A DNA stretch of 64,000 nucleotides, taken from contig CM119373.1 of assembly GCA_051294905.1 (NCBI GenBank), positions 6,944,001 through 7,008,000 on the forward strand, written 5' to 3'. The notes under the pieces were generated by a model. The model had not been told where the DNA came from. It saw only the letters and a list, made by a program, of their open reading frames with translations, and ran no database searches. This DNA comes from Botryllus schlosseri (Eukaryota). The translations under genes and the position numbers were made by a program. Of this stretch, positions 1-64,000 are shown piece after piece (position 1 is the first letter of the stretch; every line of letters begins with the position of its first letter).

Positions 1-131
1 TCGTATTGGGTTTGTAGTATTTTATACGAATGGAGCTTTGAATGAATAATCATCGTAACATTCAGGATTTGTTTCAGCCCAATATCTCGTGTTTATATCT
101 GTGTTATCGGTGTATTTCGACATGTCGAAGA
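1..131. repeat. Left arm of long terminal inverted repeat (partner 3169-3299)
   Basis: tcgtattgggtttgtagtattttatacgaatgg...gacatgtcgaaga is the reverse complement of tcttcgacatgtc...cccaatacga, with about one mismatch. Confidence 0.95.
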
Positions 132-1365
132 TATAAGTGGTTTCGACTGTTCGTGGTAAAATAAGGTTGTCTATGTGTCATCGTATGTATTTTTTTGTGG
201 TTATATTCCTGATGTAGATTGCTTTACTCGTTGTATCCAGCATATTTTACGTGTACAGAAATAACCAAGCTGTCAAAAGATGTATAATGCCAGTTCAGTT
301 ATCTTTCAGATATATGTATCTATAGGAAGTAAAAGCATCTACGATTGTCAGCTTGAAGTTATTATCGGAGCGTGCCTCGGAATTACCTATCCTGGATTCA
401 AAATCTTCATACTTCAATGGAGCTGATGTGAATGCTATAACTGCCAGCTGTGAATATTGCTGATGGAGAAAATTCAGCATCATGGGACATATCAAAAGGC
501 ACTGCTGAAATCAACTGAATGCCATTGTGGTTATTCTACGTATTTATTGGTTCAGCGTATTTAAATAAATCCAAAAAAGAGAAAGTAAAGATATGTCTGC
601 TATGTGTGGCGATGGGGTAGTGATTTCTGTAGAAGTGACTGAATGAGTTCATTGAATGAGAGAAACAAGAAATGCATGGGTCCTTATTCAGATGTAGCTA
701 GAATTGCCCAATTCACAGTGAAATTGGGGCTATGTTGGTTGTAACAGCAATCTGTGCACTTTGGGAGTTCATAATAAATATTAATTTTATCGAATCAAAA
801 CGGCACAAGATACAATCTAAACGGCGTACATGTATTTTATCATAATTACACCTATAGCTACCCATATACGTGTGTACATGAAGCTTGGCTCGTTTTGCAC
901 TTTCATGAAACCAGAAATTAGTTTGGATTCAAAACTAACTGGAGATGTGAACTGTACTGCCTCGTCACACGAAATACCGCGCTGTACTGTCTCGTACCAA
1001 AATGCTGAACTCTCGTTTTCAGAAACACCAGCTTCGGTTATGAGAAACGAATTTTTCTATTAAAATAACAACATAAAAAATGAAAACAGAAATAAATTAA
1101 TTGTTATCGACTTTACGTCGCCTTCGGCGTAATTAACACTGATCTGAAAGTCAAATGTGGGATAAGTTAGGGCTTAATATCTGCGAACGAGGTATAATAA
1201 ACGAACCGATTCTGATCTTAGTTCCAATTTAATGGAATTTCTTCTCTTCTTACGCGGCACAGTCACATTGAAGGCCACCCCACTACGGGTCCTACGACGA
1301 CGACGTCGTTTTGGGGCACTGTTCAAGATAAATGAACTAACATATGAGCAATTGTTCACTTGAAG

Positions 1366-3178
1366 ACACATTGATCGACATTTCATCCATCATTATGGAG
1401 CATATTACAGGATTTGCTGATGCCTCTACTTTTCCTCTGATGGCAGAAAAGGCAATACTAGTAAAGCCAGGCTCAGCGGAAAGTTTTCCATACCAGCGTC
1501 TTATCACACTTGGATGGGGAAGAGCAAGTTGAAAATTCTGACGCACAAAATTGTATGCCTTAGTGGAATAATACTGAAGCGTCATTGCAAATGATTGCAG
1601 TTCCTTGGAGTATTTGACTCCTCTTCCACCAGCTTCTAGCTTCATACGTTGCAAGAGCTCACTTGGTAGACCACTGAATGTTTGTGACATTACCTCCACA
1701 CACGAATCGCTTATCAAATTGTTCTTCTTAAGAGATGCAATGACCTCATCCAGAGATTTCACTTTTTTTTGCAGACGGTATGTTCTCATTCTGGCTGCAA
1801 CCAACCTCTTTTTAATTTCTGCGACCCTACGGCGTTGCTGTTGAACGACTTTTCGAGGAGACGTGTGCGGCTGTGCGCACAGTAGCTGTGGTTGTGAAGA
1901 ACTACTTCAGGTTCAGCGGTTTGTGCTTCATAATGCCGTTTCTTATCTGGAACTGCAGAAGGTCTCACTCGTCGGTTGTTTGAAGCCTGAAATTTGTGAA
2001 TTTTATGTTAACTAGGGCTAAAATAAAGGTAAGTAATTGGAACTCAAACTTCATAAATATATAGTCACTGTCTAGCGTCTACCGTACCTTTGGCCTCATA
2101 TATTTTGGAAAATTCAGAAATCTTGTCGGCACCGCATTCGTCCTTAAACGAATTCTCCCGCCAACACGGTAAATATCACTTTCTGAAAAATGATCAGAAC
2201 AGATGACCGACGATCTTGCTGGCTCCCAGTCTTTTCTAATACATTCTATCCATCTTTCTTTCAGGGAATCATTGGTAGGAAAGCTGCGTTGTAGAGAACA
2301 TTGTATCAGTTCACAAGTAATTCTATGATACGAAGCACACCAAATTGACCATTCTTTGTTATGAACGATGATAAAAGTAGCAGGAACATATGTGAAATTA
2401 TCTTGTTTGATTTAGATATATCTGTTACTTTCTACCCCAGAAGGATAAACTATTAGGTAACCTTTTAAATCCAAAGCCAAAGGTAAACCTAAAAAAAACA
2501 TCTTACGAGACAAATCGAACGTCTCGCACGCACAAAGCTATAATGAACTCGACCATGGAATTAGCAATTTGAACTTTAGTGTGAGCATCTGGCACCAGAA
2601 ATATAGAGTTATTACTCAACTATGCTGGACAAAACCGTGTGGCCCTCAATTATACCTTTATTTCTAGTCCTACCTCCAACCTTCACGACAATTTTAAGCA
2701 AGGATTGAGTACTAAGCTAGTTATTGGCTGAACTGCCCATACAGAATACAAACAGTGACCTGGCTGGTCATGCTATTACAGGTATACTGATGAACTGACA
2801 TGGTGCTAAGACTGCTGATATAGTCTGCTCTGATCATACCAACATCATTATACTTGTGACAAAATGTTCTGGTATAATGACACTTTAACATGGCCTATTC
2901 ATTAATGCTGTGGCTTATCTGGACATTGATTAACTGTGATGGTCAGGAAATATTAAAAATAGAAACTGATTCTTCAAAGATAGTCTTGCTGCCCTGCATA
3001 TTCTGCCATTCACTCACCGGTGAAATGTTCTTGGATGCCGACGCTTTACCAAAGACTCTTCATCGCTACTACCATCGCTATTACTTCTCATATATGACTC
3101 CGTGGATATCTTTTTCTGCCTTTTACTGCACCCATAGGCGCAACAAACGCTACCACCAAAACGAGATGTCTTCGACAT
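1366..3178 (-). pseudogene. THAP-domain P-element transposase, 3 exons (3018-3178, 2088-2283, about 1366-1986), frameshifted and truncated after DEMSI
   Basis: Exon 1 MSK...CCAYGCS...TFHR ends at a GTGAGT donor. Exon 2 FPTND...WIECIRKDWEP...ICSDHF...NAVPT is a C2CH THAP. Exon 3 has NHSY (HCF-binding-like) then, after a frameshift near 1850, YSKELQSFAMTLQYYSTKAY...LPHPSVIRRW...MMDEMSI. Splice phases are compatible. Confidence 0.9.
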
Positions 3179-3414
3179 GTCGAAATACACAGATAACACA
3201 GATATAAACACGAGATATTGGGCTGAAACAAATCCTGAATGTTACGATGATTATTCATTCAAAGCTCCATTCGTATAAAATACTACAAACCCAATACGAA
3301 TCAAATATATTTTAAAACTGGACGTTTTTCCATAAGCGCCTGTACTAAGTCGTCCAGCCTATCCCCCACAATGCAACTGTAACATGGTGACAACGCAAAT
3401 TTGCTTAGCCGGAG

Positions 3415-3861
3415 ATGGCAGTAGTTCGGGGCTTGGTGCCGACCGCTGCCTATAACGGTAGTAAGACTCGAAACCCCTTTAATTTCTGTCACTATCACAT
3501 CGGAAATCTGGCTATCAACGTGAACGGGAAACTTTTGTACGGGCGTAATTTCAGATTCGACTTTGATAAAAACACAAACCTCGAAGGGTTTTTCAGCGTC
3601 TACCAATCCACCGGGAAGTGGGATGCTCAGGAAGATCTTTTTATCGACTCTGAGAATTATAAGGCGGGATACACTCTGTTTGCCTTCGATTTGACCCCAG
3701 ACCGTACGCATCAAGGCTGCTTTCAGCTAGAGAAGACCGGGTCCGTGAAGCTTCACATGACCCTGACCGCGGGGTTGCCGGAAGGAGCGACTCTACTGTG
3801 TCTCAAAGAATACCAACAACTTTTGGAGATCTCAGAGAAGCGCGAAGTAGTGTCCGTATGA
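3415..3861 (+). CDS. Maverick/Polinton major capsid protein, C-terminal part (5' degraded, cut by the P element)
   Basis: AYNGSKTRNPFNF, INVNG, GYTLFAFDLTPD and GSVKLH motifs are typical of Polinton double-jelly-roll capsid proteins. Confidence 0.8.
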   Translation: MAVVRGLVPTAAYNGSKTRNPFNFCHYHIGNLAINVNGKLLYGRNFRFDFDKNTNLEGFFSVYQSTGKWDAQEDLFIDSENYKAGYTLFAFDLTPDRTHQGCFQLEKTGSVKLHMTLTAGLPEGATLLCLKEYQQLLEISEKREVVSV

Positions 3862-4349
3862 ATACCGATCAAATTAATCATATTTTATTCAATCACCGCG
3901 ACACGCGAGATTTATTTGCCGGGACTTTCGCTATCGATTTATTGCCAGCGAAGCTACCTAAGCCGTACGCAGTCGTTATCAATTACGACCCTAACGCGAA
4001 GGGGGGCTCGCATTGGATCTGTATCTTCGCCGATCAAGATGGCACGCACTTTCACGACTCTTTCGGGATTCCGCCTCTGAAGAAGGAGATCTATAGGTTA
4101 TTGGGCGCGGACGATTATACCTTCACTAGTGTGCAATTACAGTCTTTACGTTCGTTTGTGTGTGGCGAACATTGTATCGCTTTCCTGATTAGAAAGGGTC
4201 AAGGTGTAGGTACCCTCGATTATTTAGATGCTTTTGGTTCTGATAAACGTGTGAATGATCGCCTCGTTTTTGATTTTTGTAAACAAAGAAAAATCTACTT
4301 TGTGAACGCTCGTGACTTGTATTTTCAGATTGTGTATATTGTTCAATAA
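3858..4349 (+). CDS. Adenain-like cysteine (maturation) protease
   Basis: VINYDP...GSHWICI...FHDSFG...QLQS...CGEHC gives the H/D/Q/C catalytic pattern. The ATG overlaps the capsid stop codon. Confidence 0.85.
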   Translation: MNTDQINHILFNHRDTRDLFAGTFAIDLLPAKLPKPYAVVINYDPNAKGGSHWICIFADQDGTHFHDSFGIPPLKKEIYRLLGADDYTFTSVQLQSLRSFVCGEHCIAFLIRKGQGVGTLDYLDAFGSDKRVNDRLVFDFCKQRKIYFVNARDLYFQIVYIVQ

Positions 4350-4453
4350 ACCTTGTACAGCATACGTTATACTCTTTTACGAGCGTTCGGGAGTCGTTGG
4401 CGTCATAAAGATCGCTACTAACCAGGGAGCAAAAAGAGGTCAACTACGACAGT

Positions 4454-4741
4454 ATGACGCAGACCAGAATCGTCACCTTGCATCGTTTCGTCTGGCCGAA
4501 CGCGTTGACAATCTACCTGAAACACGAACCGGGATCTCACATACGGATCCGAAGGAACAAATACTATACTGACGTCATGTTTGACGGGCAAATATTTCCA
4601 AATCCCATCGTGTTTACACGCAATTGGATTAATCAACCCACCGCGGAACGACACGTCAAGACAGGAGAACTATACCGATTCGTCGGCGTGCATGCCATTG
4701 AAATTAAATGTCAATCCATTGTTGTTCGGGGGAAAATATAA
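4454..4741 (+). CDS. Hypothetical 95-aa protein, probably Maverick-derived
   Basis: Intact ATG-to-stop ORF co-oriented with the capsid and protease genes, same composition; no motif recognised. Confidence 0.4.
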   Translation: MTQTRIVTLHRFVWPNALTIYLKHEPGSHIRIRRNKYYTDVMFDGQIFPNPIVFTRNWINQPTAERHVKTGELYRFVGVHAIEIKCQSIVVRGKI

Positions 4742-5159
4742 AAAATACTAAAATACACAAGTCTCGTGTCCAGAAGTCAGGCGAGGTAAAATCAGAAGTG
4801 GAAAAGTACAAGTAGAATGACTCCAGTCTCATGTCTGAGTACAAAGGTCAATCGAAATTCTTTGTTCGTTTTCTCTCAGTCAATCCCCCTTTTTTAATTG
4901 CCGCACAGTCAGAAGGGAATTCCCCGCGAGTATTGCTGCAAAACTGAGAATGAGCTATATCTTCAATTAATTATTATATTGATAATCTTTGTTTGTTTAT
5001 TATAAATCGCGAATGAGCGGATTCCGCACATTTATCTAACTACTGCCCTACTTTCAAAATAATCTTTTGGATTGCACGATGTGGCTGTGTGGAATGTATG
5101 AATGGATGATGATGAATGTGCAACTTATCGAGCAAAAATTTTAAAATTAACGGAATTGA

Positions 5160-5595
5160 TTCAGGTGATGAGGCAAAAGGTGACGAGGAAGTCACATTGG
5201 TATTAGTAGAAGAGAGCTCAATATAGTAGAAGGGAGATCACAGCAAGTTCATGATATGAATGTTTCTGCTGCGCCTTCATGCTCAAATAATATCAGCATT
5301 TTAGAGAAAGAGTTCTGCAAATTCAGGTGATTAATCCAGTCACTGTTTTCACAACAGTTCGTACATCTTCTTCAGTTCTGGTTTGTCAGGTTACTGTAAA
5401 AAGAAGCGAGAGCAAGATGCTCCTAGTCTTAAGCGTAGAGTGCTGGAGGAAGAGCTGGAGTTGATTCACTTTAAAAAGAAAACTGAGATGAGTATGCCGG
5501 ACCAGCAGTCAGAACTGTTTCAGTTGAAAAGGAAAAATGAAATAATGAAAGGAGAGCTTTTAAAAATGGCACTGCAAAGTAGGAAGGAAACCTAA
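5160..5595 (+). pseudogene. Possible C-terminal coiled-coil remnant of a Harbinger Myb/SANT accessory gene
   Basis: KRRVLEEELELIHFKKKTE...ELLKMALQ resembles such tails and faces the Harbinger transposase remnant at 8225-8700. The domain itself is not seen. Confidence 0.3.
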
Positions 5596-5759
5596 GACAA
5601 ATAGGCGGAATATTTCTAACAGTTGTTATGTTTAACGAGTTTTTCTTGTTGTATTGACATAATGTGAATGAAGATAAGCAACAGTTGGTTGTACAAATCA
5701 AGTGAAAAACCGGCGAATTATGCTCCTGCGGTATGCTCGTGCGCCAATAGCGTCATCAG

Positions 5760-7562
5760 TAGGGCCATTTTTATATGACCTTAAAAAATCAATTATATGA
5801 CTTTATTTTTGGGAAAATATGACTTTATGCGAAAATCGTGTATTTTTACATGTAACCAACGTCACTCATGGAACTTAACCAACGTCACTCATGGAACTGA
5901 CAAGTAAAACATAAACAACATAGCAGTAATACACATCCATTTTTATTTTAAACCACTGTTGTAGTACAGTTTCATGTAGTGTGGAATGTTGGAGCCTTTA
6001 AAGTAACGATTTGGACGTTTTGGACTTTAGTAAGGAAAATGAGCGCTCCACAGACGCTGATGTTGGTTGGCACTTCTGCAGTTTTGCATACAGCGCTGGT
6101 GTAATGTCTTGTCTTTGTAGCTCCATAATTTGTTTTACATCGTTTTTGTCCAATCGTTTCTTCATGTAATTTTTGAGCTCAAGCGGGTCTTTCCGAAATC
6201 ATTTTCAGTATTTTCCGATTTCCATTTTCAGTATCAAGTTTGAAACATTGTTGTAGTTCAGGCATATTTCTGTTAACTGACTCGTCAACTTTGGATCGTT
6301 CACTGAATCTTTAACGCTCTTGACAATAACTCCTTCACCTTCCCTTCTTTCACTTGTGGAAGTCTCCCGGCATAATTTCGAGCAGCATCCAACCAGCTAC
6401 CCTAACGAGTAACTATGGGCTGTGGTGGTATGCCACATGAATCGAAATCGGCAGCTCTGCTTCTATTCTTGGAGATACTTGCTTTCACTTTTGCAATCAA
6501 ATTGTCTACTTCGGGGTAGGAGGCTTTTATTTCATGGTGCAATTGTGCAGTAGATGCGCAACGCATGTTACATGCAACAGTTTAGGATATACCTCTTTTG
6601 AGACTATTCCAGCGCAGCACATGTAAGCGGCTGCGTCAGATATCAATAAATTTACTTGCTCTCTATTAATTTTGAGTTCTTTCACCACATCGTCAAGTTC
6701 ATGTATTATCTTCGGACTGTTTGCCGATCTGTCTAGCACAGAGCATTTAACCAGAAAACAAGATTCAGGCTTGTCGAGTGTACCACAAAGCGTGTGCAGA
6801 ATTTTTTTCCTCTTAAATCTGTTTCATCCATCACAATAACAATTCTTTTTCACTCAAGTTATCCAGCATTTAATGCTTGTCTGCTTCACTCAATTTAAAT
6901 ACTTTTTGGCAACAGGCTGATTCAGAGGGTACAAATCCGCTAACAACTTTCTAATTGATGGATGTTGTACTTTTACCAATGGAATGTCACTTGATGCAAA
7001 CGCCCGAACAAGCTGACTGGTAGCTTTGACTTTCGCTGCATTCGATTCTCTCACTTTTGGCATGCTGAACCAGATATTCTTTCTATGTCCAAGTCTCTTA
7101 TGAATAAACTTGAAGTGAACTGTATATATTCAACTGTTATATTCTTCAGCTTGCTACTAGTTGTACTGTATTTGTATATAAGTAGACCAAGATTAAGCTT
7201 TTTAGCCTGCCTACCCACTGACTGAACTTCAAATGACGTCCCACTCCAGTGCACAGAAGTAAAACAGATTGTGTAGCAACACAATGCAATGTGTGACCTC
7301 ATAATGCAATGTGTGACCTCATAGGTCTGTGGCTGTAATGTTATGTAGGCTCACCTCGCAGTTAGCCTTCGTTCAATCAGAAATTGCTTCACTTTCTCAG
7401 TGCGTAATTGCTTCACCGCTTAAATTGGCACTTTTTATTTAAAGTATACAACAATATGACTTTATAACTTTCTTAATTACCCCATATGGATGCTGTTTTT
7501 GCGTTAAAATTGATTTCACGACTTACTGATGCATAGAAAAAATGACTTTAAATATAACCCTA
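5760..7562 (-). mobile_element. hAT element, CGGBP1-like/DUF659 type, defective
   Basis: TAGGG...CCCTA ends (short, imperfect), ATATGAC subterminal motifs and a transposase pseudogene; no TSD recovered. Confidence 0.6.
5955..7072 (-). pseudogene. hAT (DUF659) transposase
   Basis: AFASSDIPL..VQHPSIRK, VMDETD, LLISDAAAYM, HVTCVAHLLHN and PTSASVERSFS motifs, with multiple frameshifts and stops. Confidence 0.85.
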
Positions 7563-7565
7563 GTC

Positions 7566-8224
7566 CAGTGGTTCCCAACCTTTTTCCACCCGCGTACCAT
7601 TTCGAGGTTTTATGCAGTGCTCGCGTGCCACCACAACCGAGCGAGATAGTGTAATGGTTATGCGTCCGGCTTCTCGATCGGTAGGTAGTGGGTTCGATCC
7701 CCGGCCGGGTCACACCAAAGACTCGAAAATTGGTATCCGCAGCTATCCTGCTAGGCGCTTAGCAAACACGGATAGCACGGAGGAGAAAAAAACGGGGGCG
7801 CAGACTAAATGACCTCACGGCGGTATCGCAACTCCGTCGTCAAAGCATCTCGGTGGTGCAGGCGAAAAAGAATATCACATCTCTCTCTCTCTCTCTCTCA
7901 CCTACCACCGTGTTGAGTTGCCTAACGCAGCGAAACAGGAAATGAACTGCCCATTTTAAGGCGCAGTATATGATTTCTGTAGTGCATTTGGAATTGTTGT
8001 GGTCAAATATATTAAAACGTAATTTGGTTGGGAAATCATCCCAATGCACGACTACACTCTTACCCGTAGGCCGTCATTGGTGGGATTGCCCTTACCCACG
8101 ACGACTTCAAAAAAGTCAAAATCAACCCCACGTGAACTGATAACTCCCTTCGGTCGAAAAAAATACAGAATCTACTCGCGTACCACCTCGAAGACCTTCG
8201 CGTACCACAGGTTGGGAACCACTG
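7566..8224. mobile_element. Non-autonomous hAT MITE containing a SINE
   Basis: TIR CAGTGGTTCCCAACC / GGTTGGGAACCACTG; flanks ccctagtc / ccccagtc (7/8 TSD). Confidence 0.9.
7639..7899 (+). mobile_element. tRNA-derived SINE, copy 1
   Basis: A-box-like TAGTGTAATGG, B box GGTTCGATCCC, (CT)n tail; second copy at 50046-50295. Confidence 0.85.
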
Positions 8225-8700
8225 CCCCAGTCAGTTTCTTCCAGATGGTCAGGATTGGACAGATCCAGTTGTCCCATTTCGTCTACATCTAAAGTATCCT
8301 GTCGGGTATTGATAGCCAAATTGTGAAGGCATGCAGTAGCAACGATTATGGCAAGGCTGGTTTTCATATCGGTTCTTAGTGCAATGCTAAGATACATAGA
8401 TCTTCGCTTCAACATACCGAAGCAGTGTTCGATGCGAGTCCTCGAAGCGATTTGTGCTTTGTTATACTTCCTCTACCCGGGGGAGGTCGGGTTCAAAATT
8501 GGAGTCATCAGTCGAGTTTGCAGCCCATAGCCATTGTCACCCGGCAGCAGACCAGGATTTTTTTTTCAAAGAATGGGTTATATATTGACGAATTTTCTAG
8601 AATCCGATTGTCGCGTGTCGATCCAGGCCAGCGCGATACAATATTGATGATCCGCCGGTGAGCATCACATATTCCTTTGATGTTTATTGAAAAATAACCT
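8225..8700 (-). pseudogene. Harbinger (HARBI1-like, DDE_Tnp_4) transposase, C-terminal half
   Basis: SINIKGICD..RIINIVSRWPGST.D, GDNGY, MTPILNP, YNKAQ..RTRIEHCFGMLKRR and ACLHN motifs, with stops and frameshifts. Confidence 0.85.
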
Positions 8701-8707
8701 TTGCCGT

Positions 8708-8822
8708 TTCTGTATACTTCTGCACTATCACCCCCCAGGTGACTGTATGGGAATGTGGGTGGGTAGTTCTGTATACTTCTGCACTATCACCCCCCAGGTG
8801 ACTGTATGGGAATGTGGGTGGG
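8708..8822. repeat. Two-copy tandem duplication, about 59-bp period
   Basis: ttctgtatacttctgcactatcaccccccaggtgactgtatgggaatgtgggtgggt occurs twice. Confidence 0.95.
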
Positions 8823-9464
8823 TTGAAATGAGTCTAACTACATTCGCAATTAGGAGATAACGTGTCGTCCAACATGCGCCTTCGCTTGTTATATAATCCA
8901 TAAGTCTTTATAACATGCACTCTCTAATATCCTAATATGTATGGATCATTCAAATATGACATATCTCCAATCCTGTATTATTAAATTGTAAATACAAATC
9001 CAATTGTAGCTCCTGCACATGTGTATGAGTCAGCAAAAGTTAGTAAAATCGCAGTGTGCTACTGTAATATTAAAACTGAATTCTTTTTCGTCGTCGAGGC
9101 TCGGATTGCGAGATGCCACAGAAGCTTGAAGATTTTGGTGGTAGCCTAAAGAGCTGCTACGTTTATTATTAAACTCAAGAGAAAACAGCGGCTTCATTTA
9201 CCCGTATTTATTTCTAATCAGACAGTTTTTGAAAAATCTCATTTTTTCGCGCATTTGCTGAAAACTCAAGCAACACTCGCTCTTGCAAGTACAATTTTGC
9301 TCAGCAGACGACCATCTTTTTCGTAAAATGCATGCAGTCGATCGTCGGTAACAGTCTTCTGACTTGCTAGTTTGTTACCGGGTACCTGGCACCTCTCTGG
9401 CGTTTGCTAATGGTGTTTGCGAGACGTTCAACTTCATCATCTGCGCGTTTCAATATGCAGATGG

Positions 9465-11838
9465 CAGTGGCGGCTCGTCCTATAGGGCAACTGGGGCATT
9501 GCCCCACCTAAAATTCTGTTCAATAACAATTTAACCATTTATAGACGCACAGCAATCAATATATACCGAGATCACAGCGAAACCCGCGTTCTTCTTGTGC
9601 TTTCGCTTGCAAACGCCCATACATAGCGAAGTCTCTGCGAAAATCGAATTCTCTTCTGTGTTTTCGCTTTGTGAATGCCTAGCCGGGGCTTGCCCCGGTA
9701 GCGCTCATAACAAGCTTTCACTATCTATTCTCTCAAAGCCGCGCACAATAAAGAAACGGTGATTTACTCTCTCCTATTCGTAAAATGGCCGAGCAACCGG
9801 GGCAAATATGCCTACTCGCCCTTAAGGTGTGATGTAACAATCGTATCTATATCTGAACTCGGTTACCGTAATATGCGTTGAGTCGACCTTTGCTGGAATA
9901 GGTCGATTTTGACGGTGTTTCGCACCATGATAATTCTTGAAACTTGGTATGATATGTCGTGAAGGTAGTATTTAACACTGCTCCAAGTTTCAGGCTTGCT
10001 ACTTGAAGATAATGGTAGTAATTCCGTTTCCGAAGTTCAGTGTGTGCTGATCTATCATGTACATAGTACAGCAAACAGATTTTACTCAAAAGCCGGTATT
10101 GGTCTCCATTGATTTTGACGATGTTCTATACCGAGATCGGTCATGACATTTGGCACGGTAAGTGTTAGTATCGACCGCTGTAACAAGTTTTAAGTTTGTC
10201 ACTGAACTATGTGGGTGGTAATTTCGTTTCCAAAGTCGAGTAAGAGCTGACTCTTCTTCATTTATCGCCAACAAATTTACGCAAAAGCCGTTATTGGTCC
10301 CTATTGATTTTAACGATGTTCCATACCTAGATCTGTCATGAGCTTTCACACGGTATGTCTTGATTTTAGTATCGAACACGGTGCCAAGTCTTAAAGTTGA
10401 CACTCAATGATTGAGGCAGTTATTTCGTTTTCGAGGTCGAGTATGGTAGAGATGCGCGCTGATCTGATACTTAGCCTACCTACGTCATTGTGGATCTCAC
10501 GCAAAAGCCGGTGTCGGTCTGTGCTAATCTATATAGTCTGCGTTCCATAACGAGATCGGTGATGATATTTCCAATGGTATATCTCGATGATCGCATGAAA
10601 CAGCTAACCAAGATTCTCGGTTTGCATTCAAGTATTCGCATAATTTTATGTTCGCCAATGTCCATTTCACTGTGAAATTGTGGCCTTCAAACCATTTGCT
10701 TACAATCCCCTGTCAATTGCGATAGCTATTTCATTTTCGATGTCGGCTAACAGCTGATCATTCGATCAGCCTATTCCTCGATCTATTTTACTCAAAGTTA
10801 GGTGTTCGTCTGTTTGCATTGATTTTGACAGTGTACCATACCGGAATGGGTTATGAGATTGCGTATGCTACTTCTCGATGATTTCTTGTAACAGTATACT
10901 AAGTTACGGCTTTTATTCATGTATTTATTGATTAATATATTTTCCAACGGCGATTTCGCAGCAGACTTATAGACAGTAAGCCGTATGTGTTGTGTCACAG
11001 TCTCCAGTTTCAAGGCCAAAATGTCCTACGTTGTTCCGAGACCGAAGTTCCGAGGCTGCTGTCCTTAGTTCTTCAAAGACCATTCAAATTGATGTTCTGG
11101 ATTCAATATAACAGGCCCAATCTATGAGATAACAATTGCGTATGTGTCCGAACTCGTTGACCTTTCCAGTTAGGCTTACGCAATCTCTCGAGTTCTAGTT
11201 ATTGCAATTAGTCAGGTCAAGTCAAGTGCGAACATGAATCGTATTGAATCTTTATTCCGTACGTAGTTTACGCAGTTGCCTTTAGAGCAAAAATGAGAGG
11301 TCTAGAAGTTGTCCAGTCTATTGATCCAATCGTACGCCGGGTGCCTCCGCTTTGGTTGCCTATTATCACCTGGTCGTAACCAGAGATGGCCACAGTCCGG
11401 TTCAGGAGCCGGAGCAGGATTTCAATGTTTTTTTACCTGGCCGGACTGGATCCGGATTTCGAATTTGGGGTGACGGTCGGATTTTAGGGTCTATCGATTT
11501 GCGTAATCTATAACTCTACCATGAAATCAAAACGCATGCTACTAAGGATGACCTGATACTTGATTCGTGGCATAGGGACGATTCTTAGTTCACGTACATT
11601 TTGTAAAATAATCCTTTGATTAAAAATAAATGAATAAAACATTTGTTACCACACTTCAAGTCACGGCTCACCGGCAAACCTCTCGCGGCACCTACGTTAA
11701 AATCACTGTTGTCGGGAAATTCATGTGACCATCATAAAGTTACTTTTTTACGTTGGAAAACGCCATTGTGACGTCATGTTGATAAAAGTCGCTCGCAGCC
11801 CTTGCCCCACCACCCGATATTGTCACGAGCCGCCACTG
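9465..11838. mobile_element. Non-autonomous hAT element (2.37 kb)
   Basis: TIR CAGTGGCGGCTCGT / ACGAGCCGCCACTG; perfect 8-bp TSD GCAGATGG at 9457-9464 and 11839-11846. Confidence 0.95.
9880..11150. repeat. Degenerate tandem array of about 200-bp units inside the hAT element
   Basis: The motif ttacKcaaaagccg.tattggtc..attgatttt.acgatgtt..atacc.agatc.gtcatga recurs near 10081, 10277, 10496 and 10787. Confidence 0.75.
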
Positions 11839-11887
11839 GCAGATGGTAATAGCGTTTTGAGATTAAATACATTACTTCATAATTTAT

Positions 11888-13790
11888 TCACCCTTGTACG
11901 AAATAATGCCTGGATCCATGTTCGTTGCCGTTGTAGATTCGAAATTTGATCTGCTTGGTATGCTTTGATCGCTCGGAGGAAGCGTATCCTCCGTTATTTC
12001 TGGAATTCTCGGAATATCGGTCGCTGATACACATGATTCTTGAAGGATATTTGGTTTCAAATCGATTGCGTATTAATTTTATTGGAATGTACACACAGCC
12101 GGCGGATCCACTTTTTGATGCAGCTAAATCCGAATAAAGGCTACAATTTTGGCTGGACATTGCCGTCGTGAGTAATTTTCTGCAGATAATCTTTCCGGCA
12201 ACCGCTTTTCTAATCCTCCCGATACCGTCGTATTGTTGAAAGGCCACCTCCATTCTATGCGAAGAGGACATCGACACCTGATTTCGGGCAATCTCGTCAA
12301 CCGAGCTCGCCAAAGTCGCGACAATTTTACGTATGTGCTAGTACGTGAGCGCCACTTCGTTGCGAAGGAGATATTCGATAACGAGCACCGAAAGATTTGT
12401 GTACAATTCACCGTTTGAGTTTGTAAGCGCAACTTTTTCCTGTGCACAGTCGAAACTCTGGTTGCTTTGCTAGCAAATCTGAATGGAAAATAGGTCGTAG
12501 ATCGTTTCGTAACACGTCGGCGACTTTGTAACGCTTACTTTCCTAAATCGCTCGTAGTCGCGTTGGCCCATAACGAACAGGCCCTGCTGCGAGCGGGATT
12601 TGTTCTGGTCGACTTGAACCACTAAACTCGTAGTGTCGTCGACCGAAGCGAGCGGACGACTTGGCTCTCGCGCGGTAACTCTCCTGAAATACGACAGTCG
12701 TGTCCCTGATGCCATTCCGATGCCAATTATCGTCGCTGCCAAACAATCGCGGATATTTCCTTTGGTGATCGGTCGAGTAAGATCACCATTGAACGCTTCG
12801 AAGTTCATCATTCGAAAAATAAGCAACCGGTAAACTTTGAACCGTTGAATATCTCCACAACAGTGCGAACTTTTCAAATTTCCCCAATTCCTGTCAATAG
12901 CGTCCATGTCGAGCGACAGATGCTTTTCGTTCTGTCGTTTTCGCCTCTTGTTCGTGGTTCGCGAATATGTGGCGATGATCCGCAAGACTCAGAGCACGTT
13001 CTCTGGCGACGCTATTTTATCCAGTATCGTGGGAAAATGCAAACGCGCGAACTGCAAAAATCCTTTCAGTGACGTTAACGTATTGAAAATAGTGCTGGCC
13101 GACAGCTCCTCGCCCTGGTTGCCGATATATTTCACCAGTCGGTCGGGCTCATCAGCAACAAACTTTCAGCAACAAACTTCCTGAACGTCGAATTCATTTT
13201 GCTCAGCACCATATTCGGTTTAAATTCGTCCAGCAGTTGTAGGTTGCGATGCGTATGATACTCGGAGAGCAGCTGCGGTGAACGAATCGCAATTATTTTA
13301 TAAATCCAAGCGACACGGTTCGCGGACATACTCACGGTTGCAAAGTCCGTTTCAAACGATAACTTTTTCAAATTATTCCTGTTACGCTGAAACCGTGACG
13401 TATTTTATCTACGTTTGCGGTTCTCCAGTGCCCCGATACATAAGCTCGGCTTATCGATCGCGAGCAAATAGAACACCACGATTGTGAGCGATGTCGCTTC
13501 GTCGGTACCGAGTAACGTGCAGACATGAAAGTACCAATCGTTTGCTCCTGATCACGGTAATTGTACACGTTGCAATCCTACTCTTTTGCGATTTGAACTG
13601 CCGTCAGCTTGTGTACGGTTCGCAAATGTCGAGATAAATGTCCCTTAGTCCATTTTGGCAAATGCGGCACCTGTCTTTTCTTACGCGTTTTACAGGACGG
13701 ATCTTTATAGGACTGCTCGCGATACACGATAATATTAGCGGAGTTGTATGTGACAAATGACGAAAGACTCACCTGATCGCTTCGACATTC
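11888..13790 (-). pseudogene. C2H2-zinc-finger + tyrosine recombinase (Crypton-like) gene, degraded
   Basis: In N-to-C order across frames: HLSRHLRTVH and CSICSRSISRAYVSGH (zinc-finger-like); FKPNMVLSKMNSTFRKFV (core-binding-like); ASGTRLSYFRRVT (catalytic R); VQVDQNKS..QG (K); *HIRKIVAT (HxxR box); SHRMEVAFQQY (H and nucleophile Y). Confidence 0.65.
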
Positions 13791-13996
13791 GCAGTGTCCA
13801 TATCGCTCATCACCGAATCGCCGACTTGATGCGAGAGAATCGTAACAGCGCAGCGTTACACGCCAAGGTTCACCACTAAGGGCGTCTTCACACTGTGGAG
13901 TTTCCGAACCGATTCCGAAACAGTTAAAACTGGGAGTTGCAATATCAACAAATAAATAAAATCGTCGAACAAACTAGGCATGCAACAAAAATTCTT

Positions 13997-14140
13997 ACTG
14001 CTGGTAGAAAGTTGTTCGGCAATAGTGGTCCAAGCCTCATCCAACTTGTGCCGCTTCTTATGAATTGGTAACTGAACATTCCAAAGGCAGGTATGTTGTG
14101 AGATCAAATCAATTAATCTTCTATTGAATTCAGTATCCAT
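13997..14140 (-). pseudogene. MADF (Myb/SANT-like) domain exon
   Basis: LIDLISQHTCLWNVQLPIHKKRHKLDEAWTTIAEQL followed by a GTAAG donor. Confidence 0.85.
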
Positions 14141-14190
14141 AATCAGTAGTAAACTCTGTTATGAGACTATTAAAAACAACAACAACAGAT

Positions 14191-14250
14191 GATCAATTGC
14201 AATAATAACAAAATGATGAGGATCAATTGCAATAATAACAAAATGATGAG
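14191..14250. repeat. Perfect 30-bp tandem duplication
   Basis: gatcaattgcaataataacaaaatgatgag occurs twice. Confidence 0.98.
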
Positions 14251-14353
14251 AAACGATAAGTGTTATTCACTTTCAATGCCAATACATCAATGTGCAGTTG
14301 TGCACTTTACAACTTCACGAATCATTTGCAATTTACTCAATGCACAAGAATAG

Positions 14354-15990
14354 TCATTGGTTCTGTTGCCAGGGAACTGCACCAACTGTCAGGAAGTACT
14401 TCAATAGCTGAGATCTGTAGAAGCCAGCATCTCGAGTATGAAAATTTGAGCCAAATGAAGAGAGTTGGTGCAAGTTGACATTTTCCGGGATTGCCCAGCG
14501 CCAATTTCCATCCAACACATGGCCATCACTATTCACATCATCTCCTTGAATTGCTGATGATGACATCAACCTTGAGCCATTCTTGTTCTGTATAAAATTG
14601 TGAAGCACAACAGCAGCTTGCACGATTGCTTTAACACGTTCAACATGACAATTTATAGGCCTGTAAAATATTTGGAAACGTACAGCAAGTATCCCAAAGG
14701 CATTTTCAATCACACGTCTTGCTCTACACAAGCGATAATTGAAAATTTTCTTGTTGGCATCTAAATAACGACCAGGAAATGGTTTCATCATTCCCACTTT
14801 TAGTGGAAATGCATCATCACATGCAAAGTAATGCGGCATGATTATGTCAGAGGATGGTAAAAGGCTAGGCGATGGAATACCCAATGTGCCATTTTCAAAT
14901 CTACGGCCCATAGTGGAATTGGAATATACACCGCCATCACTGTGACGACCACAATCACCGATAGAAACCAGGGTAAATCGATACTGAGCGTCACATACAT
15001 CACATACAGCTAACAAAACAACGGAGAAAAAGCCTTTGTAATTATAGTAATCACTGCCAGAATTCAGTGGCGCTTTAATCTTTATATGCTTCCCATCAAG
15101 GGCACCAATGCAGTTAAGACATTGCCATATATCAGAAAATTCAGAAGCAATTCGAAGCCAGTCCGTGGTAGAGGGGGGCGCAAGAACAATAGGTGCGAGT
15201 TTGGCCCAAATAGCTTTGCAGCACTCATCTATAATTACTCCCACTGTTGTATGACCAACACGGAAGGAGAAGGACAGTTGTACTTTATCGGCTCCCGTGA
15301 TAAGGTATCTGAAAAATGATTATTGTTGCACTGACAGTGAACATACAAATATTTTTGTGCTCAAATAGCATAAATATATTTGATGAAGTAGAAATTCGTA
15401 ACGATATTTCAATATACATTTACTATCCATAACTATGTCACTGTCAGATCATATTGTTTCACTGATCAGAAATGTTCATATTGATGAAACAGCAATTATG
15501 GAAGCCTTGTCCACACCTTATTTCATGATCTCACCTATTTGACTATAAATTGACACACCTTAATAGACAACATGCGAACATAAATCATCTCAATATTACA
15601 TGGCTTCCTTTATTATTACCGAGATCTATTCTCCGGGCGAAATAAATTCAAAAACTGAGCTTTAGACCAAATAATTGCAGTAGTACCGGTACTGCATAGA
15701 GCTTAGGACAACAGCTGAATTATGAATCTATGCTAACCTCAAAGTCAGAATCAATCTTTTCTTTGGAGAGATAGCCTTGCGAAAATTAGTGTCAACATGT
15801 TTGATGTCATTATGAATAAGCATCAGCAAGGTGTGGAACTCTAAACTGGTCATCCTGAAATACGTGTGGCATTTCTCGGGATCCCCACCAGCTAAAAGGC
15901 TTTCTGCTAGCACAAACTCTGATTGAGTATCTCTTTCGGTCCACAATTCATGTACCCAATATGATCTAAAGAAACATAAACTGGCTATGT
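14354..15990 (-). CDS. Harbinger DDE transposase, intron-split (about 15732-15990 and 14354-15310)
   Basis: YFRMT..EF, AISPKKRLILTLR; FRVGHTTV, CIGALDGKHI, YYNYKGFFSVVLLAVCD, DDAFPL, FNYRLCRARRVIENAFGIL, LHNF. The 296-aa ORF is largely intact. Confidence 0.9.
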
Positions 15991-16393
15991 GTGCATTTGA
16001 CTTCTTTCAAATAGGCATATGCCGTGAACGGAGCACGCCCATGGCACATTTCACTCACCTTTCTGCAGAGGGACATAGCTCCTGACAAAGATAGTAAGCA
16101 CAAATTGCTCTAACTGAAATAGCTGCCTTTCTTCTATTCATATTCATCACTAAAATGAATAAGATCCTGCTATTTTATCACGCAAAGTGGTAGCTCAGAA
16201 AATCCCTCGAGGACCTACCTGCCACGATGTCGCCGATAAAGTAGCGCATGTTCTACCGGTACGCCGACGTAAATTAGAGAAAGAATTTCGTCGGCGACCG
16301 CCAAAATCGCGACTCCGGTGTGCATCGAATTTCTGCGATTCTCTCCTATTGTTGCACAACTGCGTCGCCAACTCCAGTGTGCATAGGGCTTTA

Positions 16394-17718
16394 AGGCCTC
16401 TGCACACTGACCTCGCGACGCAACATCGCGAGTCGTAAGTCGCGAAGCAATTCACACTGGTCTCGGCAGTGCCCACAAGCGGCAACTACAACTCTTGCGC
16501 GTTCTGTCCGAAGTATCGAAATGGATACACATTGCACAGCTCCCGATAGATCGCATAATGAATATTTCGATGGGTATACATGGGTTTGTCAATGAATAAG
16601 ATGACGCACACACTTTTCTATTAACGAACCAATATCATATTTCAATGCTGAAAACGCATAATCTGGGTGACCCAGTTGAACGCGCTATTTCCGGTTGCCG
16701 ATCCAAATTTCTGGAGTTCTAGCTGTAGCCTACTATGCTACACACACCAAGCCTTTCTGTATTCCATTGCCTCAGTGACTGCATCAACTGTCAACAGTGT
16801 CAAGCACCCATACATTAATTTCTCGATATGATAAAGAACAACATTCAAATGCATTATAATTTTATTTAAATGAATTAAGTCTTAACAATATTCAAATATA
16901 ACTCTGGGATTCTTTCCTTTTCAATCTTCGCCATCAAGCATTGAAATCGATCCGTGGGTCTGGTTGATTCATTCTCCTTAATGATGCATAGTCCATTTCT
17001 GACTTCTATAATATTAGCCGCTGCATTTGGTACCGAAGTCTGATAAAGAGGAGAATAGACGAAATCTAACATCAAGAATTACACTGCTGCTACCTAGTCA
17101 ACAAAAAGGTTTTCAGACGTCGTGTACCGAGATGTACCGGTATCTGAAATATACATCAGTGAACCCATGACGTACCACGATTATATGTACCTGCTTACCC
17201 AGTTTCAAACCAATGTACACTGAACAGGTTAAAATGAATCAGACAAGGTATATCTACTAAATCCACCTGTAGACATACTGAGAGTTTCGCGGTATCGGTA
17301 CTGCCGGTACTGGTTTGCCTTTGATAATTACCAAGTACCGGTACTGCTAAGTGCTTACAGTAGAATGCGTTCTTGCAATTAAGCTTCAAGTTCTAAAATG
17401 GCCTCAAATCAGTCTAAACTCAATAAGGAAACAATTATAGATGCCAAAACACGCAATACCCGGACAAACTATTGCGGTGACATAGAGCTAACGATCAGTA
17501 ACTGCTGACCAGTCGCGCGCAACTCGCGATAAAGTTGAAAATTATCAACTTTGTCGCGGAGTTGCGCAACCCAAAGAATGTAGAAGGACATTCTTTGGCG
17601 CAACCCTGTCGCAGACGGCATGTTGCGAGTTGCCGGCGACTCCGGTCTGCATGGTCCAGTCGCAGACAGGCGCGATTCTCTCGTTTTATCGGGTCGCGAG
17701 CTCAGTGTGCAGAGGCCT
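16394..17718. mobile_element. Non-autonomous Harbinger element
   Basis: TIR AGGCCTCTGCACACTGA(c/g)CTCGCGAC of about 26 bp; TTA on both sides (16391-16393, 17719-17721). Confidence 0.9.
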
Positions 17719-19562
17719 TTACAGCTACGAGGTTGCGATTCGGGGTAGTGTCGTAGCGCCAAGTCGATATAATATACTGCCTTTTGGAAAGGATGGATAA
17801 AGGTAGAACAAACTGTCTGTCTTTGGAAGAGATGGCTTGATGTAGGGTGTCGGCACTACTAATCCCAGTAAAGATCTGATTCCATACACCGGTTATTGTA
17901 AATATATACTTATTGTATACTGCGGAGTGGTTTCTTGTAACGTATTGTAGTTTCAAAATGGTGAGGGAAAGGTGTATAATATTATTTGAAAACTATCACG
18001 AAGCTCAATAAATCAATTCGCGAAGAATTCAAAATCTTTTTGATGCGAATGAATCCCCCTCTCATGCACCACTGCTGAACATTATCATTGCTAGCGATTT
18101 TGTTGTATAAATAAAATAATTTCATGAGTAACCAAATTAAAAATGACTAACATCAAGTGTCATGATCACAGCTTACATCACCTGTCGTCCTTGAAAGACA
18201 CCAGCAGTACCGGTACCGTAAGTCAATATGACCGGCGAATTTTCGAAAAGCATGAAATAATTGACAGTTTGGTGAAATGAGTACGGCGCCACCTGCGTTC
18301 ATATTGCACATATTTCGAAAATATTTACGGAGAATATTACGTTCACACCAGAGGGGTTGTTACGTTCGTATTGAGTGATTTCGCTAAATGTTTACCGGAT
18401 AGAATGTTACCGAAACTCAGTATGAAGACACCCTAAATGCGCGCCGCTACGAAAATAAGGCCGATAAATTTTCCAGTGGCATTGTTACGTCACACAGAGA
18501 GCTAGATTCAATATTTTGCGAAAACCGACTTGTACCCGATCACTGTAGCGTAGCACGCGATCGCCGAAGAATGGAGACGGCCCTTCGAAGGATCAGTCTT
18601 GCCTGGGTATGGTTTTAGTAGTCGAATGGCGACACCCACGTCGCAGCGTTCAAACTTGTACGAAGATCACAATAGATTAGTACACGAGCAACGAATAAGG
18701 CAACCAGCATGATTAGTACGAGTTTTCACTGAAAAAATACGGCGCAAACGACGATTCGAATGTAGTGACGTCGAATTCGCGCTACCACGTCACGATTTTT
18801 CAACTGTGACGGAAGTAGTTGAGTGACATGCATATGGCTCTTCAGAGGTAAAATGGAAAATAACCGTTCAATATGGCTCTGGTTTAGAACAGGGGCGGAT
18901 TCCAGATTTTGGAGATCCGTATTCGTATATTGAGGGCCGAGGCCAATTCCTCTCCTTAACAAATCAGCACTTAAGTGCGATTCTCTACTCAATTAAGTGC
19001 TGATCGATACTCAAACTTAAGTGCGCGTCAATTCATGTCACTTAGTTGAGTATCGATTTTCAGACGTCATTTTCGAGAATCGTGTTGCCAGATTTTATTT
19101 ACTCCGAATCTGATATGCGTGATTGGTTTCGTCATGACAACAGGAGGCTGTCGTCCGAAAATCGCGACCAAAGCGTATGGTGGGCTACACACAGATATAA
19201 CGAATCGGCAATATCGCTGTGCTTGGGCAGTGTTGACTGTTAATTGGAACCGCTAGTATGCATAGCATACGTTTCGCTAGCAGCTGTCGGCGAACGTAGT
19301 GCAACTCTCAACGAAACTCCTGGTACATGTACCAATCCAAGGACCCTAGGCTCTCACAGTGCCGGCTTTATATGCACTTCCAGTGCAGTAGGCCTACCTC
19401 ATATTGCAGCTATATTCTCTCACATTCAACTGGTCGCATGTACTATCCATATTATCCGTGGACCCTAGGTTATCAAAGCTCCTGCAATCTAACTTTTTAA
19501 CGATACCCTGTTATTAAAACTTTCAGCAAGTAATAGTGTACCGTACACCTGTATTCTGCAAA

Positions 19563-20363
19563 ATGAACTTAAACGAATGTGAAGATCCAATTGAAATTCT
19601 GGAAATACTCGAAGAGCGAAACCACCACCACACTCCACAAAATTATTTGAAAGATGTTCACAATCCATTAGAAATATATACAGACAAGAAGTTTTACAAG
19701 CGCTATCGCTTTTCCAAAGATTCCGCTATCGATATTTTCAGGATTATCAAACATGAACAGTCATTATCTGTCCGACCGCAATGCCTGCCCCCACTGCTCC
19801 AATTCCTTATGGCGTTACGTTTTTTTGCTGAAGGCCACATACAGCAATCGGATGCAGACTTGATGGGTGTGTCACGCAGCACAGCAAGGCGCAGCATTCA
19901 CAGAGTAGCCTACGCCATCGCCACTCAGAAGCCTTCCTTCATCCAGCATTATTATGCTGATGTTCAAAAGATCAAGGAAGGCTTCTACAAAATTGCTGGT
20001 TTTCCTGGAGTAGTGGGGGCAATCGATTGCACTCACATACCTATCATGTCACCAGTAGGTAGCGAGGCCGAAATATTCCGTAACAGGAAAGGATACATGT
20101 CGATTAACGTACAAGTTATATGTGACAGTGATCGCAAAATCTTGAACATAGTTGCAAGGTGGCCCGGCTCCACTCACGACTCGCGCATATTCAACAACAG
20201 TGCAATCAAGGGTGATTTCGAGGAAGGCGTGATTGACGGGATCCTCGGTGACAACGGCTATGCCTGCCTCCCATATTTAATGACGCCATTAATGAATCCA
20301 ACATCAACACAGGAAAAGCGATATAATAAGAAGCACATCTCCACGAGATCCCGCGTTGAGAAC
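19563..20363 (+). pseudogene. Harbinger (HARBI1-like) transposase, 3'-truncated after RSRVE
   Basis: FYKRYRFSK, ALRFFAEG, FPGVVGAIDCTHI, NRKGYMSINVQVICD, ARWPGSTHDS, LGDNGY and YNKKH motifs; the GxLKxRF/LHN end is missing. Confidence 0.9.
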
Positions 20364-20489
20364 AATGGAGGCTCAGTAAAAGACACGATCAATGAATGAT
20401 TGGTCGCTCTCACAGGTTACAACAGCGTTTCGCGAACAATCCGACCACATGCAAGGCACAGTGATTTTTATCGATATCGATTGCTTTAT

Positions 20490-20640
20490 GACTCAAAATT
20501 GACTCGTGAATTTTGCTTCGAGTCACGAGTCAATCCACATTTCTGATACGCCTAGTCAAGTCAAGTCAAGTCATTCTAGCAAAGTGACTCGAGTCAAGTC
20601 AAGTTATACGAAAAAGGTGACTCGAGTCATCCCAACACTG
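20490..20640. mobile_element. GACTCGAGTC/CAAGT-motif MITE fragment (hAT-like end CCCAACACTG)
   Basis: Repeated tgactcgagtcaagtc motifs; similar element at 30177-30350. Confidence 0.55.
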
Positions 20641-21039
20641 GTATGTGGTTGTGTAGTTTTAAGTTGTAACCAGGGCCGAAGCCACATTTTTTCAGCTGCC
20701 TCCCGCTCAAATAAACACTGATCTTGAGCCGACTGTAGGGTAATCGATGCAACATCGTTAAATTATTTGAATGAATTATGTCAATAATTTGTTCTTCCTT
20801 ATATTACTATACAAAGTCAGAGTTGATATTTTGCGGCATATACACCGACTCGTGATATATACAATATACATAACCTACATACGCTCTGTGCATATGCATA
20901 CCATGAGTGAATGATGTGCATATGCCGCTGGACAAGGAAGGTGCAGATATAGCCTTGTACACGGCTTTCTAAGTCCTGCACCACCCCTCCATGCTATCCC
21001 AATGGGCCAAGCGGAGAAGTCATTGATATCAATTTTACT

Positions 21040-21110
21040 AATCAGGTCTTTGGTCTGACCCGGCCGGAGACCGACCTACCGATCAAGAAGCCGGACGCTT
21101 CACCATTACG
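21040..21110 (-). mobile_element. SINE head fragment of the same family as 7639 and 50046
   Basis: Reverse complement reads taatggtgaagcgtccggcttcttgatcggtaggtcgg...ccggccgggtcagaccaaagac. Confidence 0.7.
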
Positions 21111-21259
21111 ATATCTTGTCGGTTAACGCTATCTTGTCGCTATCTTGTACATTGTTAAGTCATGTCCAAGCGGCATAAACCGACTCTATGAGTATACCGT
21201 TATCTTGTAACTGCGATTACAATTAGACTGATTTCTGTAACTGAATGTTATCTTTATTT

Positions 21260-21523
21260 ATTTTTGATCGCAGTTTTTGCGAGGGTGGTAGTATCCATAT
21301 TAAAACCAATGTATGTGTTACTAAATCGCGCGCAGCGCGAAGAAATATTTCATGTAGCATTAATCTGTTCAAAAATAACATTGTTTCTGTTGATTTAGCC
21401 AAAAATAATGAGCTTACTTCAAAATTCCGGACATTTAGGCATATTTTAGAAATTCCTCCCGGACGCAGCTTTAACAGTGAAATTCCGGACATGTCCGGGA
21501 AATTCCGGACGTATGGCAGCCCT
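21260..21523. mobile_element. Right part of a hAT-type MITE
   Basis: Repeated ccggac motifs ending ccggacgtatggcagcccta; matching left end not found. Confidence 0.45.
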
Positions 21524-21534
21524 AGGTTAGTTCA

Positions 21535-21872
21535 TCATCATCATCATTGGTTTATTAGCAATTTTATCAGTTCAATACACCACAAAATGCGATACAATGG
21601 AAAGACAGGAAGATGTCGAAGCGACAAGGAGTAGTCTATGGAATCTGACACCCACCTTGGCCTAGGCCAGTGGTTCCCAACCTTTTTCGACCCATCGCCC
21701 CCTTTTCAAGGTCAACACCGATCATCGCCCCCCAAATTTTGTGCACCGATAATTGGGCATACAGACTGTAATCACCGGCGGGTTGACTAAAAAAAAAAAA
21801 AAAAAAAAGGTCATCTTTCTCCGCTCAGAGCTGAAAATAACGTTTTTTCGCTCCGCATTGCTAGGTGGATGA

Positions 21873-21909
<37 letters not shown>

Positions 21910-22900
21910 TCAACCGTTTTACGCGTCATCGCCCCCCTATCGCCCCCTTCGCTATTTTCGCCCCCCGTCGCCCCCTTTGTCCATTTTCGCCCCCCTGTCG
22001 CCCCCTTCGTCATTTTCGCCCCCCTAGATCGCCCAATCGCCCCCTGGGGGGCGATATCGCCCACGTTGGGAACCACTGGCCTAGGCGATGTAAAGAGGAG
22101 GCATGCACACTGAATGAAAGTAAAGAAGATAGTATAGAAGAAGAATCCGACAAGAAATAGGGCGGCATGTCATGGGAAGCGAGATCGATAGGTCAGTCGT
22201 GGTCCGGTAATCTTGAGGATGGACTGTATTTATTTAGTAGTAATTGCTTGTATTTCGACTTGAATGTGGACATGCTCGTCGACTGTCGGATGGCCGGCGG
22301 GATACTGTTCCACACATCAGGTCCGGCATATTTGATGGAGCGATGATCTTTTCGGTCGATCATATGATATTTGGACGACGTGGACGCGCGTGTGTTGTAC
22401 TTGTGCGCTTTTGATTCAGAGGTAAAGAAGTCATTGAAATATTCGGGGCAACGACCGCAGTGAAACTGATACATAAACTTGGCGATTTCTAGTTTCCGCA
22501 TATCTTCTATGTTTAGGACGCCGAATCTATATTATGAAGGTACAATCACTATCGATACTATGGTTGCCAGTGAACTCGGCCCCACAATATTACAATATAT
22601 ACTATTTAAAACAACCTATAGTTGCTCACACAAATATCGTAATCAACCCTTCTCTTTTAAAAAATCAGGTGACGTAAATGCTGCTAGAAAATTTTTAAAT
22701 CCTTTTTTAACAATCCTTCCTTCTAGGTTCTGCAAATCTATATTGACGCTCACCCACAGTATCTATTAATCTTTTAGGCTTTGTCGTACATGCATGGTTG
22801 CAACCGATGCTAAAATGCCTCGCAGCTAGTCGGTACTTTGATAAATGTGCTTTGTTAAAAGTTAAAACACATCCTAGTATGCAGCACTGCCTCACTATGC
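21535..22900 (-). mobile_element. CR1/L2-group LINE, 3' fragment interrupted by a MITE
   Basis: ORF2 C-terminus KLEIAKFMY...HKYNTR...SIKYAGPDVWNSIP..IR...FKSKYK (22193-22501); 3' UTR ends aataaacc(aatg)(atg)n. Confidence 0.8.
21668..22078. mobile_element. hAT MITE (411 bp)
   Basis: TIR CAGTGGTTCCCAAC; perfect palindromic TSD GCCTAGGC; internal TCGCCCCC repeats and two poly(A) runs. Confidence 0.97.
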
Positions 22901-23239
22901 TCAAGAAACCAACAAAAACCAAACCAATTGGGGAAAATCAGTGAATTAGTACGCCAGCAAGGTCGATTGCAGCACTCCACCACAGTCGACATACGCAATC
23001 CCGTACCTCTACTCAAGCATATCCCGCGACGGACTGATTTCGCCGGGAACCTATCTTATACCGTTGAGGGGCGTGGCAGTTTCCAATCATTGTATATATA
23101 TCATTGTTCCAACCAGTAGCCGCATTGCTACAGGAGAAGAAAGTTTCTATTTATTATGTCTGGACGAGGGAAAGGAGGAAAAGGCTGCTAGCTACTGCCG
23201 ACTGACCGCCGACCTGCGGACTAAACACCCGCACGGGAA

Positions 23240-24451
23240 ATGGCAACCTCAAACCGGTACACCCACCGTCCAAGGTCCCTGGACGTAACAATCCCAGACG
23301 GATTGTTAATCACAGATGTCTACTCCGCTATATTAAATTTCGCCCCCATAAAAAACCTAACAGACTATATTGAATCCATCTATCAAATCGGACTGAAAAC
23401 CTATAACATTACTATATTCGACATGGAAAGCACGCAAAACATAAAAAAAGAATTCATCGATGTGACTCGAAACGGTATTAGAACACCGAACGGAATAATC
23501 AAATTCAAAAACGCTCAGGAGCCATACCAAGCAATCAATATCCGGGCCATCCCTACCGAAGCCACAGATCGGGAAATCGTAGAAATGGTAGAAAGAACCG
23601 GATGTGGAAAGGTCACAAAAATAATAAAGATAATGCACCGCGGAACAACAATCCATAATGGATACAGACGAGTCCTAATCCAAAAATACAAGCCTGGAAA
23701 CCTCCCTCCCTTCTTCAATATCAGAGGACTCTCATGCAAAGTATTCTTCCCACCAGGAGAATACGAGCCAGAGTGTTTCCGCTGTTTACAAAAAGGCCAC
23801 ACAGGACGAAACTGCACAAACCAGACAGTCTGCATTGAATGTAAGCAAACCGGACACCGTAGGGCCAACTGCCCAGACCTATTAACGGAATTCCCCACAC
23901 CCAACGAGGTGAAACAAACAAAGACGATCGAAAGAAACGAAGAAAACAAACAACAAAACACACCCCCCATGGGAGAAAATAATGAAAATACAGAGGAACA
24001 TGATGAAAGCAACTCCGAACAAACACAACAAGAAACAGAAAACAATGAAAATAACATCCTACCAGAACTTACAGAAAGTTCTGCCGACAAAAAAAGCGCC
24101 GAAACAGATATGTTTGAGATATCTGAAGAAAACCCCCCTTCCGATCTGGAAAACCCGACCTCAGAGGGTTCAGCAGAGAACAAAACCCACACAGAAGTGG
24201 ATGATCCTGATCCATCTGACCCCTTGGAACCCCCCTTAATCCCCCCAAGAAACAGAAATAGAGGGAAAGGAGTATCAAGCGTACCTATGGCGATACCAGA
24301 ACCCCTCCAAGTCCAGATCTTCAAGCATATAGAATGCATCCCCACCCCACTAGAACAAAAAACCCCAAATAGCCCAAGACCAAAGAGAGCCTACCAAAGC
24401 AGCCCCGAGGAAGGAAAAAACGACAATAACAAAAAAATACAAAAAAAGTAG
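23240..24451 (+). CDS. LINE ORF1 (RRM-like region + 2 zinc knuckles), 403 aa, intact
   Basis: CFRCLQKGHTGRNC, CIECKQTGHRRANC, HNGYRRV, and a low-complexity C-terminus. Confidence 0.92.
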   Translation: MATSNRYTHRPRSLDVTIPDGLLITDVYSAILNFAPIKNLTDYIESIYQIGLKTYNITIFDMESTQNIKKEFIDVTRNGIRTPNGIIKFKNAQEPYQAINIRAIPTEATDREIVEMVERTGCGKVTKIIKIMHRGTTIHNGYRRVLIQKYKPGNLPPFFNIRGLSCKVFFPPGEYEPECFRCLQKGHTGRNCTNQTVCIECKQTGHRRANCPDLLTEFPTPNEVKQTKTIERNEENKQQNTPPMGENNENTEEHDESNSEQTQQETENNENNILPELTESSADKKSAETDMFEISEENPPSDLENPTSEGSAENKTHTEVDDPDPSDPLEPPLIPPRNRNRGKGVSSVPMAIPEPLQVQIFKHIECIPTPLEQKTPNSPRPKRAYQSSPEEGKNDNNKKIQKK

Positions 24452-27400
24452 ATGAGAAAAAAAAAAATCAAAACATGCGAAATAAAAGAAGAAAGCAACG
24501 CACAACCCCCCTCTTTTAAAATGGAAGGCCTACCCCCCACCCAATCTCCAGAAGAAACAAATCAACAAACGGGAGTTCTTGGATGTAACCTAATCTCCAT
24601 AAATGTAAACGGTATACAGAGACGCTGGGACGAATTTAGACACTTCGTGACGAGCTCAAAATCGGACGTATACTGCGTCCAAGAAGTCCACCGCCTACAT
24701 GAAAGGAAATTTAGACTATGGGCTGATAATAACGGTCTCCTATACTACAAAAACTTCAATTCAGAACCACACAAGGCCGGAGAAAAACACTACTACAAGG
24801 GAACCACTATCCTCATAAAAAAAAGAGAAAGTGAAAGACTATACCCTTGACCACCAAATCATTGTGCCGGACAGGGTCCAGACCCTAAGCCTTAGCGCCA
24901 ACGACGAGGTCAGACTAACCATAGTAAATATATATGCGCCAACCAATAACAAAGAAAAAAAGACCTTCTACAAAGAAGTAACGCATAACCTCCAACAATA
25001 CCATGGAAACATGATCATAGCGGGGGACTTTAATATGATTACGGCCAAAGAAGATAGCGAAAAACATCACGCCTTAAAACTGTCTGAAGCAGCAAAAATC
25101 TGGAAGGAATATACAATGCAGGAAAACATTATAGACCTATACAGATGGCGCAATCCATTTACAAGATTGTATACAAATACAAACAATCTCAACTCAAGGA
25201 GAATAGACAGGGTCTATGCTACTCAAGAAATAGCCCACTCGAGAACATCAGTCAACCATCATATAAACGGAATATCAGACCACAACTACTACCTCAGAAT
25301 CATCGTAAAGCCAAAAGACCCAGAGAAATGGGGCGGCGGCTACTGGAAAAATAATACAACCCACTACACAAATAAACACTTCAGGAAAACACTGGAATCA
25401 AAATATGAAGAAGCCGCGCTAAGGAAAGTAGAATACCCCAACCACGCACAGTGGTGGGATGATTTTAAAACAAAAATAAAAAAGACTGCCATCTCCTTCG
25501 GGATAGAGGAAAAACGAAAACAAAAAGAAAAAGAGAAAACACTCCATCAACAACTCGCCTCAAAGAACCTGCCCTCGAATGAGAGAAAAACCATCCTAAA
25601 AAACTTAAAGAAAATTGAAAAAGACAAACTACACCACCAAATGAAACTGCTATACAAGGAAGAGCTAGAGGAGGACGAAAAGCCAAACCGCGAATTCTTT
25701 GAAAAACTAAAAACAAAGCAACAACGGAAATCAATCGCCCGAGTACAAAAACGATCCGGGACCATAACAGAAAACAAAGAAGAGATAATACAAGAAGTCT
25801 ACTCCTTCTACCAAGAACTTTGGCAAATGAATGAAAACACAAATGCCAAGATGCAAAAAAAACCTAGTGGAACTCCTAGAGAAAAAACTAAGTAAAGAAC
25901 AGCACGAGCAACAAGACCTGCCAATCCTAGAAGAGGAAATAAAATATGCAATCGAGCAACAAAATAAGACAAAGTCCCCCGGGCCAGACGGCCTATCGTC
26001 AGAGTTCTACTCCACCTTCTATTACCTTATTAAGGATGAACTAGTTCAACTATACAACAACGCTCTACTCCTAAACAGCACGCCCAATACATGGACGGAC
26101 TCAACAGTGAACCTCATATTCAAAAAGGGAGATCCCGAGATGCTGAAGAATTGGAGACCTATCTCCCTCACAAATGTCGACTATAAGATCATGATGAAAA
26201 TCGTAACGAACAGAATGAAAGAAAATATTGACCATCTAATATCCCCCCAACAAAAATGCGCTGTCCCATCGAGGCAAATGTCAGATCTACTACGAAATAT
26301 AAAATCGGTAATGGAATACCAGAAAGAAAAGAAACAGCCAATCATCATAGCAAACTTTGACCAGGAAAAGGCCTTTGACCGTGTCCCCCACCCCTATATA
26401 TTCCAAATATTGGAAAAATTCAATTTCGGAACCAAAACAATAAAATTGATAAAAAAAGCTATATGACAATGCCACAAGCTGCATCGGGATAAACGGATTC
26501 ATCACAGACAAAATCCCCATCAAAAGAGGGCTGAGACAAGGATGTCCACTATCGATGTATCTCTACACCCTGACAGCGGAACCCCTGATGATCAAAATTC
26601 TGGGAAACAAAAAAATAACAGGATGTAAAATTGGCAAACACAATATGAAGACACAGCAATACGCCGATGACCTCACCATCATCACGACAAAGCTGGAGTC
26701 GATCGAGAGAGCGTACGAAGAATTTGACTACCTCGAAAAAGCCACAGGGCAAAAAATAAACAAAGAAAAAACTCAGATCCTGTGCATCGGGAACACGTTA
26801 GACCACATCAGAGAACAAAAATTCAAAGGAAACTTCGTTAAAAGCATCAAGATACTAGGACAGCAATTTGGACACGATCAGGTAAACGAAACATGGGAGG
26901 GCGTCATAAAGAAAATCGAAGGAAAGCTAATGAGCAACTCCCACCGTCAGCTCACGTGGATGGGAAAAAAGAACGTAATAAACTCTTTCGCCTCCTCAAT
27001 TATAACCCTACATGCAAGGACCATACCTCCCACGCCAGAATTCACAGCACGCCTCATGAGAACGATATTCAGATATCTCTGGCATCCTGAAAAAATAGAG
27101 ATAATCAGAAGAACAACGCTCATACGAAAACCAGAAGAAGGCGGAATGAACATCCTACACCCCCAAAGCCAGGCCAAGGCATGTGAACTGGAAAAAATAT
27201 CAAAACTGTCGAGAATAGAACATCCAACGGAGTATTGGCACTTCTACGCCCTATACGAGCTTAGGCCCACGATCAGAAAATGGAACGACCCACTCTTTAC
27301 AAATAGCATGCCACACCGCACACTACTATCAAACCAATGGAAAAAGAATACAAGCATTGCCGAAAAGCTAAATTGGGAACAGGAAGACTGGCAAACAGCG

Positions 27401-28038
27401 TCACTAAAGGATATACAATGAAATATACAATGTAATGTATATACAATGAAATCAAAAATATACATGTGAATACAGACCAACAAGGAAACAATGAAATCAA
27501 CTGGAAATCGCTTGCAATGAAAAACAGATACACATTCGGCCTGATCAAAAACAAAGAAAGAGTAACAACTTACCGTATTGCCTGCGACGGATACCTATTC
27601 GGCTGGAAGAGAAAACAAAAGAATATACTAGGACACAAAACTGGGAAACTTGCTATAACATCGTGCAGACAATGTGGATGTAAAAAAGAGACACTAGACC
27701 ATATCCTATACACATGCCCAAGTGCTCGTAGGATACTTGATCGACTAGAAGCAACCCTGAGACAAGCGACGGGAGCTAAGACATCCCTAAGCGGAACGCT
27801 CCTTGCAGAAAAGAACTGGGACAAGAACAACCTCGCCACGAAACTCCTCTTGACCATATACAAAGAAAAAGTAATACAAAATCGAATCATCTTGGAAGTG
27901 GAAAATGAAATGGAAAGCGACACAACCGAGTACATAAATTCCACAACCAAACGTGTCCTGAACACGGCAAGATCCAGACTCCGCCTAAAAGGCCAACTTC
28001 CAATGATTTTAGATAGACTCCGGACTGTACTAGCGTAA
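24452..28038 (+). pseudogene. LINE ORF2 (AP endonuclease - reverse transcriptase - zf-RVT), four frame breaks
   Basis: SINVNG, VQEVH, NIYAPT, GDFN, RIDR, SDH; KSPGPDG, WRPISL, DQEKAFDRV, GLRQGCPLS, QYADD; CRQCGCKKETLDHILYTC. Breaks near 24825, 25860, 26460 and 27420. Confidence 0.93.
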
Positions 28039-29063
28039 ATGCTCAGCATCCTCCCCTCCGTGCATATGTGTATGTGGCGGGCCCATGAAACCATAAAGAG
28101 ACCATTATATTTATGTAAGTATGGGTATGTGCGCATGTATGTGTGTATATGTATATATGTAGTATGTGTATGTATATATATATGTGTATGTTATGGGGAA
28201 GCAATGATGAAAACTGTCAGACCAGACAACAACCTGCAGAAAACAGGTGTATATGCGAGCGAACCGAGAACCAAACTAGCCTGATCCCAAGAGGATAATG
28301 GCATGTCTATTGGCAACTACTGAGCTTCAAAAGAAAAAAAAAATTATCACGATCGTTGTAGTGGTAGCTCTATGGCGCCACTAGGGTGTGACGACATCGC
28401 AGGTGCCTCGGTGCTTGGTGGTCACTGGTCACGTCTCGTATATTAGACAGACCGTCAGTCACGCTACTACAATCGTAGTGCAATAGCGCGGCGCTATCGC
28501 GGCACCGATATTAAATAAGCTTTTCTCAATAGGACAACCTATAGTTATAAATCGACGTGAAGCCATTTTCTATCCTGCAAATGAGGTCATGGTGAACTGA
28601 AACAAAAAACAAGGCAATCGCAGTGTTACGGAACTTTGTCACGGTGATTACGGAAGGATTATTGCGAGTATGAGATGAAAGTGTTTTGGTACTCGACAAA
28701 GCTGAACTTAGATCCGGATACTTTTAGTTATATAACTTTTTATTACCTCAAGCTGTGGAGTTTGCACAAAAAACTGCTTCATCACTCACTGGCCCCTCGT
28801 TCTCAAATTAAAATAGCTGAGATGATGCGTTAGAATGATACATTAGGTAAGTGCGTCAGTGGAATTACTTCCTCGAATATTTTCCCGGGTTCGCAACAGC
28901 ATGACCTTGACAAATCGGCGTCATTAGCTTTTAGAGTTAAGCCGGCAAGAGTCAATCTCTTCCAACGCATTTATTCCTATACTGGAAAGCGCGCTTGCGC
29001 GTCTCTGCTGGATTTAATAATGCGTCTGTATTTTTGCGCAGTAATTCCACGAAAGGTACCAAC

Positions 29064-29188
29064 ATGAGCACGAGCAGCTTTCAAAACAACAACATGGAAG
29101 ACAAGGTTTTCCTGCAGTACGTCGGCAAAGAATTTGACGACGCTGTGTCACACCGGTCAATGCATATGCACAGACGCAAGAAATCGAG
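29064..29188 (+). CDS. Inward-rectifier K+ channel (Kir2-like), coding exon 1
   Basis: MSTSS...HRRKKSR ends AG|GTAAAT (phase 2) and joins in frame to the next exon, giving [16 protein letters not shown]. Confidence 0.75.
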
Positions 29189-29587
29189 GTAAATGGATTG
29201 AATAGCGCACCGCCTTATACCGCACGTGCAGTCATTTAGCGTCATACGCGGAAACTGTTAATAGATAGCCATCTCGTATCGCATCTACGATCTCATCGAC
29301 ACGTCATAGGTCGACCCACATTAATCCAGTGACACATACTCAAATACTCAAACGGCTGCTATGCCGGTTTAACATTAATTCTCCGCAGAAGTTGATCACG
29401 AAAGATATTATCAACGCGATGTATCAGTGTTGCCTGAAGTCTTAGTCTTTATCGTTTCCACCACTGAGTGTTAGGCGCGTGAGAATTGTAATAAAAATGA
29501 TTTGACCTCCTTGCGACCTCACCGGACTTTGGATGCTGTGTTCTTGATCTGCACAGCTCATTAAAACTATGACCGGTATGATCACAG

Positions 29588-29734
29588 GTTCATCAAAAAG
29601 ATGGGCCACTGCAATGTCAGCCACGCTAACGTACAAGGCAAACCAAAGCGATTCATAGCCGACGTCTTTACCACATGCGTGGATTTACGATGGCGTTGGA
29701 ACCTTCTTCTGTTTACTACTGCGTTCGTAGTCAG
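29588..29734 (+). CDS. KCNJ: Inward-rectifier K+ channel (Kir2-like), coding exon 2 (slide helix and start of M1)
   Basis: [50 protein letters not shown] matches the conserved Kir N-terminus. CAG acceptor, AG|GTAAGA donor, 147 bp, phase 2-2. Paralogue not assignable. Confidence 0.92.
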
Positions 29735-30176
29735 GTAAGAGCGGATAAGCCCGGTGCAGCTTTGATAATTTTGATACCATTCTATTCCCGATGTACCGTA
29801 TCACTTTATCTATATACAAACAAATGTGAAATCTCCTCAATAATCCGATTTTTGGTAAACAAGCATTGGATTCGAAACAATCACTCAGGCGGCCTCTGAG
29901 CTATTCAGTGACATCGCGAGTTTAGTGACGTTTAAGTCCAAGAAGGTATTGAGTACATGAGTAATGACGAAATAATTCGGCAAATTACCTTGTTTGTTAC
30001 GACACTGATGCGGAGCGGAGGTATCAAGTTGAACTTGGCTTATATCGCTGATCCGCTTACGGCAAAACGGCACTTGTCGCATTAGATTGTGGCCATGATC
30101 AAGTAATATTTCACCGCGATATTGAGTAGTTCGTGTTGGGATTAGGTTTGTGCAATTTACGTCTGGATCTATACAC

Positions 30177-30350
30177 CAGGGTTGTAACCAAGTCACATGG
30201 TTCCGAGTCACGAGTCAATCTTACTTTTGTGGTTTTGACTCGAGTCAAGTCGAGTCATTTTCAATTCATCACCGAGTCCAAGTCACCGTTTCAAGGGTCA
30301 AGTCCGAGTCATGGTGTTATGACTCGCGTCCAAGTCACAGCATTGAAGTC
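30177..30350. mobile_element. GAGTC/CAAGT-motif MITE
   Basis: Same motif family as 20490-20640; starts CAGGGTTGT. Confidence 0.5.
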
Positions 30351-30663
30351 ATGTTCAACCATGGCCTACTAAAAACACGGCCTTACAGTCTGCCTATTGA
30401 CCTGAAAATTAAGAGGCCTAAAGTCTACTTTCCAACCCTTACCAGCTGTGCACTCAATTGGTCAAAAGATGCGATATTGTCATAATGCTACCTGTCTCTG
30501 GTACTCTACTAACACACCGGTGCAGAATGTATGTAAAAACGGTCTATTGCAGCAATATATAACAAAAACATTAGGAACGAAATTTGCATAATCAAAGAAA
30601 AATGGGTGCAGAAACTCTTGAATTAGAGCCTTAGTAAACAAAAATCACAGCCTTACAGGACAA

Positions 30664-31345
30664 TCACTTCTTTTGCATTTGCCTCTCTTTAAATTGGCGA
30701 ACTGAGTCTTCCCTGAGTGAGGAATTCGCAAATTTTTGCTGATTATTGTAAAAAATGTTCACAATTTTCTTGAACGCGACATTTGTACAATTTTCACTAC
30801 GTGCATTGCAACCAATTCGGTATTTACCTGACACAACTTTCAACACACGTAATGCTGCACGGCGCAGAGGAACAGTGCAACAGTTAGATATGAACTGAGT
30901 AGCCGAATCTAGAACTGCGAAGGAATCAAATACAAAATGGGGCACTTGAACGGCAGGTACAGTCAACCGTCCCGTATCCACCAAACTGAAATATTCATCA
31001 TATTCCTCTTCAATTTCATCAGTCGTGAGGGATAAGCTACACTCGGTGCAGTCCATAAAATGACAGCGTTACCCAAGAATGACAGCATTACCAAGACAAT
31101 TGGGGGAGTACCTCTGCTTGTTGTTTACAACACTCCACCACATATGTATGACTTTGAGGTATCCGCCTTATCTGGAAGGTATTTGGAGCAAGCTGCTATG
31201 GTTTTTTCATCAAAGATAGCCAGTGCCAGGTTCATGCTTGTGGCCAGGATGTAGTGCTTTCTTTGTTAGCTTTGGAGCCATTCGCCAATTAGGCTACACT
31301 CCAACTGCCATGCAATATAACCAGCAGGGCTAATTATGGATATAT
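30664..31345 (-). pseudogene. P-superfamily transposase, internally deleted middle + C-terminal fragment
   Basis: HPG...NLALAIFDEKTIAA..YLP, WWSVVNNKQRYSPNCLGNAV; then C..C, LVDTGRLTVP, NIFYNNQQK...REDSVRQFKERQ. Confidence 0.65.
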
Positions 31346-33704
31346 CGCCACCTTTAATATAGAATGATGGAAAGGAAAATCGGTTCAAGTGTATCTAGTA
31401 CCCTCTGTTACACGGTGAACACTGTATGAAATTCGAGAGAATGGTTGTAAAAGAAGTGTAATATGACGAAGCATATACTTTATTGAAGTTTATTTGAACT
31501 TATATGGAACAAATGAATTTAACACCACCAAAATTTGACGAGTAAGAGTAAAGAAAAAGGTAGAATTGTAGTGTAGAGTAATCTGTGAACTTGAGGGTAT
31601 TAATGTGGTGTACGTGTAACAAGGATAAATGCTAGAAACAACCATAAATTGACAGAAGAATAATTCGTCGGCCATTTTGAATGAGTCGAAATATGAACTA
31701 GACGCCGCGGATATAATCAGCGAACTGCGGCAACATTTTTAAATCTGGCCCGATAGAATGAATATCCGTTAAAAGATTGTTGACGTGCGAGGCAAATTCA
31801 GGAAGTTATAAGGAGTCGAATTTCATAACCGTTGCCATATGGTAAACTCGACACCAAAGAGATGCGATTATAATAAAATACCTAGCCGGCCAAAGGCTCG
31901 TCACCAATGTTCCCTAAAATCTTTCACGAGCCTGCGCAAATACGCCAACTCACTGCGCCGGCCCTTGGACAGCAGTGCGCAACCAGCCCCCAGAGAGTGA
32001 TAAACAGAACTTCTGGGGGACTTTGCCAGCCAGACTCACCTCAGGCTACACGCTTTTCACCGCTACTAATCACCTATGTCTGGTCTTCGTTTAGTGGGCG
32101 TTCCAACTAAACGCGCGAAGCGCCGAAAAATTTCTATAACTTAGGATCAAAACAGCCAATATCATCAGGAATTGCGTATATTGCTATCAATTTTAATCCT
32201 GTCTATACTCACGTAATCACATTTACAGGTAAAGCTGATCGAGTGAGATGAGTTGGAAAAGGTAGGGCCCCTAAATATAATTAAATATCCTCGGGCATAC
32301 CCGTTGGCAAAATGACTTCCTTACATCGTGCTATTTCGTGATCTTCTATCTGATATGCCAAAACAATATTGAAATATATGGACACATGTAACTTTGATTC
32401 CACTGCGACGATATGGTGACATATTACGGATTACTACACAAGACAGATCAACTTACATGCACGAGAGTGCACTTGGAACCGAAACATGCGACTGATATAG
32501 GCCTATCGCGGTAAAACACTGATGTGACGTCTTAATACCGGCAATGTACTCATCACTATCAAGACATACAGTCAGATATAATGATACGAATATTCAAGTC
32601 TAAGTGAAGCAAGAACAAGATCAGCGTGTGACCTTATCGACAGAGGATACCCGTTCAAACGAATCAAATAAAATCACGAATTTGTGCTGCTTAGAAGCTG
32701 ATCTAATGCAACGCCGTACAGCGCTGCATTCCCCGATCAGCGTTTGCAAAGGGATGGATCTTTTCAACAATATTGGTGCTTGTACTTGCATATTCTGCAT
32801 ATTACCCGATATCACCATACGTGATCAGATTCGCCCGATGAGGGCTGATTTCGAACATTCGCGGCATGTAATTGTACATTAAATCTTACACTATATTCAT
32901 GCCACGCGGAGACGACTATACATTAGTTTCCCGCAGTTAAATTCGAGCTAGCCCGTTGTTATTTATAACTTTGATAAGCCATGTTATTTCGCTATTCCCA
33001 CTAAGGATTGCGCTATTGATATGATGTTAGACAGTATCGTATTTGTGGATTAAATGTTATGAAGCTTGCGTTGTACACAAAAAAACGGGCGGTCTATATC
33101 TACGTTAAAGGGAACGGGTGCGAGTGTTAGATCAAGGTCATGTAATACCTGTATGGCCCGGGCCGGATCAGACTGGTACTGCACCGGGTCCAAGCTGGCT
33201 TATATCATAAAATTGGATCACTGATCAGGCAACGGTAAATCTCACCGACCCCAAATTAAAATGAGAAAATGGGCGTCAGTATCAATAAAGTGCGAGTCGG
33301 GGTTTAATTATCACGCTTAGATTGGGTGCGCGATCTTCGAATTCTCTGTTGTATTGGAGATGGGTTCCATTGCCTAAATATCAGCTGATCTTCAGAAGTG
33401 CTGACGTACAAACTAGTATGATCAAAGCCGCATACTACGAAATTATCAAGAATTATTCGTGTGCGAGGTAGCTTTCGATCAAGACCAGATTCAGTAAGTT
33501 CTGAGCTCTGGAAGACAACTTTTGGATTGCCATAAATCCTACAGTAGCTGCCGTAAAATAAATCTGAGTAAAGCTTCAGTGAAGCGGAACGAAGCTGCAA
33601 AATCGGTCGCTGCCATTCCATGTTTACATTCTATAGTTTCATACTTTAAGATTCTGCAATAAAAAAAATTTGAAAAATTGTTTCATTCCAGTTGCACCTT
33701 AGGG

Positions 33705-33810
33705 CCTTAGGAAAAGACTACTCCAATTTATTTCGACATCTTCCTATCTTTTCATTGTATCGCCGTTTTGCGGTGTTTTCATACGATGAAAATATTATTA
33801 AATCTGATTG
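33705..33810 (+). repeat. 3' UTR fragment of the CR1/L2-group LINE family
   Basis: Similar (reverse complement) to 21575-21640 and 60085-60170: ttcgacatcttcctatcttttcattgtatcgc. Confidence 0.65.
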
Positions 33811-34831
33811 AATCTCCAAATGATGCAGTTACCAATTGGGTGAGGTACCTGAAAACTTCTGTACTTCAACACTAAAACTTCTGTACTTGAACACTAATTT
33901 GGTAGCTGATCTCAACCCTCGTCAAATTTGTTACAGGCAAGCGTGAGTTTGTGCGTAGGTTAGTCACCGTCATATATACACCTACTGAAACTTGGATATA
34001 GTAACATCTGCTTTGGTAGTGGCAACTAGCAACACAGCAGAGAATGCCTTTAGCTCCGAATTACTAACCAAAATCGAAATTGTACGAATGGACTGGTAAA
34101 CACCATCACACATCATCCAAGCCATAATTTGGTTTTCGCCTTCCTTTGTCTTAGTACAGTTACTACCAAGTCATTCCTTTGCTATGCAACGTTAGGCAAG
34201 TGTAACTTAAATCTGATCTTTTTGCAGGTCTTGGTGGAGGATACTGATGAAGAAAGTGGAACTGTGCATTAATTTACACTTTTTTGAATAATAAGTTTCT
34301 TTCATGAATAAAATGAAACTGAGCACAAACAAATCTGGTTAAGCAAGAGCATTGTTTATAAAGTAATATAGGTCATTTCCGACGTCTGGGCCTGCGATAC
34401 TTGATCAATGATCACCACCAGGTCTTGTCTTCATTGCACTATCGAATGTGCCATTGCCATCTTCGGTATCATTCTGGCCCTAGCGAAATGCAGTTTCTGA
34501 GCAAAGACGACCACGGCGCCTCAAGTCGACCAAAATCTTTTAACCTTCATGTGTGCTTTGCAAAGTTTCTGAAATATCAATTGTAAATTGGGCTGCAGAA
34601 AGGAAATTTATATTACATATTTAAAATTAGTTGTGTTTCAGAGAAAGGGACAAGGCTAAAAGGGATAGGCTGCGTCACCAGGCTCCCAATCATGAAGTCA
34701 TTCTGATAAAACATAGTGATTCTGATAAAACATAGTGCAGGAAATACATGTTTGGTACAAATGTTGCTGTGAGTCTCATTTTAAAGACGTATTTAGCCTG
34801 CTGAAAAGGATGCCCCTACAGCACAGCTAGG

Positions 34832-34985
34832 CAATGTTCCCTCCAAGCTGCGCACGTGCTGACACGGTATCTGCGCACAGAAAATCTAAGTTGCGCACAA
34901 AAAATCCTAAGTGATGACCTTATTTTTAGCCGTTACGCACTGTTGTCCAAGGGTCTGCGCAGTGAGTTGGTGAGAGGGAACATTG
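34832..34985. mobile_element. hAT MITE (154 bp)
   Basis: TIR CAATGTTCCCTC / GAGGGAACATTG; flanks cagctagg / ctgctagg (7/8 TSD). Confidence 0.88.
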
Positions 34986-36279
34986 CTGCTAGGCCTACTA
35001 TTTTCCATCAATTTGGGTTTTACTTTGAGACAAAAAGTAGCCTTGTTGGTAAGATCAATTTATCTTTCAAACTTCTTTTTCTAACATATTTTTTCCTGAT
35101 TCAAGACAAAATTTGTCCGACTTTTTTGTAGTGGTATGCTATCCAAAAACTGGCTTCATATACTGACATTCCGCCATGACGAATATAGAAAATATTACTT
35201 GGCTCTAGCAATTAATTCCATTAAAATCAACTTGTGACAGTTGCTTTCTCAAAATACATCTGAAGTTTACCTGGATCTATACATCTGAAGTTTACCTGGA
35301 TCTATAAACGATTGGCTCCGTTGGCTAGACCCCAAAGAGCGACGCAGCTACTCGGCAAGAAGGAGAAATTGAGTTCGTATAATTTGCTGGCTGCTTTTCG
35401 ATATGGTCTCGAAGCTCGTCACAGAGTATACCAAGCGTTTCTCTGTACATAATATTACATTTACCAAAACCATTATACAGCGATCACAAAGATAAAATCT
35501 GACTTTGTCGTACGCAGATGTGATCCGTGATATGTGAGATTTTAGTGGTAAATTTAATGTCGAGATGGATCCAAATTTAATACAACTTTGAGAACTAGTT
35601 TATTGAATATCAGACTTATTGAAATGTCTGGAACATATGTAAGTCATCCGTCTAGCACTTTCTTCTTGAAACCCACGTCGTACCGGAATTTGAAGATTAT
35701 CTGTAAATGAAATATAACAAACTCACTTTGTTATTGCATAATACAAAAACATCCTAGCACAACATAAATACCGTACCTTTCTAGTTCCTACTGACATTAC
35801 TAATCTTTACTGCATGGTTCAATAAACCACAACACATGCCTGTGGAACTTTTCAGCCCAATCTTTTGTCGGCATTCCTGTTATGGTCGGAATCATGTACA
35901 ACCTGTTGTTGCGTGTACTAGAGCTGCTGCAAATGGAAGGCAGCAGTATCGACCACCTCTGCTTCTCTTGTGATCTGGATCTATTGGGCTACACAACATT
36001 AACCAGCGTAGTTCTGAGCGAGTTACTGAGAAATATCATAAGATAGATGCATCCATAATAACGTACAATAAACTCTAAACTTCCAGAACTACAGGCCTTC
36101 GAGGGGAACCTACCTACGTCTTAACCTATACCAGAGCCAACGGAGACGTAATAATACAGCTGGAGAGGCTGCTTGTTACGCGTGTATGATACCGTGTCAC
36201 TAGGAGCGCTGTCGGTCAAACATAGACGGCTCTCTAACCCCAATCTCCGTGTCAGCTACGTTGTAAATTGCTATGATAA

Positions 36280-36750
36280 AACAGTTAATGGAAATTGAAA
36301 AATAAAATTGAATGGAAATTGAAAAATAAAATTGAATCACTGCAAGTTAAATGACACCGTTTTTCGTGAAATCATATTAGGACAGTTTTCATAAATTGCA
36401 AAACAATCGATCCACTGCCTTTAAATTAATTGGCACATTTCTTTATCATGAGATCACAGTTAACGGAAATTGCAAAAGAAAATAGAACTACTGCGAGTAA
36501 AATGACGCAGTTTCTCGTGAAATCATAATAGGACAGTTTTTGTAAATTGCAAAAGAAAATTGATCCACTGCCTTTAAATTAAATGACACATTTCTTTATC
36601 ACAATAGAGCAGTTAACAGAAATTTAAAAAAAGTTGAACCGTTGAACCACTTCAAGTAAAATGACAGTTTTTCGTGGAATCATATTAGGACATCTTTTGT
36701 AAATTGATCTACTGCAAGGAAAATGACACAGTTTTTCGTTGAATCATAAT
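36280..36750. repeat. Degenerate tandem array, about 75-80-bp subunits forming about 155-bp dimers
   Basis: Recurrent actgc..gtaaaatgac...tttcgtgaaatcata.taggaca and gatccactgcctttaaatt. Confidence 0.8.
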
Positions 36751-36865
36751 ACTTGAATATATGGCTGGTGGTACTGAACTTGAGTATAGCTTCCAAAACT
36801 ATATCCATTGCAATAAATAAATTATCAACTCGAAGATTTATTGTGGCTCCTTATAAAGAGTTACC

Positions 36866-37110
36866 GGCACAGTAACAGAGTTGAACGAAAACCAAATTGG
36901 CAAAGTATGACATAACAATTCAATATGAAAAAGGAACGCTGTTTGCCTGTGTAATCGGTTGTGTAGTATGTATATAATTATATTTCTTCCCATTTTTTAA
37001 TGACCTCCAGTACAGCTGATTTTGCCCAGCGTTCGTTTTTGTCATTGAATTGTTACGTCATACTTGCCAATTTGATTTTTGTTTGAATCTGTTCTTATAT
37101 GCTTGTGCCG
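36866..37110. mobile_element. Fold-back MITE with about 80-bp imperfect arms
   Basis: cggcac...caaattggcaaagtatgacataacaattcaat...gaacgctg is mirrored at 37026-37110. Confidence 0.6.
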
Positions 37111-37419
37111 AAAGGGGCGCACAAAAATGACTAGTGACTGCCACAGCCTACACTTCATTTATCATAGCTGTACGATGTACCCTGATGATAGTGTATCGAC
37201 ATATACGGTATCCATATATGGTATCCATTGACATCAGTGCATTGAAGAGCAATAATGTGTTAGATATATAATAATATATAATAACATTAACACACCCTGT
37301 TTGCGGGTGACCTACGAACGGTGGACGGCACGATAGACGGTATTGGTTCGTCCAACCATCGATCGCTCATCATCCGCAGAGTCTCTTCGTCCATGGTGTT
37401 GTTAAACAATTGTAATATC

Positions 37420-37850
37420 CTTGTGCCGTTCGGAACTGATGTGTGAAGCATTCTTCTCCGCCGTCAGGAAGGCCTGTGTCGACGATATCGGCGACGAGCC
37501 GGTCGAGAATTCCCTCGCACGTTGCGCTCAGTATTGGGCGCTTGTTAGTGCGAAGAACAAGTCTAAAACCAGAAATCGCCTGTCCCACGCTTCCCTCAGT
37601 TCACCATTAGCAACGAGTATAGCGAACGGGTCCGGGTCATTACTGGTGATAACCACGATGGTGGCGCCGTTGGACTGTTGAGCACCATCAGTTTTAGCAG
37701 AACATGAGCCATGAAACATCTGCTTCAGTGACGCCAGCATACCGGCGTTGCCCAAAAAATTCCTGTCAGCGTCGTCGCTTTTTGATATTCTGGAATGCGA
37801 ATTCATATGCAGCAGTCCGATGTAATACAGCCATTATGTCAACAGACACC
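37420..37850 (-). pseudogene. Superfamily-3 helicase-like fragment, probably viral
   Basis: EFAFQNIKKR / DD / LKQMFHG / IVVITSNDP / EAWDRRFLVL in the order expected for SF3 motifs B, B', C and the Arg finger; Walker A not seen. Confidence 0.45.
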
Positions 37851-38459
37851 ACGTAAAGGCCCGTTATATTATAGTACAATAACTATAAACTTGTAGGGCA
37901 TCGCAGCTAAAGGCTCATGTTGTCATCGTGGTCGTTTGTGTCATTCCCTGTTTTTGTATACTAAAATGTCAGTTACACCAGGCCGCTATTTGTCCATGTT
38001 GAGTTGATGCATTCGCTGCCTTCTTGAGCACGAACCACATATTGTCTGCTTACGACACCACTTACACGGATCAGTGCACGATTATGAACCTACACTGTAA
38101 AAAATATCCTTGGTATGTCTCAAGTTTAGGGTGGTTTCTGAATCCCCCTAGCTTGGACTCGTGAAATCATTTTACTACTAATTCAACTAGGTGATTCTCA
38201 AGTTTCCTACCTGACTTGTGTTCCATAAACCAAGTCTGACAAAGGATTGACATATACCTTTCGCCTTAATCAATTGACACGAAATCAGTCGTCGGTAATC
38301 AATAGACAACAAAATTAGTCGTCGGTATGTGGATTCCAGCACAGTGTATATTACCAACAAAAATGCAACGTAACACACATAAGACAATATTGGATAACTG
38401 AAGTGACACAAATTCGTTATGATGTAATGAATACAGGTAAACCCACAATATATGTTCAT

Positions 38460-38722
38460 TGTTCGAGTTGATTACGTGATGGAGTAATAAGCCCTATCCT
38501 TCATATTCATCCAACGTTTTCTTGAACATTTTTGGCTCCTAATCGTCCCAAGGTCGCTGGAATTAAACTTTTCCGCGAGTCTCTCCCACTCTCTATCCTT
38601 CGCTTTGGTGGAATATTATTTTATTTTCAATCACCGGATTTTCTGCTATTAAATCCAACAGCAACTTTTTTTTATTGTAGAGAGAAATTTGGTTCCCTCT
38701 TTGCGGCAACACCATCATCCAT
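38460..38722 (-). pseudogene. Myb/SANT-like (MSANTD-type) exon, Harbinger accessory gene
   Basis: KREPNFS..*KKLLLDLIAENPVIENK...KDREWERLAEKFNS....RSQKCSRKRWMNMK. Confidence 0.75.
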
Positions 38723-38954
38723 TATTGAAATTATTGTTACATTATAGAAAGTGACTATGGAACGGAAACTCCCGTTTTCCCATTGTTAGGTCACGCATGA
38801 CTGAATCTAGCGGATTCGGACAACCGAGCAATCGCAACGAACGTTGGAGGCGTGAGTTATTCCAGTTCCGAGGTAATTTCGGGCAGGTGTAAAGGGTACG
38901 GACGGTAATGAGATGGAGACAGCCAAGGGGTCGTGGTTTATATATGTCCTGTGA

Positions 38955-41699
38955 ATGGGATCAGTGTTTTTGTAACCAATACTTATCGACAGAGGACAGT
39001 TTTTGTTGCAACTCTGGAGTTTCCGATCGACATTATTATTGTACTTGATATTTTCGTATATTATTTTATTTAAAAATTCATATCACTATAACAGCCAGGG
39101 TAAGTCAAAGCTTTTATCTGATAGCAGAAAGTGTAATCTTGACTACAAAAGGATGTCAACAACGGATGCGATGTTGAGTGTGCCTGAGACAATTTTAGTT
39201 GAAATTAAGACTGATAGTTTGGATATAGATTATTCCGCTGAAGAATATCAGAAGTTCAGGGATTTATCATTGACAGCATCGGAACCCGATTCTCACAGTA
39301 TTGATTTGTCACTTTTATCACACTATGGAGCTACATTGATTACAGACTGGCAGGAAAGATTTAAAACAACTGGAAATTTGGAGGCCATTATGGAGTAGTA
39401 TTCTGATTTGATGGAGGGTAGCAGAATTTTCAAGTGTTTTTCTGAGCCGGTTCCCGAAATTGCAGATGCTGCATTACATTTGCTAGAAATAATTGATAGT
39501 ATTGTTGCATCGAGGCCTGTCGACCAAGTTGCACATGCCAGCATTTCAGCAAGAGAGGCAGATATCATCGAGTTTATTGGAGGTTTTGTTTTGCGGCGTG
39601 TGAAAACCCGTTTTCTCAGATCACCTCAACTTCATGACATTATATCGAACTTGGAATCAGACTCTCCACAGTTCACTTTGATACCACTGCTGGAGAAATT
39701 CAAACTCATTTATCCGTCTATGGAAGTACAATCTTTCTTTCAAAACATATTTGTAGAGGGGTAATTCCATGTCAGATCAACCAAAAAAATGGATTTCGTC
39801 ACCACATAGTGTCAGATTTTGCTGAAATTTGGCTCAAAACATCACGAAGTATAGCTCACTAAATCGCAATTTATTTGAAAGGAATTACTTCAGTAGTTTC
39901 AAAGTTATCGCATGATGAAAAACAGGCTTTTCATGCCCATTCAACCGTGAAATTGAAGGGCTGTTTTTAAGTATATTTGGAATTGTCTGTGAATGAGCTA
40001 CTTTGACCTTAAAGTGTTGTTCACTTGTTATGTTGTTTAAATTGATCTATTCTATCATTCAAGTGCGAAATTAGTGATTTTTGGTGCACGGCCCAGAATT
40101 TATTTCAAGTTAAAAGATGTTACCTCTGGAAATCACTCAAGCATGACAATATTTCAGGAGTCTCCCTCTCATTTCTGTCTACTTGAAAAAAGTTATGAAG
40201 GGTGGAAAATGAAAGCTGTTGTAACATAGATTCCTTACAACATAAGTTTTTATCTAATATTCACTTACAAAGTTTTGAAAAACAGGGTATATTTCAGGTC
40301 ATGAAAATGTAGTGATTTTCCTAAAAATGATGTTTGATATTCTAGTTGCTGTGTTACCTTGAGACAAACTCCAGCATGTTACTCATTTTCTGGAAATTCT
40401 TTGTTCTAACAGCTTTCATATGACACCATTTACAAAAATTTTGAAACAGACAGAAACGAGAGAGAGACCGCTGAAATATTGTTGTTACGGTTCAGTGGTT
40501 TCTGGGTTTAATGAGTTACATTTTGGGATGTCAGCCAAAAATCAGTAATTTTTGTCCTGCATGATAGAATAGATCAATTTATACACCATAACAAATTGAA
40601 CAACTCTCTGATTGTCAAAATAGCTCATTTACAGAAAATTACAAATCAGCCAGAAAAATTACTTGAATTTCGCGGTTGGATGAGCATAAAAAGCTTGTTC
40701 TTTATCATGCAATACCTTGAAAACTACTTATGTAATTCATTTAAAATAAATTGATATTTACTTAGATATACTTCATGGTGTTTTAAGCCAAATTTCAGCA
40801 AAATCTGAAACTCAAGAGATACCCAATCTCTGTTTTGATTAATCTCAAATTGAATTACCCCATGGATTCAGAAGTATTTATGTCAAGTTAAGTTAGAGGT
40901 ACTATCCGTCAAATATTAGTTAACAAAACATATCAGCCAGTTTCCTCTACAAACAAGCTTTCATATGACATGTTACTTTCCAATTTTCGTGTAGACAGAA
41001 TTACGCTAGATATAATTGAAGTTCATGTTACGCATGAACGATTTTGAAAAGTGTCAGTTTATGAGGTGGGTTTTAACCCCTGACCCCATTTGATTATGTG
41101 ACAATTTTCCCTTCAATAGCAAGAGTTTCTTCTATTCTATCATTAGACACCATAATCCACTCTCAAGTACTTGACTATGCTGTTTTATAAACGTTACTGT
41201 AACAGGTAATGTAAAAGTAATAGAACTTCATGGTTGGGTGAGCACAGAATGGCCATTTTTTAAAATGCGATAACTTTGTGATGGATGGACCAATTTTGAC
41301 AAAATTAAGTTTGCTGCAGTCAGAACTGGATACCAGATTTACCCCTCCATTTTCATTGCAATCTGACACCTAGTGGTGACGGGTGCGGTTGATTTGACAT
41401 GGACTTACCCAGAGGCTAGTAAGGAGTTTTCCAAGCCTGCTGCGGAAATCAATGTAGAGCACTTGAAAAAGTGTATTTCTTCATCTAGATTTTTTTACAA
41501 TTTTGTCGATTACCTTGCTGACTCCGGCCCGTTTCCCTCTGAAAGCGTGAAAGAGGTAGTATTTGTAATGACTCTGCTCTACATAAAGACACTGACATAT
41601 AGTTTCTCAAGGAAATTGATTGATAGGCTGAGAAAATTCAAATCTAGTACCACAGCAGGCAGCGGCTCTCGTAGTCTCAGAACTGATTTGAAAAAATAA
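38955..41699 (+). pseudogene. Second (accessory) gene of the 10-kb element, interrupted by MITEs
   Basis: ORF pieces 39003-39398, 39408-39764 (EADIIEFIGGFVLRRVK...LIYPSMEV), 40862-40910 and 41373-41699 (LYIKTLTYSFSRKLIDRLRK...SLRTDLKK). The frame continues across the 39758-40861 insertion (IFVE|WIQKYL). Confidence 0.55.
39758..40861. mobile_element. Old non-autonomous element with long diverged TIRs (Sola2-like ends)
   Basis: GGGGTAATTC / GAATTACCCC termini; about 300-bp arms at roughly 75-80% identity by eye; no TSD recognised. Confidence 0.7.
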
Positions 41700-44609
41700 A
41701 CCAATTCATTAACAGGTCATAGTTAAGTGACATAATTAGATACTTGATGCGTGAACTCTGACTAGGTGAGAGTAGAGTAGCAGAAATGCAATCTGTGTAT
41801 TTATTTGATGCAATTCCAATCAATTTTTCATGCGTTTTTGCAGGGGTTCCTCATTCAATTCCGTCCATGCATTTTTATCACCAAATGTTGTGTTGCCGCC
41901 TTTCAATTTCTTGATTCCTTTTCTTACAGTTAGGTGTTGGATGGCATAGGCAGCTTGATTGATGTCTGGATTGGAACAACGCGCCCCATGTTGTCGCTGT
42001 TTATTGGATATAAGAATTCTAAAAGATAGGAGAGAACGGAGCTTACAATATATTCTCACCACATTTCCGAAAAAGGCCTCCAATACATCCTGTGAGAATG
42101 AATGAAGTCCGACATAATTTGAATACTTTCCATCAAGCAAACGCCTACAAAGGCACGCAAAATTACGTGATGTGAAGCAAAGCCCTTCAAGGGTTGGCAT
42201 TGCTACCAGTTTCTTGCAGTCTCCTGAAAGACTATCCTGAACATACAATTATATAAGTGAACTTTCATGCAATCTGTTGCATCCCACTTACATGCCACTG
42301 CGCAAGGCTGTCAGCAAATGTCTCAAGCCAAGAGATGCGTTCATCATCCAGATTTTTGATTGGATTTTTTGAAGAGCAGTCTACAATTGAAAACCATCTA
42401 CAAAGATGAAATATCAGGTATACTACATATCATATGTCATAAGTTTATAGGACATACTTGGCGAAATTAAGTATGTAATCCGCCGTGCCCTCTGCTCTTG
42501 GTACCTTACTCAACACTTTACCAACCCGCTCATTTAAAACAGCACGAGCCAAACCAACATTCATCTGTTTGACAAGCAGAAATGATAATTTACTGACACT
42601 GATCGATAATGTCACAGTTACCTTGCTATATGGCGTCAGTTCAACGTGTACTTTTTTCAACAAGCTTTCACTCAGCATTGAATGAGATTCGCGCTTGTAC
42701 AGATCTGAAATATCCGTCCAGACAATCGGACGACCTTGAACATCTATCATTTCCTTTGAACCATTCTTTCGTGAATTATATAAGGAATTACGAGCAGTCT
42801 TAACCATGAAAAGCAACAATTAAACACTATGTGTAGAGTAAATTTTACCTAAATTACCTTCAGCAAATGAGGGGGGTCTGACAGCAAGGCAATCGGTCGA
42901 TGAACAGCTAGCGGATTATGTGCCATAAGATTGCTTCGCATAGTGATTTTGTAACCTTGACTAATGATGCGAAACATCTTTCTGTTGGTTGGATGTCCAT
43001 CACATATCAAAGCATGAACTTGTAGACCGGCCTTTTCACATGCTATGATGTTCTTCCAAACCAATGAGGCAAGTCGTCCTGCTGTCATAGACCGTGTGGC
43101 GTACCATGCTATTGGCACAGAAACCTTTCTGGTTACGGTCCTTCCGTAAAATACTTTTAAATAAAATATATATTTATATTGGCCCCCATGTTTTTATTAA
43201 TGCTATACAAGCCATAAATCCTTACCTAAAATGTTACTGGCTAGCTCATTCCTTTTATTTTCTTCCGTCACTGACATAGGATCAACGAGCCCCACCAGTT
43301 TGCCTTCTCGCAAGACACCTTCTCGCAAGACAAGATTCTCTTTAACTGTTCATTGAATATTTGTCATATATTATTAATATATCTACAATTCTTGGCCAAT
43401 TAATACTGTTACTAAGCTTTACTTTTCATCTCGTCCAAACATATAAAGCCGGTCATGTTTTCCCCCTCTTCTTTTCTGACTGCAATTTGCTCCAGTGCCA
43501 ATTTATTTATGCCTGGACTAGGTGGGATACAGTTTCTGTGAACAATAGAAGTATGCAATTCTCTATATAATATGATGATCTGCTTTTTTATCTACCTGTA
43601 GGAGCGAATGGTGCGGTTGCTCGGCAATTGGAGAACATTGCTGCTTCTAATGTGTGCATAGGCTGCTGGGGATCTCGAGTACAACTCAATGCACCATCTC
43701 AGAATGTCAGGATGATAGCGGCGACCATTACCTGACCTCTGGGAATTGATCATGTCATCAAGAAATAATTGATGCAAGAACTCATTCATGTTGCCTTTTT
43801 CAGTATCAACTATCGCCTATAAATTAACCTTATTAGTTGCATGTTGCTGCCAGTTATGTGTGTGGTCTGCAATAAATACCTGAACCGTCAAATGTACCTG
43901 CTCATCCACCTCTACCGTTTCGTCCAAGCTATTTTGGTTATTCGCCTTGATGTATGCTGAGCAACCATCACAAATCTCCAGCGAATCAACTAGAATGTGG
44001 GTAATCAAGGTCACAGAGCTCAGTTACACTGACCTGTCCAATGCAAATTTGTACCTAAAATACGGCATGTCGCGCAGCGATGAATCACAGACACTTTTAG
44101 TTCGTGACTACCCATTCTTTCGACTACAGGGTGAGATTTGGTGTCCTGAAATTCTGACCCGACTCCAGAACATACATTTAGTTTCTCCAATTGCTCTAAA
44201 TATGTCGTATTTCAACATCATTATCACAGTTACTTCAGTGAATTTTCGCAACCTACTGATGACATCATGTAGTTCTATGTAACACATATCCATCTCAAAA
44301 AATTGTTTCAAATCCACTGCCCAGCCAAAGCAGTGAAGTTGGTTGTTCCCTGATTGCAGGTCAATGCTTATCCTGAACAAATAATACTTCATAATTGCAG
44401 TCATTTTTCAATCTATTTCAAGCTACTTACACGGACACTTATTAATTTTTTCGCTACCTGACACACTATTACACCAATGACTAACAAATTCACCTCAATC
44501 TTGGTGCCAGACCAGAGTCTTCATCATCTTCATACCGTCCAATCAACCTGCCCTTTTTTTCGTAAAACACCCAATATTCTAAATGATCAAATGTTAGCCA
44601 TTCACTTGC

Positions 44610-47384
44610 GGGTCAGATCATGTCAGGTGATACAGGCCATATTTCCACCATCTTGGATTGTCATGAAAATAGGCATGCTTACAGAGCTGTGTTTTCTGAT
44701 TTCAGAAAACCAAATTTCATGAAAAAAGGTCATCTTGAACCGAAGATATGACCGTCCAAAAATTGCTATTTTTGTGATCGCTCAAGCGGAAAAAATATCA
44801 GAAATTTATACATGAAGTTTAATTTTGCTATATTTCGGGCAAATTAAGGTTGTTGAGAGTGACACTTACACACTTGTTCATTTATATCCTGCTTGATACT
44901 TTTTCGATTTCTTGGACACTTAGAGTTGCATAGTCTGACCTCTAACCTCGTGATTTTGTTCATGTCTTTGAAAATCACTCACGCGTGACTTCATTTTCAA
45001 TTGCAGATATCTCATGGTGACTAGGTGATATCATCAAGTGTAAGGTATCATTGGAAAGCTCTTTAAAAGGACTTTTAAAATGAATAATAAAATTAGTGAC
45101 TTCTTATCATCACATTGGAAAAAAATTGTGTAAAATAATGTTGGAAAAATTGTTGATTTCAAAATATTATTACAATTTTACTTTCACAACAGGTTGTACG
45201 GTATTAAATCTGAGGATGTGGATGGACTTATTTCGTTCAAACAGTGGGTGTCAGTTGACCGAGCTGATCTAATAACCCAAAACTTAACCATAACTGAATT
45301 TATTCAGTTGATATTAAAAAAGCTTACAGATTTAGCACCACATCATCACATTTCGCATTCACAGTCTTTATATTTGAAAAAACGAAAACAAGATATGGAT
45401 CAGCAAACAGCTCTTGTATTAATGGCTTTTGTGGAAAATTATTCTTTCCACATTCAAGATGAAGCGCAAGGGTATCATTGGACTCACCAATGCTGCACTG
45501 TGCACCCGGTAGTTTGCTACTACAAGTCTGCAAGCAACGATATTTTGCATTTAAATCTATGCTTTTTATCGGAAGAGTTGTTGCACGATGCAGTAATGGT
45601 GTATCTGATTCAGCAAAAAACAATTGAAGTTCTCAAAAGTACAATTCACAACTTGGACAATGTGGAATATTTTAGCGATGGTTGCGCTGCCCAGTACAAA
45701 AACAGAAAATCATTTTACAATTTGTGCAAGCACAAAGCTGACTTCAAGGTGGATGCTACGTGGTCCTTTTTTGCCACGAGCCATAGTAAATCGCCATGTG
45801 ATGGCATTGGTGGCACTGTAAAACGAGCTACAGCAATGGAAAGTCTGAGACGCCCACTGAATGGTCAGATTTTGAACGTTGAAGAAATGATGTCCTATTG
45901 CGTGAAAAATCTCCAAAAAATAAAAAATTTTAATTTGCTAAAAGACGAATTGGATGCTACGAAAGCTTTTTCGGAACATCGATTTCAGCTCGCCACCACA
46001 GTCAAAGGTACTCCATTCCATAATTTTAGGACTTTGTCATCAACCAAACTGGGAGCAAAACGTGTCAGCCAAGACAAACAGTATGTATTGGAAGTTAAAT
46101 TAGATGAAGACTCAAACCAAGAACATGTACTTCAAACTGAAATTGTCAAAAACAAATTTGTATGCTGCGTTTATGATGAAAACTGGTACATTGGCATGGT
46201 CACAGAAATTGACAAGCAAAACAACGATGCCTTAGTTGAATTCATGCACCCAAAAGGCCCATCACAGTTTTTTCAGTGGCCCCAAAATAAAGATTCTTGC
46301 TGGACACCGTTCCAGCACATTTTGTGCACAGTTGACGTTCCTTGTTTATTCAATAATCGGGGACAATACCAAATGACAAAGGAATCAGCACTGAAAGTCA
46401 TGCAAGTTTTGAAGAAATATCATCAAAGATAAATATTATCTGATATGAGCAAATAGTTATTATCTAATAGTATGAAAACTAAAGAACCCGCAGGACCTTG
46501 ATATTGATTGTCATTGTTCCTTTCATTGTTTAGTGCTGATTGTTACCCGAATGTATTGTGTAGAGTACATAAAACATCGCATCTTATCGTGTCAGTTGTG
46601 ATGTGTTTTGGAAGTATTGTGTGGTCACCTCAAACTGTGTAGCAAAATTTTCTCAAATTTTCAAAAATATCTCAAATTATTGTCAGCATAATTTATGTCA
46701 GCAATTATCTGTTTGAGTTATACTGACTACATTATGTATAAAGCACTTGGCACGGTACTGTATATAGAATTAAGGTGGAATGAGTTGCTTTTCAGAGTTT
46801 GCTCTTGTTAAAAAGGGGGAGGATTTTGAATAAATTTGCAAGTTAGCTTCATGGCGCTCTTATGGTATGTTACGATTCAAAAGTCACTAATGTTATTTTT
46901 GTTTTTAAAAGCTCTTGTCAAGAGCTTTCCAATGATACCTCACACTTGATGACATCACCTGGTCACCAAGAGATATTTGCAATCGAAAATGAAGTCACGC
47001 ATGAATGATTTTCAAATGCATGAACAAAAAAGCGAGGTCAAAGTTCAGGCTATGCAACCCCAGGTGTCAAAGAAGGCGAAAAAGTGTCAAGCAGGACATA
47101 AATGAACAAGTGTGAAAGTGTTACCTTCAACAACCCTAATTTGACCGAATTGTAGCAAATTCAAATAACATGTATAAATTTCTGACATTTTTTCCGCTTG
47201 AGTGATCACAAAAACAGCAATTTTTGGACGGTCATATCTTCGGTTCAAGATGACCTTTTTTGATGAAATTTGGTTTTCTGAAATCAGAAAACACGGCTCT
47301 GTAACCATATCAATTTTTATGACAATCTGAGATGGTGAAGGTACATTTTGAAATTTTTCTGGATCACCTGACATGATCTGACCC
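44610..47384 (+). mobile_element. Sola2-type DNA transposon, internally deleted
   Basis: GGGTCAGATCATGTCAGGTGAT termini, about 500-bp TIRs (44610-45105, 46875-47384), perfect 4-bp TSD TTGC. Confidence 0.9.
45194..46432 (+). pseudogene. Sola2-type transposase, N-terminally deleted
   Basis: ENYSFHIQDEAQGYHW, HPVVCYY, LLHD, FSDGCAAQYKN, FFATSHSKSPCDGIGGTVKR; the usual DFxEN aspartate reads A. Confidence 0.85.
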
Positions 47385-49237
47385 TTGCACATTATATGTA
47401 TATCCTAGGGACACCACCTGACTCTACTTGTATCTTCATTGCTGCCTTGTGAAGTTTTTCAAAGGTTCTGTAAACCTGTTTTGGAGGTAATTGTTTCCTC
47501 TTGCTAGGGGGGTTGCGATGTGGACTCCTGAACACACTAGTCAAATTTTTCGGGAGATTTTCAGTTGGCACCGCTCCGATCCTAAGCATTTTCCTGGACT
47601 TTTTGATTATAATGTCACTTTGACTGAAATGTTGCTCGCAGATTGCCATCCTACATGAAGGAAAACAACTACTGAACAATAACCCCTTCTGGTAACCATT
47701 CTATCAGACTCACATTTCTCTACAAAGCTTGTCTGCAATGATTTTCTTTGTCTCACCCCTAACTGAGTACACAAACTTGTGCAGCATTTCTCTGTGGTGT
47801 TTTTCTTCCTCACTGGCTGCAAATTCAGGGCGAAGCACAGTAAAAAGACCAATTCGATTTTTAGATGGCTTTCGAAAGTTGCACTCAGGAACACAACAAT
47901 TTGATGGAGCCATGTTTGCAACACCTAATCTTTGAAATACAAAATGATAATAATGTTACTTAGAAGAGCAAAGTCAAGACGATGTGATTTGAAAATTGAA
48001 TGATCAAATCAAGTAATATAACAGCATTAGCGTAAGGTGGACGAATTTAAAGTCTGATATCACTAGTCATCTGCCACTCTTCACAGGCCTGATTAGGATA
48101 TTGGTTTTTCCTCTGCATTTAGGTGTGTGAGATCAGAGTTGCCGTCGTGATATGACATCAATCCCAGGTGAATATTGCTTGCAAATCGTTTAAACGAGTC
48201 ATTTTGAACCTTCCAGAAGACCGAAATGTGGCATACATGGTGACCAACATTCTTTTCTTTGGGAGCGAGCGACTACGGGTCTTGTGATGGTGATATGGAG
48301 TACCGGTACAATACTTCGTATTGCAGTTCTTGCGGCCACACAGTGATTTCTATAACAAGTAAGACTTTACAGGCTAAACGAATGATACTATATCGCTGTT
48401 CCTGCGAAAAAATCCAGTAAATGGTACATGTAAATTGCCAATTGCACATTTCGGCCAGATTTTATCACACAATAACACAAACTGCCTCTCTTCATCGTTT
48501 AGAAACTCCAGATTTCCGATGAATACTGTTCTATGTCCATAAGTATTGGTTGCAAAACCACTGACCCTATTCACAAGGCATGAATAAACAACGACTCGAT
48601 GTGTTGCAGTTGGCTTTCTGCGCCTAAATGCCGCGGCTACCGCTCTCATCTAACCGAAATTGTCTCGAAACTGGAGAACATCACATCTCCTACATTCGTT
48701 ACGATTGTTCGGTTGTCCAAATCCGCTAGATTCAGTCATGCGTGACCTAACAATGGGAAAACGGGAGTTTCCGTTCCATAGTCACTTTCTATAGTTACAT
48801 TATCGCTCGTAATTCTGTATTTGTTATGGCAGTACGGTAAATCGATACAATGGTCCTTATTAAAGAAATTGATTTCGAACCTGACCATCGCACATCACTT
48901 CAGCACCTGTTCAAACCTGACCGTCAAATTGCCTGGAGCCAAATGGAAATTGTGACGTGATACAATTTCACTGAGGCGTGCGATTTGCCTGTGTCGACAC
49001 CATATACGGCCGGTAAGGTAGTGAGCCGTTGATGCATGACGCCCGTGGATACTGAGGAAGCGGCTTGCCTGGTAACCGCTATTGACAACATTTTGTGATT
49101 GTCCAAGTTCAAGTATGCTAGCGTATATTTCTCTTTGCTACGAATTCGGCAATATCTATATTGCGTAACTGTAACATTCTTTTATCGCTAGGAGATATAT
49201 AGCGTGTAATTATAGTAAGTTTGATTGCTGTTAAAAC

Positions 49238-49375
49238 ATGGCCACCGGAAATTTGGTCGAGGTCGTGTCTATCTATGGCATGATGAAATATTTCGATTAG
49301 GCAAAAAATGCTTTCTGCAAGGGCTAATTAAAGTATAAGTCAGGATTTGTAGTTCAAGTTACAATGCGTGGCCAT
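49238..49375 (+). pseudogene. Element B SWIM-YqaJ gene, N-terminal part
   Basis: MATGNLVEVVSIYGMMKYF...KYKSGFVVQVTMRGH joins in frame to TVHGIVRASMKDRSY at 56422 when 49376-56421 is removed. Confidence 0.8.
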
Positions 49376-50045
49376 TGGGCTCGAAAGTCACGTGACTTTT
49401 TTTCATAACAACCGCCGTTTGGGGCCAAGCGCTTGGTTTGGTATTCTCTGAACGCGTTTCCAATTCGCAATTTGTGCCACTGCTCGGAGTTTCTCATCAA
49501 TTCTGGTGTTCGTGTAACGAAAGTGCAAGCTGCAAGAAGAATTTATTTACTTACAAATGGAGCGTAACGTATATAGAGACGGTAGTTCGTTAGGATTAGA
49601 CTGAACTGATAAAATTGCCAATAAACCTTCCGCATAGCATGGGTAACGTATAGAGAGACGGTAGTTCGTTAGGAATAGACATTTAGCAACAGTAACACTG
49701 ACACTGACATTACCGTGTAAGTGATACAATGTATTTCCTTTCAGATGGATTTGGTAACTACTTTCACGATATGTGATTTCTTTAAAACTGACCCGAATCT
49801 GGTTAGAAGAGGTCAAAATGCTTTAGACAGCGATCATTTAGTATCAGCGAAGTATGGTGGTGACGGTAGAGCGGTGGGCCGTATTCAGTCCAGCTACGAG
49901 CAGAAAGTGTACGACATTGAGGTTGGTAACAGCTAAATTACCAGAAAGTTTTGTGAAAGATTACCTCTACTTGAAATTCAGTGGAAATTTACAGCATTTC
50001 TCGTACTTGAGTAACAACACCTCTGGCATCTTATTGACTCATAGC

Positions 50046-50295
50046 GAGCGAGATAGTGTAATGGTTGTGGGTCTGGCTTCTCGATCGGTAGGTCGTGGGT
50101 CAGAACAAAGACTCTAAATCTGGTATCCGCAGCTATCCTGCTAGGCGCTCGGCAATCACGGATAGCATGGAGGAGAAAAAAACCAGGGGTGCAGACTAGA
50201 TGACCTTACTATAAAGGCCGTATCGCATCTCCGTCGTCAAAGCATCTCGATGATGCAGGCGAATAAGAATACCATACCGTATCTCTCTCTCTCTT
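50046..50295 (+). mobile_element. tRNA-derived SINE, copy 2 (B box partly deleted), inside the YqaJ intron
   Basis: Aligns with 7639-7899 through to the (CT)n tail. Confidence 0.85.
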
Positions 50296-50634
50296 ATGAC
50301 ATGGTTTTGTCTCAGATCCACATTACTGATCAGAAGATTTGTCGCGCACATTGCGGCTGTCCAAATGGCCAATTCCAGTGTCACCATATGGCTGCAGTTC
50401 TTCTTTGGCTATGCAAAAATATAACACGCACCGATATTGAATGCCAGTGGATAAAGCCGAGAAAGCAAATTGAAAGCGCTGGTAAAAGAATTTCTCAAAT
50501 CTGGCCAAATCAAGGACAAGGTATAAGGTATAAGGATTTGGTATAAGGATTTGGCCATGACAAAAAAGGACTTCTTTTTGAAAATAGCTGGGGATCATTT
50601 AGTACTCGATAAAAATCACGAGTACTATGACCAG

Positions 50635-53093
50635 TAGGGTTGTTCAGAATTGATCGACTTTCAAAATGTCGTGGTTTTCAGTTCGATTCCCATGCCTTAT
50701 ACCATAAAAACATATTCTAGGTACTTTTTTTCGTAATTCATCCCTTGCATCCGTGTGCACATTGAGCTGGAAGAATATCGGCTAAAAATAGGGGATTCCC
50801 CTAAAATTTGAGTGTCGCTATTCGGACTAGGCTAGTAAAACGTCATATATAAGCTGGTTTTATGTAGCTATTGCGGTTGGAGTGCTACATAACCTCACTA
50901 TAGAAAGTATTGTCAGTTCAGGACACCATTTTCATGTCCCACACTGCCTTATATTTCCTCAAAACTGCCTAAGACTGATAGTCATTTTGTTGGATCACCT
51001 ATCCTACACTCCTCAACCCTACCCGAGATTGTTCATCAATTGCCGGGATCACCACGTGTAAGAATACGACTGTAAATGTATCATTCACTCACAGCCACAT
51101 TATAAACATCACATTGTTCAAAGGAAACGAAACAAAAAGGCAAAGAAACAGATCCACTTGGCACATTGCATTGCACTGGGATGCAAAGCTCACTAGAAGT
51201 CGTTTCGGAGGGAAATTCGAGGCCTTGGCAGTGCTGGCATAGTCTGCGTATTCCAACGCATTTGAGAAAGGCAAACTTCTTGGCAATCGAACTCTGGAGA
51301 GTGCTACAGGAAAAGCACAGGCTGATCTGTCATTTGAACTGCTGGAACTTTATAATTTAACAAATAATGTCAGAGCTATTGTGTTTGACACAACACCCTC
51401 AAACAATGGAAAAAATAAAGGTGCGGTTCTGTTACTTGAAGAATTGATAAACAGGAAAGTTTTCTACTTTCTATTTCTGCTTGTCGCCATCATATTTATG
51501 AACTAGTCATCCGGGGAGGTCTGGAAGTGAAGTGTGTTTGGATCTGCGACCACAGGCCCTGAAAACACAGATTTTAATACCTTCGAAGAAGTGCAAATAT
51601 ATTGATCAATTAAGAAGCTCTAAAACACTTCAGTTTGATGAATGCAGCTGGTTGGCGATCAAAGCTGATGAAGCTAAGCAAGAAATAATTCCACTGATGA
51701 AGCCATATAATGGAAAGCAGAAAGAAGTCTTGATAATAAATGACTACAGAGAATGTGCAACAGGCACCTTGGCGATTGTAGCTTCCCAATATATTGATAA
51801 TCGTTTTCGCAAGCCTGGTGCTACTAATAGCACTGGATGGATGAGTCAAGTGCTGTACTGTCAAAAATGTTCATGTGGAGAGAGCAAATGGGCTATTCTG
51901 AAGAGTTCATTAGAAAGTTGCCCTGTTTTATGTCCCAGCTTGGTTGAAAACTGGTAATGCATGTGACGCACAGTATATTGATCTCAAATTCCTTCATGGC
52001 ATGACAGACTTTTCATTGTGCGATTTCACAGTTGCTGATGTGGCATATAAATAGATGCGAGAACATCATTGGCATCTCACCGAGGAAACGGTGGTATCAA
52101 CAATGTTCTCGGCTAAACCAAAGATTCCTGACAAAGTGAAGGAAGCGATGGCTGCTAAATTGCTGCAAATGCCAATCCTTGAACAATTTCGCAGAGGTAG
52201 GCTATACCTCTGAGTCTAATCTCTGACTCCGTCTCTGAGTCAATGAGTATGGTTGCTTTAATTGAATCGGAATCATGGTTTCTCTTCAATGCTATACATG
52301 TCGAGCATGATTGGTTTAGTCTTCCAGTTTCGGAATGGCATACTGATTCGCATTTCGTGACTGCTCAAGAATTTGTGAGTAGCGTTGAAATAGTTAACGG
52401 CGCAGCAGAGCGTTTGGTGGAATTGAATACCGACTTTGATGCTTTCAAAACAGATGACAAAGAACAGCGAGCGAGCCTCTTACAAGCCGTGGAAGATAAC
52501 GAGAACAGATATGCCGATTTCTCTAAAGCAACCATTTCATCCGAACCTGATTTAAGTAGTATTTGCCAAGTTGATCTGTTTCTTTGCCTTTTTGTTTCGT
52601 TTCCTTTGAACAATGTGATGTTTATAATATGGCTGTGAGTGAATGATACATTTACAGTTGTATTCTTGCACGTGGTGATCCCGGGAATTGATGAACAATC
52701 TCGGGTAGGGTTGAGGAGTGTACGATAGGTGATCCAACAAAATGACTATCAGTCTTAGGCAGTTTTGAGGAGTTCTAAGGCAGTGTGGGACATGAAAATG
52801 GTGTCCTGACCTGACAATACTTGCTCTAGTGAGGTTATGTAGCACTCCAACCGCAATAGCTACATAAAACCAGCTTATATATGACGTTTTACTAGCCTAG
52901 TCCGAATAGCGACACTCAAATTTTAGGGGAATCCCCTATTTTTAGCCGATATTCTTCCAGCTCAATGTGCACACGGATGCAAGGGATGAATTACGAAAAA
53001 AAAGTACCTAGAATATGTTTTTATGGTATAAGACATGGGAATCGGACTGAAAACCACGACATTTTGAAAGTCGATCAATTCTGAACAACCCTA
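50635..53093 (+). mobile_element. hAT (hATm-like) element with about 530-bp TIRs and a degraded transposase core
   Basis: TAGGGTTGTTCAGAATTG ends; TSD atgaccag / atgacctg (7/8); arms 50635-51163 and 52564-53093 nearly identical; core LHWD, VFDTTPSNNG.NKGA..LLEE, ACRHHIYEL, VN.AAER.V. Confidence 0.9.
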
Positions 53094-53280
53094 ATGACCT
53101 GGTGCAGGGCGGCTTACACTTGGCAAACGCGGAGTTATGCCATTTTGTGGTTTGGACACCAACAGAACTGTTGGTCGATAGAATACCTAAGAAAAGTGAT
53201 TGGGAGAACAATTTAATTCTCTTGAGAGACTTTTATAGGAATACCTTTTTACCTCTCCTGCTATCGCTTGAACTCTGAGA

Positions 53281-55077
<1,797 letters not shown>

Positions 55078-55549
55078 GAGCGACTGTAAAATAACATAAA
55101 ATATTCTAGTAACCATCTAAAAACCCTGAAACTCGCTAGTTATACTACGATGATTCCATAAAACCTCCAACTGTACTACAAACAACCTTACTAAGACAGA
55201 AAATACGAATTGAAAACAGACCAATATCGGACATTAACACGGGCAGCGCCTATCTAAGATAGTGGTTTGGCCCCAGCGAACCACAAGTCACGTGACTTTC
55301 GAGCCCAATAGCCAGTAAAATTTCATAAAATATTTTATTTTTTCAATAAATTAATTTTTTTTGTAAAATCTGATAGCTTGACTTCTGCATGTTGAAATTG
55401 AGCCAAATCTAGCGTGCAACCTTTTTTCAAGCCAACCTAACAATTTTGTTCATGAGACAGTGAAATTTGGAAAAAAAGTTGTTTTTGAACAACACTGATG
55501 TATAGAAACTTGACCAAAATTTAGAAAAAACATTGGCAACAGTGCCAGT

Positions 55550-56419
55550 ACTAAATTATACGAAGTAGTATTATGAGTAACAGCAAGACCTGGTCTTCCT
55601 TAAAAAGAATATTTACATTCCAGTTACGGCAGTTAGAATGATACCAAATTGTAAATCGCTGCATCATCACAAAAACCAAGTCGAAAGTACGGTACTCTTG
55701 TCCTTGTCTGGCAATAGCAGTCTTCTCAGCACTATCCTTGAAACAATCAATAACTTCCTTCTGATTGGCATGGTTAAACCTAAATTTGGCTGACCGAAAT
55801 TCTTGATTATCTTTTTCGATAAATGGCACAGACAAATAGCTAACCAATGCCTGCAGTTGATGCATCTATTATTAGGCCAATTTCACTATATAAACACTTT
55901 AATAAAAATCTAATAATTGTGGGTTATCTTAAAATCATTTGCTATTGAAGCTGACTCGATTACGCTGTCTTTGGGGCACACAAAATACCGGTAGGCTATG
56001 ACATTTGATACCACCAAACAAACAAGACAACATAGATCAAATGTTATTTATATTTATCATTCCCACTAGCTTTATTAATTTCAGTCACTTTCCAGTCGTT
56101 TTCTGGCAATTCAGAAGTCGATGGAAAGACTACTCCGAATTGTTTTCTCATCCATTATAACAAATTGGCACGTTATACCCTGGCATTTTGCGCGGCTGCA
56201 AAACAACATAAACCTACCTAGTTAGTGTCTAAAAGTCCTGAAACTAGCTAATAAGTCATAGAAGATAACATAAAACCCAGAACTGTACTTCAAACAACCT
56301 CACTGAGACAGAAAATACGGTTTGAAAACATACCAATATCGCAAATTAACACAGGGAGCGGCTATCTAAGATAGTTGTTTGGCCCCAACGAACCACAAGT
56401 CACGTGACTTTCGAGCCCA
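55550..56419 (-). mobile_element. Degraded right-end fragment of a second copy of the element A family
   Basis: Second AGTCACGTGACTTTCGAGCCCA|AT end; decayed THAP exon; ORF 55551-55865 homologous to 53608-54786. Confidence 0.85.
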
Positions 56420-56421
56420 AT

Positions 56422-57600
56422 ACAGTCCATGGAATTGTCAGGGCGTCAATGAAGGATAGGAGTTACAATGTTGAGGTTCTTGTTGACGGCTGTGGGAATA
56501 TTTTAGATGCAAAATGTGCCTGTCCGAATGGGACGGAGTTTTGCAGTCATATGGTAGCAACAGCCATATACGCAAACCGCAAAGGAGTTTCAAAGACTAA
56601 TTTACCTAATTCCTGGATTTCAAAGCCCAAATCATCATTTTCTGAAATGAAACCAATTTCCCAGATATTTCCAGATACCAAACCTTTCCAAGCGATCTCA
56701 CGGCCAGTTAATTCGACCGACAAAATGTATCTGTTTGTGCGTCTGAAAGCTGCATCCAGTGATTGTCCAATGACATGGATTGTTGGGCCAGAACCGGAAC
56801 CATCTCATGATAGTGGTTTCAAACCACCACACATAGAAGACTTGATTCCAATCTACATGAACGATACCAGAGAGTTTTTGGAAAAATGTAAAGTTAATGC
56901 CGGACAAATAAAATGGTTGGAAACTGTGACTGCAGCACAACGAGAGTGTCCAATTAGGGGCAAGTTCAGGTCACTACGGTTAACGAGCAGTAATTTCGGA
57001 AGGGTGATACACAGTTATGACCGGCATTATTTAGATATTGATTCATACCCACCTTCTCTTTTCAAGACGCTGCAAGGAGAGTACAACGTTGCTAAAGATG
57101 CCATCCTGTGGGGACAGGTACATGAGAGTACAGCAATACATAGATATTCCGAAGCTACAGAAAAAGCGGTCAAAAAAATTGGGTTAGTATTATTTCCTTA
57201 TGGTTTTATGGGCAGCAGTCCTGGTGGAGTGGTTCTGACCGAAAATGGCTGTGTTGACGTTGTCGTAGAAGTAAACTGTCCATGGAGTTATAGAAATTTC
57301 ACAGTTGACGAAATGGTCAGAAAAGAACTTTCAGGAAAGTACAGCAAAAAGGGTTTTTATCTAACATCAGAATGTGAGTTATGCAGATCACACCATTACT
57401 GGCATCAGGTGCAGGCACAAAATACGCAAATAATGCACGGATTGCACATTTTGTGGTCTGGACCTGCAAGGATTTTTGGATAGTTCGAGTGGAGAAAGAC
57501 GCCAGCTGGGCAAGATCAAACATTCCCAAGTTGACAGATTTTTACGTCAATGTATTATTAAAGCGACTATTCGTGAACGACTCGGCAGATCGACATAGCA
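56422..57600 (+). pseudogene. Element B SWIM-YqaJ gene, main part
   Basis: CACPNGTEFCSH (SWIM), RLTSSNFG, WGQVHE, GSSPGG (catalytic D lost), EVNCPW, HHYWHQVQ. Confidence 0.9.
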
Positions 57601-57849
57601 GCTCAAGCACGGTCATCGTGACCAGATGACCCAGCTGCACCTTGCCTCAGTAGAGTTGTCTTAATTCATATCATAATAAACTTTTTTTTAGTTGATTTGT
57701 TGTTGGAGTTTTTCTTATTATACCTATGTCTGCAATTAAGTTTAGCAACGGAAACAACATGGGAATATTGAAACTTGGTGTTTATTACTGAAACTTAAAC
57801 CAGCAGCGAGCGAACTAAATGAGAATTGAATCAACGACGAGAAATTTGA

Positions 57850-58461
57850 AATAAAGACATATTAAAAAGCACAGTACGAGTCAAAGACACCTGCAATAGT
57901 GGGGGATTGGAAGTTAACTAATGATGCGCATACTTGGACAATTTTGTCGATGTATGGTCTCATCGGTGCGGGATACAGTGCAATATTTTATAGTTTCTCA
58001 TCCTTTCGATCCCACGTTCCACGTGTATCCTGCTTCTAGCAATTCACCGCGTGAATGCTGCCTCCTCTTTTGTGAGCTGCTTTCGGGTACTCAAGAATGA
58101 CGGCAAATTCAGGTAAATGCCACAAGGCAGGAGGTCGTATATGAGAAAGCCTTTATCAGCTAGTAGGAGATCACCAGCCTGCAATAAAATATGATGAGCT
58201 TATGATGGATCATAATATCCGTTATAAGTTATAGGCTACTTGTAAATGAGTAATGAGTCCAGATTTAGCAGTTATTTCCTTGTCCGATATGCTTCTTGGG
58301 TATCCATCCGGCACAAAAGTAATTGCACCATTTGGTGCAACTGCAATAAGATATTTCACCGTTGAAGCATGCTTGTAATTGCTGTATGTTGATGCAGCTG
58401 CATTGAGATCTTGCCTTGGGCTTTCTATTCGAATTTCTGTGCAATCAATGATCGCTCGGCA
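57850..58461 (-). pseudogene. Element B transposase, DDE part
   Basis: CRAIIDCTE, YSNYKH..TVKYLIAVAPNG, ISD, LADKGF, RSRIHVER.I. Confidence 0.88.
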
Positions 58462-58463
58462 AT

Positions 58464-61400
58464 AGACACTTACGTGACCTTTGACACGAACCAATCAGGT
58501 TGCAGCAGGATGTAAACAAAGAACAAGGCCGGGCAAGCTTACTATGAGCGCTTATGGAAAAGGGTTGAAAAATGAAGGTTTTAAGCAAAGTTACGTTGAA
58601 TTGGGAATAGCTGGCTTTGGTGAATGGTAATAACGTGGAGCTAGTATGTATTTGCAGTGTTCTAACCTACAATAAACATGAATGGTGGCAAGCACTCATC
58701 AGCATGGTATGTCCAAACGAATAGATTTCTGACAACTTTTCGGATGAAGCAACTATTGCTGTATTATCCTTAGTCCTTGGTCGTATACTATAGAATTGTC
58801 GTACCGAATAGCATGTATTAGATTAATCTTGAGTCAGGATATATGGGGTATTCATTATGTGGGCTTGGCGTTATATTTATGGAATCGTATATAGTAGTCT
58901 ACAGTCTGCATCATTATCTAGCAAATTACTGTTACACTGGACACTTGTCTGCATATTCAATGATCATATTAATATGATGTATGTTAGGCAGCATGATCCG
59001 TTCCCAGCTGAAATCTTCATTTTTTGTCCTAGCTCATGTATTGAATCAATCAGGACAAATGCCGGATAAACACTGTGCTAATAGCCTTTGTAACTCGGAG
59101 ATGGCTACCCAGACCGTTCCTGGTGTGCGCTTGTACCTTTCTCAGAGCCAATAACATGCATGGAAGAATGTAAAATCTGGATGAAGGCATGTGGACTTCC
59201 TTGTAGTCATCTAAATTCTCATTTTATTAATAAAATAACATATCTATATTATTGTACCAAAAATATTAAATTGTGACATAATTTAGTCCAATCTGAAATG
59301 CAGTCACACTTGATGCCACAATCGACTTGGTGTGTGTCTCGTTTTATTCCACTCCAGTTTTGTTGCTTGATGGTGTGTAATGGATTGAAATTGTTGAGAG
59401 ATGAATAGTTGAAATTGGTAGAGGTGAACGAGTACGCCTTGATAGGTGCTTGCACAGCAGTGTTGCTCTGTAAAATAAACATATTATATATTTTGTGCAG
59501 GCTTGATGGATATCTTTTATGAAGCTGCAGAAAGAGGAAGTCGATGGATAAAACACAAGAATATCAAATTTCTGGAAGTAGAAGCACTAAACAGGAAACT
59601 CGTCCAGGAAAATTACAAATTGACGGACAATTATTGCTGGTGAAGTTCAGTTCTCAGAGGAGCATCACAATGTCAAAAGATGAAATTTTATGCTGGACTA
59701 CATCAAATTCTTTGTGAATTGCCCGACTTATCCTACTGACGTCAAATTTATAGTATATAGTATTAAACCATTGGGTCAACCATATGTAACTGCTTCATTA
59801 AATTTCAATTTGGCCATGTAGATATGTGGTTCTTAAAAATGCATCATTTGCATTCATTCATTTCTCAAAACTAGAATGAATATTGACTGTCAATAAATCA
59901 CATACAACTCGGAAAGGATTGATGGATTGTGGTGAACTTACTTTAGTGCAGGAACTGTTCACAGGGACAATTTCAGATCAAAATATTAGTGAAATATGTG
60001 GATTCGACAAGAAATGTGAGAAAATGATGGAGTTCAGCTATGGTGAACCAGGAAATGCTATCATCAATCAATCAGGTTTATTAATATTTTCAGCGTTTCA
60101 AAACATCACAAGACTGCGATGAAATGAAAAGATAGGAAGGTGTCGAAACAACTTGGAGTAGCCAGAAAAGGGATTCACCATTGAGTCTGAAATCAAGAAA
60201 TGGAATCTAGATTTAAATATTCCTGCACATGATTTGGCACACCGTCAAATGCCTGAGCCAGACTGTTCCACAACAAGAAAGATGACGAGACAGCGTATTC
60301 ATATTGAACAGCTGATCGGAAGAATCAAGGAGTATAAAATTTTGTCTGGTGTCATACTATGCAGCATTGTGTATCAACTAACCAAATATAGACTAATTAC
60401 TTACTCTAATTCAAGATTGAAAATTATATATGAATGACGCAACATATTCGGCAATTGTGCAAATTCAGTTCCTTTGTGAATATCGTAATGCCTAATAGCA
60501 TGCTACGAATCGTAATTGCGCGGTGCCATGGTCAATGTGTACCAACAGTGCATGTCTATTCATACTATATTCCAGTGGTGTGCATTGAAGCTCATTTAGA
60601 TGCCCAATTTGTTGAATGAACAATTCTCCAGGATTATTTGTGTTTGGTGGAATGTTATAGAACTGAAGACACCAGATACACCAAAATCTACCTTGAGATA
60701 GGAGTTGGTCGGTTGCGAGTACGGTCGAGAGATTGCTTTTCAATGTAGTCCTTGTAGCTTCAGGTGCTGGATTGTCTTAATCTATGCATATGCATGAAAG
60801 CATATATCAGAACCTAATGTGAAAATAAGTCATGGTTACAATATCTATTGCAGGAGTCTCTGAAAAAATGTCTTTTTCCTACTTACCCTGTCTTAGAAGT
60901 GCAAGACGAATCAATAATGGATTTTCTGAGAACGTGTATTTCCATTGAGTGTGATATCTCACTTTTCCGCAAGTTGTGATAACATTGGCTAGAATATTGC
61001 TTCTAAAAAGAGTGGATTGTCTCCTCAATCTTTGTCCCTAAGTCGTGTACGTAGCGCTCCATGAAATACTTCGTAGCTTTCTCCGCGGTGTTAGAAGAAG
61101 ATGCTGTTCCACTCAAATCCAGAAATTCGATAAAATCTCCATAGCTTTCAAGTTTCATAATCAATACGCCAAAATTGTGATGTGGCAACAGCTGTATTTT
61201 ATAGCATATATTTCTGAACATATGATATGCTTGAAAATTTCGTTCGAGACCTGGAGCCTATGAAATCGTCAAAATATGCATTACCACAATCCTATAGTAC
61301 ATAGTATACAACAATTGTCGCTTAATCCGAAAAGTTGTCAAAAATCCATGCATTTGGACACAGCACGCTGATGCGTACCTGCCACCATTCATGTTCATCC

Positions 61401-61605
61401 TAGACTAAAAGCTGCAACTACATACTAGCTCTACGCTATTACTATTCATTAAGGCCAGTCATCCCCAATTCAACGTAATTTTGCTTAAATCTTTCATTTT
61501 TCAACCTTTTTCCATAAGAGCTCATAGTAAGCTTGCCCGGCCTTGTTCTTTGTTTACATCCTGCTGCAACCTGATTGGTTCGTGTCAAAGGTCACGTAAG
61601 TGTCT
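58464..61605. mobile_element. ISL2EU-type element C, old, with about 290-bp TIRs, inserted in the element B transposase
   Basis: AGACACTTACGTGACCTTTG.. ends, near perfect for about 85 bp; AT on both sides; decayed THAP (59090-59240), HTH and DDE (to about 60420) on +, and a SWIM-YqaJ-like remnant on - (60440-61230). Confidence 0.82.
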
Positions 61606-61607
61606 AT

Positions 61608-62400
61608 TATTGAACATTGATTTTTCTCCAAATATGGTATGGTATACATGCAGCCCACAAAAAATATTTCATGGGCTGCTTGAAGATATGTCCGAAAAAT
61701 GTTAATGGCGGTGGTACGGCTCACATGAAATCGTATTGCAACATCAAAATGAGGCATATCCAGTTTAAGCTTCATCAGGAACAGAAGCAGTTGATCCTCA
61801 CTGGAAACTTTTGTAACTCGGTCTCCAGACCAATAAGAGAAGGGCTGGAATTTATCAATTATATCCCTAATGATTATAAAATTGGTGCCCGATAGTCCTG
61901 TGTAACTGGTGATTACGGAGTCCGACAGATTTGCATATCTAAAAAGTTTTTCGGTAATTAATTGGGCAATTTCGGATGCAGTGTTGTTCAGCTTCTGGGA
62001 TATGGGTGATGGCTCCGAAGAATCGGAAACGTGATTATTTTCCTTGTGCACTTTTTTGAGAGGAAATAGCTTCCTTTTAGTACCGGTTGACGGCCCAGGC
62101 ATTCGTTGTGCTGACAGGGCTAAATTGTTGCTGGCCAGAACAGAAGTGGCACTTGTCCTCGTCGTTTGCCTGGTGTCATGCGCTTCACCCCTCAAATTGT
62201 GGCTCGGAATAGCAGTTCGTATCAATCTCATTTTCTTTGACTTAGCAAAATCCTCTAGGCTGAAGTGAAATGAGCAGACAAGTGAGGCTTCTGTTGGTAT
62301 GAAATTCTGGGCACTTCTTCAATAGTAGGTAGACATCGAGAAGTGTTCACCATGATCACCACCAATTCATGCTCTCCATGAACATATCGAAATTTATAAT
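61608..62400 (-). pseudogene. Element B transposase, THAP + HTH part
   Basis: NFIPTEASLVCSFHF...AIPSHNL; SYTGLS; EDQLLLFLMKLKLD..DVAIRFHVS. Confidence 0.85.
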
Positions 62401-64000
62401 GTTTCACGTTGTAAACAACTGTGTTCCCTATTTTGTGCTATTTTCTCCTCACCCAGATATATTACGCAACTTATACAATTAGATCTTGCCGATTGTACCT
62501 TTGGCGTGGGGTTGTGAACATTCATTCATTACATTCAGCACCCTTTAGCATCTGTTTCAAAGATACATCATTTCCAATTGCCAAGACAGGAAGTATCGAA
62601 TATTCCCTTCGCGCACGGGGTATGATGGGTTCTAGTTCAATACAAGACTGCTCCAAATATAATCGAGTGATCAAAATGAAGGCTATTGAATCAATAGGTT
62701 ACGTCAATTCACGCGAAATCATCATTACAAACGACGGAAAAACATAAGCGGGTGGAATCAATGCTGCAGGCTCGTGTCGCTAGGACATACTTTGCGATAT
62801 GTGATGCGGGAACGAACTGATGATAATCAGTATGTTGATATGAATTGATTGAATGACAAAATAGGAAGGTATTGAAACGATATTCAGTAGTCGTTGAAAC
62901 CGGGCAGTCGGACACCCCCCTTCCTATAACCAAAAGATGATGTAAAGAGGCATATAACAAATTGAGACTTGAATATGGACGTTCTTGACGACTGTCGGGA
63001 TTGCCTTCGAGGCTTTTAGCGATGTCTTTCCAAAACTTATTTCCACGGCGTATTTCAATATCGAATATATTCGACATATCGATAGAAAGTCTTGAATCGA
63101 CGGGTGAAGTCAATACACGCATTCATGGAAAAACACGAGCATATGGAAATTGGAATTATAGATAACCAACCTACCGTAGGCTAGTTATCTATAATGGAAT
63201 CGAGATTATATAGGCTTGCGTCGCTAGGATAGAGATTGACGATAATAATGTGATCGTGGACCGAACTTTCTGACAGCACGTGAAACTACGACCAACTGAG
63301 GCAAGGCGATATACCCTTCGAAGAATGATGATTTTTATCGGAATTCATTGCGAATGTCATCAGAAAATTTGGAGGCGGCGTTGGTCTCGCACTCGCCAAC
63401 CCAATAATGCATAATGATATAATCAAATTTATCCATAGTATATGTCCATAATATATTTCGGTGCTATGAAACGTAATTGGGCTACCGCTATGGTCAATTC
63501 TAATGTCTATTGCATGTTACACGATATAGTTGCGGTGAACGGGACTTTAGAATGTTAATTGCCAACCTAATAATTTTGATTTTCTCGTCGGCTAATTGAA
63601 AGTTTATAAGTATCGGGCTAGACGTTTCTGAACTACCAGTAGGTAAAACTACTCTTTCAAAATATTGTGAAGTATACACACTACAGATCATGTTGATTCC
63701 ATACACCAATTCACAATTTGCCAGGGCGCGTTGAAATTTCATGACGGTTTAGGCCTACCGCGAGAACATTCAGACTCCAATGCGATTCCGAGTGTCGTAA
63801 TTCTCTTTAAACTCTAAATTTTTTTCCGTTCGTGACAACATCAAAGAGAACGCGTTGCGTGTAAAAAAAATAGCATCTGAAAAGGTGTTCGTGTTGTTGC
63901 TTGGCGTTGTCAGATACTGTGTTGTCAAACGCTGTGTTGTCTGATATAGGCGTTCTCCACGATATCGCCCACGTAAGGGACACGAAAAACTACTAAATAA

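Follow-up and report, generated by a model that had tools for sequence, protein, structure and literature searches.

In the genome analysed here (495 Mb, with TTAGGG telomeres), the remains of a gene with zinc-finger-like motifs and tyrosine recombinase residues lie within a stretch of 64,000 nucleotides, hereafter the window (G000:C3:6944001-7008000). A preliminary description of this DNA had proposed a degraded gene, Crypton-like or viral, at 11888..13790. The locus raises the question of which enzyme was encoded there and what kind of element it served. What remains there is a recombinase-like gene with introns that is now dead and belongs to a little-described family. We consider it fairly probable that the intact sisters of this dead copy mobilise Crypton-like DNA transposons inserting in telomere repeats.

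Gene structure and decay of the window copy

The gene is located on the minus strand and runs from a start at 13801 to an end at 9198, with eight exons and GT..AG introns of about 60 bp (Table 1). It reaches beyond both limits that had first been set for it. The flanking DNA said to resume at 9100-9464 past a hAT insertion does continue the gene, as coding exon 8 (9440-9198), but homology stops at 9183. The stitching of reading frames, earlier held to be necessary, is partly explained by several true frameshifts, but most frame switches are introns, as indicated by joints in contigs of an RNA-type run (a run guessed to be RNA). A single unspliced and merely frameshifted ORF is ruled out by these introns.

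Table 1. Features of the recombinase gene and its surroundings in the window (positions of the window).
Feature	Position	Strand	Remarks
Upstream element remnant	18434..18710	-	Matches C49:7051-7353; further 5' part absent here
Harbinger-type element, later insertion	13880..18433		3-bp TAA TSD; DDE_Tnp_4 frame 14357-15319; nested repeat ~16393-17572
Gene 5' leader, up to Harbinger insertion site	13802..13879	-	
Exon 1, start codon, 29 nt	13773..13801	-	Projected from intact C49 copy; its intron is inferred, no RNA joint in the window's subfamily
Exon 2, first C2H2-like finger (~13669-13612)	13582..13712	-	1-bp deletion (frameshift) near 13655; joint 13522/13580 in RNA-type contig of sister copy
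Exon 3, second C2H2-like finger (~13475-13413)	13336..13524	-	Acceptor mutated; 13-bp deletion (frameshift) near 13382
Exon 4, helical, core-binding (SAM-like) region	12870..13272	-	C49 projection; SAM-like match weak; 14-bp tandem duplication (frameshift) near 13179; TGA at 12991; 1-bp deletion at exon end (frameshift near 12870)
Exon 5, catalytic domain first half	12539..12812	-	R 12700-12698, K 12601-12599; acceptor mutated; joints 12812/12870, 12478/12540
Exon 6, catalytic domain second half	12097..12478	-	(Q)HxR 12340-12329, H 12259-12257, Y 12232-12230; premature stops TAG at 12472 and 12340
Exon 7, acidic low-complexity linker	11892..12038	-	Matching intron 6 and 7 joints in sister subfamily
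hAT-type non-autonomous element (label from TIR and TSD), high-copy, later insertion in intron 7	9465..11838		2374 bp; 14-bp TIR; 8-bp TSD at 9457-9464/11839-11846
Exon 8, conserved helical C-terminal domain	9198..9440	-	TAG at 9369; 1-bp and 4-bp deletions (frameshifts near 9351 and 9288); natural stop 9200-9198
Last bases common to other copies	9183..9197	-	Element 3' part absent from window

Splicing was supported by relatives of the window copy. RNA-type contigs of one relative skip the sequence corresponding to window positions 12479-12539, 12813-12869 and 13523-13579, and the matches of other subfamilies break at the same places as the exon joints. The sister gene in C30 has six GT..AG joints. 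RNA-type contigs gave five of them and raw RNA reads gave two, with 4 and 6 reads; one joint was found by both. The raw reads mismatch C30 at many sites and hence come from sibling copies. A poly(A) loose end is located just past the stop codon of the C30 gene, whose intron 1 rests on one loose contig end. None of the data sets listed as containing the sister gene was recorded as RNA. In the raw RNA run, no reads lay over window positions 12006-14000, which says nothing either way on the expression of the window copy.

The reconstruction of the reading frame and the search for intact copies led to three intact siblings of the window copy in C9, C16 and C49, with 591 amino acids. Neither indels nor premature stops nor broken splice sites occur in the genes of C9 and C16, and the C30 sister gene is open over 653 amino acids with these splice sites. 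Compared with C49, the window copy has six frameshifts, four premature stops and two broken splice acceptors and is thus dead, which bears out its earlier description as degraded. The value of dN/dS was 0.32 over 460 codons between C49 and the window copy.

Only the part matching C49:6962-9641 survives in the window of an element of 15.7 kb, and neither telomere repeats nor element ends are left. The closest copy, C3:8968k, is 95.6% identical and has three frameshifts, one stop and the Harbinger insertion site in common with the window copy, but lacks the 2374-bp insertion, which we assign to the hAT type by its TIR and TSD. We infer from the partly common lesions that a dead copy was duplicated and that the hAT-type element came later. 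Between these two dead copies, dN/dS was 0.67 with 22 changes. Most likely, the window copy would have got into the chromosome interior long ago, died, been duplicated once as a dead copy and then received the hAT-type insertion. At the DNA level, the stretch with the gene matches the genome at 38 places; at the protein level, there are 90 matches to the catalytic region. Around 18 loci of decayed copies from several subfamilies, some of them as duplicated pairs, form a cluster on the chromosome arm with the window copy (C3:0.98-9.2 Mb).

Other mobile DNA was observed in the window as well. Transposons lie at 1-3299, 8125-8472, 19518-20396, 44610-47384, 50632-53096, 53611-54840 and 58461-61608; among them are several frames of the DDE_Tnp_4 (Harbinger-type) kind, elements whose inverted arms are long, and a P-element-like frame flanked by inverted repeats of 134 bp. 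A 377-codon frame at 56350-57480 matched a YqaJ-like recombinase domain (E=2.8e-08). A non-LTR retrotransposon with zinc knuckle, endonuclease and RT occupies 23225-27418, within A-rich sequence. This LINE (23-28 kb) was rejected as part of the element, as it is not common to the other copies, and so was the RT at 25.8-27.4 kb as the element's own, which is on the other strand, comes with the endonuclease and is absent from the other copies.

Predicted protein and its fold

The gene is predicted to encode a zinc-finger tyrosine recombinase with two C2H2-like fingers, a helical region, the catalytic domain, an acidic linker and a conserved C-terminal domain. The two zinc-finger-like motifs (CxxC..H-x4-H) noticed earlier are present in exons 2 and 3, as is the helical region ahead of the catalytic part in exon 4. 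The fingers are conserved across subfamilies, and the last His of finger 2 is replaced by Asn in the window copy. In a three-frame translation of the minus strand, the previously described order R...K...HxxR...H...Y was seen in the motifs SGTR (R), QNK (K), Y-x-H-I-R at 12343-12329, SSH (H) and QYDG (Y), except that the first His position is Gln in the intact copies (Y-Q-H-L-R) and a stop codon in the window copy. In the intact copies, the other residues of the set (R, K, the second R, H and Y) are all there and are conserved.

Exon 6 was translated for 15 copies from subfamilies that are 31-97% identical. Both [YF]xH[LI]RK and S-x-H occurred in all 15 and [HQY]YDG in 14, the other being truncated; given this conservation across subfamilies, the motifs are not due to chance. 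The catalytic residues are spaced Arg-24-His-9-Tyr, and both spacings, Arg-to-His 24 and His-to-Tyr 9, match those of Cre and lambda Int. The sister subfamily is 59% identical to that of the window on the amino acid level. Between the two, dN/dS was 0.165 over 547 codons at a dS of about 2.

A structure model was obtained for a natural frame of 235 amino acids that includes one retained intron (pLDDT 50.7). It places the first Arg at the start of a helix that follows another helix, the Lys between two strands and Y-Q-H-L-R within a helix. The first 12 Foldseek ranks comprised topoisomerase IB, Tn1549 integrase, XerH/XerA, ResT and TelK, none with E<=0.001. With VIA-align, the first 12 and, separately, the first 33 rows were all topoisomerase-IB/tyrosine-recombinase chains (Z 4.3-6.3), mostly matched over residues 1-163 up to the HxxR helix, with 6.0-6.3 for topoisomerase IB and 5.2-5.5 for recombinases. 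The low-confidence model is thus consistent, if weakly, with the expected DNA-breaking-rejoining fold of the catalytic part, and top ranks were taken solely by this class; a recombinase and a topoisomerase-IB-like enzyme are not separated by the fold alone. For the finger/core-binding part, the fold search with the model placed integrases 6th and 37th, amid helical bundles that are unrelated, and Phage_int_SAM_1 matched a sister copy with E=0.017, which is below the Pfam cut-off.

Sequence searches turned up no named relative. No Pfam family was found above the cut-off, with no catalytic-domain match in 13 pieces, and a PDB sequence search gave no match; the query pieces were split by introns in both cases. 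Among 1.84 billion representative proteins, only five unnamed fragments matched and no named relative, and a clustered protein set contained four unnamed fragments and no longer relative.

Telomere-repeat-bounded blocks around the intact relatives

The element is larger than the stretch first described, as had been supposed. A complete element of the window's subfamily is present at C49:4348-20085 (~15.7 kb) between the terminal telomere and an inner (CCCTAA)n tract. Its cargo consists of decayed rDNA and spacer pieces that are 69-91% like the canonical unit. In the stretches examined, the right-end motif is followed by CCCTAA at seven out of seven sites (C9 twice, C49, C5, C8, C16 twice); at the C5 right end, a single repeat is followed by 18S rDNA. 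The left end is preceded by AACCCT at both sites available, one after the C49 telomere and one in a head-to-tail junction in C16 where only CCCTAACCCT lies between the two ends. No terminal inverted repeats were found at the ends of this subfamily. The C16 copies seem to have the wrong polarity. This probably stems from scaffolding, since they are preceded by an N-gap and a CCCTAA tract of 4.3 kb. This gap and tract, near C16:22219400 within the scaffold, suggest a misplaced chromosome end.

The sister subfamily follows the same register with unrelated end sequences. Its right end runs into CCCT at all 20 sites, nine of them with further repeats and eleven directly joined to a left end. CCCT likewise stands before the left end at all 16 sites (6 of which were read from the left and 10 from the right side), namely three terminal telomeres, one inner tract and twelve direct junctions. 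The junction is surrounded by an imperfect (10-of-11) inverted repeat (null 0.001-0.011). Taken together, the blocks of both subfamilies measure 15-23 kb, have precise ends that abut CCCT in (CCCTAA)n, are stacked head-to-tail and carry rDNA inside. A search for terminal direct repeats had been suggested for the ends; a 4-bp direct repeat CCCT is indeed present at both ends of intact relatives, but the window copy has lost both of its ends.

The sister unit also occurs in tandem (C30 as a whole and C132; L024:3786-8170), as near-identical units of 17-19 kb, each with an intact recombinase gene and a variant rDNA unit of 18S (~93% like canonical), 5.8S and a 28S of only 1.7 kb. The canonical rDNA stretch examined (C28:1-30000) is without the recombinase gene. 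A satellite of 166-178 bp lies upstream of the gene in both subfamilies. Relative to the gene, the cargo is upstream in one subfamily but downstream in the other, which means that at least one end of each must have been newly acquired.

Decayed copies, the window's included, were all away from telomere repeats where checked, which counts against strict targeting. Among nine interstitial regions of the window's subfamily, seven were without CCCTAACCC and two had degenerate runs only, and of the 16 regions surrounding decayed copies or other subfamilies, not one contained two tandem telomere repeats. A degenerate TTAGGG-rich run near C3:7.07 Mb was considered as a relic telomere and rejected, as it reads as a separate palindromic repeat; a second interstitial degenerate run, near C3:8.83 Mb, resembles it.

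Several further observations concern the ends. TTTAACG occurs 22-23 bases before CCCT at the right ends of both subfamilies and, in the window's subfamily, also 3 bases inside the left end. An interstitial copy near C3:7075050 (L179) departs from C49 at CCCTAA, ~85 bp past the stop; at the matching C49 point (near 9712) the sequence is CCCT, in this single case possibly an older right end. C9:3747-12033 is a segment of 8.3 kb with an intact gene, inverted relative to C49 and bounded by an inverted repeat of 8 bp that lies beside the telomere. A distant subfamily (39%) of the recombinase gene resides in a 32-kb block at C5:20750123-20785050 and C1:13153716-13186111 (98.6-99.8% identical), which also has a 403-codon frame with a weak P-loop match (E=0.073). 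Long frames at C5:20795825-20802725 (80.8-87.7 kb of the C5 tile) resemble what we take to be a Polinton-type set (polymerase, ATPase, integrase, capsid-like).

Competing explanations and known systems

As intact copies reside within telomere-repeat-bounded, rDNA-bearing blocks, these are likely mobile elements that use the telomere repeat as landing site. The ends would fit excision, a circle and integration: the predicted enzyme would bind both ends, recombine the common CCCT core and excise a circle, whose junction would then recombine with a CCCTAA tract so that CCCT is restored on both sides. Head-to-tail arrays would result if insertion were repeated or rolling, and 5'-truncated copies would result from erosion with telomerase healing. 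Circles and empty sites were not observed; the check proposed for circular junctions turned up head-to-tail junctions in chromosomes only. Counting against integration, the 12 CCCT-only junctions are all in one near-identical array, of which one junction holds ~31 repeats, and they may come from one event or from repeat-tract contraction. Moreover, CCCT was counted by hand at the end of 5 of 18 other tract borders as well, which puts the chance of a common left register at ~0.08.

The main rival explanation, in our view unlikely though to be taken seriously, regards the recombinase gene as a passenger of blocks that are copied between chromosome ends by telomere-repeat homology through TALT/Y'-like break-induced replication, with arrays arising by unequal exchange and tract contraction. 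Tandem arrays of a short telomeric repeat and a block form in this way in C. elegans (PMC9066243), and here many copies are 5'-truncated and telomere-capped at varied points (C5, C8, C9, C16, C22), inner tracts are short, with 1-79 repeats where terminal tracts have several hundred, the gene is missing from some blocks (C5, C8, C11) and the cargo differs widely. However, such copying leaves unexplained an open spliced gene under purifying selection in two subfamilies (dS ~2), the same CCCT register in both and the inverted repeat at one junction, and at several right ends the homology extends over just 1-2 repeats. More specific to the enzyme is the idea that it belongs to the topoisomerase-IB or telomere-resolvase type, whether selfish or retained by the host, and processes telomeres/rDNA by nicking or relaxing repeats, not by integration. 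Topoisomerase IB has a non-His residue at the first HxxR position, which the His-to-Gln change resembles, and its chains tie with or slightly outrank recombinases by Z. We nevertheless regard this idea as very improbable, given that the dozens of copies, which are dispersed, mostly dead and fall into at least five clades, behave like transposons, that the 32-kb element does so too with its presence at two unrelated loci, and that the distances from His to Tyr and from Arg to His fit recombinases.

An origin of the gene as integrase remnant of a large, nimavirus-like endogenous DNA virus appears very improbable. Telomere-inserting nimaviruses encode C2H2, SAM-like and YR domains and rDNA-inserting ones have multi-exon YRs (PMC10871703), and the weak P-loop frame beside the distant subfamily would suit a virus, too. 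But the complete elements of 15.7 kb and 23 kb (C49, C4) contain 37 other long frames, none of which matched a Pfam family, so that the element is very probably not a nimavirus; viral contigs contained no relative, and a viral fold library gave no match at E<=0.001. The viral alternative of the preliminary description is therefore not upheld. The same 37 frames agree with its statement that RT and RNase H are lacking, and a YR gene without RT together with 4-bp CCCT repeats at both termini of intact relatives supports the Crypton-like label.

Crypton-like transposons inserting in telomere repeats thus remain our preferred reading. A wider version, which we put forward tentatively and with some doubt, holds that non-viral spliced tyrosine recombinases recombine at the TTAGGG repeat, mobilise anything between tracts, carry rDNA to new ends and amplify the 28S-deleted unit. 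If the enzyme recombines at CCCT in telomere repeats, this would be a direct mechanism for rDNA movement among chromosome ends and for orphan rDNA arrays. If true, it would mean a eukaryotic, expressed, site-specific recombinase with a telomere target, and a recombinase would drive the turnover of subtelomeres and rDNA in an animal. The copy in the window is a fossil; its intact, spliced sisters make the family directly testable.

Tyrosine recombinases are also encoded by DIRS/Ngaro/VIPER retrotransposons. Unlike these, the elements here are without RT/RNase H and introns are kept in all copies. Yeast Y' elements are tandem blocks bounded by telomere tracts at chromosome ends and spread by repeat homology. 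TALT blocks of C. elegans spread by telomeric-repeat homology, too, and are likewise bounded by short telomere tracts and in tandem at chromosome ends, but no recombinase is described for them (PMC9066243).

Regarding YRs that insert in telomere repeats, a literature search yielded those of crustacean nimaviruses alone; a non-viral DNA transposon of this kind was not found, although subscription papers, Repbase or supplements may describe one. In Kawato et al. 2023 (PMC10871703), the nimaviral telomere- and 28S-associated YRs have non-viral relatives and combine C2H2, SAM-like and YR domains with an incomplete catalytic set, an arrangement that the present family may share, its SAM-like part being weakly supported. 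Telomere-repeat insertion and the multi-exon genes of the 28S group are further similarities, drawn from architecture and target and not from sequence. In contrast, the carrier here is a non-viral block of 15-23 kb in a TTAGGG genome, compared with a virus of 280-400 kb in the same source.

CryptonV elements are YR DNA transposons with some microsatellite-specific families (Kapitonov & Jurka 2012 as cited in PMC8869645). By description only, the intact copies of two subfamilies in a (CCCTAA)n microsatellite are similar, and the decayed copies, which do not sit there, are not; telomere-repeat targeting and rDNA cargo are not mentioned for CryptonV in the part of PMC8869645 available. For Cryptons in general, Kojima & Jurka 2011 (PMC3212892; Goodwin 2003 as cited) propose excision and integration of a circle at a 4-bp core. 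The elements here share with them a YR as sole enzyme without RT, a short 4-bp direct repeat at both termini and an end-to-end junction as expected for a circle. By these features, and not by sequence placement in a named group (A, F, I, S, V), they are Crypton-like. They differ from Cryptons in that the protein has two N-terminal C2H2-like fingers and a separate C-terminal domain with no DUF3504 or GCR1_C Pfam match, in their units of 15-23 kb with rDNA and satellite cargo, and in a terminal repeat that is part of the telomere hexamer.

What the first reader, a model, noticed from the sequence alone, without database searches (positions are those of the whole stretch)
38746..48790. P-type transposase in an element with non-P ends and a second convergent gene
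The transposase is THAP9/P-like (RRYH, SDPPH, SQDxLExFF). P elements are known for CA termini, 7-8-bp TSDs and a single gene. Here the TIRs start AG, both flanks are AT as in the neighbouring ISL2EU elements, and a second multi-part gene faces the transposase. The flanks can also be read as a 12/13 duplication (attgttacattat / atagttacattat), or as AT inside a pre-existing 11-bp doublet. This is a candidate undescribed or poorly described P/Kolobok-related lineage.
Basis: partly seen in the sequence, partly recalled or inferred. Interest (0 to 1): 0.75.

Follow-up and report, generated by a model that had tools for sequence, protein, structure and literature searches.

The report
P transposon with split two-gene transposase
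This is a P-type jumping gene with ordinary P-type ends (7-bp target duplication), but the tail domain of its transposase is made by a separate gene on the opposite strand, a layout I found in no paper searched.

Summary
In 34 of 35 distinct ends of the family the terminus starts TAT. Ten of 12 testable copies carry a perfect 7-bp target-site duplication (here GTTACAT), at a palindromic RTNNNAY target. The AT-flank, ISL2EU-like reading is therefore wrong, and the ends fit the P superfamily apart from starting TA, not CA.

The canonical element is about 5.6 kb. This copy is 10 kb because two unrelated small transposons are nested in it.

The minus-strand gene is a P/THAP9-type transposase (THAP, HTH, RNase H with GTP-binding insertion, DDE intact). 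It stops about 70 residues after the catalytic glutamate and has no C-terminal domain.

The convergent second gene is real. In intact copies it is one 296-codon ORF under purifying selection (dN/dS 0.26-0.37). Its residues 129-277 are homologous to the Drosophila P transposase C-terminal domain. The same two-gene layout recurs in other families of this genome and in three foreign assemblies.

I infer a transposase split into two subunits. In this copy gene 2 is dead (premature stop plus a nested insertion).

This scan reported the same layout twice before on other DNA of this genome (s1-249635, s1-249646).

The parts
38736..38742 (.). Left copy of the 7-bp target-site duplication, GTTACAT
   Evidence: Read directly from the sequence. 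The 7/7 match with 48794-48800 is.
38743..39030 (+). Left terminal inverted repeat, starting TATAGAAAGTGACTATGGAACGG. The first 184 nt are 83% complementary to the right end, and weaker pairing runs to about 39030.
   Evidence: TAT at 34 of 35 distinct ends.
39153..41699 (+). Gene 2, the stand-alone homolog of the P transposase C-terminal domain. It is broken in this copy. The coding pieces are 39153-39395, an in-frame stop at 39396-39398, 39399-39758, a nested insertion, then 41411-41696, with the normal stop at 41697-41699. In intact copies it is one 296-codon ORF (L031:4744-5631:-).
   Evidence: for structure. Homology. Selection.
39759..41410 (.). Nested insertion 1. A 1652-bp non-coding foldback/MITE-like element with termini GGGTAATTCCATGTCAG... 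and a 4-bp TSD, AGAG (39755-39758 and 41411-41414). It is not part of the P element.
   Evidence: Absent from copies L031-L036. Junction versus empty site. Internal inverted repeats.
41820..42248 (-). The two last transposase exons. They contain SQDVLEAFFG with the catalytic E (RNase H C-terminal part) and a 63-nt intron at about 42059-41997 that is confirmed by RNA contigs. The stop codon is at 41820-41822, about 57 codons after that intron. No C-terminal domain follows, and only about 120 bp separate the two stop codons.
42398..42857 (-). Exons of the GTP-binding insertion domain, with three short GT..AG introns (about 42857-42799, 42621-42565 and 42457-42398) seen as joints in RNA contigs laid on copy L031.
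   Evidence: PF21788 fragment; joints; tblastn to L054, whose GBD passes Pfam's cut-off; coordinate mapping.
42858..43193 (-). RNase H N-terminal exon, with the second catalytic D (ALICDGHPTN) and the SDPPH motif.
   Evidence: PF21787, 44.5 bits, E 2.4e-11, above the cut-off.
43415..43816 (-). Exons holding the P-type HTH (GNGRRYHPDILRW; PF12017, 24.4 bits) and the first catalytic D (FICLDEM).
44610..47384 (.). Nested insertion 2. A 2775-bp TIR element with 26-nt TIRs GGGTCAGATCATGTCAGGTGATACAG, internal 457-nt inverted arms, a 4-bp TSD TTGC (44606-44609 and 47385-47388), and a 412-432-aa ORF at 45134-46429 (+). It is not part of the P element.
   Evidence: (I1, I9), (no Pfam hit; Atlas look-alikes including DUF7869).
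47395..47913 (-). THAP DNA-binding domain exons, with the start codon at 47913 (MAPSNCCVPECNF...) and the second part ...AICEQHFSQSD.
   Evidence: (PF05485, 19-22 bits, the domain being split by an intron).
48495..48793 (-). Right terminal inverted repeat, ending ...GTCACTTTCTATA.
48794..48800 (.). Right copy of the 7-bp target-site duplication, GTTACAT.

Best explanation
Shown: this is a cut-and-paste DNA transposon of the P superfamily, about 5.6 kb in canonical form. It has roughly 180-290-bp TIRs that start TAT(A/C/G)GAA(A/T)GTGAC, and it integrates with a 7-bp target duplication at a palindromic RTNNNAY site. It carries two convergent genes.

Gene 1 (minus strand, multi-exon with 57-63-nt introns) encodes THAP, HTH and a split RNase H with the GTP-binding insertion. 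The D, D and E residues are intact, but the protein ends where the Drosophila enzyme has the flexible linker to its C-terminal domain (CTD).

Gene 2 (plus strand, 296 aa, intronless) encodes an extra N-terminal helical domain followed by a homolog of that missing CTD, ending in a basic tail.

Inferred: the two products assemble into one transposase complex, with the gene 2 protein supplying in trans the DNA-contacting CTD. [quoted passage not shown]

The window copy is a dead member. Gene 2 has a premature stop and a nested MITE, and the transposase gene is interrupted by a 2.8-kb nested element. Sister copies 96-99% identical to it keep gene 2 as an open frame. They could also mobilise the family's many 1.3-1.6-kb MITEs.
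For: Ends and TSD: 35 distinct ends, 34 starting TAT. Ten of 12 testable pairs have a perfect 7/7 TSD and one has 6/7. Flank position -6 is T in 31/35 and position -2 is A in 32/35. At one locus three copies of GTTCAAC bracket two adjacent P-type MITEs (L023/L024).

P identity: PF21787 44.5 bits and PF12017 24.4 bits are above their cut-offs. PF21788, PF21789 and THAP give exon-fragment hits. tblastn links the exons to the L054 transposase, whose RNase H N-terminal part (87.5 bits) and GBD (66.6 bits) pass the cut-offs.

No CTD in gene 1: the stop comes 57 codons after the last confirmed intron, and nothing CTD-like lies on that strand downstream. hhalign of the gene 2 profile against the 847-aa L054 transposase finds nothing.

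Gene 2 is a real gene: dN/dS is 0.26-0.37 between subfamilies. Intact ~300-aa ORFs occur in lineages 85, 46, 35 and 25% identical to relative P0002. The big search found 225 clusters in public data, and nearly all of the 150 listed are stand-alone proteins of about 80-450 aa.

The layout recurs: L040 in this genome, L052 and L053 (ENA assemblies), L054 (NCBI GCA_046766195.1) and the P0002 contig.

Transcription: four GT..AG introns appear as joints in contigs of run X2, and contigs of X1 and X2 cover gene 2.
Against: No experiment or complex model shows that the two proteins interact or that gene 2 is needed.

RNA support for gene 2 is thin. Depth is about 1 in raw reads, the strand is not resolved, and the contig runs are only guessed to be RNA.

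Repbase and Dfam could not be consulted, so the layout may already be catalogued there.
Confidence: 0.72

Rival explanations
1. Gene 2 is a regulator, not a subunit. A free CTD-like protein would bind the transposase or the transposon ends and damp or time transposition, much as truncated P products (66-kDa, KP) repress the Drosophila element.
For: Gene 2 carries an extra N-terminal domain, and relatives add a C2H2 finger, which would suit a DNA-binding regulator. The convergent, apparently overlapping transcripts would also suit regulation. dN/dS on gene 2 is somewhat higher than on the catalytic core.
Against: Gene 1 has no CTD of its own. In the Drosophila enzyme that domain makes many transposon and target DNA contacts (PMC7776569). 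A pure inhibitor would not explain how the family stayed mobile (copies 96-99% alike with perfect TSDs), nor why the pairing persists across distant lineages.
Confidence: 0.18
2. Gene 2 is a non-functional relic: an inverted partial duplication of a once-fused transposase 3' end, or a passenger ORF.
For: It lies on the opposite strand directly after the transposase stop, as an inversion of a 3' segment would leave it.
Against: It has its own ATG and an N-terminal domain of about 125 residues. dN/dS is 0.26-0.37, with 41-47 non-synonymous against 33-40 synonymous changes where neutrality predicts about three times more non-synonymous. Intact ORFs persist in lineages down to 25% identity and in other organisms.
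Confidence: 0.05
3. One reading: the ends are non-P (AG termini, AT target duplication as in ISL2EU, or insertion into an 11-bp doublet), so this is a hybrid or a new P/Kolobok-related superfamily.
For: In this single copy both flanks do read AT next to AGAAAG. The termini are not CA.
Against: TAT is part of the TIR in 34 of 35 ends, and a 7-bp duplication lies just outside it in 11 of 12 pairs. There is no TTAA (Kolobok) or 2-bp (ISL2EU) signature.
Confidence: 0.02

Closest known systems
Drosophila P element / vertebrate THAP9 transposases (P superfamily)
   Same: [quoted passage not shown] TIR element with MITE derivatives. Multi-exon transposase gene. A CTD fold and motifs (EYIAGYV, GGL..PS) are present in the system.
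   Different: The CTD is encoded by a separate convergent gene that has its own N-terminal domain. The TSD is 7 bp, not the 8 bp of D. melanogaster P. The termini are TATAG..., not CATG.... The TIRs are long (about 180-290 bp), not 31 bp.
Galileo and 1360/Hoppel (P superfamily, Drosophila)
   Same: 7-bp target-site duplication (PMC3698922). Galileo also has long TIRs (my own knowledge).
   Different: Those elements have one intronless transposase gene. No second gene is described for them (PMC3698922).
Two-gene cut-and-paste transposons: ProtoRAG/RAG-like (convergent RAG1L and RAG2L), PIF/Harbinger (transposase plus Myb-like protein), MuDR (mudrA/mudrB)
   Same: A catalytic transposase plus a second element-encoded protein. 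The convergent orientation matches RAG-like transposons (PMC7204232 abstract).
   Different: In those systems the partner is an unrelated protein. Here the partner is a domain that is part of the transposase polypeptide in the classical members of the same superfamily.
Kolobok and ISL2EU
   Same: THAP-containing eukaryotic DNA transposons. ISL2EU elements sit next door in this window.
   Different: Neither a TTAA nor a 2-bp TSD is seen here. The catalytic domain matches the P-specific Pfam models, including the GBD insertion.

Membership tests
P superfamily of DNA transposons | Transposase with a P-type RNase H catalytic domain (N-terminal part, DDE residues) | tested here: met
   PF21787 at 44.5 bits against a cut-off of 24.6. 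The motifs FICLDEM, ALICDGHP and SQDVLEAFF are present.
P superfamily of DNA transposons | GTP-binding insertion domain splitting the RNase H fold | tested here: met
   The exon fragment hits PF21788 at 18 bits, below the cut-off because three introns split the domain. The same exons align by tblastn to residues 575-724 of the L054 transposase, whose GBD scores 66.6 bits.
P superfamily of DNA transposons | N-terminal THAP zinc-finger DNA-binding domain and P-type HTH | tested here: met
   THAP PF05485 at 19-22 bits on the second exon alone (cut-off 23.9), with the CCVPEC...CEQHF pattern. HTH PF12017 at 24.4 bits, above its cut-off of 23.
P superfamily of DNA transposons | 7-8-bp target-site duplication flanking the TIRs | tested here: met
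   7 bp: perfect in 10 of 12 pairs and 6/7 in one. The eighth position matches in only 4 of the 10 perfect pairs.
P superfamily of DNA transposons | Single gene encoding the whole transposase, including the C-terminal domain | tested here: not met
   Gene 1 stops before a CTD. The CTD homolog is gene 2, on the opposite strand. A fused 813-aa P-type ORF does exist elsewhere in this genome, at C6:29540481-29542280.
   The termini read TAT(A/C/G)GAA in 34 of 35 ends. Whether CA is truly defining for the whole superfamily was not checked against Repbase.
Kolobok | TTAA target-site duplication | tested here: not met
   The TSDs are 7-bp RTNNNAY sequences.
ISL2EU (PHIS) | 2-bp (AT) target-site duplication and a PIF/IS5-like DDE transposase | tested here: not met
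   The apparent AT is inside the TIR. The transposase matches P-specific Pfam families.
P transposase C-terminal domain (Pfam PF12596 / PF22824), for gene 2 | Sequence and fold match to the CTD of a bona fide P transposase | tested here: met

The most novel reading that the evidence does not exclude
A whole clade of P-superfamily transposons, present in several families of this marine animal and in other animal assemblies, works with a two-subunit transposase. The DNA-contacting C-terminal domain has been detached into a convergent gene and has gained its own N-terminal module (a helical domain, or a C2H2 finger in relatives). That module may add targeting or dosage control. The overlapping convergent transcripts may feed antisense or small-RNA regulation.
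Probability: 0.55. Interest if true: 0.72.

Novelty: new variant of a known kind. Interest (0 to 1): 0.62.

Why it matters
P element transposase is a textbook enzyme, and the role of its C-terminal domain is known mainly from one cryo-EM structure. A natural system in which that domain is a separate protein makes its function directly testable, by supplying or withholding it in trans. It also gives a rare example of a transposase being split into subunits, as opposed to recruiting an unrelated partner as RAG1/RAG2 or Harbinger do.

Two practical points follow. Annotators should expect about 300-aa 'orphan' ORFs next to P-like transposases. The corrected ends and the 7-bp RTNNNAY target allow clean annotation of this family and its MITEs.

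Tried and rejected
- Pfam on whole gene 2 gave nothing at E<=1. A 5-sequence profile against PDB gave only chance hits. The ESM Atlas feature search gave no usable hit. Homology appeared only with the 72-sequence profile and the fold comparison.
- phmmer of single transposase exons against PDB gave nothing.
- The word-index protein search found only two relatives of gene 2, so the exhaustive search was used.
- PF12596 and PF22824 searched over the genome did not detect gene 2 loci.
- TIRs and TSDs could not be defined in the foreign loci L052 and L054, probably because the contigs do not hold both ends.
- A genome-wide tally of gene 2 against transposase neighbourhoods failed.
- Run X21 (organism B) laid no reads.
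- Literature searches for a two-gene P element found none.
- I considered and rejected a DNA-inversion switch or trans-splicing that would fuse the CTD to gene 1, because gene 2 keeps its own ATG and N-terminal domain in all lineages.
- Exons were searched one by one by reference, and frame continuity across the confirmed introns was checked by arithmetic only.
Full report
**Observation**

The window is G000:C3:6944001-7008000 of a 495-Mb eukaryotic genome. The reported inverted repeats are real: arms 38743-38926 and 48610-48793 are 184 nt long and 83% complementary, with weaker pairing to about 39030 and 48495.

These frames hit the P-specific Pfam families:
- Tnp_P_element HTH, PF12017: 24.4 bits.
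- TNP-like RNase H N-terminal part, PF21787: 44.5 bits, E 2.4e-11.
- Fragments of the GTP-binding insertion domain (PF21788), the RNase H C-terminal part (PF21789) and THAP.

**True ends and target duplication**

A search of the whole genome with the left end found at least 40 scored matches of 153 candidates. They comprise full-length copies, an approximately 80%-identical subfamily, and many elements of 1.3-1.6 kb that share only the terminal ~80 bp.

- Among 35 distinct ends, 34 start TAT and the fourth base varies between A, C and G.
- Just outside that TAT, 10 of 12 testable end pairs have a perfect 7/7 direct repeat, and one has 6/7 beside a 13-bp duplicated terminus.
- The eighth base matches in only 4 of the 10 perfect pairs, so the duplication is 7 bp, not 8.
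- The target is palindromic, R-T-N-N-N-A-Y: T at position -6 in 31/35 ends and A at position -2 in 32/35.
- At one locus two P-type MITEs sit side by side, separated and flanked by three copies of GTTCAAC (L023/L024). That is what two successive 7-bp-duplicating insertions into the same site would give.

For the window copy, the element therefore spans 38743-48793 and the TSD is GTTACAT at 38736-38742 and 48794-48800.

A 7-bp TSD is the value reported for Galileo and 1360 in the P superfamily, and D. melanogaster P makes 8 bp (PMC3698922). Neither a TTAA (Kolobok) nor a 2-bp (ISL2EU) signature is present.

**Canonical structure**

Comparison with eight other copies shows a canonical element of about 5.6 kb.

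The window copy holds two foreign insertions, each confirmed against the uninterrupted sequence of copy L031:
- 39759-41410: 1652 bp, non-coding, 4-bp TSD AGAG.
- 44610-47384: 2775 bp, 26-nt TIRs, 4-bp TSD TTGC, with an ORF of 412-432 aa.

Copy L031 itself has a private 130-bp insert.

**Gene 1**

RNA-derived contigs of one public run, laid on copy L031, show four joints with GT..AG ends, of 59, 57, 60 and 63 nt, on the transposase strand.

- Their lengths keep the observed reading frames continuous. I checked this by arithmetic only.
- Exons were searched apart.
- A further short intron is needed near L031 4166-4192, where the coding frame changes. Others probably lie upstream. None of these was seen in the reads.
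- The three catalytic motifs are intact in the window copy.
- The last exon ends 57 codons after the final confirmed intron, roughly 70 residues after the catalytic E.
- Only about 120 bp separate this stop from the stop of gene 2, and nothing on that strand further on resembles a C-terminal domain.

**Gene 2**

In intact copies gene 2 is a single ORF of 296 codons (L031:4744-5631:-). In the window it is broken by an in-frame stop at 39396-39398 and by nested insertion 1.

It is a real gene:
- Between the two subfamilies dN/dS is 0.26-0.37, with 41-47 non-synonymous and 33-40 synonymous differences over about 295 codons. Most transposase exons give 0-0.2 and the second THAP exon 0.35-0.39.
- The genome holds more than 130 matches in lineages 85, 46, 35 and 25% identical to relative P0002, many with open frames of about 300-365 codons.

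The word-index search found only two relatives. I therefore used the exhaustive profile search. It found 225 clusters at E<=0.001. Nearly all of the 150 listed are stand-alone proteins of about 80-450 aa with the match at their C-terminal end, and some carry an N-terminal C2H2 finger.

**What gene 2 is**

- A profile of 72 family members searched against all PDB sequences gave one significant hit. It is chain B of 6P5A/6PE2, the C-terminal piece of Drosophila P element transposase, at E 3.1e-6, aligning the EYIAGYV and GGL..PS motifs.
- An AlphaFold2 model built from that alignment has mean pLDDT 84.
- Foldseek's top PDB hit is the same chain, though it is weak alone (E 0.76).
- Pfam's Tnp_P_element_C gives borderline hits in several members.
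- A relative, P0158, carries a precomputed THAP9_C (PF22824) hit.

Together these establish that the C-terminal half of the gene 2 protein is homologous to the P transposase CTD. The N-terminal ~125 residues form a confident helical domain for which I did not establish a relative.

**The layout recurs**

Gene 2 followed by a convergent P-type transposase is seen in:
- A 46%-identical family of this genome (L040).
- Two ENA assemblies (L052 and L053).
- An NCBI assembly (L054, GCA_046766195.1). There the transposase is a single 847-aa ORF with strong RNase H N-terminal and GBD hits. Only about 155 residues follow the GBD, and the gene 2 profile finds no match in the protein.
- The contig of P0002.

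By contrast, one P-type ORF of 813 codons elsewhere in this genome has both the RNase H N-terminal part and THAP9_C in one frame. The classical fused form therefore coexists with the split form.

**Mechanism**

In the Drosophila strand-transfer complex the CTD has these properties (PMC7776569):
- It is joined to the RNase H domain by a flexible, disordered linker.
- It contacts transposon and target DNA.
- It ends in a basic tail aimed at the target.

A domain with these properties could plausibly be delivered as a separate polypeptide. Gene 2 also ends in a basic tail. I therefore infer a two-subunit transposase.

What is shown: the homology, the absence of a CTD in gene 1, selection on gene 2, and recurrence of the pairing. 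What is inferred: the physical interaction and the requirement for gene 2. The main rival is that gene 2 is a regulator.

**Activity**

Sister copies are 96-99% identical to the window copy, most have perfect TSDs, and gene 2 is an open frame in at least four of them. MITE derivatives are numerous.

Contigs of runs X1 and X2 cover both genes. Raw RNA reads are sparse and do not resolve the strand. A joint at L031 2852|4022 with CT..AC ends, seen in raw reads and in two contig sets, looks like an intron on the gene 2 strand. That suggests overlapping convergent transcripts, but contigs cannot prove it.

**Novelty and limits**

My searches of the held literature found no description of a P element with a detached CTD gene. 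Repbase and Dfam could not be checked.

This scan had already reported the same layout on two other pieces of this genome (s1-249635 and s1-249646). I reached the reading independently before seeing those notes, and they do not count as support.

I class the element as a new variant of a known kind. The window copy itself is a dead, insertion-riddled member.

Noticed in passing
window 44610-47384: A nested 2775-bp TIR element. It has 26-nt TIRs GGGTCAGATCATGTCAGGTGATACAG, 457-nt internal inverted arms and a 4-bp TSD, TTGC. It carries an ORF of 412-432 aa (45134-46429, +) with no Pfam hit. Atlas look-alikes are eukaryotic hypothetical proteins, some with DUF7869 (PF25273). The superfamily is undetermined.
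   Followed up: partly
window 39759-41410: A nested 1652-bp non-coding foldback-like element with termini GGGTAATTCCATGTCAGATCAACC and a 4-bp TSD, AGAG. It shares the GGGT...CATGTCAG terminal pattern with the 2775-bp element, so it is probably a MITE of the same unknown family.
   Followed up: partly
L023/L024 (G000:C6:25385064-25389681): Two different P-type MITEs lie side by side, bracketed and separated by three copies of GTTCAAC. The second family has termini TATAGAAATTAAACATGGAACGGCAACG, which are related to this family's ends.
   Followed up: partly
L032 5921-5933 (G000:C2 copy, right end): The last 13 bp of the element (GTCACTTTCTATA) are duplicated in tandem at the right end. The TSD then matches 6/7 (GTTCAAG / GTTTAAG).
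   Followed up: no
L031 2852|4022 (window about 43603|42418): A joint skipping 1169 nt with CT..AC ends (GT..AG on the gene 2 strand) appears in raw RNA reads (2) and in contigs of two runs. It may be an intron in a long gene 2 transcript running antisense through the transposase exons.
   Followed up: no
G000:C6:29540481-29542280 (minus strand): An 813-codon open frame carries both TNP-like RNase H N-terminal part and THAP9_C. It is a classical fused P-type transposase in the same genome. Many other intronless P-type ORFs of about 790-850 codons are also present.
   Followed up: no
L031 763-892: This 130-bp stretch is present in copy L031 and absent from the window copy. Its read depth is very high, so it is probably a small repeat inserted in that copy.
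   Followed up: no
G000:C9:13103552-13103698, C2:28265250-28265396 and similar places: In the 35% lineage, the first ~50 codons of gene 2 recur on the opposite strand 1-5 kb away, or upstream of the THAP exon. The likely reason is that those families' long TIRs include the start of gene 2.
   Followed up: no
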